Virus record (IMG/VR): IMGVR_UViG_3300031140_000003
Span: 1-63,464 of that record
Reading direction: 5' to 3' (one strand)
Source: a virus
Lineage: Duplodnaviria > Caudoviricetes
DNA: 63,464 bases
The notes beneath the pieces are model-generated. The model was not told where the DNA came from. It ran no database searches and was given only the letters and a program-made list of their open reading frames with translations. The position numbers were made by a program, and so were the translations under genes. Each line of letters begins with the position of its first letter. Positions within the stretch are counted from its first letter, which is position 1. This document shows positions 1 to 63,464 of the stretch, in pieces.

Positions 1-1
1 A

Positions 2-2548
2 GGTTTTCAAGGTGAAAAAGGAACTAAAGGAGATCAAGGTTTTCAAGGAGATACTGGATTAAAAGGAGATTTAGGAGATCAAGGTTTTCAAGGTGAAACA
101 GGAATCAAAGGAGATCAAGGTTTTCAAGGAGATACTGGATTAAAAGGAGATTTAGGAGATCAAGGTTTTCAAGGTGAAACAGGAATCAAAGGAGATCAAG
201 GTTTTCAAGGAGATACTGGAATCAAAGGAGATTTAGGAGATCAAGGTTTTCAAGGTGAAACAGGAATCAAAGGAGATCAAGGTTTTCAAGGAGATACTGG
301 AATCAAAGGAGATCAAGGTTTTCAAGGTGAAACAGGAATCAAAGGAGATACTGGAATCAAAGGAGATACTGGAATCAAAGGAGATCAAGGTTTTCAAGGA
401 GATACTGGAATCAAAGGAGATTTAGGAGATCAAGGTTTTCAAGGTGAAACAGGAATCAAAGGAGATCAAGGTTTTCAAGGTGAAAAAGGAACTAAAGGAG
501 ATCAAGGTTTTCAAGGTGAAAAAGGAACTAAAGGAGATACTGGAATCAAAGGAGATCAAGGTTTTCAAGGAGATACAGGAATCAAAGGAGATCAAGGTTT
601 TCAAGGAGATACTGGAATCAAAGGAGACAAAGGTACTAAAGGAGATCAAGGTTTTCAAGGAGATACTGGAATCAAAGGAGATCAAGGTTTTCAAGGAGAT
701 ACTGGATTAAAAGGAGATCAAGGTTTTCAAGGTGAAAAAGGAACTAAAGGAGATCAAGGTTTTCAAGGTGAAAAAGGAACTAAAGGAGATACTGGAATCA
801 AAGGAGATCAAGGTTTTCAAGGAGATACTGGATTAAAAGGAGATCAAGGTTTTCAAGGAGATACTGGATTAAAAGGAGATCAAGGTTTTCAAGGAGATAC
901 TGGAATCAAAGGAGATACTGGATTAAAAGGAGATCAAGGTTTTCAAGGAGATAATGGAATCAAAGGAGATACTGGATTAAAAGGAGATCAAGGTTTTCAA
1001 GGTGAAACAGGAATCAAAGGAGATCAAGGTTTTCAAGGAGATACTGGAATCAAAGGAGACAAAGGTACTAAAGGAGATCAAGGTTTTCAAGGAGATACTG
1101 GATTAAAAGGAGATCAAGGTTTTCAAGGAGATCAAGGTTTTCAAGGAGATACTGGAATCAAAGGAGATACAGGAATCAAAGGAGATCAAGGTTTTCAAGG
1201 AGATCAAGGTTTTCAAGGAGATACTGGAATCAAAGGAGATACTGGATTAAAAGGAGATCAAGGTTTTCAAGGAGATACTGGAATCAAAGGAGACAAAGGT
1301 ACTAAAGGAGATCAAGGTTTTCAAGGAGATACTGGAATCAAAGGAGATACGGGTATTAAAGGAGATCAAGGTTTTCAAGGAGATCAAGGTTTTCAAGGAG
1401 ATACTGGAATCAAAGGAGATACTGGAATCAAAGGAGATCAAGGTTTTCAAGGTGAAAAAGGAACTAAAGGAGATACTGGAATCAAAGGAGATCAAGGTTT
1501 TCAAGGAGATACTGGATTAAAAGGAGATCAAGGTTTTCAAGGAGATACTGGAATCAAAGGAGATACAGGAATCAAAGGAGATCAAGGTTTTCAAGGAGAT
1601 ACTGGAATCAAAGGAGATACGGGTATTAAAGGAGATACTGGAATCAAAGGAGATCAAGGTTTTCAAGGAGATACTGGAATCAAAGGAGACAAAGGTACTA
1701 AAGGAGATACTGGATTAAAAGGAGATCAAGGTTTTCAAGGTATTAAAGGAGATACTGGAATCAAAGGAGATCAAGGTTTTCAAGGAGATACTGGAATCAA
1801 AGGAGATACTGGAATCAAAGGAGATACTGGATTAAAAGGAGATCAAGGTTTTCAAGGTATTAAAGGAGATACTGGATTAAAAGGAGATCAAGGTTTTCAA
1901 GGTATTAAAGGAGATACTGGAATCAAAGGAGATACTGGATTAAAAGGAGATACTGGATTAAAAGGAGATCAAGGTTTTCAAGGTATTAAAGGAGATACTG
2001 GATTAAAAGGAGATCAAGGTTTTCAAGGAGATACTGGAATCAAAGGAGACAAAGGTACTAAAGGAGATCAAGGTTTTCAAGGAGATACTGGATTAAAAGG
2101 AGATCAAGGTTTTCAAGGTATTAAAGGAGATACTGGAATCAAAGGAGATACAGGATTAAAAGGAGATCAAGGTTTTCAAGGTATTAAAGGAGATACTGGA
2201 TTAAAAGGAGATCAAGGTTTTCAAGGTATCAAAGGAGATACTGGATTAAAAGGAGATCAAGGTTTTCAAGGTATTAAAGGAGATACTGGATTAAAAGGAG
2301 ATCAAGGTTTTCAAGGTATTAAAGGAGATACTGGAATCAAAGGAGATCAAGGTTTTCAAGGAGATACTGGAATCAAAGGAGACAAAGGTACTAAAGGAGA
2401 TCAAGGTTTTCAAGGTATTAAAGGAGATACTGGATTAAAAGGAGATCAAGGTTTTCAAGGTATTAAAGGAGATACTGGTATTAAAGGAGACAAAGGTACT
2501 AAAGGAGATACTGGATTAAAAGGATATCAAGGTTTTCAAGGAAATACT
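2..2548 (+). repeat. Shuffled tandem array of 9-nt units (GGAGATCAA, GGTTTTCAA, GGAGATACT, GGAATCAAA, GGATTAAAA, etc.)
   Basis: Directly visible; each unit encodes one Gly-X-Y triplet. Confidence 0.95.
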
Positions 2549-2746
2549 TTACCAGTAAATGGAAATGTAAATAATAGAATCTTAACAGCAACAGGAGGAG
2601 CATCAGTTAATGGTGAAAACTCTTTAACATTCGATGGAACAACACTAGCAACACCTAGGGTGATTACAGATACTATTGCAATAAGTACAGGATTTGAAAT
2701 AAGTAAAGATTCTTCTAGTGGAGATATTCTTTTTACATTTTCATAA
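2..2746 (+). CDS. Collagen-like fibre protein, 5'-truncated (about 280 Gly-X-Y triplets plus a short C-terminal domain)
   Basis: Not in the ORF track (no start in window). Frame 2 reads GFQ-GEK-GTK-GDQ-GFQ-GDT-GLK... and ends in GNTLPVNGNVNNRILTATGGASVNGENSLTFDGTTL...DILFTFS, TAA at 2744-2746. Confidence 0.9.
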   Translation, partial: GFQGEKGTKGDQGFQGDTGLKGDLGDQGFQGETGIKGDQGFQGDTGLKGDLGDQGFQGETGIKGDQGFQGDTGIKGDLGDQGFQGETGIKGDQGFQGDTGIKGDQGFQGETGIKGDTGIKGDTGIKGDQGFQGDTGIKGDLGDQGFQGETGIKGDQGFQGEKGTKGDQGFQGEKGTKGDTGIKGDQGFQGDTGIKGDQGFQGDTGIKGDKGTKGDQGFQGDTGIKGDQGFQGDTGLKGDQGFQGEKGTKGDQGFQGEKGTKGDTGIKGDQGFQGDTGLKGDQGFQGDTGLKGDQGFQGDTGIKGDTGLKGDQGFQGDNGIKGDTGLKGDQGFQGETGIKGDQGFQGDTGIKGDKGTKGDQGFQGDTGLKGDQGFQGDQGFQGDTGIKGDTGIKGDQGFQGDQGFQGDTGIKGDTGLKGDQGFQGDTGIKGDKGTKGDQGFQGDTGIKGDTGIKGDQGFQGDQGFQGDTGIKGDTGIKGDQGFQGEKGTKGDTGIKGDQGFQGDTGLKGDQGFQGDTGIKGDTGIKGDQGFQGDTGIKGDTGIKGDTGIKGDQGFQGDTGIKGDKGTKGDTGLKGDQGFQGIKGDTGIKGDQGFQGDTGIKGDTGIKGDTGLKGDQGFQGIKGDTGLKGDQGFQGIKGDTGIKGDTGLKGDTGLKGDQGFQGIKGDTGLKGDQGFQGDTGIKGDKGTKGDQGFQGDTGLKGDQGFQGIKGDTGIKGDTGLKGDQGFQGIKGDTGLKGDQGFQGIKGDTGLKGDQGFQGIKGDTGLKGDQGFQGIKGDTGIKGDQGFQGDTGIKGDKGTKGDQGFQGIKGDTGLKGDQGFQGIKGDTGIKGDKGTKGDTGLKGYQGFQGNTLPVNGNVNNRILTATGGASVNGENSLTFDGTTLATPRVITDTIAISTGFEISKDSSSGDILFTFS

Positions 2747-2775
2747 TACATAACCAAAAATAAATAAACAAAGAT

Positions 2776-4833
2776 ATGGCTTTACAAAATATAGCTTTAA
2801 AAATAGTAAGAACGACTGGGGAATTCCAAGCATCTTTATTCGACGAGACAACGTCTTCGTTTGGTATTGATACTACAACCGGATCGGTAAATACTCCAGC
2901 ATATTTTCAAGAACTAGACACATTTCCTTCGGGAAATGTGTTAACGTTCAAAGAAACAAACAATGCCATTATATCTAATAGTCAATTTGTTGGGAAAGGA
3001 ATATTATTAGCGAATACAACAATCGATAATAATCAAGTACTAACCCCTTCAAATTTTAATCCACTTAACCATTTATCTCTAAAGGGAGTTACCGGACATA
3101 CTGGTACCAAAGGAGATGATGGTTTTATTGGTTTAGTAGGCGATACTGGAGAAGTAGGATATCAAGGTGATATCGGATCTATCGGATCAACTGGAGATAC
3201 TGGAGATACTGGATTTCAAGGAACAACTGGAGCTAAAGGAGTTCAGGGAGTTCAAGGAGATATCGGTAACACTGGTGTTCAAGGTTCAATCGGAGCTCAG
3301 GGTTCTCAGGGTAACCAAGGTACTACAGGATATAAAGGATATAAAGGAAATACTGGACCAATAGGATCTCAAGGATCTGTTGGAGATAAGGGAGTTACTG
3401 GACCAATAGGGGTTCAAGGAGATACCGGGATTAACGGACCTCAGGGTGTTAATGGACAACCTGGTTTTATAGGACCTCAGGGTAATCAAGGAACTAAAGG
3501 AGTTCAGGGTTATAAAGGAATCACAGGAACTCAGGGAGTTCAGGGAGATACTGGTTTTATAGGAGTTAAAGGTAATCAAGGTGCATTAGGTAATACTGGA
3601 GCAACTGGATCACAAGGAGATAATGGAATCACCGGGCCTGTTGGAACAAATGGACCAACCGGACCTCAAGGTTTAAAGGGAAATCAAGGAGTTCAGGGTT
3701 ATAAAGGAATCACAGGAACTCAGGGAGTTCAGGGAGATGCTGGAAATACAGGAACACAGGGATCTAATGGTATTAATTCAGCATATGGTAATATTGGTTC
3801 AACAGGATCTGTTGGTAATATAGGACCGATTGGTGGTAATGGAATGACTGGATCTCAAGGTCAGATGGGAGATCAAGGAGCAAAGGGATCCACCGGATCA
3901 ACTGGATTAACAGGGCCACAGGGATTAATTGGAAACAAAGGTTCTCAAGGTGGTGCTGGATCAATAGGTGCAACTGGATATAAAGGTAACATAGGTATAA
4001 CAGGTAATAATAGAGGACCTCAAGGAAATACTGGAGCAACTGGAGCAAAAGGAGCAATTGGAAATACTGGTTCAACTGGTGCAACCGGTGCAACAGGCCC
4101 TAGGGGAGTTCAAGGGGCTAGAGGGCCTCAGGGATCTACTGGAGCTAAAGGAAATACCGGGGTACAGGGTTATAAAGGATTTATCGGAACAGGTGGAGCT
4201 AGAGGAGATCAGGGAAACATAGGAGCAAATGGAGATAGAGGATCACAGGGAGCTGTCGGATATACTGGGGTAAATGGTAATACTGGAACTACCGGATCAA
4301 CTGGTGGAAGAGGACCACAGGGAAATACTGGAGCAATTGGCGACTGGGGACCTGTTAGTACAGGAGGAGCTCGTGGAAACACAGGATCTCCTGGAGCAAA
4401 TGGAAACGTCGGGCACATTGGTTCTAAAGGATTAACAGGTTATAAAGGATTAACAGGTTATAAAGGACATAATGGAGTTGGAGGTTATAAAGGGAACATT
4501 GGATTAACTGGTTCAAAAGGAACAGTTACTGGACCTAATGGAAATACTGGACCTGCAGGTGCAAGAGGAGCACAAGGATACAGGGGAATTACTGGTACCG
4601 TTGGATCACCTGGCCCACAAGGAAGTCAAGGGGCTAGGGGAGTAAATGGACCGACTGGATCTACTGGACCACGAGGACCTCAAGGATATAAGGGAGATAG
4701 TGGAGCACAGGGAGCTACTGGACCTATGGGAACACAGGGTTTTCAAGGTATAAACGCCCCAAACAATTACTACGGGTATTCACATAACGGAGGAACTGTT
4801 GGAATATACGGTGGTATAATTAAATCACTCTAA
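2776..4833 (+). CDS. Collagen-like protein (chain A), Gly-X-Y at about aa 104-660
   Basis: ORF translation; long Gly-X-Y run between short non-collagenous ends. Confidence 0.9.
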   Translation: MALQNIALKIVRTTGEFQASLFDETTSSFGIDTTTGSVNTPAYFQELDTFPSGNVLTFKETNNAIISNSQFVGKGILLANTTIDNNQVLTPSNFNPLNHLSLKGVTGHTGTKGDDGFIGLVGDTGEVGYQGDIGSIGSTGDTGDTGFQGTTGAKGVQGVQGDIGNTGVQGSIGAQGSQGNQGTTGYKGYKGNTGPIGSQGSVGDKGVTGPIGVQGDTGINGPQGVNGQPGFIGPQGNQGTKGVQGYKGITGTQGVQGDTGFIGVKGNQGALGNTGATGSQGDNGITGPVGTNGPTGPQGLKGNQGVQGYKGITGTQGVQGDAGNTGTQGSNGINSAYGNIGSTGSVGNIGPIGGNGMTGSQGQMGDQGAKGSTGSTGLTGPQGLIGNKGSQGGAGSIGATGYKGNIGITGNNRGPQGNTGATGAKGAIGNTGSTGATGATGPRGVQGARGPQGSTGAKGNTGVQGYKGFIGTGGARGDQGNIGANGDRGSQGAVGYTGVNGNTGTTGSTGGRGPQGNTGAIGDWGPVSTGGARGNTGSPGANGNVGHIGSKGLTGYKGLTGYKGHNGVGGYKGNIGLTGSKGTVTGPNGNTGPAGARGAQGYRGITGTVGSPGPQGSQGARGVNGPTGSTGPRGPQGYKGDSGAQGATGPMGTQGFQGINAPNNYYGYSHNGGTVGIYGGIIKSL

Positions 4834-4860
4834 TAAATATAAAAATAAAAATAAATAATT

Positions 4861-7203
4861 ATGGCAAAATTTATATTAGGAACTACGCTAAACAGCAATA
4901 TAGTATTGCATAGTGGAAACCTAAATAGTACGAATTTTCCCGAATTCATTGGAGCTAATGGACCCCAAGGATCTAAAGGTACTCAAGGTACCCAAGGTCT
5001 TACGGGGTATATTGGGTTTAAAGGAGATCAAGGACTTTTAGGAGATACTGGTTTCAAAGGAATCAAAGGAAATCCAGGGTCGCAAGGAACTCATGGATCA
5101 CAGGGAATTATTGGTATTAAAGGAAATAAAGGATCTACTGGGGCTAATGGAGCAACAGGAGATATTGGTATTGTTGGAGAAGTTGGTTTATCTGGACAGC
5201 AAGGTGTTCAAGGAGATACTGGAATTCAAGGAGCTGTTGGTTCTAAAGGAAATCAGGGGGCTAATGGTGCACAAGGATCTAAAGGAACCTTAGGGTATGT
5301 TGGAATTCAAGGAGATAATGGTTTTCAAGGAGCACAGGGATCTACTGGATCTGTTGGTATCGTCGGAGACCGAGGAGCTCAGGGAACTACTGGAGCAAAT
5401 GGTGCTAAAGGAAATCAAGGACCTCAGGGAACTAAGGGTTTAGATGGTCTTACAGGATCTAATGGAGCACAGGGAACTAAGGGTCTAAAGGGATTTATAG
5501 GTAATAAAGGAGATAATGGAGTACAGGGATCTACTGGTATTAAAGGAGATGTTGGAAACAGAGGAAATCAAGGAACAACTGGGGCAATTGGAGCTAAAGG
5601 TAATAAAGGAGCTCAAGGAATTGGCGGAGCAACTGGATATCAAGGAGCAACTGGTCCACAAGGTACTCAAGGTACTAAGGGAATAACTGGTATTACTGGA
5701 TCATCATTCGGTAGATATACACAAACGAGTAGTTCATACATAACACCAACATCTAATTCAGATAAAACTAAATGGAGTTTTTCTAAATCCGGAACAACTG
5801 GTTGGAATTCACAATCATATTCTAATGAATCAATAACAGGATCAGCTACTATAAGATTTAGAGCAAATCCAGGATATCATCGAATGGTTGGTTTCAATTC
5901 TGATCCAACTTCTAATGCTAGTTATAATTCAATAGATTTTGCATTTTATCCACATGCTGGTAATACAAATATTTATGAAAGTGGTGGTAGTAAAATAAGT
6001 GATGTTCAAAGTGAAGTTAGATCATCTAGTGATATATACACTATAACATATAATGGTTCAACTGGATTAGTTAGTTACTATATACATGATGCAAGTTTAA
6101 ATCAAACTAGATTAATAAGAACAGTTACGACTGGTGCTAATAGAACTTTTTGGTTAGATACTTCAATGTATGAAACTGGAGCAGCTTTATATGATGTAGA
6201 ATTTTACGCTGGAATAAATATAGGTGCTAAGGGAAATACTGGACCTCAAGGAAATACTGGAACAACTGGAGCAACTGGAGCAACTGGAATTAAAGGAAAT
6301 ACAGGAGGTTCTGGATCAGTTGGATATACTGGACCAATGGGAGCACAAGGTTCTCAGGGTACTGAAGGAAATGTTGGTGCTAAAGGATCTACCGGGCCTA
6401 CTGGTTCAGTCGGTGATAAGGGGAATACAGGTCCAGCTGGTTATGTTGGAATTTCTGGATCTCAAGGTGCTGTTGGTTCAGGTGGAAATACTGGAGCAAC
6501 TGGAGATAAGGGATCAACTCCCGGAGGATACGGAGCACAAGGAAGCCAGGGTACTGGTGGATATAAAGGATGGTACGGATTTAGTGGGGATAAAGGAGCA
6601 ACAGGACCTTCGAGTGTAAGAGGGCCTCAAGGATCTAAGGGACTTACTGGAGCAGCAGGACCTGTAGGATATACTGGTAATAAAGGAGCAACTGGTGATA
6701 AAGGAGCAACCGGAGCTACAGGACCTACTGGATATAAAGGATACGTTGGATTAATTGGTAATAAAGGAGCATCTGGAGCATACGGGCCTCAAGGAGCTCG
6801 TGGAAATCAAGGATCTCAGGGATCTCAGGGATCTCAGGGAGCAAGAGGACCTCAAGGATCTCAAGGAGCCAAGGGATATACTGGATTAGTAGGATATAAA
6901 GGTCCTGATGGACCGGGAGGACCTACTGGATATAAAGGATATCAAGGTAATGCTGGTGGAAATTCTGGAACTGGTCCACAGGGACCTACTGGATATCAAG
7001 GTGCAGTCGGACCCGCTGGTGGAACAGGATCTGCTGGAGGTAGAGGAGCAAAAGGGAATCAGGGATCAGCTGGACCTACAGGATATAAAGGACTTACTGG
7101 TGATTTTGGACTTACTGGAGGACAGATATCTAATTACTTCTCAGGATCTTTTAATGATAATAATTTCATATCTAGAACAGTAGCAAATGGTAAAATACTA
7201 TAA
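4861..7203 (+). CDS. Collagen-like protein (chain B) with an internal ~170-aa globular insert
   Basis: Gly-X-Y at aa 31-282 and 455-755; aromatic, beta-rich insert between them. Confidence 0.9.
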   Translation: MAKFILGTTLNSNIVLHSGNLNSTNFPEFIGANGPQGSKGTQGTQGLTGYIGFKGDQGLLGDTGFKGIKGNPGSQGTHGSQGIIGIKGNKGSTGANGATGDIGIVGEVGLSGQQGVQGDTGIQGAVGSKGNQGANGAQGSKGTLGYVGIQGDNGFQGAQGSTGSVGIVGDRGAQGTTGANGAKGNQGPQGTKGLDGLTGSNGAQGTKGLKGFIGNKGDNGVQGSTGIKGDVGNRGNQGTTGAIGAKGNKGAQGIGGATGYQGATGPQGTQGTKGITGITGSSFGRYTQTSSSYITPTSNSDKTKWSFSKSGTTGWNSQSYSNESITGSATIRFRANPGYHRMVGFNSDPTSNASYNSIDFAFYPHAGNTNIYESGGSKISDVQSEVRSSSDIYTITYNGSTGLVSYYIHDASLNQTRLIRTVTTGANRTFWLDTSMYETGAALYDVEFYAGINIGAKGNTGPQGNTGTTGATGATGIKGNTGGSGSVGYTGPMGAQGSQGTEGNVGAKGSTGPTGSVGDKGNTGPAGYVGISGSQGAVGSGGNTGATGDKGSTPGGYGAQGSQGTGGYKGWYGFSGDKGATGPSSVRGPQGSKGLTGAAGPVGYTGNKGATGDKGATGATGPTGYKGYVGLIGNKGASGAYGPQGARGNQGSQGSQGSQGARGPQGSQGAKGYTGLVGYKGPDGPGGPTGYKGYQGNAGGNSGTGPQGPTGYQGAVGPAGGTGSAGGRGAKGNQGSAGPTGYKGLTGDFGLTGGQISNYFSGSFNDNNFISRTVANGKIL

Positions 7204-7227
7204 TCAAAAAAATAAAATAATAAAAAC

Positions 7228-9510
7228 ATGGCAAAATTAAATACAGGATCAACTGTAGGTGGTGAAACTCCCCTACATGTTGGTAATTTCCAAACAGGAA
7301 ATTATTCTGAGTTAGTAGGAGATCAAGGAGTTCTTGGTCAATCCGGTAATGTCGGTACACAAGGTTCACAGGGGATAAAGGGAATCGATGGTGTAAAGGG
7401 AGCACAAGGACCTCAGGGTATTAAAGGATCACAGGGATCTACCGGTCTTGTTGGTGATAATCCTACTGGAGATAAAGGACATATAGGAGTACAGGGAATA
7501 TCTCCAAAAGGAGATCAAGGATATGAAGGCCATATAGGTTTTCAAGGATCTACTGGCGATAAAGGAAATGTAGGGGATTCGCCCACTGGACCAAAGGGAA
7601 ACCAAGGAACTATTGGAGATTCTCCAACTGGACCAAGGGGACATCAGGGAAACAAAGGTTTAAGAGGAACACAAGGAAGTATTATAAATGGAAATCCTGG
7701 TTTTAAAGGAGATGTTGGTTTTATAGGACTTATTGGAGATAGTCCAAAAGGGCATATTGGTTCAAATGGACAACAGGGTCCTACTGGGTATCAGGGATCT
7801 ACTATTACTGCACAAACAGGCCCTCAAGGTAATCAAGGATCTCAAGGAGCTACTGGTTCTAACCCAACCGGACCAGAAGGTTTAAAAGGAGAACCTGGTT
7901 TTATAGGAGTTGTTGGAGATAGTCCAAAGGGACATATTGGAGACAGGGGACCTAATGGTCCAAGAGGAGTACAGGGAAGCACCTTAACAAACCAAACAGG
8001 ACCACAGGGACCTCAAGGAAATCAGGGATCTATCGGTAACGTTGGGCCTACTGGATTAAAAGGGACTAATGGTTTAAAAGGAATTACTGGAAATACAGGA
8101 TCTTCTCCAACAGGGGCTAAAGGTTATGACGGAGTACCTGGTGATAGAGGAGTACAGGGAGGTACTAATACAGGAGCAACTGGGAATCAGGGACCTCAGG
8201 GACCTACTGGTTATAATGGACTTTCTCCAAAAGGAGCAAAGGGAGATACAGGTTCAAGAGGATCACAGGGATCTAAAGGAGCACAACCAACAGGGTATAA
8301 AGGATTAACAGGATATAAAGGAGCAACTGGAGCACCTGGTGATCATTATAAAGGGGTAACTGGTGACAGAGGCCCACAGGGTTCACAGGGATATAAAGGA
8401 TCTGCACCGACCGGACCAGTTGGATATACAGCAGTTGGCGGTTCAAGAGGACCCCAAGGTTCTAGTCCAAGGGGAGCACAGGGTGCAACCGGATATAAAG
8501 GAGCAACAGGCGGAGTACCTGTTAGACCTAGAGGACCTCAAGGACCTCAAGGATATAAAGGAGCAACCGGTGGTACAGGAGCTTCACCAGTAGGAGCAAA
8601 GGGTTCTGTCGGAGCAACTGGAAATACAGGACCAACTGGAAATACAGGAGGTACTGGATCAGTCGGTAACAGAGGGCCTCAAGGAGCTCGTGGAAATCAG
8701 GGAGCTACTATCACAGGACCTAGAGGACCTCAGGGATATAAAGGACTTAATGGATACGGCGCATCTTATGCAGCAGGTGGAGCAAGGGGACCTCAAGGAG
8801 CAACTGGTAATCCAGGAGGAACTTCAAATGGAATAACTGGATATAAAGGAGATCCTGGACCTAATGGAGCTCGCGGAGTTCAAGGTTCAAAAGGATATAC
8901 TGGAATGAAAGGATACGCACAGACTAACGGTATTAATGGGAGTTTTTCAACAGCTTCACATACCGTATCATTCACTAACGGGCTAGTAACATCTATAACT
9001 ACATCTGGTCCACCTAGATGTTTAATTGCAGGAACTCAAGTCGAAATGGCTGATGGTACTTTCTCAAACATAGAAGACCTTATAGCAGGTGATGTTGTAA
9101 AGTCAGTAGATATACATTCGATGCCAGATACTGATAATGCGGAAATGCTTGCAACATGGAGCACTCAATCGTTAGGAGCTACATTTACAACGGCAATTGT
9201 TACTGGAAATGAAGCGTTAACTGTCGATATGATATATAGCATAAATAATGGACTTTTAACATGTTCATCTAGTCATTTACATATAATAGAACGTAATGGG
9301 ACATGGCATGTAAAGCAGACCTTTGAGTTATTAGGAGGAGATTATTTATTAAGTGAAGATAATTTCACCAAAATAGAAATAATATCAATAGACTCTGGAG
9401 ATTGTAACATAACGGGACATACTGTATATAATTTAGATGTTGAAAATGATGATGTTTATATTGCAAATGGAATAGTAACGCATAATAGGAAGCTAAGTCA
9501 ATTTGAATAA
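7228..9510 (+). CDS. Collagen-like protein (chain C) with C-terminal Hint (intein-like) domain
   Basis: Gly-X-Y at aa 31-564; Hint motifs CLIAGTQVEMADG, TCSSSH, VYNLDVENDDVYIANGIVTHN. Confidence 0.9.
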   Translation: MAKLNTGSTVGGETPLHVGNFQTGNYSELVGDQGVLGQSGNVGTQGSQGIKGIDGVKGAQGPQGIKGSQGSTGLVGDNPTGDKGHIGVQGISPKGDQGYEGHIGFQGSTGDKGNVGDSPTGPKGNQGTIGDSPTGPRGHQGNKGLRGTQGSIINGNPGFKGDVGFIGLIGDSPKGHIGSNGQQGPTGYQGSTITAQTGPQGNQGSQGATGSNPTGPEGLKGEPGFIGVVGDSPKGHIGDRGPNGPRGVQGSTLTNQTGPQGPQGNQGSIGNVGPTGLKGTNGLKGITGNTGSSPTGAKGYDGVPGDRGVQGGTNTGATGNQGPQGPTGYNGLSPKGAKGDTGSRGSQGSKGAQPTGYKGLTGYKGATGAPGDHYKGVTGDRGPQGSQGYKGSAPTGPVGYTAVGGSRGPQGSSPRGAQGATGYKGATGGVPVRPRGPQGPQGYKGATGGTGASPVGAKGSVGATGNTGPTGNTGGTGSVGNRGPQGARGNQGATITGPRGPQGYKGLNGYGASYAAGGARGPQGATGNPGGTSNGITGYKGDPGPNGARGVQGSKGYTGMKGYAQTNGINGSFSTASHTVSFTNGLVTSITTSGPPRCLIAGTQVEMADGTFSNIEDLIAGDVVKSVDIHSMPDTDNAEMLATWSTQSLGATFTTAIVTGNEALTVDMIYSINNGLLTCSSSHLHIIERNGTWHVKQTFELLGGDYLLSEDNFTKIEIISIDSGDCNITGHTVYNLDVENDDVYIANGIVTHNRKLSQFE

Positions 9511-9536
9511 CCCAATATACTTAATTTAAATATTTT

Positions 9537-9569
9537 AAAAGGATCTCATTTACGGGATCCTTTTTTTTT
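9537..9569 (+). terminator. Rho-independent terminator
   Basis: GGATCTC-ATTTAC-GGGATCC stem followed by T9. Confidence 0.85.
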
Positions 9570-9578
9570 GTAATATAT

Positions 9579-9605
9579 AAACAAATCAAGAATTACTTAT
9601 ATAAT
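9579..9605 (+). promoter_or_regulatory. AAAC-N17-TATAA promoter
   Basis: One of six intergenic copies with identical 17-nt spacing. Confidence 0.6.
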
Positions 9606-9622
9606 ATTTAAAATTCATATTA

Positions 9623-10552
9623 ATGCACGAGACTAATATTAAAAACATAATACTTAATGTTGATTCAGTATCTGAAGGATTAAATTCAACATGGGATATT
9701 AGAGGATGGATAGGTACTACTGAACCTAAAACAAAGGTAACATCCTTATTAATAGACGGAGAGCCTTTAGAAATATTATGGGAAAATAGATCAGACGTAT
9801 ATGATTATTACGAAGGAACTTTAGAGTTTTGTTCAGGTTTTAATATTTCAATTCCAAAAAGTAAAATAAACATGAATTTATGGATAGGTTTAAACGAATC
9901 TATCGTCGAATTCATCACATTAGGTAAATGGGTTGCCGCTAAATCAGGTTTCAATAAAATCAATAAGGACGCAATGGTCGTTGATAATTTTTATGCAGAT
10001 CCAGATTTAGTTAGAGAGTATGCTATGAATCATTTAGAGTTTGCTCCCTCAGGATATCATAAAGGACAGAGATCACAGACTAGATATATTTTAGATGGAA
10101 CTAAAGAAAAATTAGAAGAGGTCCTAGGAAAGAAGATAATCAACTGGAATTACGAAGAATACGCTAATGGCGTTTTTCAATTCTGTACTGCCGATCAACC
10201 TATTGTTTTTCATGTAGATTCTCAAATGTATGCTGGTATGGTTTATTTAACGCCCAATGCCCCACCTCAAACAGGGACTTCAACATATAAAAGTAAAGTC
10301 ACAGGATTTAATGCATTTCCAGGTTTAGAATCTAGGAAAGGTATTGAATATTATGAAAGCTTTAAAGGATCTAATAACGATATGAATTTCTATGACGGTA
10401 CTCAATTCGAAAAGATTGATGAAATAGGAAACGTATATAATAGACTGGTAATTTTTAACTCATCACAAATTCATGCAGCTACCGAATACTTCGGAGATGC
10501 TATAGATAATGCAAGATTCTTTCACATGTTCTTCTTTGACGTAGAACAATAA
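9623..10552 (+). CDS. 2OG-Fe(II) oxygenase-like protein (DUF6445-type) with N-terminal extra domain
   Basis: VVDNFYADPDLVR, HVD (HxD), GMVYLTP, NVYNRLVIF...H, R.F..FF. Confidence 0.75.
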   Translation: MHETNIKNIILNVDSVSEGLNSTWDIRGWIGTTEPKTKVTSLLIDGEPLEILWENRSDVYDYYEGTLEFCSGFNISIPKSKINMNLWIGLNESIVEFITLGKWVAAKSGFNKINKDAMVVDNFYADPDLVREYAMNHLEFAPSGYHKGQRSQTRYILDGTKEKLEEVLGKKIINWNYEEYANGVFQFCTADQPIVFHVDSQMYAGMVYLTPNAPPQTGTSTYKSKVTGFNAFPGLESRKGIEYYESFKGSNNDMNFYDGTQFEKIDEIGNVYNRLVIFNSSQIHAATEYFGDAIDNARFFHMFFFDVEQ

Positions 10553-10566
10553 AAATAACAATTTAA

Positions 10567-12447
10567 ATGAAAATTAATATAATTACAAGATGTACTAGAC
10601 CTGGTAATCTTTCAAAGATTAGCAATAGTGTATTTGACACATCAAGAACAAATGAGGTAGACATCCACTGGCATATAATGTTTGACTCAGGAGCTTTGAA
10701 AGATATAGATGCTGAAATTCTAGCAGATATAGATCAAGCAAATACAACATTACATTTTATAAAAGCTCAGAAAGATTATATGATGTACCCTGAAATGACA
10801 GATCTAATAAGACATGTTGTTGCGAAAACAACAGATCATTCAGGTTGGTTTTATGTACTAGATGATGATAATATAATGCACCATAATTTTTATCAAAAAA
10901 TTGAAGAAAACATGATGCTTCCTGAGAATTCTAATAAAGTAATGTATATTGTTTCTCAGCACGTTAATGGTAAGGATTTTACAAAATTAGATATTAGAAT
11001 TGCTGCTCCAGAATTTACCGGTCGCAAGAAGACTGATATGGGCCAGCTTTTATTTAGAGGAGATCTCTTCGATGAATACTGTTTCCCAACAGAAAATGCA
11101 TTCGATGCATATTCGGCAGATGGGATATTCTTAGATGCAGTTTATGGGGATCACCCTGAGAGATTTGTTTGGATTAATGAGGTTCTTTCACACTATAATT
11201 ACTTACAGAAAGAGGCAACCCCCAAACTGCCAAGGATCCTATATATAGGTGAAGGATCTCCGGATTTAAAAACAACAAAGCATCTAGAATACGAGTCCGA
11301 CGAATTAACAGTTAGATATGCAAAAGACGATAATAATATTAATATGATTCTAGCGGAATTCAAACCCGATTCTATAATAACAATAGGAGATAGTTTTGAA
11401 GATTTTCCGAATTTAGCAGCAATGCCTCTTCAATTTAGAAGAAAGTGGATGAATATCAACAATAATAATAACATATCTGATTTTGGAAACATTGCATATA
11501 AGGTTTCAGAAAATGCAATGTTAGATCCAAACAATATGGATGACCATGATTTAATATCATTCACGACTCCAATTTATAACATCGGAGAAAATCTATGGAA
11601 AACATATGAATCAGTCGCAAGACAGACTTATGCTAATTGGGAATGGGTATTAATGAATGATTCAACCGATGGTGGTAAAACATTAAAGGTTGCTGAAGAA
11701 ATTGCAAAACATGACCCAAGGGTTAAAGTTTATGATTTCAGAGAAAAATCAGGAGGAGTTATTGGTGAAGTGAAATGGAGAGCAAATTCAATGTCAAGAG
11801 GATATATTATTGCCGAACTAGATCATGATGATTTATTAGTAGAATCATGCGCTGAAGATTTACATAAAGCGGCACAGAAGCACCCTGAATGCGGATTCTT
11901 CTATGGAGATACTGCTGAAGTTACTGAAGAATGGGAAAACAATATGTATGGGCCTGGATTCGCACTAGGATACGGTAATTATAGAAAGGAAGAATATAAA
12001 GGTAGGATGTTGACTCCAGCGAATCAACAGAACATTAACCCAAAAACAATAAGACATATTGTTGGAGTTCCTAATCATATTAGAGCATGGCGAAGATCTA
12101 CTTATTTTGAAATCGGAGGACATAACAGGAGTTTGACTGTTGTTGATGATTATGAATTAATAGTTAGAACATTCTTAAAAACAATAATGTGTAAGATACC
12201 TAAATTAAGTTATATTCAATTCTTATATAGTAATGAAGGTCACAGGAACACGCATGATTTATCTAGAGCAGATATTCAAAGAAGAACTAGGACAATTGCT
12301 GACTATTATAATATACAAATAAAGGAACGTTTTGAGGAACTCGGAATCCATGACTGGGCATATGAGGAGAATCCAAACTATCCGATACACGCAGAATCCC
12401 GATTCGGAAAAGAAGAAGGTGTTGCTAATATAACATATCAAGAATAA
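10567..12447 (+). CDS. Two-domain GT-A/GT2 glycosyltransferase
   Basis: N-domain YVLDDDN; C-domain TPIYN...SVARQTYANWEWVLMNDSTD...ELDHDD...IGGH...DDYEL. Confidence 0.85.
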   Translation: MKINIITRCTRPGNLSKISNSVFDTSRTNEVDIHWHIMFDSGALKDIDAEILADIDQANTTLHFIKAQKDYMMYPEMTDLIRHVVAKTTDHSGWFYVLDDDNIMHHNFYQKIEENMMLPENSNKVMYIVSQHVNGKDFTKLDIRIAAPEFTGRKKTDMGQLLFRGDLFDEYCFPTENAFDAYSADGIFLDAVYGDHPERFVWINEVLSHYNYLQKEATPKLPRILYIGEGSPDLKTTKHLEYESDELTVRYAKDDNNINMILAEFKPDSIITIGDSFEDFPNLAAMPLQFRRKWMNINNNNNISDFGNIAYKVSENAMLDPNNMDDHDLISFTTPIYNIGENLWKTYESVARQTYANWEWVLMNDSTDGGKTLKVAEEIAKHDPRVKVYDFREKSGGVIGEVKWRANSMSRGYIIAELDHDDLLVESCAEDLHKAAQKHPECGFFYGDTAEVTEEWENNMYGPGFALGYGNYRKEEYKGRMLTPANQQNINPKTIRHIVGVPNHIRAWRRSTYFEIGGHNRSLTVVDDYELIVRTFLKTIMCKIPKLSYIQFLYSNEGHRNTHDLSRADIQRRTRTIADYYNIQIKERFEELGIHDWAYEENPNYPIHAESRFGKEEGVANITYQE

Positions 12448-13037
12448 TGAGCTATCCATACGACGCAAAGCAAAATGAAGCAATATCACACTACTGGTTT
12501 GCAGAGGGTTTTTCATCTGAGGAACTCAAATTAATAGAAGACGGTGTTGCTGTATTACCATATATGAGGGGGACTGTTCATTCAAAAAATGCGCATGATA
12601 GAAAATCCAATATAAAATGGATTCCAAATCACTCAGAATGGGATTGGCTTTATTATAAATTAATGAGATTCGCTGATATTGCTAATGAGGAAATGTGGAA
12701 GTTTGATTTGAAATCCGCCGGCGAATTAATACAATATACTGAATATGATTCTGATGAGTTAGGTAAATATGACTGGCATCAAGATATTGGATTAGGGGAC
12801 ACTTCTTCCAGGAAAATATCAATAACAGTACAGTTATCAGATTCAAACGAATATGAAGGTGGAGATCTTTGTTTCTGGCAAGGAGGACCTTCTCTAGAGG
12901 AGAATAATATAATAGCTCCTAGAGGAAAAGGGAATGTTGTATTGTTTCCTAGCTACATCGTCCACTCGGTTAAACCAGTTACTAAAGGAACTAGAAAATC
13001 ATTTGTCCTATGGTTAGGAGGAGGACATTATAAATAA
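12447..13037 (+). CDS. 2OG-Fe(II) oxygenase, prolyl-4-hydroxylase/PKHD-like
   Basis: YDWHQD, RKISITVQLSD..YEGGDL, VLFPSY..HSVKPVTKGTRKS.VLW. Confidence 0.88.
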   Translation: MSYPYDAKQNEAISHYWFAEGFSSEELKLIEDGVAVLPYMRGTVHSKNAHDRKSNIKWIPNHSEWDWLYYKLMRFADIANEEMWKFDLKSAGELIQYTEYDSDELGKYDWHQDIGLGDTSSRKISITVQLSDSNEYEGGDLCFWQGGPSLEENNIIAPRGKGNVVLFPSYIVHSVKPVTKGTRKSFVLWLGGGHYK

Positions 13038-13041
13038 AAAT

Positions 13042-13275
13042 ATGGGATATCCGAACATGAATTGTATGAATATTATAATGTATGTCCATCATATGGAGGT
13101 AGATGCTTTGTTCGATTTCATCAATGGAAGAACAAAAATACTACCTGAATATTGGATTAATCCTAAAGATTTACCAGGTAGCGTTACTGGCGGTTTTCTA
13201 GAGGTTGCCGTAAATTATGAGGTTTATACAAGGATACGTGAGGTAAGGGAACATTCTTCTTGGATTAATTTATAA
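13042..13275 (+). CDS. Hypothetical protein
   Basis: ORF track; tightly packed after the oxygenase. Confidence 0.6.
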   Translation: MGYPNMNCMNIIMYVHHMEVDALFDFINGRTKILPEYWINPKDLPGSVTGGFLEVAVNYEVYTRIREVREHSSWINL

Positions 13276-13300
13276 ACCTTTTCACATTGCTGTGTATAAT
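13274..13300 (+). promoter_or_regulatory. AAAC-N17-TATAAT promoter
   Basis: Repeated motif with exact spacing. Confidence 0.6.
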
Positions 13301-13306
13301 ACCTAT

Positions 13307-13552
13307 ATGGCAAAGAAACAACTACAAAGAAAAATCACAGTAAAGTCTCCTAAGATGGGAGGAACTTATTATTTCAGATTTGCAGGATCCGTTCTACAGG
13401 GTACTATTATAGACAAATGTGAAAGTTTACGAAAACACTACAACGAAAAATATTATACATTCCTATCAGACGGTACTACTAAAGGAATATTCAACAAATA
13501 TCCCGTGTCAATCCGTGACATAGGATCAAACATTAATGACGTAAAATATTAA
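13307..13552 (+). CDS. Hypothetical protein (start moved to ATG 13307)
   Basis: The track's GTG start at 13292 lies inside the promoter motif. Confidence 0.6.
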   Translation: MAKKQLQRKITVKSPKMGGTYYFRFAGSVLQGTIIDKCESLRKHYNEKYYTFLSDGTTKGIFNKYPVSIRDIGSNINDVKY

Positions 13553-13554
13553 AT

Positions 13555-14280
13555 ATGTATAATTCAAGCGAACTAAAGGGAATGTTATTTATTGATATAG
13601 AAACATGCTCACAACATAAAACTCTTGCAGATTTAAAAAATAATGCACATGAAGGTCTATATGATCTTTGGGTAAAGAAAGCGGAAAGTATTCGTAAATT
13701 CGAAGAAGGTAATGATGATTTAGATGATTCTGTTCTTTACGAAAAATGTGCAAGTATTCATGCTGAATTTGGAAAGATTAATACAATTTCAATAGGTCAA
13801 ATTGCGTTTGATGAGAATGGGATCCCTTTTGATTCTAAAATCAAATCGTTTTATGGAGAAGACGAACATACTTTATTAGAGGAATTTAATAATACTATGA
13901 GAGCGGTCTTCGCTAAGAATCCTAATGTAAAATTAATTGGACATAATATAAAGAAGTTTGATATGCCATGGATTGTTAAAAGATCCCTGATCAACGGACT
14001 TATAGTACCTCACCAATTCCACTTCCAAAAACAAAAACCATGGGAAAACTGTCTATTAGATACCTATGAGATCTGGAAGTTTGGAGGATATAATAGCTCA
14101 TCACTTGATTTGATTTGTAATCTATTTAATATACCGTCACCTAAAGATGCAATGAAAAACTATGAGGTTTCTATGCATTATTGGAATGGCAATATAGAGA
14201 ACATTATGAAGTACTGTGAAGGAGATGTTAGAGCAACAATGAATGTTATGTTAAAAATGTCTAATATGGATATTATTTAA
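13555..14280 (+). CDS. DEDD 3'-5' exonuclease (PolB exonuclease-like)
   Basis: FIDIET, GHNIKKFDMP, LLDT, YCEGDV. Confidence 0.85.
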   Translation: MYNSSELKGMLFIDIETCSQHKTLADLKNNAHEGLYDLWVKKAESIRKFEEGNDDLDDSVLYEKCASIHAEFGKINTISIGQIAFDENGIPFDSKIKSFYGEDEHTLLEEFNNTMRAVFAKNPNVKLIGHNIKKFDMPWIVKRSLINGLIVPHQFHFQKQKPWENCLLDTYEIWKFGGYNSSSLDLICNLFNIPSPKDAMKNYEVSMHYWNGNIENIMKYCEGDVRATMNVMLKMSNMDII

Positions 14281-14306
14281 AAATAAATGAAAGTTTTTTC
14301 ACCAGG

Positions 14307-14355
14307 ATTTTTTTATATCAATTAAAAGTGTTATATTTACTTATAACTAATAAAC
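14307..14355 (+). promoter_or_regulatory. Conserved putative early promoter, copy 1
   Basis: TTTTTTATATCA..TAAAAGTGTTATATTTACTTATAACTAATAAAC; four copies in the window. Confidence 0.75.
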
Positions 14356-14363
14356 AACAAAAT

Positions 14364-14624
14364 ATGGAATTCGAACATGACGATTACGAAGAATTTGAAA
14401 ACGTAACACCTAGTACCGAAGAGCTAGAACACTTGGTTAACCTCAAGGACCGCCTTGCACGTGCGAACTACGAAGCTATAATCAAACATGGAATTGACAC
14501 GGATAAAACAGGTGATCCCGATATGATTCTGAGCATTATAAAAGAAACATTGTTTTACTTTCAGGAATTGGAAGAATATGAGAAATGTGCCAGGTTAAAA
14601 AAAGAGATAGAATTGTTTCAATAA
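14364..14624 (+). CDS. Small protein with C-terminal UVR-like EEYEKC motif (start moved to ATG 14364)
   Basis: YFQELEEYEKCARLKKEI. Confidence 0.7.
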   Translation: MEFEHDDYEEFENVTPSTEELEHLVNLKDRLARANYEAIIKHGIDTDKTGDPDMILSIIKETLFYFQELEEYEKCARLKKEIELFQ

Positions 14625-14647
14625 CATTTTAAGATATATAGTACATC

Positions 14648-14821
14648 ATGACAGAAGAACAAGTAGAAAGAATCGCAGTAGCATTAGAAAGCATCGCCCA
14701 ATTAATGGACAATGCACAGAAGAGAGATATTAATTTTAAGAGAAATCAAATTAAAGAATCTAACAAATCTAAGAAGCCTGCTAAAATACAAAGACCAGCT
14801 CCAACTAAAAAAGACAAATAG
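14648..14821 (+). CDS. Small basic hypothetical protein (57 aa), missing from the track
   Basis: MTEEQVERIAVALESIAQLMDNAQKRD...KKDK-TAG; follows GATATATA and abuts dnaJ. Confidence 0.65.
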   Translation: MTEEQVERIAVALESIAQLMDNAQKRDINFKRNQIKESNKSKKPAKIQRPAPTKKDK

Positions 14822-14823
14822 TA

Positions 14824-15615
14824 ATGGACTACTATGAGATTCTTGGAGTAAAGCAAGGGGCAACGCAAGTTGACATTAAAAAAGCATACAGAAACCTTGT
14901 AAAAATACATCACCCTGATGTAGGAGGATCTGAGGATAAATTTAAAAGCATATCACAAGCATATGATACTTTAAATGATTCTCAAAAAAAACAAGCATAC
15001 GACCATGCTAATAGTAAACAACATACTAGATTTGACAGTTTTTTTAATAATTTTGAAGGAGACTTTTCAAATATGTTCAATGATGCCTTTAACCAGAATG
15101 CAAAAGGGCAAGATATTACTATTAGAATTAGATTAACACTTGAAGAAGTATTTCATGGAACATCGAAATATATAGATACTGGAGAGAACAAATTCAATAT
15201 TAAAATACCAAAGGGAATACATGAAGGTGCTAGATTAAAATTAAGAGGGAAAGGAGCATCGCATCCTGTAAATTCCTCAGCACAAAGGGGAGATGTTATT
15301 CTAATAATGAATATAATGCCTGACCATGAAATGATTGTAACTAACAATGATATTTGGTTAGATTACAACATACCATTTTATGATATGCTACTTGGAGGAG
15401 ATTTTGAAGTGAAGACTAAAGTTAACAGTGTTAGGATAAAGGTCCCTAAGAACTCATTTGATGGTAAAATACTGAGAATAGTTGGGATGGGATTCCCGAT
15501 ATATAATACTAATAAGTATGGTAACCTAATGGTGAAGTTAAGAGCATCAAACGTTACATTAAACGAAAAGCAATTAGAATACGTTCAAAAAATTAAAGAG
15601 TTAGAAAATGCATGA
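14824..15615 (+). CDS. dnaJ: DnaJ/CbpA-type co-chaperone
   Basis: DYYEILGV...KKAYR...HPD J-domain plus DnaJ C-terminal domain; no Zn finger. Confidence 0.92.
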   Translation: MDYYEILGVKQGATQVDIKKAYRNLVKIHHPDVGGSEDKFKSISQAYDTLNDSQKKQAYDHANSKQHTRFDSFFNNFEGDFSNMFNDAFNQNAKGQDITIRIRLTLEEVFHGTSKYIDTGENKFNIKIPKGIHEGARLKLRGKGASHPVNSSAQRGDVILIMNIMPDHEMIVTNNDIWLDYNIPFYDMLLGGDFEVKTKVNSVRIKVPKNSFDGKILRIVGMGFPIYNTNKYGNLMVKLRASNVTLNEKQLEYVQKIKELENA

Positions 15616-15856
15616 TCTAGATGATACATACGACGATTCAAATCATATCGAGAACCTAAGAGAAGGTTCTAAAGCGACTATGATGAATATGATATACAAT
15701 GCAGTGATTAATGACGAAGATCGTGCAATCAAAAGTAGTACAGATACTGTTGAGAAAATAGAGGCACTAACTAACATATTAAATTTCTTCAAAGGATGTG
15801 AAGAATATGAAAAATGTTCTAATATTAAAAAAATCATTGATAGAATACAATGTTAA
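15608..15856 (+). CDS. Small protein with EEYEKC motif
   Basis: FFKGCEEYEKCSNIKKII. Confidence 0.7.
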   Translation: MHDLDDTYDDSNHIENLREGSKATMMNMIYNAVINDEDRAIKSSTDTVEKIEALTNILNFFKGCEEYEKCSNIKKIIDRIQC

Positions 15857-16038
15857 TAATCAAAGTAGAAAAAGGAAATATAGAAAAGGCTTTAAAGTCA
15901 TTCAAATATAAAGTAAATAAAACTGGGCAAACTAAAGATCTCAGAAAAGGCAAAGAATTCTCCAAGCCGTCCGTTCTAAATCGTAAAAAAATGCAGAAAG
16001 CAAAATACGTAGAACACAAATTTAACAAACAAGAATAG
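15850..16038 (+). CDS. rpsU: Ribosomal protein bS21, Bacteroidota-type
   Basis: MLIIKV...IEKALK.FK.K..KTG...LR...F.KPSV..R....KA.Y. Confidence 0.88.
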   Translation: MLIIKVEKGNIEKALKSFKYKVNKTGQTKDLRKGKEFSKPSVLNRKKMQKAKYVEHKFNKQE

Positions 16039-16147
16039 CATTTGATAATATAATATCATTATACTTTTTTTCATATTATGGTAGTATCTTCGGGTACCTC
16101 CTAATATATAAAACTATAGTGGCAGAGTAGAAAAATAAAACAATCAA

Positions 16148-16405
16148 ATGAAAGATATTCTAGGAGAAGACAGAGACTCTTTAATGAGATCTTCGTATTA
16201 TACAATAACACGTAATTTCACAAAAACTGTGAACCGATTTGTCGTTTTCAAAGAAGGAAATGATATTATCGAGATACCTCATGGTATCGGGCAAAGAAGC
16301 GAATTCTTAGATATATTAGTTCAATATTTCGAAGGACTTGAAGAGTATGAGAAGTGTGACAAATTAATGAAATTGAAAGAACTTGTTACAATGGCAGGGG
16401 ATTAA
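16148..16405 (+). CDS. Small protein with EEYEKC motif
   Basis: YFEGLEEYEKCDKLMKL. Confidence 0.7.
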   Translation: MKDILGEDRDSLMRSSYYTITRNFTKTVNRFVVFKEGNDIIEIPHGIGQRSEFLDILVQYFEGLEEYEKCDKLMKLKELVTMAGD

Positions 16406-16425
16406 ACATAATAACTATATAATAT

Positions 16426-17142
16426 ATGAAGAAGAATTCTGAAAACACAAACGGCAACGATAACAACAGAATCAACCGAAGTAGAGTAATTATTAAACCA
16501 ACAGATATAACAGCACAATTACGACAAACTCAAAAAGCGTATTTACAAAACATACTAGAGAATGATATAACATTCTGTACGGGCCCAGCAGGGACTTCAA
16601 AAACATTTACCGCATGCTATGCTGCTCTAAAGCTATTTGCAGATGGTAAAATCAAAAACATTATTTTATGTAAGCCTATCCAAGAGGCTGGCGAAAGTTT
16701 AGGATTTCTTCCAGGTGATATCAGTGAAAAGATAGATCCTTATATGCAATCTTATATCTCTAACTTAATTAAAATAGTTGGAGTAACTTTAACAGAACAA
16801 TTAGTACAATCCGAAATTATACAATTTAAACCTTTAGCATTTATGAGAGGGGACACTTATGATGACGCCCTCATGATACTTGATGAGGCTCAGAATGCAA
16901 CATTTAAACAGTTAATGTTATTTGTTACAAGAATGGGAAAGACATCTAAAGTGATTATAACAGGGGATGTTAGTCAATATGATATTTCTAAAAAGACGGC
17001 AGGTCTAGAACCGTTTACTGAATTAATGGAAGGTATCAGAGGAATAGGACACCATAAATTTACCCAAAAAGACATAGTAAGGGCTAAAATACTTATTGAT
17101 GTAGTTAAAAGATACGATAAGTGGAAATTAGACAATGAATAA
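16426..17142 (+). CDS. phoH: PhoH-like ATPase
   Basis: GPAGTSKT, LGFLPGD, PLAFMRG, ILDEAQN, TGDVSQ. Confidence 0.93.
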   Translation: MKKNSENTNGNDNNRINRSRVIIKPTDITAQLRQTQKAYLQNILENDITFCTGPAGTSKTFTACYAALKLFADGKIKNIILCKPIQEAGESLGFLPGDISEKIDPYMQSYISNLIKIVGVTLTEQLVQSEIIQFKPLAFMRGDTYDDALMILDEAQNATFKQLMLFVTRMGKTSKVIITGDVSQYDISKKTAGLEPFTELMEGIRGIGHHKFTQKDIVRAKILIDVVKRYDKWKLDNE

Positions 17143-17144
17143 GT

Positions 17145-17171
17145 AAACTATTCCAGATATTTGAGTATAAT
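17145..17171 (+). promoter_or_regulatory. AAAC-N17-TATAAT promoter
   Basis: Repeated motif with exact spacing. Confidence 0.6.
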
Positions 17172-17189
17172 ATCTAAATAATCATTCAT

Positions 17190-17828
17190 ATGTCTAAACA
17201 GATTTTACTTAAAGGCTCTCATAATAACGATAGAACAATTATCGAAGTTGGCCTTGACGAAGCAGGAAGAGGAGCATTATCAGGTCCAGTTACAGTAGCT
17301 GCTTGTATAATGCCCCATAACTTCCAACACCCATTAATTAAAGATTCAAAACTACTTAACGAAAAGGAACGAAAACTAGCACGTGAAATCGTTTTAGATA
17401 ATGCTATTGCATTCCATGTAGAACATGTTGATGTTGAATATATTGAAAACACTAATATTCTTAGAGCTACTTTAGAAGGGATGCGAAGATGCCTTGCTAG
17501 TTTAGATAAAAACAATAATCCGTTTGATTTTATATTAGTAGACGGCGACGTATTTCATGGATTTGATGGAAGACCATTTGAAACAGTTATAGGTGGAGAT
17601 AATAAATACACATCAATTGCAGCTGCTTCTATTCTTGCAAAAACAGGAAGAGATAGTTTAATGAAGGAACTTAGTGAAAAAGAAGAGTTTATGATTTATG
17701 GCTGGAATTCTAATAAAGGATATGGAACCAAACAACATATTACTGCAATTAGAGAATCAGGCCCTAATGAACACCATCGTGATAGCTTTATTTCTCATCT
17801 ATTAACTACAACAGGAGAGTTGTTTTAA
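17190..17828 (+). CDS. rnhB: Ribonuclease HII
   Basis: GLDEAGRGALSGPV, DSKLL, LVDG, SIAAASILAK, NKGYGT..H. Confidence 0.93.
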   Translation: MSKQILLKGSHNNDRTIIEVGLDEAGRGALSGPVTVAACIMPHNFQHPLIKDSKLLNEKERKLAREIVLDNAIAFHVEHVDVEYIENTNILRATLEGMRRCLASLDKNNNPFDFILVDGDVFHGFDGRPFETVIGGDNKYTSIAAASILAKTGRDSLMKELSEKEEFMIYGWNSNKGYGTKQHITAIRESGPNEHHRDSFISHLLTTTGELF

Positions 17829-18172
17829 TGAGAGGATTATTAACAGGGGTTGGTTTATTCGTATTGGGACAAGCTTTAATCTGGATTCAAACAAATGGCC
17901 AGTTTATATGGCCATGGTTCAGGAAAAATACATTTATTCTTGCAATTACTGGAGGAACTATCATAAGTTATATGTTTATATACGCTACTCGATATATTGC
18001 AGAATATTATGACGGGTCTATATGGCCAGGGAGATTTATAGGATTTGCATGTGGTATTGTAACATTCACATCTCTTACTTATATATTAATGAATGAGGGA
18101 ATTACAACAAAAACCCTAATATGTTTAGTGCTAGCATTTAGCATATTATGTGTACAATTATTTTGGAAATAA
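17828..18172 (+). CDS. Small multi-pass membrane protein (about 4 TM)
   Basis: Four hydrophobic segments. Confidence 0.7.
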   Translation: MRGLLTGVGLFVLGQALIWIQTNGQFIWPWFRKNTFILAITGGTIISYMFIYATRYIAEYYDGSIWPGRFIGFACGIVTFTSLTYILMNEGITTKTLICLVLAFSILCVQLFWK

Positions 18173-18195
18173 GATTGGCTGCCAGTCGATTAATC

Positions 18196-18217
18196 AGGGA
18201 CTTCGGTCCCTTTTTTT
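18196..18217 (+). terminator. Terminator with C(UUCG)G tetraloop
   Basis: AGGGAC-TTCG-GTCCCT plus T-run. Confidence 0.9.
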
Positions 18218-18225
18218 ATGCAGTC

Positions 18226-18248
18226 TTATCTATAATGATTATAAATAA
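18226..18248. promoter_or_regulatory. Dyad-symmetric 7-1-7 operator-like site (Fur/PerR-box-like)
   Basis: TTATCTATAAT-G-ATTATAAATAA. Confidence 0.4.
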
Positions 18249-18266
18249 CAAAAATATAGTCCTAGG

Positions 18267-18313
18267 ATTTTCGTATATCATATAAAATGATTATATTTAC
18301 TTATAACTAATAA
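18267..18313 (+). promoter_or_regulatory. Conserved putative early promoter, copy 2
   Basis: TTATATTTACTTATAACTAATAA; core is 32 nt before ATG. Confidence 0.7.
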
Positions 18314-18323
18314 CAATCATATT

Positions 18324-18674
18324 ATGCAAAATTACTTAAACACCAAATTACAAGCTATTAAATTAGTTGAAACTACATCAAAAACACAAAAGAAAAATGG
18401 AACTAGATGTTTCAGTGATGTTCTTATGAATGTTAATTATTTAAGTTATGCATCTGGATACGTTAGAAGATCTTATACTCATACATCATATTATACTAAA
18501 AGCAAACAACGCGTAATTTATCAATTAAATAAACAAAAGTTGGTAAAATCAGAGTATGGTAACTATATGAATACTACAAGAGTATTAGAACATAACCCTG
18601 ATATAAGATTAGAAATTATTATTAAGTCAGTTGCTAATTACCGCAACAATAAAAATCTTATGTATCTAAAATAA
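18324..18674 (+). CDS. Hypothetical basic protein
   Basis: ORF directly after the conserved promoter. Confidence 0.7.
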   Translation: MQNYLNTKLQAIKLVETTSKTQKKNGTRCFSDVLMNVNYLSYASGYVRRSYTHTSYYTKSKQRVIYQLNKQKLVKSEYGNYMNTTRVLEHNPDIRLEIIIKSVANYRNNKNLMYLK

Positions 18675-18685
18675 ACAGATTTATA

Positions 18686-18733
18686 TTTTTTTATATCAAT
18701 TAAAAGTATTATATTTACATATAACTAATAAAC
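18686..18733 (+). promoter_or_regulatory. Conserved putative early promoter, copy 3
   Basis: TTTTTTTATATCAATTAAAAGTATTATATTTACATATAACTAATAAAC. Confidence 0.75.
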
Positions 18734-18741
18734 ATCAAAAC

Positions 18742-19671
18742 ATGGGAAAAGCAGACTACGGATATTGTTGTATTAATTTAACTCTCCAAAAAGAAAAAGA
18801 TATTAAAATAGGTAGAAGTATGATCAAACGTACATTTACTGCCAAAGGTATAAAATATGCAAGTGAATTAGCTGAAGCTAACCTTCGAGATCTTATTGAA
18901 ATTATAAAGTGGAATCATTCACAAGGAATTACAATGTATCGAATGAGTTCTAGTATGTTTCCTTGGATGAGTGAATACGAATTCAGCGAAATGCCAAACT
19001 ATACAGTTATTAAAAACCTACTTAAAGGTGCAGGTACTTTAGCAAGATCATACGGCCAAAGATTAACGTTTCATCCTGGTCAATTTTGTGTGCTAGTAAG
19101 CCCAACTCCTAAAGTTGTTGTAAGTGCTATCAATGAATTGCGTAAGTCTGGTGAAATCATGGATTTAATGGGATTTGCTAGAGATCATAACTCTGCTATG
19201 AATATACATGTTGGCGGTTCTTACGGCGATAAAGAATCTGCAATACAAAGATTTATAAATGTATGGCCAAGTTTACCTGAAACTGTTAAAACAAGATTGG
19301 TTCTAGAAAATGATGACAAGCCTTCTCAATACGGCGTAGAAGATTTATATAGAATATTCGAATCATGTGGCACTCCAATTACATTTGATTACCACCACCA
19401 TAAATGTTATGAAGATCCAATGCCTGAAAAAGATGCATTAGAATTATGTGCTAAAACATGGCCAGCTGGTATTCGTCAATTATGTCACTATTCTTCTTCA
19501 AAAAAATTACATGAAGATGATTCAGTTATACTAAGAGCCCATGCTGATTATATTTATGAAAAAATTGAAACTTATAACATGGATATTGATATAGAACTAG
19601 AAGTTAAAGCAAAAGAATTAGCTTTAATCAAATACAGAAAAGAATTCATGAATGAGCTAATTTTACCGTAA
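18742..19671 (+). CDS. uvsE: UV damage endonuclease UvsE/UVDE
   Basis: GYCCIN, YRMSS, RLTFHPGQF, NIHVGG, RLVLENDD, FDYHHH, HAD, ELEVKAKE. Confidence 0.92.
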   Translation: MGKADYGYCCINLTLQKEKDIKIGRSMIKRTFTAKGIKYASELAEANLRDLIEIIKWNHSQGITMYRMSSSMFPWMSEYEFSEMPNYTVIKNLLKGAGTLARSYGQRLTFHPGQFCVLVSPTPKVVVSAINELRKSGEIMDLMGFARDHNSAMNIHVGGSYGDKESAIQRFINVWPSLPETVKTRLVLENDDKPSQYGVEDLYRIFESCGTPITFDYHHHKCYEDPMPEKDALELCAKTWPAGIRQLCHYSSSKKLHEDDSVILRAHADYIYEKIETYNMDIDIELEVKAKELALIKYRKEFMNELILP

Positions 19672-19681
19672 TATATAACAA

Positions 19682-20479
19682 ATGAAGCAAATCATATCAT
19701 ATAACCAGTTTCTCAATGAATCTAAGTCAAACAAATTCATTGATTCAATATTATCAGCAATAGAACCAAACATCCTTAAAATGATTAATGATGTCGAACA
19801 CTATTATGTTAATGAACTTAAAAGATCGTTTTCTAAATTAGATGCAGAAAGCACTAGATTAGATATTACTTACAATTTAATAAGATCTTTAGAAAAATAT
19901 ACATTACCAACAGATACTCTTATAGATATTAATACAACAAGAGGAAGAAACGGAACGGTTAAAATTAGTGCAAATGTACAAAGGGACGATAAATCACACA
20001 AGATATCGACTGATGTTATAGTTGCAGGTGGATTTATTCAAGTAAATCACTATAGATATATCACAAAAACTACATTACCAAAAACAGGAATGAGCGAAAT
20101 GACTAAGATATATTTAGCAAAGATCAAAAAGTTATCTAAACTTGATAAATTAAATAAAGAAGTTAATAGATTGCAAGTTAGGGTAGATAAATTTACAGCT
20201 GATTTATTAATTAATACTAAAATGACAGACACTGCGATCTGGAAAGATCTATTATCAAGCGGGGAATATAAGGAATATACTTGGAAAGAGGTCGTTGGTA
20301 ATGGTGCAGATAAGAATTATGATTTTGATGAAAGCTTATTCGATACAAAACAACTAGAACGTAAGAATAGTGTGATTGCTAATTGGAAATATTTTAAAAT
20401 AGAATCAAAGGAAGATAATATTGCCAGAACTAACAAGGAAATTATCAAGTTACAGGGTAAAATAGAAAAGGAATTATAA
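19682..20479 (+). CDS. Hypothetical protein, possible internal head protein
   Basis: N-terminus IISYNQFLNE resembles the T4 capsid-targeting sequence. Confidence 0.6.
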   Translation: MKQIISYNQFLNESKSNKFIDSILSAIEPNILKMINDVEHYYVNELKRSFSKLDAESTRLDITYNLIRSLEKYTLPTDTLIDINTTRGRNGTVKISANVQRDDKSHKISTDVIVAGGFIQVNHYRYITKTTLPKTGMSEMTKIYLAKIKKLSKLDKLNKEVNRLQVRVDKFTADLLINTKMTDTAIWKDLLSSGEYKEYTWKEVVGNGADKNYDFDESLFDTKQLERKNSVIANWKYFKIESKEDNIARTNKEIIKLQGKIEKEL

Positions 20480-20556
20480 TGTCCCTTATTTTACCTTAAA
20501 GTTAATAAGATAATATAGATATATAATCTATAATAAAAAAACAATTAAAACATATT

Positions 20557-21549
20557 ATGGCTAAATTAAAAACATTTGAACAGTATGTTTCTGAGAAGGA
20601 AACGGGATCTGTTGATCAAGAATCAGCTGGCAATGAAGTTGAAGAAGGTAATGCCTTTGGCGATGCAGTAGCTAAAGCTAAAAAAGCTGGTGAAACTGAA
20701 TTTGAATTTGAAGGAGAAACTTTCAAAGTTGAAGAAGCTGAAGCGACTATTGAAGAAGATGGAACATCTATTGAAGAGGATACATCGACTATTGAAGAGG
20801 AAGAAGTTGAAGAAGGTAATGCATTTGGAGATGCTGTAACTAAAGCAAAAGAGGCTGGTGAAACTGAATTTGAATTTGAAGGAGAAACTTTCAAAGTTGA
20901 AGAGGCTGAAGCAACTATATCTGAAGCAGTTACTAAAGTAAATGCGTCAGGGTATATCAAAGCGGGCGTGTTAGGGTATAATGATCAATTTATAGGGAAA
21001 AGATCTTTATCTTATACTTTATCATCTGAATTAGGACTTGATTCTAAGAACGAATATGGCGGTGGAGATTGGATCGGATTTGATCATGTTTCTATGTATG
21101 CCTCTGGTAAAAACCAAGGAACTGTCTTAGCGGATGCTCTAACTGGTAAATATACTTATGAAGAATTAAAAGCTAAAGCAGCCGATCATTTCGGTATTAA
21201 AGAATCTGCAGAAGTTATCGAAGATTCTGAATTAGAAGATACTGAAAAAAAAAGTAAAGACGACACTGTAGCTGTATCTGAAATGCTGGAAAAGTGTTAT
21301 GAATCTTGTAAAGAAGAAGCAATGCTTTGGAAAGACGATGCACATGATTCACATACTGTAGAATCTTACATGGCTGAGAATGCTGCATTGATTGCTACAT
21401 TAGCAGTTTCAGCATTAAAAGAAATGAATACTGAATATTCAACTGAAGCATTTGAAGCAGCTTGCAATAAAATGGTCGAGTCTTATACGACAAAGATCAC
21501 GGAATTAAAAGAAACTGAATTATCTGCTGATGCATCTGACATAGAATAA
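20557..21549 (+). CDS. Acidic protein with duplicated 39-aa module, possible internal head protein
   Basis: N-terminus LKTFEQYVSE; EGNAFGDAV.KAK.AGETEFEFEGETFKVEE twice. Confidence 0.7.
   Translation: MAKLKTFEQYVSEKETGSVDQESAGNEVEEGNAFGDAVAKAKKAGETEFEFEGETFKVEEAEATIEEDGTSIEEDTSTIEEEEVEEGNAFGDAVTKAKEAGETEFEFEGETFKVEEAEATISEAVTKVNASGYIKAGVLGYNDQFIGKRSLSYTLSSELGLDSKNEYGGGDWIGFDHVSMYASGKNQGTVLADALTGKYTYEELKAKAADHFGIKESAEVIEDSELEDTEKKSKDDTVAVSEMLEKCYESCKEEAMLWKDDAHDSHTVESYMAENAALIATLAVSALKEMNTEYSTEAFEAACNKMVESYTTKITELKETELSADASDIE
20635..20919 (+). repeat. Direct repeat of about 117 nt, period 168 nt
   Basis: Copies start at 20635 and 20803. Confidence 0.9.
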
Positions 21550-21573
21550 TCAAAATAATTTAAATTTATTAAT

Positions 21574-21600
21574 AAAAGCTCGGATAATCCGGGCTTTTTT
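21574..21600 (+). terminator. Rho-independent terminator
   Basis: AGCTCGGA-TAA-TCCGGGCT plus T-run. Confidence 0.85.
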
Positions 21601-21603
21601 CGT

Positions 21604-21629
21604 AAACAATCCTAAATTAAACTGTATAA
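21604..21629 (+). promoter_or_regulatory. AAAC-N17-TATAA promoter
   Basis: Immediately after the terminator; exact spacing. Confidence 0.6.
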
Positions 21630-21650
21630 ATATTATTATAATATATTAAT

Positions 21651-22169
21651 ATGCCAAAGATACCAATAGAATTAGTTTACATGCAAACAGCTTACCAGTT
21701 TTCTAAACTGAGTTATGCTGAAAGACGAAAAGTAGGATGTATTATTGTAAAAGATCATCAAGTTATTTCGTTTGGATATAACGGAATGCCACATGGTTTC
21801 AACAATGTTTGCGAGGAACTATTAATCACTAGACGATATTATGAAAACCCTGATATTGCCGTTGATTTAATGGATCAAGGATATTCCTGCGATAATGGAG
21901 TATGTGTCAAAGAATCTCAAGTTACCAAGCCTGCAGTTCTACATGCTGAATCTAATGCAATTATGAAAGTTGCAAAATCAACAATGAGCTGTTTAGGTGC
22001 AGAGTTATATACAACAACATGTCCGTGCTTTGGTTGTGCCAAGTTAATTATACAGGCTGGGATCTCTAAAGTATATTACACTGAAGATTATAGAGATATG
22101 AGTGGGGTGGAACTACTAGAAACTGCAGGTATATTAGTTGAACAAGTAAATGCATGGAATGGGATTTAA
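21651..22169 (+). CDS. dCMP deaminase
   Basis: KVGCII, GYNGMP, HAESNA, PCFGC. Confidence 0.92.
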   Translation: MPKIPIELVYMQTAYQFSKLSYAERRKVGCIIVKDHQVISFGYNGMPHGFNNVCEELLITRRYYENPDIAVDLMDQGYSCDNGVCVKESQVTKPAVLHAESNAIMKVAKSTMSCLGAELYTTTCPCFGCAKLIIQAGISKVYYTEDYRDMSGVELLETAGILVEQVNAWNGI

Positions 22170-22356
22170 TAAGAGATTTGTACCTGAATTAGAAGACTTA
22201 AAAAGGAGAAGAATATCCCTAGGTGACAATATGTTCTTTAAAATATACATAACGAGCCCTGATACTGTGATAGGTTCTATTGAATCAATAGATTATATAG
22301 ATACATTCGCGAGAGAACATAGATCTCTTCTAGATTCTAAAAATAAACAAAAGTAA
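22150..22356 (+). CDS. Hypothetical protein (start may be 22159)
   Basis: ORF track. Confidence 0.55.
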   Translation: MHGMGFNKRFVPELEDLKRRRISLGDNMFFKIYITSPDTVIGSIESIDYIDTFAREHRSLLDSKNKQK

Positions 22357-22370
22357 TATTATTGATATAA
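22345..22370 (+). promoter_or_regulatory. AAAC-N17-TATAA promoter
   Basis: Exact spacing. Confidence 0.55.
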
Positions 22371-22388
22371 ATAATAAATAAATAAAAA

Positions 22389-22919
22389 ATGACAGCAGTG
22401 CAAGAAAATATAGAGCAATACCAATGGATCAAAGGAGATAATTTTGGTACAATAGTGAGTGTTGAATCGACTGATTCAGAATTCATAAACTTCACAGATG
22501 GTTCGAGAGTGTTTAAGGCAATTCAATCTGAATTTTTAGAGAAAATAAATGATGGTGTAATTCCCTTACCAGGCGCTGATAAGGCGAATATGATGCTTAA
22601 CCAGAATACTAAATCAACAATTAAACAAGTATCTAGCATATCACAACCAGTCCAAAAAACTACCCCAGTAAAAGAGGAATCAATAATGGGTAAAATGATA
22701 TCGAAGATGAGTAAGAAAAATGTAGTTAATGTTCCTATTCAAATCAATCTTAATATACCAACCCCTGAATTATATTCTATATTAAGTGGTGGAATGGAAG
22801 AAGGAGATTTGAATGAGGAAATTATGGAAGTTGCTCTTAGTCAAATTCAAATTGAAAAATTACAAGAATATATAAAAGGAAATGTAACCATGTTTCTTTC
22901 AGAGTACTACCAGTCATAA
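22389..22919 (+). CDS. Hypothetical protein
   Basis: ORF track; A-rich leader. Confidence 0.7.
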   Translation: MTAVQENIEQYQWIKGDNFGTIVSVESTDSEFINFTDGSRVFKAIQSEFLEKINDGVIPLPGADKANMMLNQNTKSTIKQVSSISQPVQKTTPVKEESIMGKMISKMSKKNVVNVPIQINLNIPTPELYSILSGGMEEGDLNEEIMEVALSQIQIEKLQEYIKGNVTMFLSEYYQS

Positions 22920-22963
22920 ATTAATTCAGATAAATATTAATATCAACTAACACATATACAAAA

Positions 22964-23356
22964 ATGGGTAAAGGAACAACGAGTGCAAGAAAACAAAGAA
23001 GACAAAGTTTCAGTGACGCTGGATTTTTAAAGATTAAGAATCAATTTGGATTTTTCTCGCCACAGGCAAGAGCTTGGTATGATAAAATGAGGGAAGATGG
23101 TAAAAGTTCAATGGAAGCCAACACTAACCGAAACAACGATGCTATTTCAGATCAATTACAACTTAAATTAAATGCTGTAAAGGAAACTTGGACAGAGATT
23201 GGATATAATGCTGAAGAAGTGTTAAAACTAGAAGAAGCATGGACAATTCAAACAATAAGAGACAAAGAAACACTTAAAGAAGATAAGAAATTAATCAAAT
23301 CTTTAAGAAAAGAAGCTCAAGAATCTCTAGCAGCAAGAAGGAATGCAGCAAATTAA
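22964..23356 (+). CDS. Hypothetical helical protein
   Basis: ORF track. Confidence 0.7.
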   Translation: MGKGTTSARKQRRQSFSDAGFLKIKNQFGFFSPQARAWYDKMREDGKSSMEANTNRNNDAISDQLQLKLNAVKETWTEIGYNAEEVLKLEEAWTIQTIRDKETLKEDKKLIKSLRKEAQESLAARRNAAN

Positions 23357-23657
23357 TCTACAGTTAGCAGATAACGGCGTTATTAAGACCGTTAATGATG
23401 ATAACATAAACGGTGGAGGTGAGGTTTACGAATCTACTACTGTTTACGAATTTAATTCTATTGCAAACAAAATAAGGTTTGTTGAGGAATTGAGTATTGA
23501 CATCGGATTAGAGTTTGGTAATTCAAAGTCTAAAACACAAATTCAAATTGGGAGCGAATGGGGAGAATCATATAAGCCAACCAATAAGGAAATTGATTTT
23601 AAAATAAAGAATTTCCTAGCTCGCATAAAGAACTTGGAGAAATTAAAGAATGGATAA
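23343..23657 (+). CDS. Hypothetical protein
   Basis: ORF track; overlapping operon packing. Confidence 0.7.
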   Translation: MQQINLQLADNGVIKTVNDDNINGGGEVYESTTVYEFNSIANKIRFVEELSIDIGLEFGNSKSKTQIQIGSEWGESYKPTNKEIDFKIKNFLARIKNLEKLKNG

Positions 23658-24057
23658 TTTAACAATAGAATGTATTTGGTATCAGTCGAAGAGGGATTTT
23701 AATAAGTTCGTGAGATCTATTGAAGACCCACAGTTGACTGTTATCGATTATTCTATTATTAAAAATAAGCTGATTAAAGCAGATCCATACCACAATGAAC
23801 CTAACAGCTTTGTTATAGGTTTAAATATAATGAGTTCTTTTAAGAATACAATAAACTCAGAAAAGAAAACAACAACAACAATAGTATATTCATTTAGTAA
23901 TCTAGAACAAGATACCGTCAATAATTTCAAAGAGATGGTTTCAAAACAAACAGATAGAGAAATTGAATTTGTTTTGAATATATTACATACAATAGATACT
24001 CCATGCAATATGACATTAGATCAATTTGATCGTGTTAATTATATAAATAATGATTAG
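23650..24057 (+). CDS. Hypothetical protein
   Basis: ORF track. Confidence 0.7.
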   Translation: MDNLTIECIWYQSKRDFNKFVRSIEDPQLTVIDYSIIKNKLIKADPYHNEPNSFVIGLNIMSSFKNTINSEKKTTTTIVYSFSNLEQDTVNNFKEMVSKQTDREIEFVLNILHTIDTPCNMTLDQFDRVNYINND

Positions 24058-24640
24058 ACATCGGCTATTTAGTAAAGGTGAATATATACATGCTCTTATA
24101 TCTAACACTAGATATTCAAATATAGTTTTCCCGGTTAGGGCATTGATATATGATGTACATTTTGATGATACAATGCCTAAATACCAGGTTAGGATCGTTA
24201 AATTTTATGATGACATTAATTTTCTAAAGAGATATTTCTTTGGTATGAACTTCGAGAAAAACTTCACAGGGGGTTCTACTAAATTTCGATTCAATAGAAC
24301 AGGAATCAAAAATAAAGAAGAACTTCAAAAATACCTAGACGCTAATGCAGAAACATATATGATTACTGTGGATTCTGTGATGTGTACTCGGTCATTTAAT
24401 CAAATAAACGAACTTTATCTAAATATACAAGATTTCTTAATTGAAAAAGAGATTAGGGAGCTATACGAGAGAACCTCGCGTGGTTCTTATTCTAAGGGTA
24501 AATATTATTACGAATCTAAAGGAGTCTTTGAGGCACATCTTAAAAAGTTCCTAGGGAACAGAGCACCTGATGATTCAGAATTCTACAACAAATTATTATT
24601 CAGGCCAATGGGACCTGACTACGATAATCTAAAAGGCTAG
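24050..24640 (+). CDS. Hypothetical protein
   Basis: ORF track. Confidence 0.7.
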   Translation: MIRHRLFSKGEYIHALISNTRYSNIVFPVRALIYDVHFDDTMPKYQVRIVKFYDDINFLKRYFFGMNFEKNFTGGSTKFRFNRTGIKNKEELQKYLDANAETYMITVDSVMCTRSFNQINELYLNIQDFLIEKEIRELYERTSRGSYSKGKYYYESKGVFEAHLKKFLGNRAPDDSEFYNKLLFRPMGPDYDNLKG

Positions 24641-24693
24641 TCAATTAATCTTAATATATAGAGTACTACGTATAAAACAATAGTATAACATAT

Positions 24694-26448
24694 ATGGGAT
24701 TTAGTGTAAATGGACTAGTAAATAATAGCAGCAATGAGATTCTTAAGCTCGGTGAATTAGGTTCACAGGCTGTAAAAGACGGACTGAACAATTTATTTGA
24801 TTTGGAAGATCCGGTCGGAGTACATGCTCTTATAAGAGATAAAAATAAAGGTAATTCTCTAAAGTCATCTGATGATGAGGATAGTAGCCTGAATTTAGCA
24901 GGAGTACATACTACAATAACTGCAGAAAACAAGAAAGCACCTTACGGAAATACGTTGTATATTGACGAAAATGATTCATATGAATATAAGTCAAAGGATG
25001 CAACAGGCGCAGATAAAATAACGCAAGTAGGTCCTAGACCATACTCTGTATTTAATAAGTACTCTTTAGTTAATTTCAGAGGTACTATATTAACACCCGA
25101 GGGAGCAAGTACTGCTGGTAAGAGTGAGTTTTTTAATAAAATAGAGAAAAAATCTCTAGTTAACCCAACAGCATCTAGGATTATTGAATTAACTGGAGCA
25201 GTTGCTAAAAACTCAGGGTATAGATATCAATATTCTGATTTTGCAATGGCAAGATACTTCGGAAAGATACCTAACAATATGATGGTAACTCTTAGGAGAT
25301 TCGCTTTCCCAGCGCCTGATGATATAATAAGTCCTGTCGGTTTATCAGGAGAGTCTTTACCTCAACCCGATATTGCACGAGCAGTTACATGGATGGGAGA
25401 AGCCCCTGGTAATGCATTGTCTGATATTTTAAACTTTTCACATGGATTTGGATGGAAAGAGGCTGAGGCTGAGGTACAAACACTACAATCAAAACAAGGT
25501 AAGAAGTCTGGGTCAGTTGGCGCATTCATACAAGGTGATAGATTATTAAGTGCAGCTGCTAATGCAAAGGACGGAGGTACTGCGTATAGCTTAGCTGTTA
25601 AAAATGCAAATGCAGGATATGACGCTTTTAGTGAAACTTATCCTAATCACGTGTTTGGACCACTTAACGTAATTAAAAAGGTATTAGTCAGGGAACAAGG
25701 ATTAAATTTTGATCAGGAATTCAAACTTAAGTTTGAATATGAACTAAGAGATCTAGGAGGAGCTAATCCTAAGATATTAATGATGGATCAATTAGCAAAT
25801 ATACTAGCACTTACATATAACAATGCGCCTTTTTGGGGTGGGGATGTTAGATATATTGGGGATGGCTCTGTTAGTAAACCTCTGGGAGATATGGATATGT
25901 TAAAAGGTGGAGATTATGTCGGGTTTATGAAATCTGTTGTTAGTGATGTTACTGGGTCTAATAGTGGTAATGTAATAGATGATTTAGCTGCAGGATTTAA
26001 GGATGCAATAGGAGGTGGTATTGAAAAAACCTTAAAGAGTGTTCTTGGTGGAGGATTGATGAAAATGTTCAACTCACCGCAAGGTGGTCAATCTATTAAT
26101 GCTTTATTAACAGGGGATCCTACTGGACAATGGCATGTTACTATTGGTAATCCATTAAATCCAATCGCGGTTATTGGTAATTTAGCATGTACTGACACTA
26201 GTATTAGTTTTGAAGGACCAATGGGAGTTCAAGATTTTCCAGAAAGGTTAGTTGTTGAAATATCATTAAAACCGGCAAGGCCTAGGGATAAAGCTGAAAT
26301 AGAAAGTATGTTTAACTCAGGTAGAGGTAGATTTTACATACAACCAAAAGACGTACTTGATGTAAATGCAACTACTAATGTTAGTCCATATGGTAAGGCA
26401 CAGACAACTATAGTTGACGGAGAAATGAAAAAAATTGTGAACGGATAA
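24694..26448 (+). CDS. Probable baseplate/tail-tube initiator-type structural protein
   Basis: First gene of the baseplate cluster; the call is positional. Confidence 0.5.
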   Translation: MGFSVNGLVNNSSNEILKLGELGSQAVKDGLNNLFDLEDPVGVHALIRDKNKGNSLKSSDDEDSSLNLAGVHTTITAENKKAPYGNTLYIDENDSYEYKSKDATGADKITQVGPRPYSVFNKYSLVNFRGTILTPEGASTAGKSEFFNKIEKKSLVNPTASRIIELTGAVAKNSGYRYQYSDFAMARYFGKIPNNMMVTLRRFAFPAPDDIISPVGLSGESLPQPDIARAVTWMGEAPGNALSDILNFSHGFGWKEAEAEVQTLQSKQGKKSGSVGAFIQGDRLLSAAANAKDGGTAYSLAVKNANAGYDAFSETYPNHVFGPLNVIKKVLVREQGLNFDQEFKLKFEYELRDLGGANPKILMMDQLANILALTYNNAPFWGGDVRYIGDGSVSKPLGDMDMLKGGDYVGFMKSVVSDVTGSNSGNVIDDLAAGFKDAIGGGIEKTLKSVLGGGLMKMFNSPQGGQSINALLTGDPTGQWHVTIGNPLNPIAVIGNLACTDTSISFEGPMGVQDFPERLVVEISLKPARPRDKAEIESMFNSGRGRFYIQPKDVLDVNATTNVSPYGKAQTTIVDGEMKKIVNG

Positions 26449-26449
26449 T

Positions 26450-26941
26450 ATGCAATATAAATTTATAAATAATAAGAGGATAAGCGAAGATTCAGGTAAA
26501 TTAATATTAACCGAACCCGTTATTCTTTTTCCAGAAACAATACAAACAATAGCGACGCATATTGTTAGTTCTGATGAAACGTGTAGAATTGATTTAATAT
26601 CATCTTTATATTATAACAACCCTAATTTCTCAGAATTAATTTTAAAATTTAATAATATATCGAATCCTTTTTCAATAACAGATGGAGATATATTAAACAT
26701 ACCAGACCATAAGGCTTCATTGTTATCTTGGAAATCTATAAAAACTGAAGGATCGGACACTAGTGTGAAAGATCAATTCATGGACACTAAGAGATTAACG
26801 GTTAAGGATGCGAATAGAGTAGCTTATTTAAAAAAGAAAGCGTCTCTTAAAGCAAATGGATCTACTCAAATATTACCGCCTAATATTTTAAAGGATGGTG
26901 ATAGTAATATGAATATCGACGGAGACGTTATTACAATTTAA
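26450..26941 (+). CDS. Baseplate wedge protein, T4 gp53/LysM-like
   Basis: RIDLIS..YY......ILKFN.I.NPF....GD.L.IP. Confidence 0.7.
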   Translation: MQYKFINNKRISEDSGKLILTEPVILFPETIQTIATHIVSSDETCRIDLISSLYYNNPNFSELILKFNNISNPFSITDGDILNIPDHKASLLSWKSIKTEGSDTSVKDQFMDTKRLTVKDANRVAYLKKKASLKANGSTQILPPNILKDGDSNMNIDGDVITI

Positions 26942-26942
26942 T

Positions 26943-28442
26943 ATGGGATTAGGAAGTAAAATATTAACGAGAATAGAACCTACAATAGAGCTTGATAAAT
27001 TAAAATTCAAGTCATACGGGGAAAAGGAAGGTGAAAATCCAGGGGATAGTAATACATCAAAGGATATGGGAGTGGAGCACCCTCTTATAACTATAAATAA
27101 GTATAGATTCAAAAAAGATGATATTAAATCATTTGAAATAGCGCTAGAAGGCGTTGTCCCTTCAATAGAACTAACAATATTGGATAGTCGGTCACAGTTC
27201 ACTGGGGATTCTTTTCCAAGAGACGGTGATGTTATTAGTGTTAGATTAGCTGCGAGAGCAAAAGATACTTATAAGGATATTAGAATTGATTTTGATATAA
27301 CATCAATAGATTCACCCCCTAGGGATAATGTTTCAATCGGAAATGGTGGTGGAAAATATTCATTTAGCGGAACAATGAAAATACCGGGATTATACGCCGA
27401 GCAATGCAAATCATACGGTGTCGGAACAACACTAGAACACTTAGAGCAAATAGCAACAGATTTAAAAATAGGACTAGCAAGCAATGTCGATATAACAGAC
27501 GATTCGATGAATGTTATTACAACGTATGAGCCTATTGTAGATACTATTGATAATTTAGTAAAGCACTCATACGTTAGTGATGATGCATTTCAAACGTATT
27601 GTATAGATCCTTATTATTATATTAATTATATAGATTTAAATGTACTACTGAACGCTGACGAGGGTTTTGAAGAAATGCTGGCGTCAATGGATGTTGATTT
27701 CAATGATGTATTACACCCTGACGCAAGCGAAGGTACTAATAATATGAAGTCGTCCCTTATATTGACATCACATGAAAAATTAAAAGGAACAAATTTATTT
27801 ATAACTAAATACGCTTTAAAGAATAATACCGGGGAAAATGTAAAGAGTCACGGGTATAAACGAGTTCTTCAGTTTTTTGAAAATGAATCGGAAGAGGGAT
27901 TAGTTAGCTTTGATGTTGAGCCATTAACATCTACTACACTTGGTGAGCTATTTGAGCCTCTCAAGGGCCGTAGGGGAGAGGAGAGATACAAACAAGAAAT
28001 AAAGTATAAATATGTTGGACGTAGACATAGTGACACAGATACACTAAATACTCATGTAAATTACAACTTTGCAGAAATTCATAATAAACAGAATTTGCAA
28101 GAGCTAGATAAGATGTATTTAGAAGTAGAACTTTCAACATGGAATCCTGCAATATACAGATATCAAAAGATTCCTATTGCAATATATAATACAACAATGA
28201 ACCATATCGGGATAGATACTGAAATCAAAACTAGAAAAGAAAAATTAGGGTTTGAAGCTAAGAATAAATCCGATTTCAATAATGAATTATCTGATAAATC
28301 ATCAGTTGATGAATTCCTAAGTGGATTTTATATCGTAGGATCTATTAGATACACATACAAGCAATCAGATGGATTTATAAAACAACAAATGACTCTATTA
28401 AGAAGAGAGTGGCCGAGTAGGTTAAATAATTTAGAAGGATAA
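26943..28442 (+). CDS. Probable baseplate hub protein (gp27/gpD-like)
   Basis: Lies between gp53-like and gp5-like genes; C-terminal LSGFYIV..I.Y......Q...L.R. Confidence 0.55.
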   Translation: MGLGSKILTRIEPTIELDKLKFKSYGEKEGENPGDSNTSKDMGVEHPLITINKYRFKKDDIKSFEIALEGVVPSIELTILDSRSQFTGDSFPRDGDVISVRLAARAKDTYKDIRIDFDITSIDSPPRDNVSIGNGGGKYSFSGTMKIPGLYAEQCKSYGVGTTLEHLEQIATDLKIGLASNVDITDDSMNVITTYEPIVDTIDNLVKHSYVSDDAFQTYCIDPYYYINYIDLNVLLNADEGFEEMLASMDVDFNDVLHPDASEGTNNMKSSLILTSHEKLKGTNLFITKYALKNNTGENVKSHGYKRVLQFFENESEEGLVSFDVEPLTSTTLGELFEPLKGRRGEERYKQEIKYKYVGRRHSDTDTLNTHVNYNFAEIHNKQNLQELDKMYLEVELSTWNPAIYRYQKIPIAIYNTTMNHIGIDTEIKTRKEKLGFEAKNKSDFNNELSDKSSVDEFLSGFYIVGSIRYTYKQSDGFIKQQMTLLRREWPSRLNNLEG

Positions 28443-28449
28443 ATACTAT

Positions 28450-29628
28450 ATGTCAGATTTCAAAAAAATAAAAGATTTTCAGAAAAGTAGCAGTAGAGGG
28501 AAATACACTCAGTATCAAGATCCTACTTACTTATCATTTCTGTTGCTATTTGATTTTTCAGATAGTGCAAACTCACCTTTTCTAGCTAAACCCGCTGAGG
28601 ATTTTCTAGCGAAATTAGCGGAAGATGATGAATACTATAAAGAAAAATTAGAAGCGCTTAAGAACTTTAAAAAAGCACTTAAGATTATTAATAATGAGAT
28701 GCCATGGTATTGGCAAAGTCTTTCAGGACTTGAAAAAATCCAACAATATGATCCACTTAATGGATATAGAGGGGGAGAAGATTCTAAATTAATTATAACA
28801 ACACTAGAATCTATAAACTTGACAGTCTCTGGTTTAATGCACTTATATCGTAAAGCCGTGTTTGATGAAAACAGATGGAGTTACGTTTTACCTGCAAATT
28901 TACGTAAATTTAGAATGTATACTTATGTTACTGAAGTTAGATCTATAAAAAACATGACATCTCCTAAAATAGGTGGATTAGATTTAAAAGGATTTCCTAG
29001 TAACTTTAAACCGAGTATTGGTATTGAGAATAGTAATTCAGGAATATCTGGTACTGAGGGAAGGCCTTATTTTATGTTTGCTCTTAAATTTTGTGAATTT
29101 GATTTAGATTCAGGGACAACTATATTTGCAGACTTACAGAAGTCGCCAACTGACCCTGCTGCTGGTGAAATATCTATTTCATATGAAGGATTACATGATA
29201 TTGAAGCTAGGGTATTGAATGGGATAATCACATCGGAATATAATGAAAACGATTTAGCCCCTGCACCTGATCTAGAGAATAAAAAGACTGACGGAATAGG
29301 TGATTGGTTAAAGGATAAGGCAGTTGAAAAAGGAGCAGCTTTTGCGGATCGAGCTATTACAGATTTAAAAAACACAGCACTTAATAAGGTTAATGAGTTG
29401 AAACAAAAAGCTAAGGATGCTACTGTTGGTAGAGCGAATGCCGCAGTTAACAACCTTTATAAGGATTTTGTAAAAGGCATAGATTCAGTAGCTAACCCTG
29501 CTGCAAACGCTAGCAATATACAAACAGCAATAACAGACAATATACACGGACTTACAGGTAATAGTACCACTATTTCTGGGGCATTAAATTCAGCCGCATC
29601 AAATTCACTTGGCAATATACACAACTAA
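28450..29628 (+). CDS. Structural protein, possibly tail-tube/baseplate junction
   Basis: Positional; long ORF in the baseplate cluster. Confidence 0.45.
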   Translation: MSDFKKIKDFQKSSSRGKYTQYQDPTYLSFLLLFDFSDSANSPFLAKPAEDFLAKLAEDDEYYKEKLEALKNFKKALKIINNEMPWYWQSLSGLEKIQQYDPLNGYRGGEDSKLIITTLESINLTVSGLMHLYRKAVFDENRWSYVLPANLRKFRMYTYVTEVRSIKNMTSPKIGGLDLKGFPSNFKPSIGIENSNSGISGTEGRPYFMFALKFCEFDLDSGTTIFADLQKSPTDPAAGEISISYEGLHDIEARVLNGIITSEYNENDLAPAPDLENKKTDGIGDWLKDKAVEKGAAFADRAITDLKNTALNKVNELKQKAKDATVGRANAAVNNLYKDFVKGIDSVANPAANASNIQTAITDNIHGLTGNSTTISGALNSAASNSLGNIHN

Positions 29629-30347
29629 TGGCAACAGATAAAGAATTAGAAAAAGACAATATCAGGGAAACTCACTGGTTAGGGGAAGTTGTTGATAACA
29701 TAGATCCGGCAAACTTAAGTAGATGTAGGGTAAAGGTGTATGGTAAGTTTGATTTATTAGAAACTGAATCTATACCATGGGCAACTGCTATGAATAGGGA
29801 TTTTGTAGGTTCTCATAACGTTCCGAGGATTGGAGATATTGTAGCTGTTCGTTTTGATAACGGTAACATATACCATCCAGAGTATTGGTTTCAAATTAAT
29901 CAGAACAAAGAATTAAAAGAAGATATATTAGATACTTCAGAATTACCCCATGATGTTATTAGTTTAGTATATGATGCAGACAGGAACGTTAGAATATACC
30001 ACTCACCCGAAGATGGTTTAGTAATTACTAGAGGAACCGGAGCAAAGGAACGACCTTTAATACAAATTGATGAGGCGGGAATGATTAAGATATCTACAGA
30101 TGAGAAGATATTTTTAGATTCTGGGAATATATTCTTAAGTAATACCGGAGAGGGAAGTGAAGACGAAACAGAGCCCGTTGTTAGGGGATTATCCTTGGAG
30201 ACTTGGTTAAACAAATTATTAGATGATTACAAATCACATATGCATCCGACACCACAGGGACCTACTGGGGCACCTATTGGAATAACACCAACAATTGTTT
30301 CAAGTCTTAAGAGAAAACATATAGACTATCAACAAAAAAATAAATAA
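29628..30347 (+). CDS. Baseplate central spike (gp5/gpV OB-fold)
   Basis: WLGEVVDNIDP..L.RCRVKVYG...PWA...VPRIGD.V.V.F.NG; C-terminal HxH (HMHP). Confidence 0.85.
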   Translation: MATDKELEKDNIRETHWLGEVVDNIDPANLSRCRVKVYGKFDLLETESIPWATAMNRDFVGSHNVPRIGDIVAVRFDNGNIYHPEYWFQINQNKELKEDILDTSELPHDVISLVYDADRNVRIYHSPEDGLVITRGTGAKERPLIQIDEAGMIKISTDEKIFLDSGNIFLSNTGEGSEDETEPVVRGLSLETWLNKLLDDYKSHMHPTPQGPTGAPIGITPTIVSSLKRKHIDYQQKNK

Positions 30348-30349
30348 TT

Positions 30350-30898
30350 ATGGCATCATTAGTAGAAGTTGAAGCAGCCTTAGAAAAATTATCAGAGGGA
30401 GGTCCCGTTTCATTAGGAATAATACCTGTTATTAATAATATTGTAGAAATTCAAGTTAAATCTATGGAAGCTGCTATAGAAGAAGCAGCAGATGATATTG
30501 ACCAAGCTAAAATAGATATAGCAGCTATGAAGGTTCAAATGAAAGAATATTTGAATACAGCTGATGCAAAGGCAGCAATAAAGGCGGAAATTGATAGTAT
30601 AAAGGCATCTGCAAAAGCGGCTCATTTATCGATAATGGAAATGCCAAAAAGCATCGCAAATATGATTGCTGAAAATGTAGTTCCACCTATGATAACAGTC
30701 CCACCGGCTCCTGCGAATCCTGCAACAATGGCATTGAAGGTTTTAAAGGCAAGATCTGATTTTAAAACTTTAATAGAAAGCATAGGTAAAATATTAGCTG
30801 ATTTATTTAAGTCAGCTCTTAAAATCAAGTTTGAATTACCGGACGCTATTGTCGAAATGGTAAATACTCTTGCAGCGATAAAGAACACAGTCCCATAG
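30350..30898 (+). CDS. Hypothetical helical protein
   Basis: ORF track. Confidence 0.65.
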   Translation: MASLVEVEAALEKLSEGGPVSLGIIPVINNIVEIQVKSMEAAIEEAADDIDQAKIDIAAMKVQMKEYLNTADAKAAIKAEIDSIKASAKAAHLSIMEMPKSIANMIAENVVPPMITVPPAPANPATMALKVLKARSDFKTLIESIGKILADLFKSALKIKFELPDAIVEMVNTLAAIKNTVP

Positions 30899-30960
30899 TA
30901 TACCGATAAAACACGTATATATAATAAAACAATAATTACTAACTACTTAAATAAAAAACA

Positions 30961-32229
30961 ATGTCAGAAGACGTTAAAACAAAGAGATTAAGAATGGTTG
31001 ACAATCAACCTGAAACTCAAACAATTAAAAAAACCGCAGATAAACTTGCATATCTAGAAAACCAGAATGTTGCCCCGGAATTATTCGATTGGGACGCGCA
31101 TGAAGCAGGTTGCCCTTCTAGATCAAAGAAATTTAATACCAAGCTTAAAAACATGGGAGGACATAATGTCTATTCGCATGAACCATATGCTCAAGACTTT
31201 TTAGACTTGTTAAATGGATATGAAAGCACTAAACAACCTCAGATGCAAATCGAAGTTGGGCAGATATATACAGGTACTATTTATAGTATAAACCAGGAAT
31301 GGGTCTCTGTTGATGTTGGTTATCGTGAAAACGTATATGTTAATGTCTTGAAAGAAGATGTTAGCGTTAGAGATCAGTTTGTCGCAAATGCTGAAGTAAA
31401 GATTCAAGTTCTTCAGATGGGAGATACTAAAGGATATGTATTAGGATCTATTAGTGCAGGGATTAAATCAGCAGTAGCGGCTGAAATAATGGAATCTATC
31501 GAAGGAGCAAACACAGGTTATATGGGAACAGTATCTCAAATGATCCCAGGCGGAGGTTACATTGTTAGTATTCAAGGAATAGAATGCTTTATGCCAGGTT
31601 CTCTTGCTGGAATTAATAAATTAGTAGATTTTGAATCTATTGTAGGAACTGACATGTATGTTGTTCCAGTTAGTTTCTCAGAAAAGAGAGGAACTATTGT
31701 AGTATCTCATAGAGAATACTTAAAAGCAATGATCCCTACTAGAATTGAGGAATTAAAAGAAAATCCTAATCAGGAAATAACTGGAAACGTAACAGGTTCT
31801 GCTAAATACGGAATCTTTGTAGAATTTAATGAGTGTTTAACTGGTATGATTCATGTGAATGATCTAACACCAGAGATATTAAATGCGCATAAAGCAAGAG
31901 AAGTTAAACCGGGAGATGAAATAAACTTCAAAATCAAAGAGGTTGTTTCTCATGAGAAAATTATCTTAACACAAGTTGATGCAAAACCAGTAGTTGATCT
32001 ATGGGACGGAATCACTGACAGAATCAAAACCCCGAGTGAGGTTGTTGGAACTGTAAAAGCTGTAAAAGATTACGGAATCTTTGTAGATATTGAAAAGGGA
32101 GTTGCTGGATTATTGCATATTTCTGAACTTGTCGATATTGATTTAGAAGATATTAAATCAGGAGATCAAATAACAGTACAAGTTACTAGAATTGATGCTG
32201 AAACTAGAAAGATCTTTTTAAAGATCTAA
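30961..32229 (+). CDS. rpsA: Ribosomal protein bS1-like (about four S1 domains)
   Basis: VDVGY, FMPGS, IVVSHR, YGIFVEF...GMIH, DYGIFVDI..GV.GLLHISE; N-terminal FDWD. Confidence 0.85.
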   Translation: MSEDVKTKRLRMVDNQPETQTIKKTADKLAYLENQNVAPELFDWDAHEAGCPSRSKKFNTKLKNMGGHNVYSHEPYAQDFLDLLNGYESTKQPQMQIEVGQIYTGTIYSINQEWVSVDVGYRENVYVNVLKEDVSVRDQFVANAEVKIQVLQMGDTKGYVLGSISAGIKSAVAAEIMESIEGANTGYMGTVSQMIPGGGYIVSIQGIECFMPGSLAGINKLVDFESIVGTDMYVVPVSFSEKRGTIVVSHREYLKAMIPTRIEELKENPNQEITGNVTGSAKYGIFVEFNECLTGMIHVNDLTPEILNAHKAREVKPGDEINFKIKEVVSHEKIILTQVDAKPVVDLWDGITDRIKTPSEVVGTVKAVKDYGIFVDIEKGVAGLLHISELVDIDLEDIKSGDQITVQVTRIDAETRKIFLKI

Positions 32230-32252
32230 TAAGTATACATATTTTTATAGAA

Positions 32253-32288
32253 AAGAGCCCTCTCATTATGTTAGGGCTCTTCTTGTTT
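32253..32288 (+). terminator. Rho-independent terminator
   Basis: AAGAGCCCT...AGGGCTCTT stem followed by a T-rich tract. Confidence 0.75.
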
Positions 32289-32305
32289 ATATTCATTATA
32301 AATAG
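32283..32305. promoter_or_regulatory. Second 7-1-7 operator-like dyad
   Basis: TTATATT-C-ATTATAA. Confidence 0.4.
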
Positions 32306-32335
32306 GATGTTTTTATGAAAATAAGTGCTCTAAAG

Positions 32336-32383
32336 TTTTTTTATATGACATAAAAGTGTTATATTTACTTATAACTAATAAAC
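32336..32383 (+). promoter_or_regulatory. Conserved putative early promoter, copy 4
   Basis: TTTTTTTATATGACATAAAAGTGTTATATTTACTTATAACTAATAAAC. Confidence 0.75.
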
Positions 32384-32391
32384 TAAAATAT

Positions 32392-32748
32392 ATGTCAACA
32401 GAATTTAAAAAATTAAACTTTAAAAAAACAGCATGGGGAACATTTAACGCTGCTCGCTCTTTCGATAATGGATTGATATTGAGTGTATCGTGTGGTAAGG
32501 GAATATACAGTACCCCTAGAGAGAACATGGATTCAGAAAAAGATTTCTCTTCTTTCGAGATTGCGATATTCCATGAGGATCATTCACAATTTCTCACTTC
32601 AATATTAGATAATCACGAAGATGATGTTATTGGATGGGTATGTCGAGATGATATTGATGATATTATTAAATTGATAAGTAACATATCTGATAAAGAAGTA
32701 TTGGATTTTATAAATAATAGTGAAATATTTAAAGCACATAAAATATGA
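32392..32748 (+). CDS. Hypothetical protein (start moved to ATG 32392)
   Basis: The track's GTG start lies inside the promoter; F.NG...SV..G...Y, FEIAI, DVIGW. Confidence 0.7.
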   Translation: MSTEFKKLNFKKTAWGTFNAARSFDNGLILSVSCGKGIYSTPRENMDSEKDFSSFEIAIFHEDHSQFLTSILDNHEDDVIGWVCRDDIDDIIKLISNISDKEVLDFINNSEIFKAHKI

Positions 32749-32867
32749 TTGAAGTATTAGAATGGATTTTTGCAAGTGGTTGGAGATTCTTAGGGGTTGT
32801 CGTTTTAATAAACGTATCAGGAGCCGCTATAAAAGGCATAATAACAATAAACAGAGATAATGATTAG
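32745..32867 (+). CDS. 40-aa hydrophobic peptide, missing from the track
   Basis: MIEVLEWIFASGWRFLGVVVLINVSGAAIKGIITINRDND; overlaps both neighbours. Confidence 0.55.
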   Translation: MIEVLEWIFASGWRFLGVVVLINVSGAAIKGIITINRDND

Positions 32868-33084
32868 AAAGAAAATACACAAGCATCAAGACACTCCGAT
32901 AGTTATAGATTTAACAGGTCCTGATGGAAATGCGTTTGCATTACTTGGATTTGCTAAAAGGTTCTGTATGCAATTAGATAAACCATATGAGGAATTACTT
33001 GAGCAAATGACAAGTGGAGATTACGAGAACTTAATTAAAGTATTCGATGATGCATTCGGTGATTTTGTTATATTAGAAAGATAG
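32860..33084 (+). CDS. Conserved-looking small phage protein
   Basis: IDLTGPDGNAFALLG...SGDYENL. Confidence 0.7.
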   Translation: MIRKKIHKHQDTPIVIDLTGPDGNAFALLGFAKRFCMQLDKPYEELLEQMTSGDYENLIKVFDDAFGDFVILER

Positions 33085-33148
33085 TTTCAATATTATCATA
33101 ATATAACTTGAATATATAAACTAACTTAAGTTTAACATATATTCGAGA

Positions 33149-34441
33149 ATGAACACATTTAACGACTCAGAAGTACTGAAAAATTGCCTTGTCGGCGTAG
33201 AATTCGAGTTCTATTCAAATCTACCAATTGATAAAACAGCAAAAGAACTTGCGACTTTATTAAACAAAAAGATTAGAGTAGAGAAAAAAGCGCACAGTGA
33301 CTTTGAAGTTACTTCCGACGAGTTTAAAATAGAACCAGATATGAGTGGTGGGGAAAAGCTAATGGAGCTTGTTACCGGGCCACAAGAATATTATTCTGCA
33401 AGATTAATGATTATCAATGTTTGTAAATGGATCGAAGAAAACGGTTACACAAACGATAGATCATCAATTCACTTGAACTTATCATTTGATAAAAACAAAA
33501 TAGAAGATAAGTACCGCATCTCTAAAATGAATGTACTTAAATTTATACTTGACTTTAAAGAAGATCAAGTATTTAAATTCTTTCCAGAAAGAAAAGATTC
33601 AGCGTATGCTAAATCTGTCAAATTTGTCTTACCAAAAACAGGCATGAGTTTCTTTAACGGAGAACATATACACTCACAGAACTTCATATATCCTGATTCA
33701 AAATACTACGGAATCAATTTTGATAAAAGACATAAGAACTATTTAGAGTTCAGATATATTGGTGGAGAAGATTGGGAAAAGAAAACTTCAACAATACTAC
33801 ACATGCTAGATCAATTCCTAATGCAACTTTGGAATTCGACTGGAGATAAACATTTCACGCCACTTAATGCTTTAGAATTAAAGAGAATACTTTCTGAGAA
33901 CCAGAGAATTATAGATTCTAGGAAAGATTGGAGATTTATAGAGAAGGAATGGAATGATGTACAATTCACAGTTGACTTAACAAAGAATCCTCAAATATTA
34001 GATTTACATTGGGTTAATATCAAGGAAAGAGTAATGAAACTATTCACGCATGGAACTTTAGTCAAAGGACATATAAATTATGATACTGATACAGGTAAAG
34101 TACAGGTACAGGATGGGGAGCTAAGATATTGCGTAGAACTAGAAAGATATGATTTTATAAATTGTCACATTAGAGGGGAATTGCTCCACTGTGATTTATT
34201 TAGATGTGAAATTGAGGGATCTGATTTACAATACTGTAGTTTTTATGATAACTGTGAAGTTAACTCTTCAAAAATCAAAAGTAGCTATATTCACCAAAGC
34301 GTCACAGTAAAAGATGGTTATATATATGGTGATGGAATATTAAAAGGTTCAATGATAGGTGGAATCTTTAGAGAAGGAAGATATGACTTAGAGCAAGCAA
34401 GATTTAAAGATACTGAAAAGATCTTATATAAAGAAGTTTAA
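33149..34441 (+). CDS. Putative amidoligase (COOH-NH2 ligase-like) with C-terminal beta-helix-like tail
   Basis: GVEFEF, EPDMS, ELVT, SSIHLNLS, KYYGINF, LEFRYIGG. Confidence 0.7.
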   Translation: MNTFNDSEVLKNCLVGVEFEFYSNLPIDKTAKELATLLNKKIRVEKKAHSDFEVTSDEFKIEPDMSGGEKLMELVTGPQEYYSARLMIINVCKWIEENGYTNDRSSIHLNLSFDKNKIEDKYRISKMNVLKFILDFKEDQVFKFFPERKDSAYAKSVKFVLPKTGMSFFNGEHIHSQNFIYPDSKYYGINFDKRHKNYLEFRYIGGEDWEKKTSTILHMLDQFLMQLWNSTGDKHFTPLNALELKRILSENQRIIDSRKDWRFIEKEWNDVQFTVDLTKNPQILDLHWVNIKERVMKLFTHGTLVKGHINYDTDTGKVQVQDGELRYCVELERYDFINCHIRGELLHCDLFRCEIEGSDLQYCSFYDNCEVNSSKIKSSYIHQSVTVKDGYIYGDGILKGSMIGGIFREGRYDLEQARFKDTEKILYKEV

Positions 34442-34456
34442 AAATAATAATAAAAA

Positions 34457-35287
34457 ATGAGTAATATATTTGTAGGCAAAGAAGAATGGTTAAGTAATCC
34501 ACAATTTGGTAGTGACTGTTTTAATGAATTCGTTTCAGAATTAGCTGAGGATGTTACAGGGTCTTGTATGATTCCGATGAATTTACCAAAAAAAGAAGTT
34601 CAAAACATCGTTAAAAGAGCAAAGAAATGGTTTTATAAAAACTACGAGTATTCGGTTAAAGAAAGCTTGGTTGTATTACCAGTCGCTTTATTTTCTTCTG
34701 AATATTTCAAAGCAAATAGATCTATCACACTACCAGGACCTGATGTAACCACAGGAGGAAATGAAATCTATTCCGTATATGGATGTGCAGAAACTGGATC
34801 AAGATGGGGAGGATCATCAGACGTTAATTTCTCTCAAGGAGATTTTTCAACAGAAAGAATGATGATGCAGGGAATGTCTGGAGGAGCTTCAACAGCAGCA
34901 GGCGCAGAAAACTTACAAGCATATGTTATTAATGAAAGTTTCTATGATCTTGCGAGACAGATTATAGAAAACCCAATTAGTTTTCAATATAGTCAATTAA
35001 CACATGAATTAAAATTCACGGGAGGAACTCCGGTTAAGAATGTTATATTAGAAGTTTATGAAACGATTCCTGAATGTGCGTTATTTAGTGATGAAGCATT
35101 TTTTAGATATTGTGCTGCTAAAATCAAAATATCATTAGGGCAGAAATTAGGTATCTTCGGATTTACATTACCTGGAAATGTTACAGTAAACGCAGATCTT
35201 ATTCAAGGAATGGGAGAGGGAGAATTAGAAGCAGTTATTGAAGAAATAAAGAGTGATGAAGGAACCGATTGGATGATGCATTCTTAA
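34457..35287 (+). CDS. Neck/head-tail adaptor, T4 gp13-like
   Basis: RY..A..K...G..L..F...LPG.VT.N. Confidence 0.7.
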   Translation: MSNIFVGKEEWLSNPQFGSDCFNEFVSELAEDVTGSCMIPMNLPKKEVQNIVKRAKKWFYKNYEYSVKESLVVLPVALFSSEYFKANRSITLPGPDVTTGGNEIYSVYGCAETGSRWGGSSDVNFSQGDFSTERMMMQGMSGGASTAAGAENLQAYVINESFYDLARQIIENPISFQYSQLTHELKFTGGTPVKNVILEVYETIPECALFSDEAFFRYCAAKIKISLGQKLGIFGFTLPGNVTVNADLIQGMGEGELEAVIEEIKSDEGTDWMMHS

Positions 35288-35303
35288 ACGAATATATAAT
35301 TAT

Positions 35304-35657
35304 ATGGAATTTTACATTAAAGATATAGGTGAACCTAACTATAAACCAGATGCTATACAACAAGATGCTGAACTAGGAATGCTATTGACTCAGATCGAGA
35401 CCATGCTTTTTACTAGAAAGGGTGAAGTATTAGGATCTCCTGATTTTGGAGCAAACCTAGAAGATCATGTATATGAATTAAGGTATAATGATTACCAATT
35501 AAAAAAAATAATAGACGAACAGTTGAATGCATATGTGCCTTTGTCTAGAAAATATAACGTAAATGTTACTGTTGAAGTTGTTGAAGATACAACGCACCAT
35601 GTAATGTTCTTAGATATTACCGTAGATTCTAGATTTCAACTAGGAGTTTACATATAA
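35304..35657 (+). CDS. Baseplate wedge protein, gp25-like
   Basis: LFTRKGEVLG.PDFGANLED..YE. Confidence 0.8.
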   Translation: MEFYIKDIGEPNYKPDAIQQDAELGMLLTQIETMLFTRKGEVLGSPDFGANLEDHVYELRYNDYQLKKIIDEQLNAYVPLSRKYNVNVTVEVVEDTTHHVMFLDITVDSRFQLGVYI

Positions 35658-35674
35658 AATTATAAAAACAAACA

Positions 35675-37495
35675 ATGGCTGAATTTAAATTTTTAAATAC
35701 AACTAGAATCAAAGCAAATGAAATGATCTCCGATACGAGGTCATATATTTCTCGTATATATGGTAGAACCAACGAGTTATTTACAACTGCTTCGCCGTTC
35801 TCGCAAATACTAGATGTATTATCTGAAATTACTAAACTGATTTTCTTCTATATAGAAGATTCAACAGTAGAACAAAACATATTAACCGCACAGAATCCAG
35901 AATCTATATATGGATTAGCTAGATTAGCCGGTCATGATTCTTTTAGAGGAGCAAGTGCATATGGTGAAATAAAACTAAGATTAAATACGTCAGCAAGTGC
36001 TGATATTTCAGGAGATGCTCTTAATATATCTAAGAATTCAGTAATTAAGTGTACTTCTAACGGGTTAGAATATATTCTTAAAACCAACAATGATCAATTT
36101 AGAATTGAAAAAAGTAATTCTGAGTATATTTATATACCAATAACACAAGGTAAAATAGAATCACAGACAGTTACTTCTCTTGGTGAAAAATTACAGTCTT
36201 TTAATATAGTTGTAAAGGGTAACACAGATCATCACTCGCCTAGAGTTAGTGTTAATAGCGAACTATGGACTAAATTTGATTCATTATATGATATGAAGGT
36301 TGGAACTAAAGGATATTTAGTTAAAACTGGAATTAATGGAGGTTTAGATATTTATTTTGGTAATGGTTCTTTTGGAATGATTCCATCAACAGGAGCTTCT
36401 ATCAATATAGAATACTTAGTAACTGATGGATCTAATGGTAATTTAACGGGTTCTAAAGATCTTACGTTTAAATTCATAACTCCTGGTTTCGATTCAATCG
36501 GAGAGGAATATGATTTAAACGAGTTATTAGAATCATCATTTACATCTGCCCCTAAAATGGGAGCAAACCCAGAAGACGTTAAATTAACAAAATTAATAGC
36601 ACCTCTACAATCTCATTCATTTGTATTAGCGAATCCAAATTCATATGAACACTTTCTTTCAAGATATGGAATGTTCTCTTATTTAGATGCATATAATACA
36701 ACAGATGATGGATTTATAGATGATGATAACGTGATATACTTATTCATGTTACCTGATACCGCGAGGAAATTAACAAAGAATAAAGATTATTTTAATTTAG
36801 GATTAGATGAATTCTTTTTCTCAAGTGATGAAAAGAATGGATTCTTATCTTTATTAGAAAATAGTGGCCAGCAAATGGTTACCACTGAAGTTAAAATAGT
36901 AGATCCAATAGTTCAATATTTTAGAATGGATGTAAAACTTAGATATTTCGAAGGATATAATAAAGCAACCCTTTATTCTGAAGTTCGTGCTAAGATTTCA
37001 GAGTATCTAATTAATATAACTAGAAGAGATCGTTTACCTAAATCAGATATTATAGCGGTATTAGAGAACATCGAGGGGATTGATTCTGTAAATGTTAGAT
37101 TTATATCTAAAATGGAGGAAGATGCACGTAGGTTAGGATATTACATTCTAGAGAAAGTTAAGGTTACACCTTCTACTCCAGTGTTAGAAAATATTGGAAA
37201 CGGTAAATCTAAATATGTTTTCTTTAAAAGAACAGTTACTCAGCAAAAGGTGAAATTTGAACCGGGAGCTGCTTTACCAGAAGAAGTTATTAATTTAGAT
37301 TCTTTCGGAGATATATTATTAGGTAGAGAAGAAATTGCATTATTCAGAGGAGGTTGGCTAGATAGAGATAATGTTTCAGTTCTAGACGATGCTAAGCTTG
37401 GAGAGCAAGGAGCTCTTTCAATTTACTTTGATGAACCTGCAGTACCAAATACTATCTTTTCTAAAATACAAGCTAAAAATAGAAAAGCGTTATAA
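35675..37495 (+). CDS. Baseplate wedge protein, gp6-like
   Basis: TAQ...SIY.LA...G, IYFGNG.FG.IP..GA.I..EYL..DG..GN. Confidence 0.8.
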   Translation: MAEFKFLNTTRIKANEMISDTRSYISRIYGRTNELFTTASPFSQILDVLSEITKLIFFYIEDSTVEQNILTAQNPESIYGLARLAGHDSFRGASAYGEIKLRLNTSASADISGDALNISKNSVIKCTSNGLEYILKTNNDQFRIEKSNSEYIYIPITQGKIESQTVTSLGEKLQSFNIVVKGNTDHHSPRVSVNSELWTKFDSLYDMKVGTKGYLVKTGINGGLDIYFGNGSFGMIPSTGASINIEYLVTDGSNGNLTGSKDLTFKFITPGFDSIGEEYDLNELLESSFTSAPKMGANPEDVKLTKLIAPLQSHSFVLANPNSYEHFLSRYGMFSYLDAYNTTDDGFIDDDNVIYLFMLPDTARKLTKNKDYFNLGLDEFFFSSDEKNGFLSLLENSGQQMVTTEVKIVDPIVQYFRMDVKLRYFEGYNKATLYSEVRAKISEYLINITRRDRLPKSDIIAVLENIEGIDSVNVRFISKMEEDARRLGYYILEKVKVTPSTPVLENIGNGKSKYVFFKRTVTQQKVKFEPGAALPEEVINLDSFGDILLGREEIALFRGGWLDRDNVSVLDDAKLGEQGALSIYFDEPAVPNTIFSKIQAKNRKAL

Positions 37496-37767
37496 TGGCA
37501 TCATTAATACAAAATTTATTTAAGAGTAGACAAAAGAGAACATATAGTGTTCGAGAAACAATAGTGGACGATCGTAAGAACAAAGGTAACGATTATACGA
37601 ACAATGTTTTAAAGAATTCAATGTCTCCTTATGTTTATAGAAATGCTAGAATGAACGATTTCGTAATTTTAATCCAGAAAGTGATATCAGATCTTATTGA
37701 TTCGGTAACATTTTTAAAGGGATATAAATCATACACAACAAAAAAAGACTATAAAAACTTTAGATAA
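37495..37767 (+). CDS. Hypothetical protein
   Basis: Translationally coupled (TAATG) on both sides. Confidence 0.65.
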   Translation: MASLIQNLFKSRQKRTYSVRETIVDDRKNKGNDYTNNVLKNSMSPYVYRNARMNDFVILIQKVISDLIDSVTFLKGYKSYTTKKDYKNFR

Positions 37768-40601
37768 TGGCATATAACAATCTAAGATTTTTTGACAACG
37801 AGTCTAACGACTTAAATTTAATCTATAACTCTGAACTAGATTTATGGCAGGGTGTTTCATATCTTCCGGTTGTTTCTACTGGATTATACGAGACATTAAC
37901 TTTGCATATATTGGAAGAGGTTGAAGGACCTTTATTTGAGGAATTAAATACTACTCCAATTGCTGAAGCATCTGGGGATGTTTCTTTTAAATTCAAATTC
38001 AAAGATGATTATAATACAAGTACTGATATATTTTTATACAGTGCAAAGGCAGTTGCCGGAGAATTAAACATCCAAATAGATAAAGAACAAACACATAAAT
38101 TATTACCATCGACAACGAGTGGTTCAATATCAAATGGTAAGAAAGTATCAGCTGACAGTTTACTGGCACAACCTATTGTTGTCCAGGTTGCACTGTCTTC
38201 AAATGTTGAAGGTTTTCATATTAGAACACTAAGTGTGATTGAGGTTGTTAATGGTATTGAAACAAGAGAAATTGCTTCTATTAAGGTATATGGTGAAGTT
38301 GAAGGAGAAGATGAAAGATTAAGAGTACTTTTAACGAATATGGGTATGAATCTAGACGATTTAGACTATTATATCTTTAGAGATTCTAATATACAAGAAC
38401 AATCTCCTGATTATACAATATTAAACCAAAAACGTAAAGAGTTACTTTTACAAGCATCTCAAATCAAGCCATTTATAGGAACTTATAAGGCAATACTAAA
38501 TGCAATTGATTTCTTCGGATATGATAAAATAACTTTAAAGGAATATTGGTTAAACATCAATGAACAATCTGAGAATTTCGGAAAGCTAAAGGCTGTCGCA
38601 ATTCCAAATCAAGATGTCGTTGGATTTTTAGCAGATAAAAATAAAGGAAATGATTTACCTAATTCAAATCAAAAGAAGACATCTAGATTCTCTTTAGTTT
38701 ATAGATTGAATACTCCAACTGGATTACAGGATGAGTGGGATATTCCAACTGTTAAAGAGACTATTGACTATTCTCCAGATGAGGTTTTAATTAAATTATA
38801 CGGATTAAAAAAGAAATTACAAAAAGATTATTTACCATTACAAGCTAAAATTGTAGATATTACAGGTGAAGGGGATTACTTTTCTCAATTTAACCAGAAT
38901 GTATGGAATAATCAACATAATATTAAAGTACAAAATGCCGGAATAGAATTTAAAACTATTAAAGTGCCTGCGGAAAGAGATGTATTTATGGAAGATCTTC
39001 GTAAGGTTGATTACAGGCTTACTGGATTCGGACAAGATTTTAGTGCGTTATCTCAATCAGTTCGATTAGAGTTAATAGCGTCAATTGGTAATTTCTATAA
39101 AGAATATTATAACAATAATTTAGATACATTTAATACTATAGAAAATATTCCAATAGGAGCACCTGTATCTTTACATGCCGAAGGGTTAGAAGATTCATGG
39201 GATCTTGCTGATTTCACATGGTTAGATGCTGAAGATACGGAAGTATCTAACACGGTCCAGGGATTATCTAGTGATACAACTACGTCTGGGATTAGTAATC
39301 TTACCGAATATATAGAAGCTCATGATTTAACATTAAGTAATCTATTAACATGGAATAACTGGTGGCATAGGGGAGTATATGAAATTGAGTGGGTAATATC
39401 TGGTCCTAATAATTATGAAAAAGCATATAGAGGTCCTGTCTATGAATATACTAATTTCCCATTAACTTTACCGTTTGCTGGATCGTATACTATTGAAACG
39501 AATATGTATGATCTATATAATGTAAAAAGTACTAAGATTAATAAAGAGTGGATTGAAGTTAAAAACAAGAACGTTGAAGTTTATGGATTAACTCAATTAG
39601 CTCCTAAAAAATTAGACTGGAAAGATTATAAACATGCATGGAATTCAAGTGGATCTAGCTGGGACTGGTCTAGAGAGAATTTAATACCAGTTAATGATGT
39701 TATAAGTACTTATTATTTAACAATGGACCGTACTAATTATATTAATGATGAAGTTCATGTTGGTAAAGCACATTCAACTGTTAGAAGATTTTTAGATGCA
39801 TTGCAACCAGGTGGTTTTAATGAAACTCCAGGACCATATCAATGGGCGGATCTAAAAACACATGTTTGGGACGATGGTCCTGAAGTAACCTGGAAAATGA
39901 CAAGAGTCGGTGGAGATATTAATTCGTCATTTCAGATAAAGGTTGGAGGATATACTAATGGATATTCTCTGAAAGTTGAACAAATAAGTCCGTCAACTGG
40001 AGAGACATTAACAGATTCTTATACAATTAATAGTACATTCCCAATTAATGATGAGGATATTGCAGCGTGGGTTGGGGTTTCTAATGAATTATCAGGGCTT
40101 GATCCGATCGATCACCCTATATTAACTAAATTTAATTATAATCCTATTTTAGTAGATACCGATAATAACGAATCGACAGGTACAGGATCTCTTGGTGAAG
40201 ATAAATGTGTTTATATATTAGCAGTTGCAAAAGAAGCTGCTCGTAGTTATGATTTTAGTAATGTTTATTTTAGTAATATAGCAGGAGGTTCGATAGATGA
40301 AAAATTAAACTTCGTAAGTTATAACCCTGGTTTCGATGATACATATATAATAAATAATTTAGCTGAATTACATATGCTTAACCATGTTACATTTTCGTAT
40401 GATTTAACAAACATGCCGGGAATAGTTTCAGAACAATGGAGAGTAATTAATAATACGTTAAATATCGAAGATATATATTATAGTAATCCAATATTAACTT
40501 ATCTATTTAAAGAGAAGGGATATTACACAGTAGAGTTAGATTTATTGGACTCTAACGGAAATAAGAACACAATAACAAAAAATATTTTAAAAATAATTTA
40601 A
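37767..40601 (+). CDS. Large baseplate protein (gp7-like), PKD/Ig-like C-terminus
   Basis: IGTYKAI.NAIDFFGY; C-terminal YLF...GYYTVEL...D.NGN; position after gp6-like gene. Confidence 0.55.
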   Translation: MAYNNLRFFDNESNDLNLIYNSELDLWQGVSYLPVVSTGLYETLTLHILEEVEGPLFEELNTTPIAEASGDVSFKFKFKDDYNTSTDIFLYSAKAVAGELNIQIDKEQTHKLLPSTTSGSISNGKKVSADSLLAQPIVVQVALSSNVEGFHIRTLSVIEVVNGIETREIASIKVYGEVEGEDERLRVLLTNMGMNLDDLDYYIFRDSNIQEQSPDYTILNQKRKELLLQASQIKPFIGTYKAILNAIDFFGYDKITLKEYWLNINEQSENFGKLKAVAIPNQDVVGFLADKNKGNDLPNSNQKKTSRFSLVYRLNTPTGLQDEWDIPTVKETIDYSPDEVLIKLYGLKKKLQKDYLPLQAKIVDITGEGDYFSQFNQNVWNNQHNIKVQNAGIEFKTIKVPAERDVFMEDLRKVDYRLTGFGQDFSALSQSVRLELIASIGNFYKEYYNNNLDTFNTIENIPIGAPVSLHAEGLEDSWDLADFTWLDAEDTEVSNTVQGLSSDTTTSGISNLTEYIEAHDLTLSNLLTWNNWWHRGVYEIEWVISGPNNYEKAYRGPVYEYTNFPLTLPFAGSYTIETNMYDLYNVKSTKINKEWIEVKNKNVEVYGLTQLAPKKLDWKDYKHAWNSSGSSWDWSRENLIPVNDVISTYYLTMDRTNYINDEVHVGKAHSTVRRFLDALQPGGFNETPGPYQWADLKTHVWDDGPEVTWKMTRVGGDINSSFQIKVGGYTNGYSLKVEQISPSTGETLTDSYTINSTFPINDEDIAAWVGVSNELSGLDPIDHPILTKFNYNPILVDTDNNESTGTGSLGEDKCVYILAVAKEAARSYDFSNVYFSNIAGGSIDEKLNFVSYNPGFDDTYIINNLAELHMLNHVTFSYDLTNMPGIVSEQWRVINNTLNIEDIYYSNPILTYLFKEKGYYTVELDLLDSNGNKNTITKNILKII

Positions 40602-40602
40602 A

Positions 40603-41166
40603 ATGGCAAGTATCACAACAATTTTAGGAACAGATAGTTTATCTTCTTCAAGAATAGTAATTAACGATAATTTCGCAACGATCAATGATCAGGTTGCAGG
40701 AATCGCTAATCTATTAGATGTAAATACACAATCTTTAACGCTTACTGGCACTATGGGTGCATCTGGTTTAAGCATAGTAAATGGTGGAAATCCATCATTC
40801 ATAGTTAATGCATCTGACATCACAGCGTCTTTACCATTGACTGTAAACAAGTCTTTAATATTAGCAGGTGGAATGCAAGATTCTGTAGCTGCTGTATCGG
40901 CGATGCCATCGGCAAACTTATATGGAAAAACAACGTATGTCTTAGACTCAACCGTTTTAAATGGAGTTAATGTCATAGCATCGGGTAACAATGGTCAAAC
41001 AGTAACTTTCATCGCAAGTGGAGCTGCTGGTATTCAGATCAACTCGTCGAACATCGGCGGAGTTTCAGCTAATTTCACAATTGCTGATAACGGAACAATA
41101 ACACTTAGATATTTTAACGCAGTATGGTATGTGATTTCTCACGCCAACACTACTTTAACTTTCTAA
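40603..41166 (+). CDS. Virion structural protein (fibre/baseplate connector-like)
   Basis: DSLSSSR..IN.NF N-terminus resembles gp9/gp10-type starts. Confidence 0.5.
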   Translation: MASITTILGTDSLSSSRIVINDNFATINDQVAGIANLLDVNTQSLTLTGTMGASGLSIVNGGNPSFIVNASDITASLPLTVNKSLILAGGMQDSVAAVSAMPSANLYGKTTYVLDSTVLNGVNVIASGNNGQTVTFIASGAAGIQINSSNIGGVSANFTIADNGTITLRYFNAVWYVISHANTTLTF

Positions 41167-41183
41167 AAAAAATTAACAAATAA

Positions 41184-43148
41184 ATGGCTACACCATTAAT
41201 TAGAATTCCACAGGAACAAGGAGGTACTATGTATGCTTTTTCTAGCGCAGCTAGAGATCTTACACGTGCATACTATAATCCGGATATTGTTTTTGAATAT
41301 TCAAAATTCGCATTACTAGATATGCCAGTTGTTGCAGAGCCTTCAGCAGGAGCTACTAACAACTATATTCAATTCAGTAATTTATACGAAGGTGGTCCGG
41401 TTGCCGGAGGGGGATTAGCCCCAGCTTATAGTGATACTTCACCAGACGATAATGCCAATCGTCACTTTGCACAGTCGTTTCAAAACTATGCACTTAACTT
41501 AGAGAACTTTATTTTATCAGATGATGATTTTGACAACACGTTATATTCTTCAGATTCTGAAAAGATCTTTTTCAAATGGTTAAATCATATTGGAGCGTTT
41601 AGAACCAGAGCAGCTAATTCACAAGAAGTAGAATCTGGATTCAATAGATTAGTAGAAGAAGATGATTCAATACAAAATGGATCAGAATACAGCCAAGTAG
41701 TTAAATACTTAGGAAACGTAGATGTAACTAACGATAAAAATTATAATGGAGATACTTATAATGAAGTTTTTGTAAATGTACCATCTGCTGTTGGATATAC
41801 TCCAACTGTATTATTTAAGTCGTCAAATTACAATACAACAGCATCAACATATATCCCAACATCTTTTATTAACGGAAGAGAGGGACAAAATCATCCAGAT
41901 TCAAATATAAACTTACAATCTCTAGCGGATTCAAGTGATGGATCTATAGATATAAGCCCAAACGTATCTTATAACTATGGAATAGAGTGGAATTCTTCCA
42001 CATATTCTACTATTGTTAATGATAAAAAATTAAATAACCATTTAGATTATTCTAAAAGGGGTGGAGATTTTAGATTCAATGCAATATTAGTCTATTATGA
42101 TGTTTATTCTAAATCTAACCCTGGAAATAAATCAACAAACTTATATGGTGTTATCTTATTAGATAATTTCAAATACGATCCAGCAAGTACTGGGTGGTCT
42201 TTACCAGAATTAAGTAAATACAAACCAAACGAAGTAACTGGATTAAACGGGAATGCTTTCGCATTAAAACTAAACGTTAAATTTAATTCATCTTTAGATA
42301 ATGTAGGAATAGAATCTAATATCAATGATTATTCTACCTTCTCTATGGATATATTCTTTGATTCAACAAGTGCACTTGAGAACGCTGCTAAAGTTTTAGC
42401 AGAAGCAAGTCACAGATATACTGATCTATCTAATAGATTAAATGGATTAGAGAATTTATTATTAACTTCAGTTGAACAAACAGCGTTAGCTTCTAGAATA
42501 TCTAAAGTTGAATCGTCTCTTGAAAAAGCCTCTTTAAACTTTAAAGATGCAGGATCTATCTTAGATCTTATTTCTTCAACAAACGATAGATTAAACCAAG
42601 TTATTAACGGAACTATCCCAACTGAGATTCAATATAATACTGATGTTGTTAGTTCAGGAAATGGCGTTGCGATAGATAAGTCAACTCCCGGTAAGATCAA
42701 GGTAAATAATACTAATTATGGATATTATCTTAATAAAACCAATAGTTATGATTTTAATTCTAAGCAAGTATTAGGAGATATTAACGAAACTACTCCATGG
42801 AATCCTGCATTAGCATCTTCTGGTTTAGGAATTTGGACAAGAATAAAGAAATATGATAACTTAATTAGAATATATTTAAATGAAACTGAGACGTTCTCTA
42901 GTGATTTAGATATATACTTAGATGATAGTGTTACACCTTTTAAATTAGGACAAGTGGTTAAATTAACCTTTAAAAATTCTATATTAAATTTAGATAACAA
43001 CGGAATCAATATATACGTAAGTGAAAATAACAAATGGGTACTTAAGAATTCGATTAACGCCGGAGAGATACTAAGTAAAAAACCATATGTTGAATTAATT
43101 TGCGTTGACGAAACAAACAAGACATTCGAACTTGAAATTATAAGATAA
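41184..43148 (+). CDS. Virion structural protein
   Basis: Long ORF in the structural operon; central coiled coil. Confidence 0.55.
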   Translation: MATPLIRIPQEQGGTMYAFSSAARDLTRAYYNPDIVFEYSKFALLDMPVVAEPSAGATNNYIQFSNLYEGGPVAGGGLAPAYSDTSPDDNANRHFAQSFQNYALNLENFILSDDDFDNTLYSSDSEKIFFKWLNHIGAFRTRAANSQEVESGFNRLVEEDDSIQNGSEYSQVVKYLGNVDVTNDKNYNGDTYNEVFVNVPSAVGYTPTVLFKSSNYNTTASTYIPTSFINGREGQNHPDSNINLQSLADSSDGSIDISPNVSYNYGIEWNSSTYSTIVNDKKLNNHLDYSKRGGDFRFNAILVYYDVYSKSNPGNKSTNLYGVILLDNFKYDPASTGWSLPELSKYKPNEVTGLNGNAFALKLNVKFNSSLDNVGIESNINDYSTFSMDIFFDSTSALENAAKVLAEASHRYTDLSNRLNGLENLLLTSVEQTALASRISKVESSLEKASLNFKDAGSILDLISSTNDRLNQVINGTIPTEIQYNTDVVSSGNGVAIDKSTPGKIKVNNTNYGYYLNKTNSYDFNSKQVLGDINETTPWNPALASSGLGIWTRIKKYDNLIRIYLNETETFSSDLDIYLDDSVTPFKLGQVVKLTFKNSILNLDNNGINIYVSENNKWVLKNSINAGEILSKKPYVELICVDETNKTFELEIIR

Positions 43149-43150
43149 TT

Positions 43151-46100
43151 ATGAGTGCACACAATTCAATATCACAATTACTTGAACAGTTTCTAGAATT
43201 AAACACTAATTCACTAGAAACTTTCAATCGTATTAATGAAGCGATCTCAACTGACAAAGAAACAGTTACAGTAGATTTATGGGACCCTAATAGTGAGGGT
43301 GTTAAATCTGTACAAATACCTGCATTTGGTTATTTAAAGAGAGAAATTGAAAGACTAAATACTAATTTAGAATCTATTACTGGTGTTGAAGGTAATGGAG
43401 CAAACGTTAGGTTAAAGGATGGATCGTTTAGAAAATTACACACGTCTAGGCTTAAAGGTCCTTCTAAACCAATCACAAATTTAGCAGCACCTACTCAATT
43501 TAATACAAAATTGAATGCATTTTTCGAAAACTTTTTAAATCCACTATTAACTATTAAGTTAGATGTAAGTGGACAACTTCCTGTTGAAACTGAAAGAGTT
43601 TATATTGAGAGATTTATATTTGACTCAAAGGATGCTGCAACAGTAGATCAATTTGATGAGTTATATAAAGGAGAAAGTGAAATTAAATACAAAGCAATTC
43701 AAAATGCAATTACTGAAAATAAATTAAAATATTATTTAGATTCAGAAGTTATTGAAATGCCAATAAGAACAATACAATATTACGGAGACTTTGATATCAC
43801 TAAAATATCTAATGAACAGAAGTCACAGGTTGTTGATGGCGCAACTCAAACCAAAACTATTAAGTTATTCACTCTAAATAAACTGACGTTCTCAGACGCT
43901 TCTAAAACGCTTCTAGATACTGAAGTTTTAAAGGTTGGAGAATCATTAGTTATTAACTCTGGGGAATTAAGAACTAGATATATTATTAAATCAATAGATA
44001 ATTCAACATCACAGATTGAGTTAGAATTAATTGAAGGATTTGAATCTATTAAGATAGGTTCTAAAATGCTATCAATATACAAAGATTTAGATACAGACTT
44101 AGATGTTGAAATAAACATTGGATTTGATGAAAGACAAGTTGTCTTTATTAAACCAATTGATCCAGCATCAAATATACCTTCAAATGAATATTCTCCTGGG
44201 ATAGGATTTTATTCAAATGAATTACAAATACCAGGATCAGACGGAACAATACAAAGCTTATCTTCTTATTATAAAGAAGAAGTTGCAGATTTCGGGCAGT
44301 TCATTAAAGGATTTAATGTTGATTATATTCCACCGGCAGCAGTTGGTGTAGTACCTGCAACTCCTGTAGTAATTACTGGTAATTTAAAGGTTGTACAAAT
44401 AAATAAACATTTAACAGATAATACAACAACGACTAAGATTAAACAACTTAAGTCTGATAAAGTAGCAGCTGAGCAAAGCCTATCTAATACTAGTGAGGCA
44501 ATTAAAGCTAAAAAATCTTTATTAAACACTAAGAAGTTTAAATCTAAAGTTGAAAGAAATAAACAATATAACGAATTCAAATCTCTTGTTAATGAGAGAG
44601 TATCTGAATCTAAGCTATATTCATCTATAGTATCTGAGATTAAAGCTTCTGCTGAATCTACCGATATTGTAGCAGTTACTCCAAAATTTAGAGTTAGAGG
44701 ATTCTGGTCAATTCCAGAACCTAAAACAATAGGAGATGAAGTTTCACAAGAGGTAGTTCAGTTTAAAATAAGATATAGATACGTATCGACTTCTGGTAAA
44801 ACTAGTCAAGTTGAACAGATCGGATTTACAGATTCTGCAAACCAAACAACAAAAACTGCTGCCTTTTCAAATTGGACAGAGTTTAATGGTCCTGTTAGAA
44901 AAAGAGAATTAAATGAGGATGGAAAATATTCTTGGATTATTGAAAGCGAAGAAGATGCACAAGCAGTTAACTTCAATTCATTAGATATTCCAATCAGTTC
45001 AGGTGAAATCGTAGAGATTATGGTTCAATCTGTTTCTGAAGCTGGATATCCATCTAATCCATTAACAAGTGATTGGTCAGAGATTATTAAAGTTGAATTT
45101 CCAGAAGGAGAACTTTCAACAGATTCAATATCTGGTTTAATTACTCAAAACGAATTAGATAATTTAAAAGTTACATTAAAAGAAGATTTAGAAGCTGCTG
45201 GTATATTCGATCACGTTGGAGATTCATTCACAGTGAATGAAAAACACTTTGCACATAACGCTGCGGCAGTTGCATCTGGTTTCTTAACTGGAGAGCAGAA
45301 TCCTATTTCAGTATATGATAAGCTTTTGGAACTTCAAAACGAAGTACAAAGATTAAGAGCAGAAATTGACGGAACAATTGGAGATCTATTAATACAGATA
45401 ATAGATGAGGACGGTAACGTTACACAAGTAACCAACAATAGTACTGTTAAAGTATTTGGAGGATTTTATGTTGATGAAATTCCTGCAGAAAATTACAAAG
45501 GATTTATTGTAACTAAGAACTTTAAAATAAGATTAACAAATTCGCAAGCCTCAGATTTAGAGTTAATTGCTAGAATATTAGGAGATGTTGAGAAACCAGT
45601 GCCTTCTTCAAGTGATAGTACTTTATTTGGATTAAGAACAGGGGTTATTGATAATGCGGTTGCTGGAGATAATTACTACACAACAGAGGGTAATTATGAT
45701 AAAGTACCTGTTGTTTATCAGAATTTAGATTCGATAGACTTATTAGCACATAATTATTTTAATGAGAGTCCATTACAATCAACTCAATTGAAAGGTCAAT
45801 TTATCTATTCAAGATATATGAATCTAGCAAATGATAGAGGATTATATTTAAGAAGTACTGACGGAACTGACGGAGATATTGATGCTCAAGATTTATCTGG
45901 ATTCGATACATATGAATACGGAATTTCTACAGCATATCAATTAACAGGGATAAATACAACCGATTCAAATAAAATCTTTACAGATGCATTGCAACCAGGT
46001 AGAACGCCAGATGGCAATGTTAATGAAGATTTCATATGGAATGGACATAAGGATGCTGTAGTTAATGATAATTTCACACCAACATCAACTGGATTACTTA

Positions 46101-46810
46101 AGTTAAATACAGTAACGTCTGTAATATATGACGATAGTATATTAATGCATATTGATCATCCTTTAGCATCTTCAGGCCTTACGGCTCTTGAAATAGCTTC
46201 TAATGGTTATATTAGTATGCCTAAGACGGCTCCTAGAAGAGCTTCTGATTTATTCGGTAAACAACAAACTCCTTTTAGAACAGTATCTACTTTAAATAGT
46301 GCAGGTATTGTTGCTGATAGAACATCATTAAAGAATTCATTTGAACCTAATGATCAATATCTACTTGGTGCAAAGTCATGTGGATCTTTCTTATACATTT
46401 CTCCTCTTAGCAAGGAATCAATAGTGGTTGACGCAAGTAATAAAAGAGGTAAGAAGATTGTTCCTGGTAGTAGTAAGAATTCAATAGTAATGGATTTAGT
46501 TTTTCAATATAGAATGACAGATTATTATGGAGTTGGATCTACTGGATCTGGTAAAGTAGGAGGAGTTACTGGTAATACATTTGGGAACTTAACTTATTCT
46601 AAGAAAATTGGAATTGATGTTATAGATTCAAATGCAAACGACTTCCAATTCGATATCGAAGTATATTCTAAGTATAAAGCAACTGGTAAAAACGTAAATG
46701 CTATCACATCATCTATGTTGTCTAATTATAACTCATCACATAAATACCACTTCGACGGTAAGCCCGTAGATTTTACAATACCAAATATAACGGAGACTTA
46801 TATACAGTAG
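43151..46810 (+). CDS. Large virion structural protein
   Basis: 1219-aa ORF in the structural operon. Confidence 0.55.
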   Translation: MSAHNSISQLLEQFLELNTNSLETFNRINEAISTDKETVTVDLWDPNSEGVKSVQIPAFGYLKREIERLNTNLESITGVEGNGANVRLKDGSFRKLHTSRLKGPSKPITNLAAPTQFNTKLNAFFENFLNPLLTIKLDVSGQLPVETERVYIERFIFDSKDAATVDQFDELYKGESEIKYKAIQNAITENKLKYYLDSEVIEMPIRTIQYYGDFDITKISNEQKSQVVDGATQTKTIKLFTLNKLTFSDASKTLLDTEVLKVGESLVINSGELRTRYIIKSIDNSTSQIELELIEGFESIKIGSKMLSIYKDLDTDLDVEINIGFDERQVVFIKPIDPASNIPSNEYSPGIGFYSNELQIPGSDGTIQSLSSYYKEEVADFGQFIKGFNVDYIPPAAVGVVPATPVVITGNLKVVQINKHLTDNTTTTKIKQLKSDKVAAEQSLSNTSEAIKAKKSLLNTKKFKSKVERNKQYNEFKSLVNERVSESKLYSSIVSEIKASAESTDIVAVTPKFRVRGFWSIPEPKTIGDEVSQEVVQFKIRYRYVSTSGKTSQVEQIGFTDSANQTTKTAAFSNWTEFNGPVRKRELNEDGKYSWIIESEEDAQAVNFNSLDIPISSGEIVEIMVQSVSEAGYPSNPLTSDWSEIIKVEFPEGELSTDSISGLITQNELDNLKVTLKEDLEAAGIFDHVGDSFTVNEKHFAHNAAAVASGFLTGEQNPISVYDKLLELQNEVQRLRAEIDGTIGDLLIQIIDEDGNVTQVTNNSTVKVFGGFYVDEIPAENYKGFIVTKNFKIRLTNSQASDLELIARILGDVEKPVPSSSDSTLFGLRTGVIDNAVAGDNYYTTEGNYDKVPVVYQNLDSIDLLAHNYFNESPLQSTQLKGQFIYSRYMNLANDRGLYLRSTDGTDGDIDAQDLSGFDTYEYGISTAYQLTGINTTDSNKIFTDALQPGRTPDGNVNEDFIWNGHKDAVVNDNFTPTSTGLLKLNTVTSVIYDDSILMHIDHPLASSGLTALEIASNGYISMPKTAPRRASDLFGKQQTPFRTVSTLNSAGIVADRTSLKNSFEPNDQYLLGAKSCGSFLYISPLSKESIVVDASNKRGKKIVPGSSKNSIVMDLVFQYRMTDYYGVGSTGSGKVGGVTGNTFGNLTYSKKIGIDVIDSNANDFQFDIEVYSKYKATGKNVNAITSSMLSNYNSSHKYHFDGKPVDFTIPNITETYIQ

Positions 46811-46816
46811 CAGATA

Positions 46817-46863
46817 GGAGCCTCTTAAAATTATGATATATAATTTAACTAAAAAGAGGTCCC
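46817..46863 (+). promoter_or_regulatory. Inverted repeat enclosing GATATATA and pairing an SD-like AAGAGG
   Basis: CCTCTT (46821-46826) pairs AAGAGG (46854-46859); AAATTAT pairs ATAATTT. Confidence 0.55.
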
Positions 46864-46867
46864 ATAG

Positions 46868-49800
46868 ATGGCTATAAATTTCAACATACAAAACACCGAA
46901 GATAATTCTTCATTTGCAATATTAAGAACGAATCCTAAATTAACTAGTAATTTAAAGTTAGTTGTGGATTCGGTCGATAATATATTCATGAGTTCTTTCA
47001 AAGCAAGTAAACTGCTTTCAAAGGTAGAATATCAGAAGCTTAACATTTCAGCCGATGGTACTTATTCGAATGACGTTGCTAGGTTTTTCAAAGGAGCACC
47101 TAAGAATGAAAGATTTCAAACATTAAGAAAATACTCAGACATTACTCCATATTCAGAATACTCGTACCAATATGAGAATGAATACAACTACGGCGCAAGT
47201 TTTAATGCTACTAAGTTATACGACGAACAATACAAGATATTCGCTCCAATATGGCTAGATAGAAGAATTCCTAGGAAATTCGTAGTATATCGAGTATTAG
47301 ATGTAGATTACAAAACAAAATACGAGGAAAATACAAACGGTCAAAATTCTAGAATATTAGATTTACTAGAATATGCAGCTATTGTTAAAACATTCGACCT
47401 TACACCAAAAAGTAACATAGGTAAATATCTAGACAGACATGTCTTTGATAAAGGAATGCCTAGTTCTGTAATAGACTTTAATTTTGCTGAATCAGGTTCA
47501 ATACAATATAAAGGTATTGATACTAGTAAAGGGGGTTTTGCTTCAAAGAAAGATTATATTGCAGAGGACTACATACAGAAAGATAATTTAGAGATAGATT
47601 CAAATGAATTAATAACTCAAGGATTTGAAAGACATGGTCTTATTTCTGCAAATTTAGTTAACATGGAATTTATGTTTGACGATTCGTCAGCAGATAACTA
47701 TGAAATTTACAGATACTTTGGATTATACGTAGATGTCGTAGAGGAAGGATCTTTTGATATAGATACAGTTTCGACGGACGGCATCATTAGTATTAAACCT
47801 AATACCATGACCTCAGTATACGACGTTGCACCAGTAGGACTTACTCACGAAGATATGTTACCAAGAACATCTGACCTAAAGTTACCTATACTTTCTTATA
47901 TTAACCTAGGTGGTGACAATTTTCTACATATTAAAAACAACACGTACGCTTCTGGATTAAAGTTATCAATATCTGGCATAGATCCTTTAGTAGATACTAA
48001 TGCATTCATAAAATCAGATAATAAAGTTAATGCACTTTCTAAAAAAACATCAAACAAAGGATTTATAAAGGTTGAAGTGGTTGCAAAACCAAACAACAAT
48101 GATAGATTTTATATTGGAGACAAAACAGAAATAGAAATAGAATCATATAGTTTGTATGATTTCACTTTAATAGCGGATGATTCTTTAGGTAAGGGTACGT
48201 TTGTTGGGAATAAATTCTCATCAGCAGGTACTTTGAATCAGATTGCAATCGCTATAAGTAAATTAATAGAAAATAAAACAACATATAAGGTATATCAAAA
48301 AGATGCGACATTCTCTATAGAGGATTATGCAGATGGCGATAATAGGAAGAGAATGTCGTTTGGAGTATACAATTCAAATAATAATTCATTCTTAAAGATA
48401 ATCACAGGGGATTTAGATAATATTGGTTTATTAAACCAAAATATTGTTATTCCATTGACGTCAAACACAGACTTTACACAATGGACTATGTATACTGCAA
48501 CAGGGGGTTCCTCTATCGGAGCATCATTCCTTGTGCCAATTAATGAACTAGGATATATTAAAGTAGGTCAATATATAAAACACAAAGATCTTAGCATATA
48601 TTCTAAAATAACTAATATAATAACAGAACACTCTGATCCAGATGTATATCGAATTATCATTGAAAAACAATTCGAAGCACCTGCCGATATGGTTATTCAA
48701 TTGTATGATAAACTTAGACCCTCATTTGGTAAATTCTCAGCATATGATCTTAAAGATTTCGATTTCGATTTCTATAATACGTCAAATTCTAATATATCAG
48801 AGTTGAATCACGAGGATGATCCCTCTTATTTTACAGGATTATCCCCGGTATTATTTCAAGAAGATCCAGATGACATATATACTGCAATAGATATTATGTC
48901 AGAATATGACAGATTAAGTGAAAATAAATTAAAAGAAACTTCATTAAAAAGTAGAATAACTCCTACTGTTTTAAAATATGCAATGAAGAATGGTACAAAC
49001 GCGAGAAATCTTCCATATATCTTAAATATGAACGAGGCATTCGGACCTAATAACCTTTCTCCAGAAATTCAATTAGAATCTGGCAGAAACGTAGATCATT
49101 TAAATATGGAACACTTCCATTTTAATCAAATACCTATGAAATACTATGATGATAATAAATTAAATGATTTATCGTCATATACTAGTTTCACATCAACTGA
49201 CGGTATATCGATAAAGCAATTAAAATCAACAGATATTGATTATTTCAGTCTATATTTTAAATGGAATGGAGTATATAATGATCAAACGTCGGAATGGGTG
49301 GATGATAAATTCAAAAAACTATATACTAAATTAGACAATGGAACTAGTGAACTAGAACCGAGCACTCTTTTTAGAGGGTTAAGATATATTTATAAAAAAA
49401 GAAAGGAGTTTGAAAAAACAGCCCCTACTTCTTTTACAAAAACAACCGAAACTAATTCATATAAATTTGGTGTAACTTTAAACTATAATACGGGGTCTAA
49501 TATCAACTCAGTATCATACAATGTTGTTAAAAATGACATACATAAATTTATATGTGTTGTTATAGATTTAAATGTAAAGCAAAATGACGTAGTGTCTATT
49601 GATAGAACATTCATGTATAATGCTACTGATATTATATTAAATAATAATGTTATTGATACGGAGATTCCTTTCAATATTGATATGTCTACTCCGATGTTTG
49701 GGTCAGCAGATCAAATACCATTAAATGCCGATCAGATTTCTATAATTGATAAATCTGCGGATTTTATTAATAATATAACCAGAAATGCTGAAGGAGATTA

Positions 49801-51283
49801 TTCATGGTTACTTTTTACAATACCATCATACGGAGTCGGATGTATTAAAGTTATTTCAGTAGTTAGTGCTACTCAAATAATAGTTGATGGAACTCCATTA
49901 TATTTTGAAAACAATCCCTCTCCTGGAGAAGAACGAGGACCTATATTCTCACCGGTTCCAGTTAGTATATTAAATACAGTTCCACAAGGTACTCAGTTCT
50001 CTTATTGGAAAACAGGGTCTGCTGGATGGACTAATTTATTAGAAGAGGTTGTTTCATATAACTTCGCTAAGAGATTCAATAAATTCGGAGATATTAATTA
50101 TATTACAGTTGATAAAAAAGGAGAACATAAGAATCAATTTGTATTAGAAGTACAAGATGGTGTTGAGGTTGTTAAACCTTCAATATTAAATACAGAGTCT
50201 GATAGTGATCGTCCAAAATCATATCAGCTGTCTTCGACTGAGATTGGTAAAGTTATTAAAGAGAGAAGCGATGGTGGGTATTTTACAATACTAAGAAGAA
50301 TGAATGGGGAATATAACCCATTGTTCAAAGATTGTGTCAGTTTCACAGATATACATAACGATCAAAGCATACATCTACCAGAGGTTGGATCTAAAACAAT
50401 AGATATTAATGATGTGGGAGATGTTAGAGCTAATTTGGTTTATAGTAAGTTTAGAAATCTCGGAGTCGCGTTTGCATCATACAAAGACGTAGATGAAAAA
50501 TATGGTTTTATCAACAACATGCACTATCATAAAGTAAATAGTGATAATTCAAAAAACTTGTTAAAATTATCTGAAACGTCAGATAAATTGCCGTTATATC
50601 CTTTGATTGGTGAAATCGCTATTGATAAAAAGGACTTTAATATTTTTAAATCTAAATATGCAAGTGACTATTATACAAAGGCATTACCTGGAGGAAAAAG
50701 TGAACCAGTACATGGCACATTAAATCCTATAGAGCTAAAATCATTTATGGTTTCAACAATTATGAAAGTTAAAGATCATTATGATTTAACTAGTTTTTCA
50801 AAAACTAAAGAATCATCAATAGATTCGCTAGATCATATTAGATTTAATAAATTAAATACGTCAGCAATTCACTGGCTAGAAGAAGACTCTCAAATTATTG
50901 CAGATTTATATCTACCTAAGTCAATATATAATGAATTATTAGAGGATGGTATATTGTCTAAATTTGTAAAATATGTTACTCCAGAAAATTCATTCGGAGA
51001 CAAGTCTACAATTTCAGATGATTTGGAACAATATGTTTATTCAAATATTGTTAATAGATTTATAATTGATAACACTGAGGTATATGGGATTGCTGGTAAA
51101 AATTTAACAACAGACTTTGTATCTGTAGATTCACCTGAAAAATTAAAAGACGGAGGGTATACTGCACAAACTAATTTTGAAATTCAAGGGTATCAGAACG
51201 ATGGACTGAGTTTTAGATTAATATATAATAAAAAACTAGGCTATAAATATAATTTAAAGCTGCACATTAAAATACAAGCATAA
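46868..51283 (+). CDS. Large virion structural protein
   Basis: 1471-aa ORF in the structural operon. Confidence 0.55.
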   Translation: MAINFNIQNTEDNSSFAILRTNPKLTSNLKLVVDSVDNIFMSSFKASKLLSKVEYQKLNISADGTYSNDVARFFKGAPKNERFQTLRKYSDITPYSEYSYQYENEYNYGASFNATKLYDEQYKIFAPIWLDRRIPRKFVVYRVLDVDYKTKYEENTNGQNSRILDLLEYAAIVKTFDLTPKSNIGKYLDRHVFDKGMPSSVIDFNFAESGSIQYKGIDTSKGGFASKKDYIAEDYIQKDNLEIDSNELITQGFERHGLISANLVNMEFMFDDSSADNYEIYRYFGLYVDVVEEGSFDIDTVSTDGIISIKPNTMTSVYDVAPVGLTHEDMLPRTSDLKLPILSYINLGGDNFLHIKNNTYASGLKLSISGIDPLVDTNAFIKSDNKVNALSKKTSNKGFIKVEVVAKPNNNDRFYIGDKTEIEIESYSLYDFTLIADDSLGKGTFVGNKFSSAGTLNQIAIAISKLIENKTTYKVYQKDATFSIEDYADGDNRKRMSFGVYNSNNNSFLKIITGDLDNIGLLNQNIVIPLTSNTDFTQWTMYTATGGSSIGASFLVPINELGYIKVGQYIKHKDLSIYSKITNIITEHSDPDVYRIIIEKQFEAPADMVIQLYDKLRPSFGKFSAYDLKDFDFDFYNTSNSNISELNHEDDPSYFTGLSPVLFQEDPDDIYTAIDIMSEYDRLSENKLKETSLKSRITPTVLKYAMKNGTNARNLPYILNMNEAFGPNNLSPEIQLESGRNVDHLNMEHFHFNQIPMKYYDDNKLNDLSSYTSFTSTDGISIKQLKSTDIDYFSLYFKWNGVYNDQTSEWVDDKFKKLYTKLDNGTSELEPSTLFRGLRYIYKKRKEFEKTAPTSFTKTTETNSYKFGVTLNYNTGSNINSVSYNVVKNDIHKFICVVIDLNVKQNDVVSIDRTFMYNATDIILNNNVIDTEIPFNIDMSTPMFGSADQIPLNADQISIIDKSADFINNITRNAEGDYSWLLFTIPSYGVGCIKVISVVSATQIIVDGTPLYFENNPSPGEERGPIFSPVPVSILNTVPQGTQFSYWKTGSAGWTNLLEEVVSYNFAKRFNKFGDINYITVDKKGEHKNQFVLEVQDGVEVVKPSILNTESDSDRPKSYQLSSTEIGKVIKERSDGGYFTILRRMNGEYNPLFKDCVSFTDIHNDQSIHLPEVGSKTIDINDVGDVRANLVYSKFRNLGVAFASYKDVDEKYGFINNMHYHKVNSDNSKNLLKLSETSDKLPLYPLIGEIAIDKKDFNIFKSKYASDYYTKALPGGKSEPVHGTLNPIELKSFMVSTIMKVKDHYDLTSFSKTKESSIDSLDHIRFNKLNTSAIHWLEEDSQIIADLYLPKSIYNELLEDGILSKFVKYVTPENSFGDKSTISDDLEQYVYSNIVNRFIIDNTEVYGIAGKNLTTDFVSVDSPEKLKDGGYTAQTNFEIQGYQNDGLSFRLIYNKKLGYKYNLKLHIKIQA

Positions 51284-51287
51284 CCAC

Positions 51288-53678
51288 ATGTCAATAAGTA
51301 TTAAAGAAATATTTAAAAGTGATCTAGATCCTAACAATCCTAATTGGTGGGCTAAATCCAAAGTTGATAAACTTAATTTTAATTTTAATCAATTAGAGAA
51401 TGGAGGTATGCCAGGTCCTATTGGAGTACAAGGCCCTGATGGAATTACAGGTAATCTAGGATACGACGGCCCAGACGGAACAAAGGGACCTAATGGAAAT
51501 CAAGGTTTCATAGGTCTTGATGGATTTTCAACATGGGAAAAACATAATGATTCCTCAAAAACTAACAGTACTCTAACGCCAACTGAATCAGGACATCCTG
51601 AATTTTCAGCTGTTCCAGTTATTATTGGAGTACAATCAGGTCATAATATGTATGATAATTCATTGGACTGGGAAAGAACCCCAAGTGTGTTCTTCGGATC
51701 CCCTACTAGAAATAATATAAGTATGGGAGATGGTTTCGGGAACCGATCAGCCTTTCATTTAACTAATAATGGATTAGATGTCGGTAGAACTAGTTTACCG
51801 GGAACATCAAACCCGTTGAATATTAAGATTGATTTACAAAACTTAACACATAATTTATATAATTCAAACGGAAATATACTTGCTACTTTCACAGAATCAA
51901 TATTTACTACAGAGATTCCAGTTAGATCAGAAGACACTAAAATAGATACTTTAAAATACACGAAAAACATAGCAGAATCTAAAGTATTAACTTCTGTCAA
52001 TGATACAGGTGAAGTTGTTTGGAGAAATAAATACGAAGTATTTGGGGCACTTCCAGTAGGTTCTATTATGTCAATAGGTTCTGTTGATTTCAACGATACA
52101 AATTTTTACAAAGATATTAGCACGAGTGTTGATGTTAATAGTGGATTGCTTGAAGTATCATATGGAAGGGGAAGGGAAAACACTGCATTTGATGGATGGT
52201 ATTTATGTAATGGACAAACTTGGGATTATCAGGGTATTATTTCGTATTTAGTGCCTAATTTAAATTCTTTTAGGTATAGTATAGAAAGTGATGGTAATTT
52301 ACAAAGCATACATTCATCTGATGTTGCTAGTAATAATCCGGTTTTAATCGGGGGAGGTAATATATCTGTTGATTGTATATTTAACAGTGTAGATAGTACA
52401 TATGATGTAACAGGTTCTACCGATTCATCTGATATATTAACATCGTTTAATAGTGGAGGAACTACGCTTTCTCAAAATAAACAAATCCATCTTATTAATT
52501 TAGGAAACGCGCTACTTAGTTGGAAAACCGGAGCAGGTACTCAAATAGCAACAACACCTATTGTTTTATCAGACCCTAGTGATTCTTCTTTAATATCATG
52601 TTCAGCCTCTAGTCAAACGTATGATTGGACAGGTACTTCTAGTAATATATGGGAAGATCAACAAGACGATTTAAATGGTATTGTTTTATATGATTCTAAT
52701 TTATCTATTGCGCCTGCTAATAAATGGTATGCTAAAAATGGACTTTCTAGATTTTGGAATGGATCATCATTTACATTATTCGAAGCATGTGCTACTCAAA
52801 ATAACATATCTCTAAGGCATGACACTAGTGTTTTAAATTTAAACTGGACAATGCCTTTAAATGGTGTTACCCATGTAATAAATGAAAGCACATTTGCATT
52901 AGCAACAACATTAAACATAAATGGAGGAACTGCTCCTGTCGGTTGGTATAGAGAAACTGATCCTAATAACACAGTGTGGGTAAGAAGATATTGGAATGGT
53001 AGTTCATTTGGCCAAGATAATATATTAGATAATTTTGTAAAATATGCAGGTGAAATTGAGGTTTCATTTGGGATTGGATCACATTCTTGTACTTTTTCTG
53101 ATTCAGCACAGCATATATACTATTCAACAAATGTTCAATATCCGTTAGGAAGTAATATCTTAGAAAGAATTAATAGTTCTGATGGTATTGTTTTTGTTAA
53201 TAATGCGTTTGTAGATGTTAATGACGGAACATCTCATATATTAAAGATAAAAAATCAAATCAAAATAGGTGCTCAATTTCCATACGGATCTTTATTAGAT
53301 GCAGATACTACGCCTGACACAAGATCTGATATAACAAATAGTAGTCGATTAGATGGGGTATATCAATGCGGTGGTATTATCATAGATGGAGGTCAATATA
53401 TAACAGAAGCAAATAATGCTAATGGTAACGTAGTATTCGGTAGTATACACGTAAGTCAAGGAGGTCTTAGCATTAAAATAATAACTGCTGGGGGTATTTA
53501 TCGAAATGACCGAACAACATCAACCTTAAATATATCAGGTATGTCTATATATGAGGGAATCAGTGGTAGTACCCCAAGTGAACATTATATAACATTTAAT
53601 AATGCTGGAACATATACTTATATAATGTCAGCAGATTTCGAAGGAGAAGGCGGTAGTGTTACATTGTTAGTACCTTAA
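51288..53678 (+). CDS. Tail fibre with short collagen segment and tail-collar-like domain
   Basis: DKLNFNFNQL, about 10 Gly-X-Y triplets, LPVGSI...GWYLCNG...VPNL; repeated WY...R.WNGSSF. Confidence 0.75.
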   Translation: MSISIKEIFKSDLDPNNPNWWAKSKVDKLNFNFNQLENGGMPGPIGVQGPDGITGNLGYDGPDGTKGPNGNQGFIGLDGFSTWEKHNDSSKTNSTLTPTESGHPEFSAVPVIIGVQSGHNMYDNSLDWERTPSVFFGSPTRNNISMGDGFGNRSAFHLTNNGLDVGRTSLPGTSNPLNIKIDLQNLTHNLYNSNGNILATFTESIFTTEIPVRSEDTKIDTLKYTKNIAESKVLTSVNDTGEVVWRNKYEVFGALPVGSIMSIGSVDFNDTNFYKDISTSVDVNSGLLEVSYGRGRENTAFDGWYLCNGQTWDYQGIISYLVPNLNSFRYSIESDGNLQSIHSSDVASNNPVLIGGGNISVDCIFNSVDSTYDVTGSTDSSDILTSFNSGGTTLSQNKQIHLINLGNALLSWKTGAGTQIATTPIVLSDPSDSSLISCSASSQTYDWTGTSSNIWEDQQDDLNGIVLYDSNLSIAPANKWYAKNGLSRFWNGSSFTLFEACATQNNISLRHDTSVLNLNWTMPLNGVTHVINESTFALATTLNINGGTAPVGWYRETDPNNTVWVRRYWNGSSFGQDNILDNFVKYAGEIEVSFGIGSHSCTFSDSAQHIYYSTNVQYPLGSNILERINSSDGIVFVNNAFVDVNDGTSHILKIKNQIKIGAQFPYGSLLDADTTPDTRSDITNSSRLDGVYQCGGIIIDGGQYITEANNANGNVVFGSIHVSQGGLSIKIITAGGIYRNDRTTSTLNISGMSIYEGISGSTPSEHYITFNNAGTYTYIMSADFEGEGGSVTLLVP

Positions 53679-53725
53679 TATGTTGTAAAGAAAAAGAAAT
53701 ATATAAATAAAGATAAAAGTTAGAA

Positions 53726-56302
53726 ATGGCAATTAATTTAAAACAAATATCAACATTAGATACTGACAACTTAAAGTTGGACAAGGTTAATTATAACTTT
53801 GATCAGTTGGTTGCTAATGGAGGAGGACCTGCTGGAGTTCAAGGACCTTATGGTACTACTGGGTTTCAAGGAATCACAGGAGCACAGGGAGTACAGGGAA
53901 CTTTAGGAAATCAAGGATTTCAAGGGCCTCAGGGTAATAATGGACAAGGCATATGGAAAGTGAATACTGGTGGAAATACAAAAACACTATTACCAATACA
54001 TGATGTAGTTGATTTTCCAGCTAGAATCCACCCGCCAAGTGTACTTATAGGATTCAAATCAGATGATCCGGAATATGATGATAGTTATATTGAAGAGAAT
54101 GCATCTCTTGTTGTCAACAGACATACTAAGTTTTATAATAATTTAGAATTAAGATCTTTTGGAGTTACTAATAAATTTTTATACAGGCTAACGCATGACA
54201 ATAACGTTACAACGATGGAAACTAGATTTTCATTAGATGGTGGTGCATATAATCAACACGCTGATCTATTCACATGGTCAACTCCTTTATCGGCACAGCC
54301 TCTGATTTCTTTAGATTCTACGATGTTAGATATTAATGTTGCCTCAGATTTCGAGGATTTAACAGTTAACGGTATTTTTAAAATAGTTAATGGTTTACCA
54401 GATACTGGTAAAATTGCAGTTGCTAAAGATGTTACTGGTGAAATAGAGTTCAAATCAATAGAGGATATTGGGGGAGTTGTACCTGTTGGTACTATTGTTT
54501 CAGTCGATCCATCTTTTTATAATAACTCATTCATACAAACAGAGGTGGTACCATCTCCATTAAACGACGCAGTTGTTTTAACAGTTGGAGCTGGTTTTGG
54601 AAATTTTGCAGGTTGGTATTTATGTAATGGTAGAACTTGGAAAAATTCAACAGTATCTTATATCGTTGATGATCTAAACTCATTTTCTTACAATATACAG
54701 AATGATACAGATAATACTAATGCAAATAGCCAGGGAGATGCTGTATTAGTAAATAATAAAACGTCTTTAATTGGGGGAGCAGACTCACAAATGGATGCAA
54801 CGTTTACGCCGGGAGCAAACAACGTACCTGGAACATATAGTGTTAATGGTACTATATCGACATCACCAGTTGATATAACGTCAGGTACTGGTATTAATTT
54901 TACTATTAAAAAATTACCTCAAATAATATATTTAGGAGCCGTTGATTTACATTGGCAAGAATCAGGATTAGGTGCAAACGTAGTATTACCTACATTTGTT
55001 TTATCTGATTGGACTGGTAGCGTTTCTCTAATTAACAATGACGGAGACACTATATTGGAGAGAGTACTTGGTAATTCACCAATGGTTAACTTAACTAATA
55101 ATATAGGTATAAATTCAACTTACTCTATTATTTCTAATTCAACTTCAATAGATATAAAAGTACCTAATGGATATATTAATGCTGGTCAGTTTATAACTGG
55201 TTTATTTAATATAAATCAAGAAGCAGCGATCGAACCAAATTACACGTTAACTACAACTAATAATAGTGTTAGAACAAATTGGACACTTAGAACACTTAAT
55301 AATGTAAATGCTCCACTAGCACAATCTAATATGTCAGTTAGTGTATTGCCTGGAGGTACAGGAACTATAATAACATATGTCGTTCCTGATGCAGGATACG
55401 CTCTCCCTAATTTATTCGATATAACATGGACTGGCGATACGTCTAATACTGAGATTACACAAGCAGCGCATGGCGCTTATCAGATTAAAACGGAACATAT
55501 TAGCATGCATGCTAATATAAATAGCACTTATGTTTTCAGCATACAAGCTTCTTTAATTTATTATAATACAGCACAAACTGGTCAAGCTTCTAAAACTAAT
55601 TGTCCGCCTGGACAATCCCCTGATAGTCCAAACGTGTCAACTGTAACTAAACAAGCAGGTTCTTATAATAGTATTATATCGCAATTTAATGCAAATGCAA
55701 AAGCGCATTTTGCAGCAACACAGGATGCACAAATCCTTGCTAATTCAAGTGGCACATGTTCTACTGATAATACATGTCTGATTGAAGGAACTCAGGTAGA
55801 AATGAGTAACGGTACATTTAAGAATATTGAAAACATATTAGTAGGAGACAATGTTATGTCATTTAATATACATACAATGCCGTCTAATGATAATGTATCT
55901 CAATTATTAACATGGGAATCTCTTGAGTTAAATACAGATGAATCTATCGCTCGAGTAACAGGGAACACTGAGAGCATCTCAATGGAAATATTTAATATAA
56001 ATAATAATCTTTTAAAAGCAACTGCAAGTCATTTACATATAATTAAAAGAAATAATGTTTGGAAGATATCTAAAACTGAAAACATATTAGTTGGAGATTA
56101 TCTATTAAATAAAGATCTTACAACTACTATTATAACTACAATTGAGATTGAAAACGAAGATAATTATAAAGTGTATAAATTAGATGTAGAGGATGATGAT
56201 GTTTATGTTGCGAATGGAATAGTAACACATAATCTAAAAGACCCTGATGGGGAGAACGATGGTTTAGGAAATAATGGGCATAATAACGTCGGAATACAAT
56301 AA
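53726..56302 (+). CDS. Tail fibre with short collagen segment, collar-like domain, DUF5977-like module and C-terminal Hint domain
   Basis: DKVNYNFDQL, Gly-X-Y, VPVGTI...GWYLCNG, CLIEGTQVEMSNG...VYVANGIVTHN. Confidence 0.8.
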   Translation: MAINLKQISTLDTDNLKLDKVNYNFDQLVANGGGPAGVQGPYGTTGFQGITGAQGVQGTLGNQGFQGPQGNNGQGIWKVNTGGNTKTLLPIHDVVDFPARIHPPSVLIGFKSDDPEYDDSYIEENASLVVNRHTKFYNNLELRSFGVTNKFLYRLTHDNNVTTMETRFSLDGGAYNQHADLFTWSTPLSAQPLISLDSTMLDINVASDFEDLTVNGIFKIVNGLPDTGKIAVAKDVTGEIEFKSIEDIGGVVPVGTIVSVDPSFYNNSFIQTEVVPSPLNDAVVLTVGAGFGNFAGWYLCNGRTWKNSTVSYIVDDLNSFSYNIQNDTDNTNANSQGDAVLVNNKTSLIGGADSQMDATFTPGANNVPGTYSVNGTISTSPVDITSGTGINFTIKKLPQIIYLGAVDLHWQESGLGANVVLPTFVLSDWTGSVSLINNDGDTILERVLGNSPMVNLTNNIGINSTYSIISNSTSIDIKVPNGYINAGQFITGLFNINQEAAIEPNYTLTTTNNSVRTNWTLRTLNNVNAPLAQSNMSVSVLPGGTGTIITYVVPDAGYALPNLFDITWTGDTSNTEITQAAHGAYQIKTEHISMHANINSTYVFSIQASLIYYNTAQTGQASKTNCPPGQSPDSPNVSTVTKQAGSYNSIISQFNANAKAHFAATQDAQILANSSGTCSTDNTCLIEGTQVEMSNGTFKNIENILVGDNVMSFNIHTMPSNDNVSQLLTWESLELNTDESIARVTGNTESISMEIFNINNNLLKATASHLHIIKRNNVWKISKTENILVGDYLLNKDLTTTIITTIEIENEDNYKVYKLDVEDDDVYVANGIVTHNLKDPDGENDGLGNNGHNNVGIQ

Positions 56303-56305
56303 AAT

Positions 56306-57109
56306 ATGATTATACTAAAAAACATATTAGGAAATAAGACATTAATGCGATTCATAGGAATCGCTATTGTCGTTTTATTAGTCTTAAAACAATGTAATCA
56401 GATTTCAAATCTTAAAGAAGATTTACAAAGAACTGAAAATGTTGCAGAAAGAAACTTTAATAATTACAAGACTGCTCAAGATTCTATAAAAACTGAAGTA
56501 GATAAACATGGTAATTTAGTTTCTAAAATTGGAACATATGAATATGACATATCTACATTAAAGAAAGATAAGACAAATTTGTTGAATAGATATAATAAGG
56601 TTCTTAATGATAAGACTAAATTAGAAAATATAAATACATTAATATCTACTGATTTAATTATAAAGGATTCTATAATAGGATCAATTGTTGAAGTTACTCA
56701 AAATGCAGATACAATCTCTGTTAGTTTTAGTGACAACAAAAAATGGGATAAATATAACTGGAGAACATTTAATGGTGAACTTAGATTAACTAAATTAGAT
56801 TCATTATTTATTACGGATTCTTCTAAGTTTTATTTTAATCAAGGTATTAGTTTAACTACAGCGATAGTTGAGGAAGACGGTAGAGAAGTTTTAAGAATTA
56901 CAACACCATATCCTGGTTTGACTTTCACTTCTATGGAGAATATAAATATTGTTAATGATAAATTGAATCAAAGATATAAGAAAAAAGCAGGATGGTCAAT
57001 TGGGGTTGGAGTAGGTTATGGAATTAATCTAAACAATAATCAAATTATAAGTACTGGGCCTTCGATTGGAATTGGAGTATACTGGTCACCAAAATGGTTA
57101 AAATTTTAA
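56306..57109 (+). CDS. Membrane-anchored coiled-coil protein, possible spanin-like lysis protein
   Basis: N-terminal TM, coiled coil, C-terminal WSIGVGVGYG...IGIGVYW beta-hairpin. Confidence 0.5.
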   Translation: MIILKNILGNKTLMRFIGIAIVVLLVLKQCNQISNLKEDLQRTENVAERNFNNYKTAQDSIKTEVDKHGNLVSKIGTYEYDISTLKKDKTNLLNRYNKVLNDKTKLENINTLISTDLIIKDSIIGSIVEVTQNADTISVSFSDNKKWDKYNWRTFNGELRLTKLDSLFITDSSKFYFNQGISLTTAIVEEDGREVLRITTPYPGLTFTSMENINIVNDKLNQRYKKKAGWSIGVGVGYGINLNNNQIISTGPSIGIGVYWSPKWLKF

Positions 57110-57123
57110 AATAATAATAAACA

Positions 57124-59181
57124 ATGGCACAATCATCAAAATTTGCAAGACTTGACGAAGATATTCTATTAGAATTCATCTACCATGATCAAAGCGTTCC
57201 TGATACTGTTAAGATCGATAACGATGATAATGGTAGTCAATTAAAATACTTAAACACAGTATCTGGTAATAATAGTGCAGCTAGGATGTTAATTCATGAA
57301 TTAGGATCTGATGTTGTAAATTTTACAGTTAATATTGCAAACGGATATGTTTATGTTAATAATTTTGCATCTAGGGAACTTCTTGTTAAAAACGGATTAA
57401 CTTATAAATTTGATCTAAACGATGCATCTATTAATAATATTAATGGATTTTCAATAAATGGAAACCTACAAACTCCAGTAAATGGAATAGTAACATTCTC
57501 TCCTAATACAAACGGAACTTTCGTTTATTCTTATAAGGATTTAGCAGGAACTACTATGATAGGTGGAAATATAGTTGTTGGCGATAAAGCTAACTCACTA
57601 TGGGCAACACCGTTACAAGAAACTGGAAATACAATCAAAACCGCTCCGGGTGAAGGAGGACGCTACTACGCAGTACCTACTGATAATGCTAATGTTTTAG
57701 CTTTGTTAGATAATGGATTAAATTATTTAGATTCATCAGAATGGCAAGGTACTGATTCTTCAGGACTTAATATTGTGCCTAGTGGAGATGTTGATTCTGT
57801 TTGGTACGATACAATAAAATTGCACTTAAGAACAGGGTATTCCTTTAATAGTAGAGGATATGAAGGATTTTCTTTTCAAGTTAAAGTAAAAAGACAATCT
57901 GGAGAGTATGGTTATTTAACATCATTAGTTTATTTAAACTCTTCTAATTATGAGATTCAAAATCCACAACCATTTACATTAGCAGATAGTTCTTTCTCTA
58001 AATATATTGAAATTAAAGTACCTTCGCTAGTTCATATGAATAATCCTGCTAAGAATCAGGATATGGCAACAACATTCTTTGGAACTTCAACAGATTCTTT
58101 AATATCTTCGGCTAATTACGAAATTAAACTTGGATTAATTGGAGAGGTTAAAACAGTTAGCGGATATGATTACATAGAGATTGTCGCTGAAAACGACCTG
58201 ATATTATCACAAGAAGATGAATTCACAGATGTTTCAGTTAAATTAGAAGAAGCAACCGACGGAGATTATTTCAAAATATACGGAATGAAAGATGGTTCAG
58301 TCGCTGGTTTTGAAAATTATATAAATGGTAGGATCGCGGAATCTTCTGATGATATTACAGTATTTTATGATATTGAACTTAGTGAACAATTAGGATTAAA
58401 TTATATAAACACATATAGAACTAGCTTTTCACAAGTTGCAAATTATGACGAACCTATAATATATAGACCAGTTATTTTAAATGCAGGCGCAGCTAGTAGT
58501 TTTTTGCTTAGAGTAAATATGAGAATCTATAATGAAACGGACAATACTCAAATATTAAAAGTAGCGACTTTAGTTTATAATAAACCTAAGAAATACGGAA
58601 AGAGAATGACACAAATAAACCTGAGTGGTAATTATTCACCAACAGTGGTTTATAATAAAATGACGAACACTCAAGTTAACAGGGAATTAAATCAATTTGT
58701 AAATTCAATAAGACCATCTGTTGGAGAAACTAAATATGTTCCAGTTGCATTAGATACTTATGGTATTTTAGCAGGTTCAACTAATGTAACGTTAGACGGT
58801 ACTGATTCAATTGCAACTAATGAGATAAAATATAAACCAGAGGGAGAGGCTGTAGTATCTCTTTCTAAAGTTTCTGATAACTTTATTAAATTCAGTATTG
58901 CAAAACCTAAAGGAGATAATTTAGAATCTATTAGTTTGGTAAATGCAGAAGATATAATTCTTATTATTAAGAGTGGAACGATAGAGCAACAAATACACCA
59001 TGATCCTAATTTTCCTGATGTTGATTTAGGGAAAGGTGAAGTAATCTTCAAAGTAACAAAAAGCATTGCAACAAGATTCGATCAAAAAGACACAAATGTT
59101 AATCAAGATAAATTTTACATTAATTTAAAGAATGGTGTAACTGAGTCTTTATTATATCACGGTAAAGTAAACATTATATAA
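57124..59181 (+). CDS. Virion structural protein
   Basis: Long ORF in the late cluster. Confidence 0.5.
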   Translation: MAQSSKFARLDEDILLEFIYHDQSVPDTVKIDNDDNGSQLKYLNTVSGNNSAARMLIHELGSDVVNFTVNIANGYVYVNNFASRELLVKNGLTYKFDLNDASINNINGFSINGNLQTPVNGIVTFSPNTNGTFVYSYKDLAGTTMIGGNIVVGDKANSLWATPLQETGNTIKTAPGEGGRYYAVPTDNANVLALLDNGLNYLDSSEWQGTDSSGLNIVPSGDVDSVWYDTIKLHLRTGYSFNSRGYEGFSFQVKVKRQSGEYGYLTSLVYLNSSNYEIQNPQPFTLADSSFSKYIEIKVPSLVHMNNPAKNQDMATTFFGTSTDSLISSANYEIKLGLIGEVKTVSGYDYIEIVAENDLILSQEDEFTDVSVKLEEATDGDYFKIYGMKDGSVAGFENYINGRIAESSDDITVFYDIELSEQLGLNYINTYRTSFSQVANYDEPIIYRPVILNAGAASSFLLRVNMRIYNETDNTQILKVATLVYNKPKKYGKRMTQINLSGNYSPTVVYNKMTNTQVNRELNQFVNSIRPSVGETKYVPVALDTYGILAGSTNVTLDGTDSIATNEIKYKPEGEAVVSLSKVSDNFIKFSIAKPKGDNLESISLVNAEDIILIIKSGTIEQQIHHDPNFPDVDLGKGEVIFKVTKSIATRFDQKDTNVNQDKFYINLKNGVTESLLYHGKVNII

Positions 59182-59732
59182 TGATACTAAATAGCAGAAA
59201 TAACTTATTCAATTTTAAGTTCCCTCGTAATTTTATCCCAACTGAAGTAGCTGATAAATACAAGAAGTACTTGAATAGAATGCCAGGTAGTTTAATGACA
59301 GAACCTATTGATTTTGTAAATTATTCAATACAGGGCATGTCAGTTCCTGGGATTAGCTTTGATCCTATTGAACAAGCACCTAATGATGGAACTACAACGT
59401 ATCATAGAGGTTCAATACCAATACAAAATACAATTGAAAGACAATTTACAGTTGAAATGCAATTATTAGACGGTTATATTAACTATTGGATAATGCAAGA
59501 TACTCTTTTGTATTATTATTCAAAAACAAACAGGAAGCCATTTCTAGAAGATCTTAAGCTTCAAATAATGGATGCTGAGGGTATTCATATAATGAGTGCT
59601 GTTTTTGAGAAACCAATAATGAATTCAATAACTGAACTAGAACTTAACATGAGTTCTAACATTGCAGAATTTAATACGTTTACATTAAACTTTTATTATA
59701 ACAAGTTTAATTTAGTATTAGAAATAGATTAA
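59181..59732 (+). CDS. Tail tube-fold protein (gp19/gp3-like)
   Basis: Q...VPGI.F, F.V...L.D...NY, L...D, F...F.Y pattern. Confidence 0.5.
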   Translation: MILNSRNNLFNFKFPRNFIPTEVADKYKKYLNRMPGSLMTEPIDFVNYSIQGMSVPGISFDPIEQAPNDGTTTYHRGSIPIQNTIERQFTVEMQLLDGYINYWIMQDTLLYYYSKTNRKPFLEDLKLQIMDAEGIHIMSAVFEKPIMNSITELELNMSSNIAEFNTFTLNFYYNKFNLVLEID

Positions 59733-59744
59733 GATATATACTAT

Positions 59745-60113
59745 ATGAAAACATTTTTAGATTACATGGAAGATGCAGATATCACTAATGAAGAGCTTCA
59801 GGTTTTACAAGAGTCATTACAGACTGAGTGGACTGATGAGCTTGAGGAAAAGGTAGATGCTGCTTTAGAAGAATTTGCAAAGGAATACAAGAACGAAGAC
59901 GGAACTTTTAATATAGAAAGACTTAATACTGAAATGACAAATGAAGGTATGTTTGGTTCTATATTCGGAGGTTTAACAGGATTCGCTCTTGGTAAAACCA
60001 TTGGTAAAACTGTTGCTAAAGTAATGGGTATTCAAAAAGGTATATTTTATGATATGTTAACCTCACGATTAGTTGGAGCTGCTTTAGGTTCTGCTATCGG
60101 TAAAGCTCTATAA
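59745..60113 (+). CDS. Small protein with capsid-targeting-like N-terminus and glycine-zipper C-terminus
   Basis: MKTFLDYMED; GSIFGGLTGFALG, VGAALGSAIG. Confidence 0.65.
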   Translation: MKTFLDYMEDADITNEELQVLQESLQTEWTDELEEKVDAALEEFAKEYKNEDGTFNIERLNTEMTNEGMFGSIFGGLTGFALGKTIGKTVAKVMGIQKGIFYDMLTSRLVGAALGSAIGKAL

Positions 60114-60764
60114 ATGACTTACGTTACAATTGATTTTTCACTAAATTCACCAGGTATTTGTATATTTAAAGACAAATATCATTTCATATCTTATTTAAAA
60201 CCAAAATCCGGAACTAAAAAAGATCAAAGGACTCAAGAAGATTTGAGTCTATTATCTGATGTTACTTTAAAAGAACAACCAGATTTCACTAATGTTGGCG
60301 CTTATTCTTCAGTTGAATTAGGTAAGATCAATAGATATATCACTTCTGCGAACGATATCATAAATATTATTAAAGAACATACTAAAGGAGAAACTCAATT
60401 TGTTTTTGCTTTTGAAGGAACTTCGTTTGGATCTAAACAAGGAACTAATAACATTATTGATATGGCAGCAGGCGCTGCAATCCTTAAACTAAAGATTCTT
60501 GAAGAGTTTAATCCAATAACAATAGAAACTGTTGCACCTTCAACTATCAAAAAGCATGCTGGAAAAGGTAACATGAATAAGTCTCAGTTATGGAAAGTCT
60601 TTATTGAAGGCGGAACTGGAACTGATGAGATTGTTAGAGCCTCTGACTTCCTTCTTTTTTGTGTTAATGAAATCGGCGAAACAACTAAGATTCCAAAGCC
60701 CTTTGATGATTTAGTCGATGCATATTTCTTGAACTCTTACGTTCAGTCCTTGGACCAGATTTAA
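60114..60764 (+). CDS. RuvC-like Holliday junction resolvase
   Basis: IDFSLNSPG, AFEG, P.TIKK..G.GN..K, DDLVDAY. Confidence 0.75.
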   Translation: MTYVTIDFSLNSPGICIFKDKYHFISYLKPKSGTKKDQRTQEDLSLLSDVTLKEQPDFTNVGAYSSVELGKINRYITSANDIINIIKEHTKGETQFVFAFEGTSFGSKQGTNNIIDMAAGAAILKLKILEEFNPITIETVAPSTIKKHAGKGNMNKSQLWKVFIEGGTGTDEIVRASDFLLFCVNEIGETTKIPKPFDDLVDAYFLNSYVQSLDQI

Positions 60765-60848
60765 CTTTCAGACTTAAAGACTTAACTTATACTGTCATCT
60801 GGCTGGAAAGTTTCATAACCATCTAAATAAATTTAATAATAAATAATA

Positions 60849-61037
60849 ATGTATAACGAAGAGATATCCCCATATGAACTTATGAACTTAAAAAGTACTT
60901 TAGACTTAATGGTCTCAACAAACCGAATAACAAAAAAAGAAAGCTTAGAGATATTAAAGAAAGCTGGGCTTAGTATATCAGACGATGGTAAAGACTTCGT
61001 TGACGAAAAAGGATCTATATATAAATTTGATATATAG
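60849..61037 (+). CDS. Hypothetical protein
   Basis: ORF track. Confidence 0.6.
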   Translation: MYNEEISPYELMNLKSTLDLMVSTNRITKKESLEILKKAGLSISDDGKDFVDEKGSIYKFDI

Positions 61038-61051
61038 TTTGAATATATTTG

Positions 61052-61077
61052 AAACTTTTAATAGTTTTCAAGTATAA
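61052..61077 (+). promoter_or_regulatory. AAAC-N17-TATAA promoter for ssb
   Basis: Exact spacing. Confidence 0.6.
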
Positions 61078-61165
61078 ACCATGAAAGTTTATTAAAGGTA
61101 CCGAAAGAATTAACGATCAAAGAATTTAAAGTTTAACGAATTAACAAATTAAAAGAATTAAAGAC

Positions 61166-62086
61166 ATGGCAGAATTTGACATTTTCAATTTAGGCGTCTC
61201 AGACGTCGACACACACGAACAACAAGCAAAAACGGATGTAATCTATAAACCTAGTGCAGACCAAGGTAAAGATGGGACATACAAAGCATTAATACGTTTT
61301 GTTCCTAATCCAGCAAATCCACGTAACTCATTAGTTAAAAAATATGTACACTGGTTAACAGATGCATCAGGTAATGGTCGATTAGTCGATTCACCTAGCT
61401 CTGTTGGAGAAACTTGCCCAATTGCGGAATCTTTCTTCAAATTACGTAATAGTGATTCAGCAGTAGACCGTAAAATGAGTGAGAAATTAAAAAGACGTGA
61501 ACAATACTACGCACTTATTAAAGTAGTTAAAGATCCTCAAAACACAGCAATGGAAGGCCAATATATGGTATATAAGTTCGGTTACAAGATCAAAGAAAAG
61601 ATCGATGAGGAATTAAAACCTGCATTTGGTGAACCAACTCAAGTATTCGATTTATTCGAAGGTAAAAACTTTGAGTTAATCATTACAAGACAAGGTGAAT
61701 ATAACAACTACGATAAATCTAAATTCTCAGCAAGTCGCTCAGCAATTTCAGTAGAAGGAGAACCAGCAGAAAGAAACAAAGAATCTATGACAGTTATTAA
61801 AGCTGAATTAGAAGCAGCACCATCATTAGAGCCTTATGAATATAAAGCATGGGATGGAGACGCAAGAGACTTTGTTAACGGTATATTAAGACAATACTTA
61901 AATCCAGGTAGTTCAATGGACGCAGTTATTTCAAAACCTAAAGCAAAACCAGCACCGAAGCAGAAAGCTAAAGTAGCAGAAGCAGTTGGAAGCACAGATA
62001 CAGAAATAGATACTAATCCATCGCCAGCAGCTTCAGCGGATAGCAGCGACGATCTAGATTCTTTCTTGAATGACCTTGATATCTAA
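61166..62086 (+). CDS. Single-stranded DNA-binding protein, T4 gp32-like
   Basis: ALIRFVP, CPI, V.KDP....EG....YKFG.KI, FDLFEG.NF, YD.SKF, acidic tail DDLDSFLNDLDI. Confidence 0.88.
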   Translation: MAEFDIFNLGVSDVDTHEQQAKTDVIYKPSADQGKDGTYKALIRFVPNPANPRNSLVKKYVHWLTDASGNGRLVDSPSSVGETCPIAESFFKLRNSDSAVDRKMSEKLKRREQYYALIKVVKDPQNTAMEGQYMVYKFGYKIKEKIDEELKPAFGEPTQVFDLFEGKNFELIITRQGEYNNYDKSKFSASRSAISVEGEPAERNKESMTVIKAELEAAPSLEPYEYKAWDGDARDFVNGILRQYLNPGSSMDAVISKPKAKPAPKQKAKVAEAVGSTDTEIDTNPSPAASADSSDDLDSFLNDLDI

Positions 62087-63197
62087 GATAGACGAATCAT
62101 TAAAATCTAAAATTAGAAGTCTAGTAAAGCAAGTCGTAACGACGCAACATACTGACCCTAATAAAAGAATGCTTAAGGAAATGCCAGGCCGTTTGAGTCT
62201 GGCATGCCCTTATTGCGGTGATAGTTTTACAGATACTTACAAAAAAAGAGGAAGTATATACTGGGATAGTTTACAATTCCACTGCTTCAACTGTAGCCAA
62301 CATGGCGATGTCTATAGTTTATTGAAAGATCATCATGTCGGTTTTAAAGACCGTGAAGATTCTATTAAAGTTATTGATTTTATACAAGAGCATAAGATTT
62401 CAGCAGAATCAGTTGAGGTATTAGAGCACGACGTATTTAAAAAGATATATGACTTAGCACCTACTCGAGAAGATCTCATAAAATATTTCGGATTCAAAGA
62501 AATAGAAACTGGAGATCCAGGTTACTTTTATCTACGAGGTAGAATGTTATCACACAAACTTGAAAACTTCATGTATTCTCCTAAGGATAAAAGAATGGTA
62601 GTTCTCAATGTTGCCCCTAATAATAAAGTTATTGGATTTCAAACAAGAGCTCTTTCAAAATATAAAAGCGCAAGATATTTAACTTACGATATTGAGAAAA
62701 TATATCAAGAGATGAAAAAAGATATTGGAGTTTCTATTGAGGAATTAATAAGTCTTAAGAAAATATCAACATTGTTTGGTATTTTACGTGTTGATTTACA
62801 AAGACAAGTAACTATGTTTGAGGGACCTATTGATGCGATGTTTATGCAAAACAGTATTGGACTAGCAACGGCCGGGAGATCTACTGAGGAATTTGATGAA
62901 ATTCCTACAATACGTTATATGTTTGATAATGATACCACTGGTAAAAAGAAGATGATGGAGAAATTAAGAAGAGGAAAGGAAATCTTTATGTGGGGTAAGT
63001 TTTTTAATGAAACTAAATTAGATGTAAGATGGGAAAAGTATCTAGAATCTATTGACAAAGAAAATAGAGATAAATATCCTAAAGAACTAGGTGACTTGAA
63101 TGATTTAGTCAGAATTGCTTATTACTTAAAAGATGGTTGTATTAAAGATCTCTCTAAGTATTTTAGTAATTCAAAACTTGATGCATTTTACCTATGA
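62070..63197 (+). CDS. DNA primase, T4 gp61-like
   Basis: CPYCGD...HCFNC Zn ribbon; GFQTR; EGPIDA; FDND..G; DLND. Confidence 0.88.
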   Translation: MTLISKIDESLKSKIRSLVKQVVTTQHTDPNKRMLKEMPGRLSLACPYCGDSFTDTYKKRGSIYWDSLQFHCFNCSQHGDVYSLLKDHHVGFKDREDSIKVIDFIQEHKISAESVEVLEHDVFKKIYDLAPTREDLIKYFGFKEIETGDPGYFYLRGRMLSHKLENFMYSPKDKRMVVLNVAPNNKVIGFQTRALSKYKSARYLTYDIEKIYQEMKKDIGVSIEELISLKKISTLFGILRVDLQRQVTMFEGPIDAMFMQNSIGLATAGRSTEEFDEIPTIRYMFDNDTTGKKKMMEKLRRGKEIFMWGKFFNETKLDVRWEKYLESIDKENRDKYPKELGDLNDLVRIAYYLKDGCIKDLSKYFSNSKLDAFYL

Positions 63198-63421
63198 CAA
63201 AAATAGATATAATAGATATGATCGATGAAGAGTTCGAAGAATTTGAACAAGATCGTGACCGTAGAAAAAACCTTAAGCAACTTCTTAGTTTTAAGAGTTC
63301 AATTGTAGATTATAATGAAAAAGATATAAATATATTGGAACCTAAATTTAAAAAGAAACTTAATACAAGTATCTACATAAAGACGCATAATAAGAATAAT
63401 AATAAAAATCAACTTTTTTAA
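63194..63421 (+). CDS. Hypothetical protein
   Basis: ORF track; ATGA overlap with the primase gene. Confidence 0.6.
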   Translation: MTKIDIIDMIDEEFEEFEQDRDRRKNLKQLLSFKSSIVDYNEKDINILEPKFKKKLNTSIYIKTHNKNNNKNQLF

Positions 63422-63434
63422 AGAAGATTAAAAA

Positions 63435-63464
63435 ATGGCAGATTTGAAAGATAAAATAATTAAG
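63435..63464 (+). CDS. Start of a gene truncated by the window end (MADLKDKII...)
   Basis: ATG after an A-rich leader. Confidence 0.45.
   Translation, partial: MADLKDKIIK

Follow-up and report, generated by a model that had tools for sequence, protein, structure and literature searches.

The sequence analyzed here (the window; 63,464 nucleotides) is an IMG/VR phage fragment that is ~23% complete, and its source is a large marine phage. It carries four tandem collagen-like genes followed by a DUF6445 oxygenase, a glycosyltransferase (GT), and a P4H-like oxygenase. This order had been reported in a preliminary description of the same DNA and was confirmed at the following positions:

2..2746, + strand: col1, collagen-like fibre gene, open at the 5' end of the window (ORF, triplet count)
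2776..4833, + strand: col2, collagen-like fibre gene, 685 aa (Pfam Collagen, E 3.1e-78)
4861..7203, + strand: col3, collagen-like fibre gene, 780 aa (Pfam Collagen, E 1.7e-75)
7228..9510, + strand: col4, collagen-like gene, 760 aa (Pfam Collagen, E 1.5e-43)
9537..9564, + strand: terminator-like hairpin 3' of col4, 11 pairs and a T run (consensus match only)
9578..9605, + strand: promoter-like site 5' of the enzyme genes, TAAACA-16-TATAAT (consensus match)
9623..10552, + strand: DUF6445-type 2OG/Fe(II) oxygenase, 309 aa (Pfam DUF6445, PF20043)
10567..12447, + strand: glycosyltransferase with two predicted GT-A domains, 626 aa (Pfam, AlphaFold model)
12447..13037, + strand: P4H-like 2OG/Fe(II) oxygenase, 196 aa (Pfam 2OG-FeII_Oxy_3, PF13640)

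Since col1 is open at the 5' end of the window, four collagen genes are a minimum. The col1 product has 283 uninterrupted Gly-X-Y triplets and then a 65-aa non-collagen C-terminus, and that of col2 has a 103-aa N-terminal non-collagen part followed by 183 triplets in 5 runs. In col3, a globular insert of ~172 aa (residues 283-454) splits a collagen part of 182 triplets, and the 153 triplets of col4 lie in 22 short runs with regular interruptions. We noted that the C-terminus of col4 is a Hint/intein-like domain (~9019-9510), with Cys as the first residue and ...THN at the end (TIGR01443 intein_Cterm, E 4e-5, 23.7 bits against a cut-off of 15.6).

Lys, Thr, and Gln together occupied 599 of the 801 Y positions in col1-col4 (183, 186, and 230, respectively), and Pro was present at X in 63 triplets and at Y in 10, as previously described. 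Lys at Y was found in 23% of the triplets and Lys at X in none; this restriction to Y (183/183) cannot be chance. The genes adjacent to the enzymes contain 183 candidate X-Lys-Gly substrate sequences, and X-Pro-Gly sites are scarce. Since Pro at Y is rare, any prolyl hydroxylation would occur mainly at X. The earlier preference for Lys or Thr over Pro as the modified residue is reasonable; however, Pro at X (63/801) is also a possible target. In col1, which has no Pro, Gly-Asp or Gly-Glu followed 89 of the 103 Lys residues at Y. KGD and KGE are collagen-stabilising salt-bridge motifs, and this pattern fits a purely structural role.

The enzyme trio had been proposed to possess its own promoter after a terminator. 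Both elements were found between col4 and the DUF6445 gene; however, they are consensus matches only. Promoter-like sites numbered 47 in positions 1..15000 against 48.2 expected from shuffles, and the promoter-like site is weak evidence because such sites are no commoner than in shuffles. The GT and P4H-like genes, described earlier as coupled, do overlap: the last A of the GT stop codon TAA (12445-12447) is also the first letter of the P4H-like start codon (TAATG).

The DUF6445 protein (Pfam match E 1.3e-10, 42.1 bits, cut-off 24) consists of an N-terminal beta-sandwich (~residues 1-105) and a double-stranded beta-helix domain, with His197, Asp199, His284, and Arg298 invariant in 24 sequences. 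In the P4H-like protein (E 6.7e-14, 53.1 bits, cut-off 27), His111, Asp113, His173, and Arg183 were invariant in 15 sequences. The Fe(II) triad and the basic 2OG-binding residue, kept in both oxygenases, are superfamily-wide and non-diagnostic for PLOD. The top fold matches of the DUF6445 protein were OGFOD1 (E 2.5e-5), Tpa1, the P4H of Pseudomonas putida (an EF-Tu hydroxylase), and PHD2, and its fold matches included the sugar-modifying oxygenases HygX, PolD, PasI, and SnoK/N. Single-sequence and profile searches revealed no PLOD/L230 match at E up to 10, and we rejected this protein as a PLOD/L230 lysyl hydroxylase. The nearest solved relatives of the P4H-like protein were the PiuC/YbiX "PKHD-type" hydroxylases, the substrate of which is not known (E 1.1e-4), and it resembled a PRK05467-type Fe2+ dioxygenase of NCBIfam below the cut-off of that family. 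No collagen P4H, PLOD, or L230 chain was among the matches listed at E up to 1, and the match to an LH profile (A4) was partial, covering 61 core positions only (E 2.5e-4); on these grounds, it was rejected as a PLOD/L230 homolog. Its identification as a collagen-type prolyl 4-hydroxylase was rejected on the basis of the PiuC/YbiX relatives and the 10 Pro residues among 801 Y positions.

DUF6445 is a family without a described function, and its name was not found in a literature search. Elsewhere it is mostly fused to glycan-building domains, namely, methyltransferases and GTs (GT2, GT17, and GT25); the 66 multi-domain members scanned included fusions to FkbM (17), MT24 (11), GT2 (11), and GT17 (7). 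Because of the fusions to GT2, GT17, or GT25, oxygenase plus transferase is a recurrent unit. TPR is also fused to DUF6445 in other proteins; no TPR module was matched in the DUF6445 protein or GT of the window.

The GT gene starts 1.1 kb 3' of col4, and the DUF6445 gene alone intervenes. Its product comprises an N domain, a small linker domain, and a C-terminal GT2 domain. Glycos_transf_2 (PF00535) matched residues 332-469 only (E 1.5e-17, 64.5 bits, cut-off 23.3), and D419, H420, D421, and D422 of the C domain were invariant. The N domain had no Pfam match even at E 10, and no profile similarity between the two domains was found. Its Asp99-Asp100-Asp101 was invariant in 24 sequences, and a search of the ESM Atlas showed the N-terminal 225 residues to be similar to a viral GT-A cluster (0.97, 173 features in common). 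The AlphaFold model (pLDDT 76.1) aligned over ~520-570 columns with the two-GT-A enzymes K4CP (E 1.4e-13), PmHS2, and LARGE1; the rmsd was large (~20 A) owing to a different arrangement of the domains. The two-domain GT-A assignment proposed earlier is supported at the fold level, with the N domain predicted from fold and language-model features only. We rejected the GT as a GT25 (COLGALT) or GT_PLOD enzyme: the Pfam search gave neither match, and hhalign against S-CAM9 gp218, a phage GT25+GT_PLOD+LH fusion, gave a probability of 0.2. In a viral fold search, a PLOD1-3-like GT first appeared at rank 47 (TM ~0.2). The enzyme roles suggested in the preliminary description find no support; neither oxygenase is a PLOD/L230 homolog, and the GT is neither GT25 nor GT_PLOD. 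No membrane segments were predicted in any of the three proteins. With their catalytic residues kept, this is as expected of enzymes that would modify proteins in the cytoplasm.

Relatives of the locus were surveyed at 62 loci (61 from IMG/VR and the window), which formed 28 clusters at 95% DUF6445 identity. A same-strand collagen gene was present upstream in 17 of the 21 clusters with at least 2 kb of upstream DNA, and the GT followed DUF6445 in 27/28. The collagen-DUF6445-GT order thus recurs; however, a P4H-like gene was present in 8/28 clusters only, alongside Lys-rich and Lys-free collagens alike. No collagen gene was found just upstream in L063 and the clusters of L071, L074, and L077 (4/21). 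On the L071 contig (236 kb), the large collagen gene is at a distance of ~23 kb, and the DUF6445 and GT genes are separated by those for thymidylate synthase and ClpP. In L063, RmlC comes next after DUF6445.

In a sister lineage (18/62 loci; 2/28 clusters), the GT is immediately followed by a gene for P0502, a protein of 205 aa. Its residues 16-201 matched residues 517-713 of the LH domain of human LH3 (E 2e-25), and it also matched the LH domain of mimivirus L230 (E 1.5e-18). By sequence, P0502 is clearly a collagen lysyl hydroxylase of the LH3/L230 type. A PLOD-type LH was not found in the window or in the larger relatives G001, G002, G004, and G005. The P4H-like protein is the likelier hydroxylase in the window, because its gene slot is occupied in the sister lineage by a true collagen lysyl hydroxylase.

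The best structural matches of the GT are polysaccharide polymerases, with TarP in addition to the three enzymes above, and NCBIfam gave weak matches to TuaG, PgaC, and WcaA. The three cassette enzymes may build or alter a glycan of the host envelope (O-antigen or capsule), perhaps as a block to superinfection, and the adjacency to fibre genes would then reflect a shared variable "host recognition" region. The available text of PMC7029224 reads glycosyltransferases beside the tail-fibre genes of pelagimyophages as tools of host-surface remodelling. Moreover, the DUF6445 homolog in S-SSM7 and Sf-FS3 lies within a large sugar-nucleotide and glycosyltransferase cluster, and no collagen match was found in the genomes of S-SSM7, Sf-FS3, S-WAM2, and P-HM1, which carry DUF6445 homologs. 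The RmlC gene in L063 is also consistent with such a role. However, the three proteins have no membrane segment, the ORFs around the cassette showed no gene for transport or a lipid carrier, and collagen genes lie close by on the same strand (at most 160 bp away in 12 clusters). It is also not obvious what a collagen-type lysyl hydroxylase would do in LPS synthesis. We regard host-surface remodelling as unlikely.

Collagens without any Lys were found beside DUF6445 and GT in six clusters (L067, L070, L045, L066, L046, and L047), whereas Thr at Y was present in every collagen in this position (0.10-0.61 of triplets). Similarly, the closest cyanophage homologs of DUF6445 (39-43% identity) have Thr/Gln collagens without Lys at a distance of 3.6-7.3 kb. 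These findings are compatible with a BclA-like route, in which the GT alone acts on the fibres and no hydroxylation precedes the transfer of sugars to Thr at Y; the sugar would be tailored by DUF6445, and the P4H-like protein would have a different target. The fusions of DUF6445 to FkbM, other methyltransferases, and GTs, its fold matches to sugar-modifying oxygenases, and the worked precedent of SgtA/BclA3, as described in the available portion of PMC7157674, point in the same direction. However, this route does not account for the LH3-type hydroxylase that follows the GT in the sister lineage, for the P4H-like genes that repeatedly accompany collagen cassettes, or for the confinement of Lys to Y, as in LH-linked collagens. 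We consider it fairly unlikely.

Gene order was kept on both sides of the cassette in the relatives. Since the downstream order is also common to them, adjacency within the clade cannot be counted separately from overall synteny. Immediately 3' of the cassette are genes for a PolB-type exonuclease, PhoH, RNase HII, and an endonuclease. The logic of the base J pathway is an oxygenase plus a GT, and this pairing is present in the window; the enzymes may hydroxylate and glycosylate DNA bases, as in T-even phages. However, no TET/JBP or AlkB-like match was among the fold and family matches listed, the GT is a two-domain GT-A enzyme of the polysaccharide/protein-glycan type, and the collagen links point elsewhere, which makes DNA hypermodification highly improbable.

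Independent evidence was obtained from GT25+GT_PLOD+LH fusions in unrelated cultured phages (S-CAM9 gp218, S-PRM1 gp162, a protein of S-8S56, and CRP-6 gp58), which are annotated as hypothetical proteins. The S-CAM9 and CRP-6 fusions matched LH3 (5.5e-33), COLGALT1 (1.2e-19), and L230 (1.3e-8), and each lies just 3' of the sole collagen-bearing gene of its genome. All four are directly downstream of collagen tail fibres with Lys at Y. Among 58 further IMG/VR loci with this fusion (19 clusters), a collagen gene was upstream in 13/16 clusters and downstream in 0/12 (Fisher p 1.5e-5). A homolog of the window P4H-like protein (33-41% identity, E 1e-20 to 1e-30) was beside the fusion in 13/19 clusters, usually abutting it, and the best genomic match to the window protein in S-CAM9, S-PRM1, and S-8S56 is the cassette gene. 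On the evidence of these neighbourhoods, the P4H-like family is a member of the PLOD-fusion cassette. DUF6445 was absent at 57/58 fusion loci and the window-type double GT at 58/58. Lys at Y accounted for 16-38% of triplets in collagens adjoining LH, with ~0 at X. It is not a general feature of phage collagens; control collagens without LH had 0/195 (S-CRM01), 0/167 (DSL-LC02), 0/48 (S-SCSM2R), and 1/2660 (LR756501).

The P4H-like family is abundant in phages (346 records), and a collagen ORF was present in the examined flank at 1/10 loci of homologs outside the clade (34-61% identity). Together with the OGFOD1, Tpa1, EF-Tu hydroxylase, and PHD2 folds of DUF6445 and the conserved gene order, this finding may indicate that the oxygenases act on non-collagen host or phage proteins, such as translation factors, and that collagen adjacency is inherited gene order. 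However, DUF6445 is fused to glycosyltransferases, and inherited gene order is insufficient because collagen associations recur across unrelated phage families. We judge unrelated targets to be quite unlikely.

We slightly favour the reading that the cassette is a modification system for the collagen-like fibres of the phage. The two oxygenases and the double sugar-transferase probably decorate these fibres, in a manner resembling collagen maturation in animals and giant viruses. The preliminary proposal of a phage that modifies the collagen fibres it encodes is partly supported: its specific enzyme assignments found no support, whereas the gene order in relatives, LH of the sister lineage, PLOD-like fusions, and P4H-like neighbours provide real comparative support. 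The analysis directly established the order of the genes, the identity of their domains, the integrity of the catalytic residues, and the conservation of the arrangement in relatives. It also established that, in other phages, homologous and analogous enzymes are associated with Lys-at-Y collagens. We infer the role of the window collagens as substrates, as well as the modified residue, the added sugars, and the order of steps. The four collagen-like proteins would be synthesised in the host cytoplasm; the host is a bacterium and, therefore, the chemistry would be cytoplasmic. The three soluble enzymes encoded directly downstream may modify the chains before or during triple-helix folding. One or both of the 2OG/Fe(II) oxygenases would hydroxylate side chains of the repeats, with Lys at Y or Pro at X as candidates, and the two-domain GT would then attach one or two sugars, with either these hydroxyls or the abundant Thr at Y itself as acceptors. 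The most likely role of DUF6445 is to tailor the glycan or to supply another hydroxyl acceptor. The phage would probably gain a triple helix that is stable or protected in the absence of Hyp at Y, or fibres with a sugar coat.

Bacillus anthracis BclA is a related prokaryotic case of collagen-like glycosylation. In Clostridioides difficile, the GT-A enzyme SgtA is encoded beside bclA3 and transfers GlcNAc onto Thr of the collagen repeats, according to the available part of PMC7157674; the window similarly has a GT-A gene beside a collagen-like gene with Thr in its repeats. However, SgtA has a single GT-A domain and TPR repeats, whereas the window GT has two predicted GT-A domains and no TPR. 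SgtA-BclA3 also involves no oxygenases and yields a surface layer of the spore, not a virion. The bifunctional polymerases K4CP, PmHS2, and LARGE1 are the best structural matches to both domains of the window GT, and its C domain matches two-GT-A polymerases by sequence (E 7.4e-9). They polymerise free or protein-anchored disaccharide repeats, and the window GT is likened to them by fold and sequence only.

Mimivirus, like the window phage, encodes both collagens (L71, R240, and others) and candidate modifying enzymes, and its collagens are also Pro-poor with Lys at Y; L230 hydroxylates (at Lys) and glucosylates mimivirus collagen, as reported in the accessible text of PMC9614988. However, L230 combines a GT25-like N domain and a PLOD-like LH in a single chain, whereas the window has three separate proteins (DUF6445, a GT2-type double GT, and a PiuC-like Oxy_3 protein) with no significant sequence match to L230. 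Animal LH3/PLOD3 and COLGALT1 perform hydroxylation and two glycosyl transfers on X-Lys-Gly, and the window cassette may follow a similar logic; unlike the animal system, it has no LH domain, GT homology to GT25/GT_PLOD is undetectable, and there is no ER. The order of the sister lineage, two GT-A domains and then LH, mirrors the GT-AC-LH of LH3. The phage GT25+GT_PLOD+LH fusions are true PLOD/COLGALT homologs in one protein, unlike the separate enzymes of the window, but similarly lie downstream of collagen fibre genes with Lys only at Y and have P4H-like homologs present.

The gene array reported in the preliminary description was present in full, and comprised four collagen-like genes and three enzyme genes 3' of them:

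2..9510, + strand: four collagen-like ORFs, col1 to col4, with col1 truncated at the window edge
9623..10552: DUF6445 protein
10567..12447: double glycosyltransferase (GT), 626 aa
12447..13037: P4H-like 2OG-FeII_Oxy_3 protein, 196 aa

Based on sequence comparisons, we consider hydroxylation and glycosylation of the upstream collagen fibres to be the most likely function of this cassette, with a confidence somewhat above even. Support is strongest for the P4H-like enzyme and the double GT as putative actors in fibre modification, with the DUF6445 protein as a putative auxiliary.

The four collagens contain 801 Gly-X-Y triplets in total. Lys occupies Y in 183 triplets and X in none; Thr and Gln occur at Y in 186 and 230, respectively, and Pro occurs at X in 63 and at Y in 10. 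The col1 gene repeats with extreme regularity, at periods of 18, 36, and 126 nt, and encodes no Pro, and 89 of the 103 Lys residues at Y in its product are directly followed by Gly-Asp/Glu. Lys at Y before Gly-Asp/Glu stabilises triple helices through salt bridges, and so the Lys residues could be purely structural. A similar N-terminal segment of approximately 30 residues (MAK...G.T...LH.GN...) precedes the repeats in col3 (4861-4970) and col4 (7228-7337) and may be a common anchoring module. A 172-aa globular insert in col3 (window 5707-6222) gave a weak gp37_C match (E 0.095) in a Pfam search at E 10, which returned no match for the N half of the GT, the DUF6445 N domain, the col1 C-terminus, or the col2 N-terminus. 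In col4, interruptions occur at regular spacing, and a C-terminal Hint/intein-like domain (window 9019-9510; Cys first, ...THN last) matched TIGR01443 (E 4e-5) and, weakly, Hint_2, Vint, and Intein_splicing. This domain suggests that col4 cleaves itself or that its collagen chain is passed on to another group. A separate promoter after a terminator had been proposed for the enzyme genes; a hairpin resembling a terminator and then a promoter-like site do follow col4, but such promoter sites were no commoner than in shuffled sequences.

The DUF6445 protein, encoded 3' of col4, was assigned by Pfam (E 1.3e-10), and its predicted model (pLDDT 77.8) shows a beta-sandwich at the N-terminus followed by a double-stranded beta-helix. 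The best solved fold matches were OGFOD1 (E 2.5e-5), HygX, P. putida P4H, PHD2, Tpa1, and BesD/HalD-type amino-acid hydroxylases. By sequence, neither the protein nor its profile matched a solved structure significantly. His197, Asp199, His284, and Arg298 are invariant. The GT has a GT2 match (E 1.5e-17, residues 332-469), and both domains of its model (pLDDT 76.1) match the two-GT-A-domain enzymes K4CP (1.4e-13), PmHS2, and LARGE1, as well as multi-domain viral glycosyltransferases. No similarity was detected with hhalign between its N and C domains. The P4H-like protein (2OG-FeII_Oxy_3, E 6.7e-14) retains His111, Asp113, His173, and Arg183 and, among solved structures, is closest to PiuC/YbiX-type hydroxylases; a literature search on PiuC returned nothing on its substrate. 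The coupling proposed for the last two enzyme genes was seen as an overlap of the GT stop with the P4H-like ATG (TAATG). The predicted complex of their products scored 0.13 against a mark of 0.32, a value that bears on binding in neither direction. Membrane segments were not found in any of the three enzymes.

The window is a 63,464-base IMG/VR record, and its estimated completeness is 23%. The + strand carries nearly all window genes, and G+C in 2-kb windows is approximately 29-43%, with a peak over the collagen genes and values of approximately 31-34% over most of the remainder. A tRNA scan of the window found none. The nearest relatives of the baseplate wedge protein occur in huge phages, namely LR756500 (41% identity), Lak phages (33%), and Tenacibaculum phage pT24 (29%), and close relatives of window proteins came from marine metagenomes, including Tara samples. 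In a collection of cultured-phage DNA, the match to the enzyme region was limited to 190 bases in two megaphage records, and no cultured member of the clade was found there. Besides a primase, the other products include the following:

13555-14280: PolB-type 3'-5' exonuclease, first of the block directly 3' of the cassette
14824-15615: DnaJ homolog (E 4.7e-51)
16426-17142: PhoH
17190-17828: RNase HII
18742-19671: endonuclease
51288-53678 and 53726-56302: structural-module pair of large tail-fibre-like genes, with one short collagen stretch each

The cassette therefore adjoins a replication/auxiliary block, not the tail module. Such neighbours would suit DNA modification by the cassette, which we consider hardly credible given its links to collagen. 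Each stretch in the tail-fibre-like genes has 14 triplets with Lys at Y in 1 and 0, respectively; therefore, their composition is unlike that of the four long collagens.

Protein-guided scans of IMG/VR with the GT, DUF6445, and the P4H-like protein retrieved 12, 62, and 17 loci, respectively. The window and 61 loci (L023-L083) formed the survey set, which fell into 28 clusters at 95% DUF6445 identity. The gene-neighbourhood survey suggested in the preliminary description supported the linkage in part: where 2 kb or more of upstream sequence was available (21 clusters), a same-strand collagen gene precedes DUF6445 in 17 (gap of 160 bp or less in 12), and the GT follows DUF6445 in 27/28. Collagen was not found just upstream in the clusters L063, L071, L074, and L077. 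The 236-kb L071 contig encodes a 2383-aa collagen ORF approximately 23 kb from the DUF6445 locus, and has thymidylate synthase and ClpP genes between DUF6445 and the GT. Since genes downstream of the cassette are also syntenic, the conserved collagen-DUF6445-GT order is not independent evidence alone. The slot after the GT is variable, and is occupied by the P4H-like gene (8/28 clusters), an extra GT2, a 317-aa ATP-grasp protein, or P0502, a lysyl hydroxylase (LH) protein of a sister lineage. Other sugar genes were noted around the DUF6445-GT pair of relatives (L063:11645-12190; L048:12851-13522; L073:2483-3508), including dTDP-4-dehydrorhamnose 3,5-epimerase (E 4.6e-60) and extra single-domain GT2 genes. 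The DUF6445-GT locus behaves as a predicted variable glycosylation island.

P0502 (205 aa) lies directly 3' of the GT in 18/62 loci (2/28 clusters), in which DUF6445 and the GT are 53-55% and 61-62% identical to those of the window. Its residues 16-201 match the LH domain of human LH3 (517-713, E 2e-25) and that of mimivirus L230 (E 1.5e-18), with catalytic motifs aligned in both, and the neighbouring collagen has Lys at Y in 0.21-0.23 of triplets. A phage of the window clade that has the same DUF6445-GT pair and a Lys-at-Y collagen therefore encodes a genuine hydroxylase of the collagen type in the P4H-like slot. The genes in one such locus are as follows:

L032:12804-13418: P0502, stand-alone LH of the LH3/L230 type, after the double GT
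L032:13429-14379: 317-aa ATP-grasp protein after P0502, with weak "sugar-transfer associated ATP-grasp" matches

A gene of the same size as the latter was found again in several other relatives. A PLOD-type LH was not found in the window or in the larger relatives examined, and the LH profile matched the P4H-like gene in the core only (E 2.5e-4).

A search of cultured phages with P0502 identified four proteins annotated as hypothetical. The domain scan covered the first two, which are GT25 (COLGALT1-like) + GT_PLOD + LH fusions:

NC_031922.1 34413-36254 (L128:4684-6525): S-CAM9 gp218, fusion
MK613348.1 33029-34798 (L127:6795-8564): Roseobacter phage CRP-6 gp58, fusion
NC_055761.1 129960-131804: S-PRM1 gp162, P0502 homolog
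OQ504984.1 171526-173391: S-8S56 protein, P0502 homolog

PDB matches of S-CAM9 gp218 were LH3 (5.5e-33), mimivirus R699 (4.1e-32), COLGALT1 (1.2e-19), and L230 (1.3e-8); hhalign detected no similarity between it and the window GT. Each of the four genes lies just 3' of a collagen-bearing tail-fibre gene, which in S-CAM9 and CRP-6 holds the sole collagen repeats of the genome. Lys occurs only at Y in these fibres (26/99, 22/59, 23/59, and 24/55 triplets). An alignment of the LH domain found 287 related stretches in IMG/VR, and the best 80 of the 287 yielded 58 new loci, or 19 clusters at 90% identity. Among these 58 loci, the three domains are in one ORF in 52, and the other 6 end at a contig or locus edge. 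Same-strand collagen lies upstream in 13/16 clusters and downstream in 0/12 with at least 2.5 kb on the respective side (Fisher p 1.5e-5), all 14 collagen-bearing clusters have Lys at Y in 0.16-0.38 of triplets and at X in approximately 0, and a homolog of the window P4H-like protein (33-41% identity) is encoded beside the fusion gene, mostly abutting, in 13/19. Lys is nearly absent from Y in control phage collagens that lack a nearby LH (S-CRM01 0/195, DSL-LC02 0/167, S-SCSM2R 0/48, and megaphage LR756501 1/2660); therefore, the window (23% at Y, none at X) resembles the LH-linked class. In the 735-kb megaphage LR756501.1, the giant collagen-like proteins (398000-422000 and 103000-125000), the longest of which has 3488 aa, are almost all Gly-Thr-Ser (in one example, Ser at Y in 683 of 848 triplets), and a homolog of window GT residues 223-601 at 78-79 kb has no collagen within 12 kb.

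In six clusters of relatives, DUF6445 and the GT lie beside Lys-free collagens, and thus DUF6445 is not tied to Lys. Glycosylation of only the Thr residues of the fibres would be compatible with these clusters; with the LH-like Lys pattern of the window on the other side, we regard it as unlikely. We rejected DUF6445 as the lysyl hydroxylase because a true LH coexists with it in the sister lineage and because of these Lys-free neighbours. In the genomes of the closest cyanophage homologs of DUF6445 (39-43% identity), the sole collagen genes lie 3.6-7.3 kb away, and their products have no Lys. In Synechococcus phages PQ898602.1 (165855-167720; L102:6684-8549) and OR032571.1 (48456-51199; L103), the closest homologs are fused to or adjoin other domains: one has a TPR-type N-terminal region, the other an FkbM methyltransferase and a mannosyltransferase-like gene. 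In both phages, the sole collagen genes are a few kb away. Homologs at 27-29% identity are in genomes without collagen, two inside large sugar-biosynthesis clusters. An exhaustive search retrieved 1618 DUF6445-domain proteins (E up to 1e-3); of the best 150 of these, 66 were scanned for domains (those longer than 400 aa, three longest excluded). In these 66, DUF6445 is the C-terminal module, with FkbM methyltransferase (17), Methyltransf_24 (11), GT2 (11), GT17 (7), Glyco_tranf_2_4 (7), TPR repeats, and GT25 (2) as partners, and no fusion to collagen was found among them. These fusions suggest that DUF6445 acts on glycans, or that oxygenase and transferase work as one unit. Pelagimyophage glycosyltransferases adjoining tail fibres are interpreted as O-antigen modifiers in PMC7029224. 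Remodelling of a host glycan, which would suit such partners, is quite unlikely for enzymes encoded directly beside collagen genes.

The P4H-like family is present in 346 phage records, and outside the clade a collagen ORF was found in the fetched flank of 1/10 loci. This distribution would accommodate unrelated protein targets; given also the homologs beside LH fusions, we consider such targets very unlikely. The presence of the P4H-like gene showed at most a trend with Pro at X (one-sided Mann-Whitney p = 0.068 in the window clade, 7 vs 15 clusters, kinship ignored; p = 0.46 in the LH survey of the best 80 of 287 stretches, 12 vs 2).

To our knowledge, collagen maturation (Lys/Pro hydroxylation and Hyl glycosylation) is held to be an animal trait, with mimivirus L230 as one viral outlier. 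We found no report of a phage-encoded lysyl hydroxylase or modified phage collagen in the open literature (without subscription journals and supplements). In Iyer et al. 2010 (PMC2938197), bacterial collagen-like proteins are predicted to be hydroxylated and sulfated, cyanophage dioxygenase arrays are assigned to secondary metabolism, and the term glycosyltransferase is not used; viral P4H genes in Baltic viromes are termed cryptic in PMC9301287. Worked precedents are described for L230 (PMC9614988) and SgtA/BclA3 (PMC7157674).

If phages mature their collagen-like fibres, the origin of the collagen-modifying toolkit would shift to the bacterial/phage world. Maturation would also account for the stability or protease resistance of Hyp-free phage fibres, and fibre glycans would be an added layer of host recognition. 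The PLOD/COLGALT-like fusions in S-CAM9, S-PRM1, S-8S56, and CRP-6 make the question testable on existing isolates by virion proteomics, and the production of modified recombinant collagens could benefit from hydroxylases and transferases of this compact, soluble, bacterial type. More tentatively, and with clear doubt, we speculate that the three enzymes (DUF6445, two-domain GT, PiuC-like oxygenase) constitute a second machinery for collagen hydroxylation and glycosylation, not homologous to PLOD, whose origin in large marine phages would parallel the PLOD/COLGALT route. DUF6445 would then represent a new hydroxylase family acting on protein (collagen), and the hydroxyls it makes would be the sugar acceptors. 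Together with the cyano- and roseophage fusions, this would make collagen maturation a widespread phage trait, beyond animals and giant viruses. The window enzymes are, as judged from their sequences, putatively analogous to L230/PLOD and not homologous; the cassette would be of the same kind as the mimivirus L230/PLOD system, but built from non-homologous enzymes.

Follow-up and report, generated by a model that had tools for sequence, protein, structure and literature searches.

Three neighbouring collagen genes of a marine phage probably encode the chains of one heterotrimeric triple helix

An uncultured, marine, jumbo-type phage carries three neighbouring genes, here called A, B and C, whose sequences identify their products as collagen chains, and the locus raises the question whether these chains assemble as three fibres or as one. 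The text on characterised prokaryotic collagens in PMC8968730 describes homotrimers, whereas the preliminary description of this DNA proposed an ABC heterotrimer, a proposal supported here, at the level of sequence analysis, by co-variation of length, a common lattice of interruptions and charge pairs between the chains.

Organization of the collagen genes

The features below lie in the window, i.e. the whole stretch of 63,464 nucleotides that was analysed. Collagen lengths are in triplet equivalents (te), in which every interruption is scored as its length divided by three and rounded up.

2–2746, + strand, gene U, collagen, 5' end off the contig, directly upstream of A
2776–4833, + strand, gene A, 685 aa, Pfam Collagen PF01391 (E 3e-78), predicted middle chain
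2776–2994, + strand, gene A, extra N-terminal part (aa 1–73)
2995–3084, + strand, gene A, 30-residue pre-collagen segment, homologous in B and C
3085–4755, + strand, gene A, collagen domain (aa 104–660), 183 perfect triplets, 4 interruptions, 187 te
4756–4830, + strand, gene A, tail of 25 aa
4861–7203, + strand, gene B, 780 aa, Pfam Collagen PF01391 (E 2e-75), predicted leading chain
4861–4950, + strand, gene B, 30-residue segment, homologous in A and C
4951–5706, + strand, gene B, collagen part 1, 84 triplets
5707–6222, + strand, gene B, globular insert of 172 aa (aa 283–454) after triplet 84
6223–7125, + strand, gene B, collagen part 2, 98 perfect triplets, 3 interruptions (parts 1 and 2 together 185 te)
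7126–7200, + strand, gene B, tail of 25 aa
7228–9510, + strand, gene C, 760 aa, Pfam Collagen PF01391 (E 2e-43), predicted trailing chain
7228–7317, + strand, gene C, 30-residue segment, homologous in A and B
7318–8919, + strand, gene C, collagen domain (aa 31–564), 156 perfect triplets, 22 interruptions, 185 te
8920–9018, + strand, gene C, tail and linker (aa 565–597)
9019–9486, + strand, gene C, C-terminal Hint / bacterial-intein-like domain (Cys598 to His752-Asn753)
9537–9574, + strand, terminator-like hairpin and T run, immediately 3' of gene C
9623–10552, + strand, DUF6445 protein (Pfam 1e-10)
10567–12447, + strand, family-2 glycosyltransferase, 626 aa (Glycos_transf_2 1.5e-17; PDB GalT1 5hea 2.5e-9)
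12447–13037, + strand, 2OG-Fe(II) oxygenase of prolyl/lysyl-hydroxylase type, 196 aa (2OG-FeII_Oxy_3 7e-14; PKHD-type hydroxylase PiuC 1e-4)

The spacers along U, A, B and C are 29, 27 and 24 nt, and none of them contains a terminator-like site; A, B and C, lying head to tail with a single terminator-like site after C, are therefore probably co-produced. Gene U, with 283 uninterrupted Gly-X-Y triplets and a non-collagen tail of 65 residues, and the 22 interruptions of chain C add to the preliminary description, which did not mention the latter. The collagenous lengths given there are reproduced, with 557 residues in A (104–660), 553 in B (31–755 minus the 172-residue insert) and 534 in C (31–564). 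Proline is scarce, with 29, 27 and 49 residues in A, B and C respectively, and lysine occupies 15–20% of the Y positions in all three.

A homologous segment ends at the first Gly of the collagen domain in each chain; B and C both open with MAK exactly 30 residues ahead of that Gly, and in A the segment follows 73 extra N-terminal residues. The three 17-residue strings noticed earlier (A residues 88–104, B and C 15–31) are present, their similarity is real and in fact extends over 30 residues, and the segment keeps the same register in all 12 aligned related triads. The tails had also been called related, and in the relatives those of the A, B and C types are indeed short with a common end pattern, hydrophobic-x-hydrophobic-x-(N/G)-G-hydrophobic-hydrophobic. 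Structure prediction of the terminal segments had been suggested as a way to separate one heterotrimer from three homotrimers. For the N-terminal parts of B, A and C together it gave an ipSAE of 0.49, with 0.02 for the best of three controls, at least 98% of contacts shared between runs and a partner pLDDT of at least 80. Among 80 solved complexes 58 attained the mark applied, as did 2 of 110 mismatched pairs; scores of 0.60 or lower that still attained it came from only 7 of the 80, and from both of those mismatches. The model weakly supports association and does not discriminate hetero- from homotrimers.

Conserved gene order and co-variation of chain length

In total 43 sources were examined (42 loci and the window); with the glycosyltransferase as anchor 12 syntenic loci were found. 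The gene order U-A-B-C is kept in all 29 sources with a complete region, which bears out the conservation of the three-gene set asked for in the preliminary description, and the DUF6445, glycosyltransferase and oxygenase genes (9623–13037) stay beside the triad in relatives. Fourteen sources are partial. Ten of these, truncated at contig ends or frame-shifted, retain portions of this gene order, and the remaining four (L008–L010 and L012) have no A, B or C gene. The complete sources gave 17 triads distinct by sequence, and 14 were analysed after leaving out the near-duplicates L006 (of L005), L020 (of L021) and L024 (of L023). Their lengths in te, as A/B/C, are as follows, with one further B/C pair (L034) at the end.

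Window, 187/185/185
L041, 190/193/190
L021, 191/193/190
L007, 220/222/220
L023, 222/224/220
L035, 232/235/232
L011, 241/243/241
L029, 257/262/258
L001, 269/260/260
L004, 266/263/264
L003, 279/277/278
L005, 278/277/278
L027, 280/279/265 (C shorter)
L032, 241/243/220 (C shorter)
L034, B/C pair only, 235/218 (C shorter)

The lengths co-vary over a range of 185 to 280 te, and 12 of the 14 triads are matched within 9 te, the extreme being L001, where A exceeds its B and C by 9. With the two mismatched triads included, Pearson r is 0.995 for A-B, 0.979 for B-C and 0.981 for A-C, the median differences are 2, 2.5 and 1 te respectively, and none of 100,000 permutations was equally tight. Changes in length are shared by the chains: between L003 and L004 a 76-triplet segment becomes 62 in A and likewise in B, and two 20-residue units are absent from C, a change of 14 te in all three, and from L007 to L011 each chain gains about 21 te. 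Complete copies of gene U range from 44 to 361 te and do not track the length of A–C.

Equal length could also be expected of three separate homotrimeric fibres, AAA, BBB and CCC, if both ends were fixed in the virion or if the fibres were bundled side by side. Such an arrangement, which we consider unlikely, would agree with the homotrimeric nature of the characterised prokaryotic collagens and with the unequal length of C on three contigs, and is opposed by the inserts, which lengthen one chain only and leave the te unchanged (L041 versus L021, L035 versus L037). In the three exceptions (L027, L032 and L034) the shortfall of C, 14–23 te, equals a 120- or 180-bp difference within a DNA tandem repeat of C, and could be assembly collapse or true variation. 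The repeat units of all three chains are 7 and 21 triplets, with 189-bp repeats in A and B and 180-bp repeats in C. These mismatches within repeats, in repetitive genes taken from short-read metagenome assemblies, are what might be expected if the chains had no physical association and the matching were a by-product of repeat architecture, composition and assembly. Against this, pieces of the window region 2500–9700 are covered by contigs of three other marine runs with 0–1 differences and no indels.

Interruptions of the triple helix

In chain C every seventh triplet is replaced by a Gly-less unit of two residues, usually Pro-Thr, Pro-Lys or Pro-Arg; in the window C has 22 interruptions, mostly of this kind, versus 4 in A and 3 plus the insert in B. 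Comparing the positions between the chains, as proposed earlier, showed that A and B, which are interrupted less often, have their interruptions on the seven-triplet lattice of C. Across 10 lineages, 135 interruptions of A and B were compared with those of C: 72 overlap one, where 23.7 would be expected, and 91 fall within ±1 te of one (56.8 expected). In the C-terminal part of the window, only four of seven A/B interruptions coincide exactly with one of C. The composition of the other chains changes at the same levels, chain A having Pro at X 67 times versus 25 expected and Ile at Y 44 times versus 15, and chain B having Gln at Y 108 times versus 61. For separate homotrimers the common sites would have to be inherited from a shared repetitive ancestor, and with 7- and 21-triplet units in all chains the lattice could partly be ancestral; however, the A and B interruptions vary between lineages and still remain on the C lattice.

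Charge pairs between the chains

A charge pair was defined as Lys or Arg in Y of one chain with Asp or Glu in X of another, counted per offset. Summed over 10 lineages, 152 pairs were found from B to A at +1 (background 72.2±12.7), 179 from A to C at +1 (71.9±12.9) and 108 from C to B at +2 (50.1±8.6), with no peak from A to B, B to C or C to A, and with the self pairs of A, B and C at +1 at background level; z-values of these sums overstate independence because the lineages are related. In the window alone the three peaks are 9 (2.8±1.5), 7 (2.1±1.3) and 6 (2.2±1.2), matched by 0, 0 and 1 of 80 other offsets, so that chain A is the acceptor in 9 pairs with B and the donor in 7 with C, and the self pairs of A, B and C number 3, 3 and 4. 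For B to A the peak exceeded every one of the 80 other offsets in 11 of the 14 triads, for A to C in 12 and for C to B in 7; a self pair did so in none of 42 tests. The offsets +1, +1 and +2 match a helix in which B, A and C are staggered by one residue. This test of charge complementarity between chains, which the preliminary description had not foreseen, points to a single 1:1:1 composition with a single stagger.

Separate homotrimers fit these data poorly, since each peak is confined to one offset, the three together form the cycle +1, +1, +2, and 21 of the 22 cross-chain pairs of the window cannot form in a homotrimer. According to PMC12086834, a homotrimer with the Y(i)/X(i+1) motif has two axial and one lateral pair per repeat. 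Identity at X and Y between the paralogues is 10% in register versus 13% in shifted registers, so the charge pairs are not explained by descent. Gene U behaves differently from A, B and C: its self pairs in the window peak at +1 (89 versus 46.3±14.0), and those of L011, L019 and L031 peak at both +1 and +2. Judged from its sequence U is probably a homotrimer, a neighbour of the triad rather than one of its chains, and being adjacent and equally repetitive, with self peaks and a length that does not follow that of the triad, it serves as an internal control.

This control also argues against the absence of any association, the least likely of the alternatives; related lineages do inflate the pooled statistics, but the single-offset peaks against 80 shifted controls are seen in the window alone, and the peaks that involve C depend on how its interruptions are counted. 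When the two-residue units of C were scored as zero levels A to C fell from 179 to 103 and C to B lost its peak, and B to A remained at 151.

A differently composed heterotrimer, or a mixed population (A2C, AB2 or an equilibrium of several registers), in which only some chain types share a helix, is very unlikely. Ranked among the 27 possible lead.middle.trail assignments by number of axial pairs, B.A.C comes first in 11 of the 14 triads and second or third in the other three; in the window it has 22, the runner-up has 16, and AAA, BBB and CCC have 6, 8 and 9. Another assignment equals or beats it in L041, L021 and L027, the margin is only 1–5 pairs in the charge-dense triads L023, L029 and L001, and the C to B peak is the highest offset in only 7 triads. 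Still, all three cross peaks are present, each from a different pair of chains, all three lengths co-vary, and the A-A, B-B or C-C axial peak that molecules of the A2C type need is absent. Within the proposed B.A.C helix 21 of the 22 window pairs lie in te 1–95 and one more at te 114, so that the register of the C-terminal part is indicated by the interruptions and not by charge pairs.

Modules on single chains and adjoining genes

The AF2 model of the chain B insert, made from a five-sequence alignment (pLDDT 81.9, pTM 0.82), has PRY-SPRY/B30.2 domains and legume lectins as its best Foldseek matches in the PDB (E 8e-6 to 2e-4, TMq 0.41–0.59), and on this predicted fold the insert is a lectin-like SPRY / concanavalin-A-like beta-sandwich cassette. 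A domain 79% identical is found in chain A of L023 (te 144) and L029 (te 187), and a second cassette type of 154 aa in chain B of L021 and L037. We know of no characterised precedent for a 172-residue globular insert in just one chain of a triple helix, and it would be easier to accommodate in a homotrimer, where it could form a trimeric knob.

A Hint domain on chain C had been proposed, and the matches at both of its ends agree with this: the N-terminal block resembles Hint_2, Vint and Hom_end_hint and the C-terminal block Intein_splicing, with every Pfam score under the curated cut-offs (E 0.002–0.2), and the Hint-type C-terminal block of PDB 6y75/6tmm matches at E 1e-3. Like Hint and bacterial intein-like domains it has an N-terminal Cys and a C-terminal His-Asn; it differs in its unusual place at the end of one collagen chain and in the seven residues after Asn753, which include no Cys, Ser or Thr nucleophile, so that cleavage would be expected and splicing not. 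The domain is optional: among 12 aligned triads it is also present on C in L001 and, judged only by a Cys-led tail resembling that of the window, in L029, and the C chains of the other 9 lack it. A second Hint-like copy lies at the end of a fibre-like protein at 53726–56302.

The DUF6445 protein, the glycosyltransferase and the 2OG oxygenase are candidate collagen-modifying enzymes. Mimivirus likewise has several collagen genes, a 2OG oxygenase and a glycosyltransferase in one virus, and the text on its L230 lysyl hydroxylase / glucosyltransferase in PMC4691112 presents a single bifunctional enzyme of a eukaryotic giant virus, unlike the separate predicted genes of this tailed phage. No report of a Mimivirus heterotrimer was found in the literature searched.

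Comparison with other collagens

Animal heterotrimers (types I, IV, VI and IX, and complement C1q) share with the triad a separate gene for each chain, equally long collagen domains, interruptions at matching levels and a defined stagger. Their stability relies on hydroxyproline. The triad differs in being owned by a phage, in the rarity of Pro, in having one chain without Gly at every seventh triplet, and in termini of just about 30 and 25 residues, with composition and stagger apparently encoded in the helix by charge pairs; in animals, according to PMC8968730, chains are selected by large non-collagenous domains, 20 to 250 residues in size.

Lys-Asp pairs are used in designed ABC collagen-mimetic heterotrimers. 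As in the triad, homotrimers of these peptides, which use axial charge or cation-pi pairs, are left unpaired, and a basic Y faces an acidic or aromatic X in the next triplet of the neighbouring chain, with the geometry given in PMC12086834. The peptides are synthetic and about 30 residues long, whereas the triad is natural, has about 185–280 triplets and evolves by compensated insertions and deletions of seven triplets. The collagen-like homotrimers of prokaryotes and phages (Scl1/Scl2, BclA, SPP1 gp12, the PRD1 spike protein) resemble it in having Gly-X-Y without dependence on hydroxyproline, in being rich in Thr, Gln and Lys and in serving as fibres of the surface or the virion. Gene U is of this type; A, B and C differ in having cross-chain pairs in place of a self-complementary Lys-Gly-Asp/Glu pattern.

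A proposed heterotrimeric fibre

We estimate a probability of about 80% that A, B and C together form one collagen molecule, a single B.A.C triple helix with one copy of each. This helix would have about 185 triplet levels; B would lead, A would follow one residue behind it, and C one residue behind A. Collagen rises 0.286 nm per residue and 185 te would thus give 159 nm (185 × 3 × 0.286 nm), in agreement with the roughly 155 nm estimated earlier. The 30-residue N-terminal segments and the tails of about 25 residues may gather the chains and set the start of the register, and the charge pairs, most of which lie in the N-terminal half, would choose composition and stagger. The fibre could be a long virion appendage for adsorption, modified by the adjoining oxygenases and glycosyltransferase, and a heterotrimer would allow single-copy modules on it: the extra N-terminal part of A as a possible anchor, on B a lectin-like SPRY knob some 72 nm away from the N-terminus, and on C a putative self-cleaving Hint domain. 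If this is true, no natural collagen of mixed chains would have been known outside animals before this fibre.

Organization of the collagen genes

Three neighbouring collagen genes of the window, here called A, B and C, encode with a probability of about 0.8 the chains of one mixed triple helix with a 1:1:1 composition. An ABC heterotrimer had been proposed in the preliminary description from three length-matched chains; a fourth collagen gene upstream (U), and the many interruptions of chain C, were not mentioned there. The genes and domains are:

2-2746, + strand: collagen gene U, cut by the contig start
2776-4833, + strand: collagen gene A
4861-7203, + strand: collagen gene B
5707-6222, + strand: globular insert of B, 172 residues
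7228-9510, + strand: collagen gene C
9019-9486, + strand: Hint-like domain, C-terminus of C

The three products match Pfam PF01391 with 257.9 (A), 249.1 (B) and 146.8 bits (C) against a cut-off of 27.2, and contain 183, 182 and 156 perfect Gly-X-Y triplets respectively. The collagen lengths given earlier were reproduced, 557 residues for A, 553 for B without its insert and 534 for C, and the three 17-residue strings reported as lying in identical register are present, each ending at the first Gly. The likeness before this Gly spans 30 residues, and in 12/12 related triads that were aligned (a triad being A, B and C of one genome) it has the same register. The C-terminal tails are also related as described, by a short motif common to the three. 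Interruptions are far more numerous in chain C, with 22, than in A, with 4, or in B, with 3 besides the insert.

The N-terminal segments of 30 residues, which are conserved, and the tails of about 25 residues are candidate parts for chain selection and trimerisation. Complex prediction with the N-terminal parts gave weak support, 0.49 against 0.02 for the best control, and this score does not separate hetero- from homotrimers. The N-terminal part of A has a pLDDT of 43 in an AF2 monomer model, and no match to it was found in phages by tblastn. The spacers in U-A-B-C are 24-29 nt and a terminator-like hairpin is located after C only, an arrangement that, judged from the sequence, would fit co-expression of the genes. 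Contigs from three other runs match A-B-C with no indels, in pieces none of which spans a whole gene; joints reported in such contigs are taken as cross-matches, their sides being just 21-22 letters between collagen repeats. Among the sequencing runs listed as containing the sequence there was no RNA run.

Conservation of the gene set

Searches that started from the glycosyltransferase encoded downstream, and next from the N-terminus of B, gave 42 related loci in viral and metagenome collections, making 43 sources together with the window. The three-gene set is conserved, and the order U-A-B-C is found in all 29 of the 43 sources that have a complete region. Ten of the remaining 14 are cut by a contig end or frame-shifted and show part of the same order, and four (L008-L010 and L012) are without an A, B or C gene. 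The glycosyltransferase of L008-L010 is 55-58% identical, and the upstream collagen gene of these cut contigs is a different one, which has a dissimilar tail and shows a self-pairing peak at +1 (see charge pairs below):

L008, 3-1109: collagen gene of distant relative
L009, 1-1845: collagen gene of distant relative
L010, 1-393: collagen gene of distant relative

There are 17 triads that are distinct by sequence, and 14 were analysed after exclusion of the near-duplicates L006, L020 and L024.

Interruptions and chain length

Lengths and levels were counted in triplet equivalents (te), where an interruption counts as ceil(length/3) te. The interruptions of C comprise four irregular early sites (17, 22, 31, 36), followed by one per 7 te that is mostly Pro-Thr, Pro-Lys or Pro-Arg preceded by Ser. 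The resulting unit of 20 residues, six Gly-X-Y triplets and a Gly-less Pro-x with the consensus G-x-S-P-(T/K)-G, is found at 7318-8919 in the window and in the C genes of all loci. In A and B the interruptions vary from lineage to lineage, yet 72 out of a total of 135 overlap one in C, versus 23.7 expected, and in the window four of seven do so exactly (A78, A162, B129, B168). A comparison of interruption positions between the chains, suggested in the preliminary description, thus gives levels that match above expectation. At the levels of the C interruptions, A and B each show strong residue preferences of their own. The repeat of a 7/2 collagen helix may be seven triplets long; in that case one can speculate that the Pro-x units of C would all lie along a single face of the rod and act as sites for modification or docking.

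The three chains are almost equal in te within a genome (187/185/185 for A/B/C of the window), and between genomes they range from 185 to 280 te, with correlations between chains of r 0.98-0.995 and median differences of 1-2.5 te. Agreement is within 9 te in 12 of the 14 triads, and within 5 te in 11 of these 12. Relatives with variable numbers of chains of unrelated length had been named earlier as evidence against a heterotrimer; the lengths were found to co-vary, with a C shorter by 14-23 te in 2/14 triads. When the two-residue unit of C is taken as one level, the counts of B and C differ by no more than 0-4 te in the 12 matched triads and are equal in the window and in L001. This way of counting is not arbitrary, since it brings B and C into agreement and since the charge-pair test described below fails without it. 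An alternative count with one-residue interruptions as insertions shifts the totals by 1-4 te and leaves the picture unchanged.

Changes in length occur in the three genes together. Compared with L003, the A and B chains of L004 are each 14 triplets shorter, in the same segment, and its C lacks two 20-residue units at the corresponding position; from L007 to L011 all three genes gain about 21 te. The internal repeats are 189 bp (63 residues) in A and B and 180 bp (60 residues) in C, each corresponding to 21 te. The C genes that are 14-23 te shorter than their partners, with two or three 20-residue units missing, are those of L027 and L032, and of the B/C pair of L034:

L027, 8102-10573: shorter C
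L032, 5580-7715: shorter C
L034, 4209-6305: shorter C

Each shortfall is a 120- or 180-bp difference within a stretch for which two registers of alignment exist, and it could be either a repeat collapse in assembly or a real slippage or copy-number variation. In L001, A exceeds B and C by 9 te. The B gene of L026 (190-2135), a small metagenome contig, was rejected as a short variant, as there is a frameshift near nt 620 and the collagen continues in another frame to the contig end.

Charge pairs between the chains

Lys or Arg in position Y at level i was counted against Asp or Glu in position X at level i+offset, for all ordered chain pairs and all offsets. Only three sharp peaks are seen, namely B to A at +1, A to C at +1 and C to B at +2, and these are also present in most lineages taken singly. 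The window alone has 9, 7 and 6 such pairs where 2-3 are expected, numbers matched by 0, 0 and 1 of 80 other offsets. The nine B to A pairs are predicted contacts of Lys in B with Asp in A. The three offsets add up to 4, a sum that is independent of where the origin of each chain is set and that a one-residue-staggered helix requires. For a homotrimer, PMC12086834 describes the Y(i)/X(i+1) motif as giving two axial pairs and one lateral pair.

Three separate homotrimers would be an alternative of low probability. Prokaryotic collagens are described as homotrimers in PMC8968730. The self-pair signature of homotrimeric prokaryotic and phage collagen-like proteins is missing in A, B and C, indicating that the triad is not of that kind: in the 14 triads the self pairs at +1 do not exceed background, 0/42 tests top the other offsets, and 21 of the 22 window pairs are impossible in a homotrimer. 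Gene U serves as an internal control; its self peaks are present and its length does not follow that of A-C. Its product is highly repetitive with 283 uninterrupted triplets, is self-complementary with basic Y and acidic X residues in the pattern of a homotrimer, and has self peaks at +1 and, in one lineage group, also at +2; where U is complete it has 44-361 te, independent of triad length. Common descent of the paralogues does not explain the charge pairs either, since their X/Y identity is 10% in register versus 13% out of register.

The mixed helix is predicted to have the stagger B.A.C, which tops the 27 possible assignments by pair number in 11/14 triads; provided that all chains begin at one level, to which the equal N-terminal segments point, B is the leading, A the middle and C the trailing chain. 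This exact stagger is probable as well, at a somewhat lower confidence than the mixed composition. Cation-aromatic pairs are raised for C to B at +2 (147 vs 75.4±14.9) and A to C at +1 (114 vs 73.8±10.4), and also for A to A at +1 (110 vs 63.0±9.5), with nothing for B to A, and lend support at best. The chain-pair counts of acid(Y)-base(X) pairs, hydrophobic pairs and Gln-acid pairs are without any pattern.

Globular modules and neighbouring genes

An AF2 model of the insert of B (pLDDT 81.9) gave 240 PDB matches at E <= 0.001 in Foldseek, with PRY-SPRY domains at the top (TMq 0.52-0.59), and by this confident model the insert is predicted to be a SPRY/lectin-like sandwich. At the sequence level no Pfam family was found below E 0.09, Atlas gave SPRY at just 0.89 on 35% of the cluster members, and an IMG/VR pattern scan and a word-indexed protein search (residues 283-454) gave no relative. 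Relatives were found inside the chains of metagenome loci, where the type of the B insert is present in chain A at other levels, and a second type in chain B:

window, 5707-6222: insert in B
L023, 2035-2550: B-insert type, in A
L029, 8672-9217: B-insert type, in A
L021, 9162-9674 and 10847-11308: B-insert type in A, second type in B
L037, 2526-3044 and 4564-5025: B-insert type in A, second type in B

Two types of insert exist, about 172 and 154 aa long. Both are mobile cassettes; they are located at te 84, 126, 144, 169, 187 and 211, and among the loci compared none is found in chain C. They leave the triplet count unchanged, since L041 equals L021 and L035 equals L037 in te, with L041 and L035 being without insert.

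A Hint domain had been assigned to C. Its Cys and His-Asn ends are in place, with Cys598 following Gly-Pro-Pro-Arg and His752-Asn753 at the end, but the Pfam scores are under the curated cut-offs (Intein_splicing, the best match, 18.3 bits vs 35.8, Hint_2 13.5 vs 28.4), and the domain is here called Hint-like. The C-terminal block aligns to the Hint-type PDB chain 6y75_A with E 1e-3. Asn753 is followed by Arg754 and not by Cys, Ser or Thr, a residue order from which cleavage rather than splicing would be expected. The domain is found on C in the window and in L001 (Pfam matches at both ends), and in L029 solely by a Cys-led tail like that of the window. Two fibre-like proteins are encoded further downstream, and close to its N-terminus each has a short run of about 13 collagen triplets:

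51288-53678, + strand: fibre-like protein, 796 aa
53726-56302, + strand: fibre-like protein, 858 aa

The latter has a terminal Hint-type block nearly identical to that of chain C, so that two structural proteins are predicted to carry a self-processing C-terminal domain.

The region 3' of the collagen genes (9623-13037) encodes a DUF6445 protein, a 626-aa family-2 glycosyltransferase (Glycos_transf_2, 1.5e-17) and a small 2OG-Fe(II) oxygenase of the hydroxylase type (2OG-FeII_Oxy_3, 7e-14), and is syntenic in relatives; the two enzyme genes, directly downstream, are syntenic in 12 loci. The first approximately 320 residues of the glycosyltransferase are without match, and a relative of the DUF6445 protein is labelled 'minor coat protein' by PHROGs. 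As Lys is common in the Y positions of the chains and candidate enzymes follow the triad, a collagen modification system as in Mimivirus may fairly be inferred by analogy. As in Mimivirus (L230; PMC4691112), oxygenase and glycosyltransferase functions are encoded at the triad locus along with the collagen genes.

Genomic setting

All gene-like ORFs of at least 100 aa on the 63,464-bp contig are on the + strand, and the GC content is about 32%, reaching up to about 40% across the collagen genes. Other genes encode baseplate wedge and hub, tail tube, head-tail adaptor, PhoH, dCMP deaminase, SSB and primase. A 1219-aa protein shows 25-36% identity to proteins of large Bacteroidota-type and huge phages (LR756500.1, Chryseobacterium phages MA9V-1/2, Flavobacterium phage MaF61, Tenacibaculum phages PTm1/PTm5/pT24, Sphingomonas phage PAU and Lak phages), and a DNA search with 24 kb of the window gave no match in the phage collection. 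Related contigs are of marine metagenome origin and have lengths of up to 175 and 222 kb. The window is a fragment of an uncultured marine jumbo-type myophage.

Head fibres of PTm1-type phages are described in PMC13282480 and PMC7824862. The collagen fibres of the window cannot be equated with those of PTm1, since no collagen match is present in any of the five records searched (LR756500.1, PTm1, PAU, MA9V-1, MaF61). A function as adsorption fibre, and a place of the collagen molecule in the virion, are presumed.

A proposed mixed-chain collagen in a tailed phage

It is likely, if less so than the mixed composition by itself, that this tailed phage has a natural, register-specific ABC collagen, where the B/A/C stagger is set by axial Lys/Arg-Asp/Glu pairs and a shared 7-triplet lattice (C being without every seventh Gly), and where the length shifts by compensated 7-triplet indels in the three genes. 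The asymmetry would mount single-copy modules on one rod of about 160 nm, and these would be an anchor, a lectin-like knob movable between chains, and a self-cleaving Hint domain. Such a set would work like both the animal ABC collagens and the designed charge-paired peptide heterotrimers, and peptide chemists have arrived by design at the same charge-pair solution.

Mixed-chain collagens are regarded as an animal invention, and our literature searches found no natural heterotrimeric collagen from a phage or prokaryote. If true, a phage ABC collagen means that the helix itself, together with very small end segments, is able to specify both the choice of chains and their stagger. The natural sequence set, 14 triads of 185-280 triplets, would serve tests of heterotrimer specificity rules and of interruption tolerance. 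Making heterotrimeric recombinant collagens is called an unsolved problem in PMC8968730, and a bacterial-type scaffold for them could be offered. For phage biology, the triad would represent a route to single-copy binding and processing modules on an otherwise three-fold symmetric fibre.
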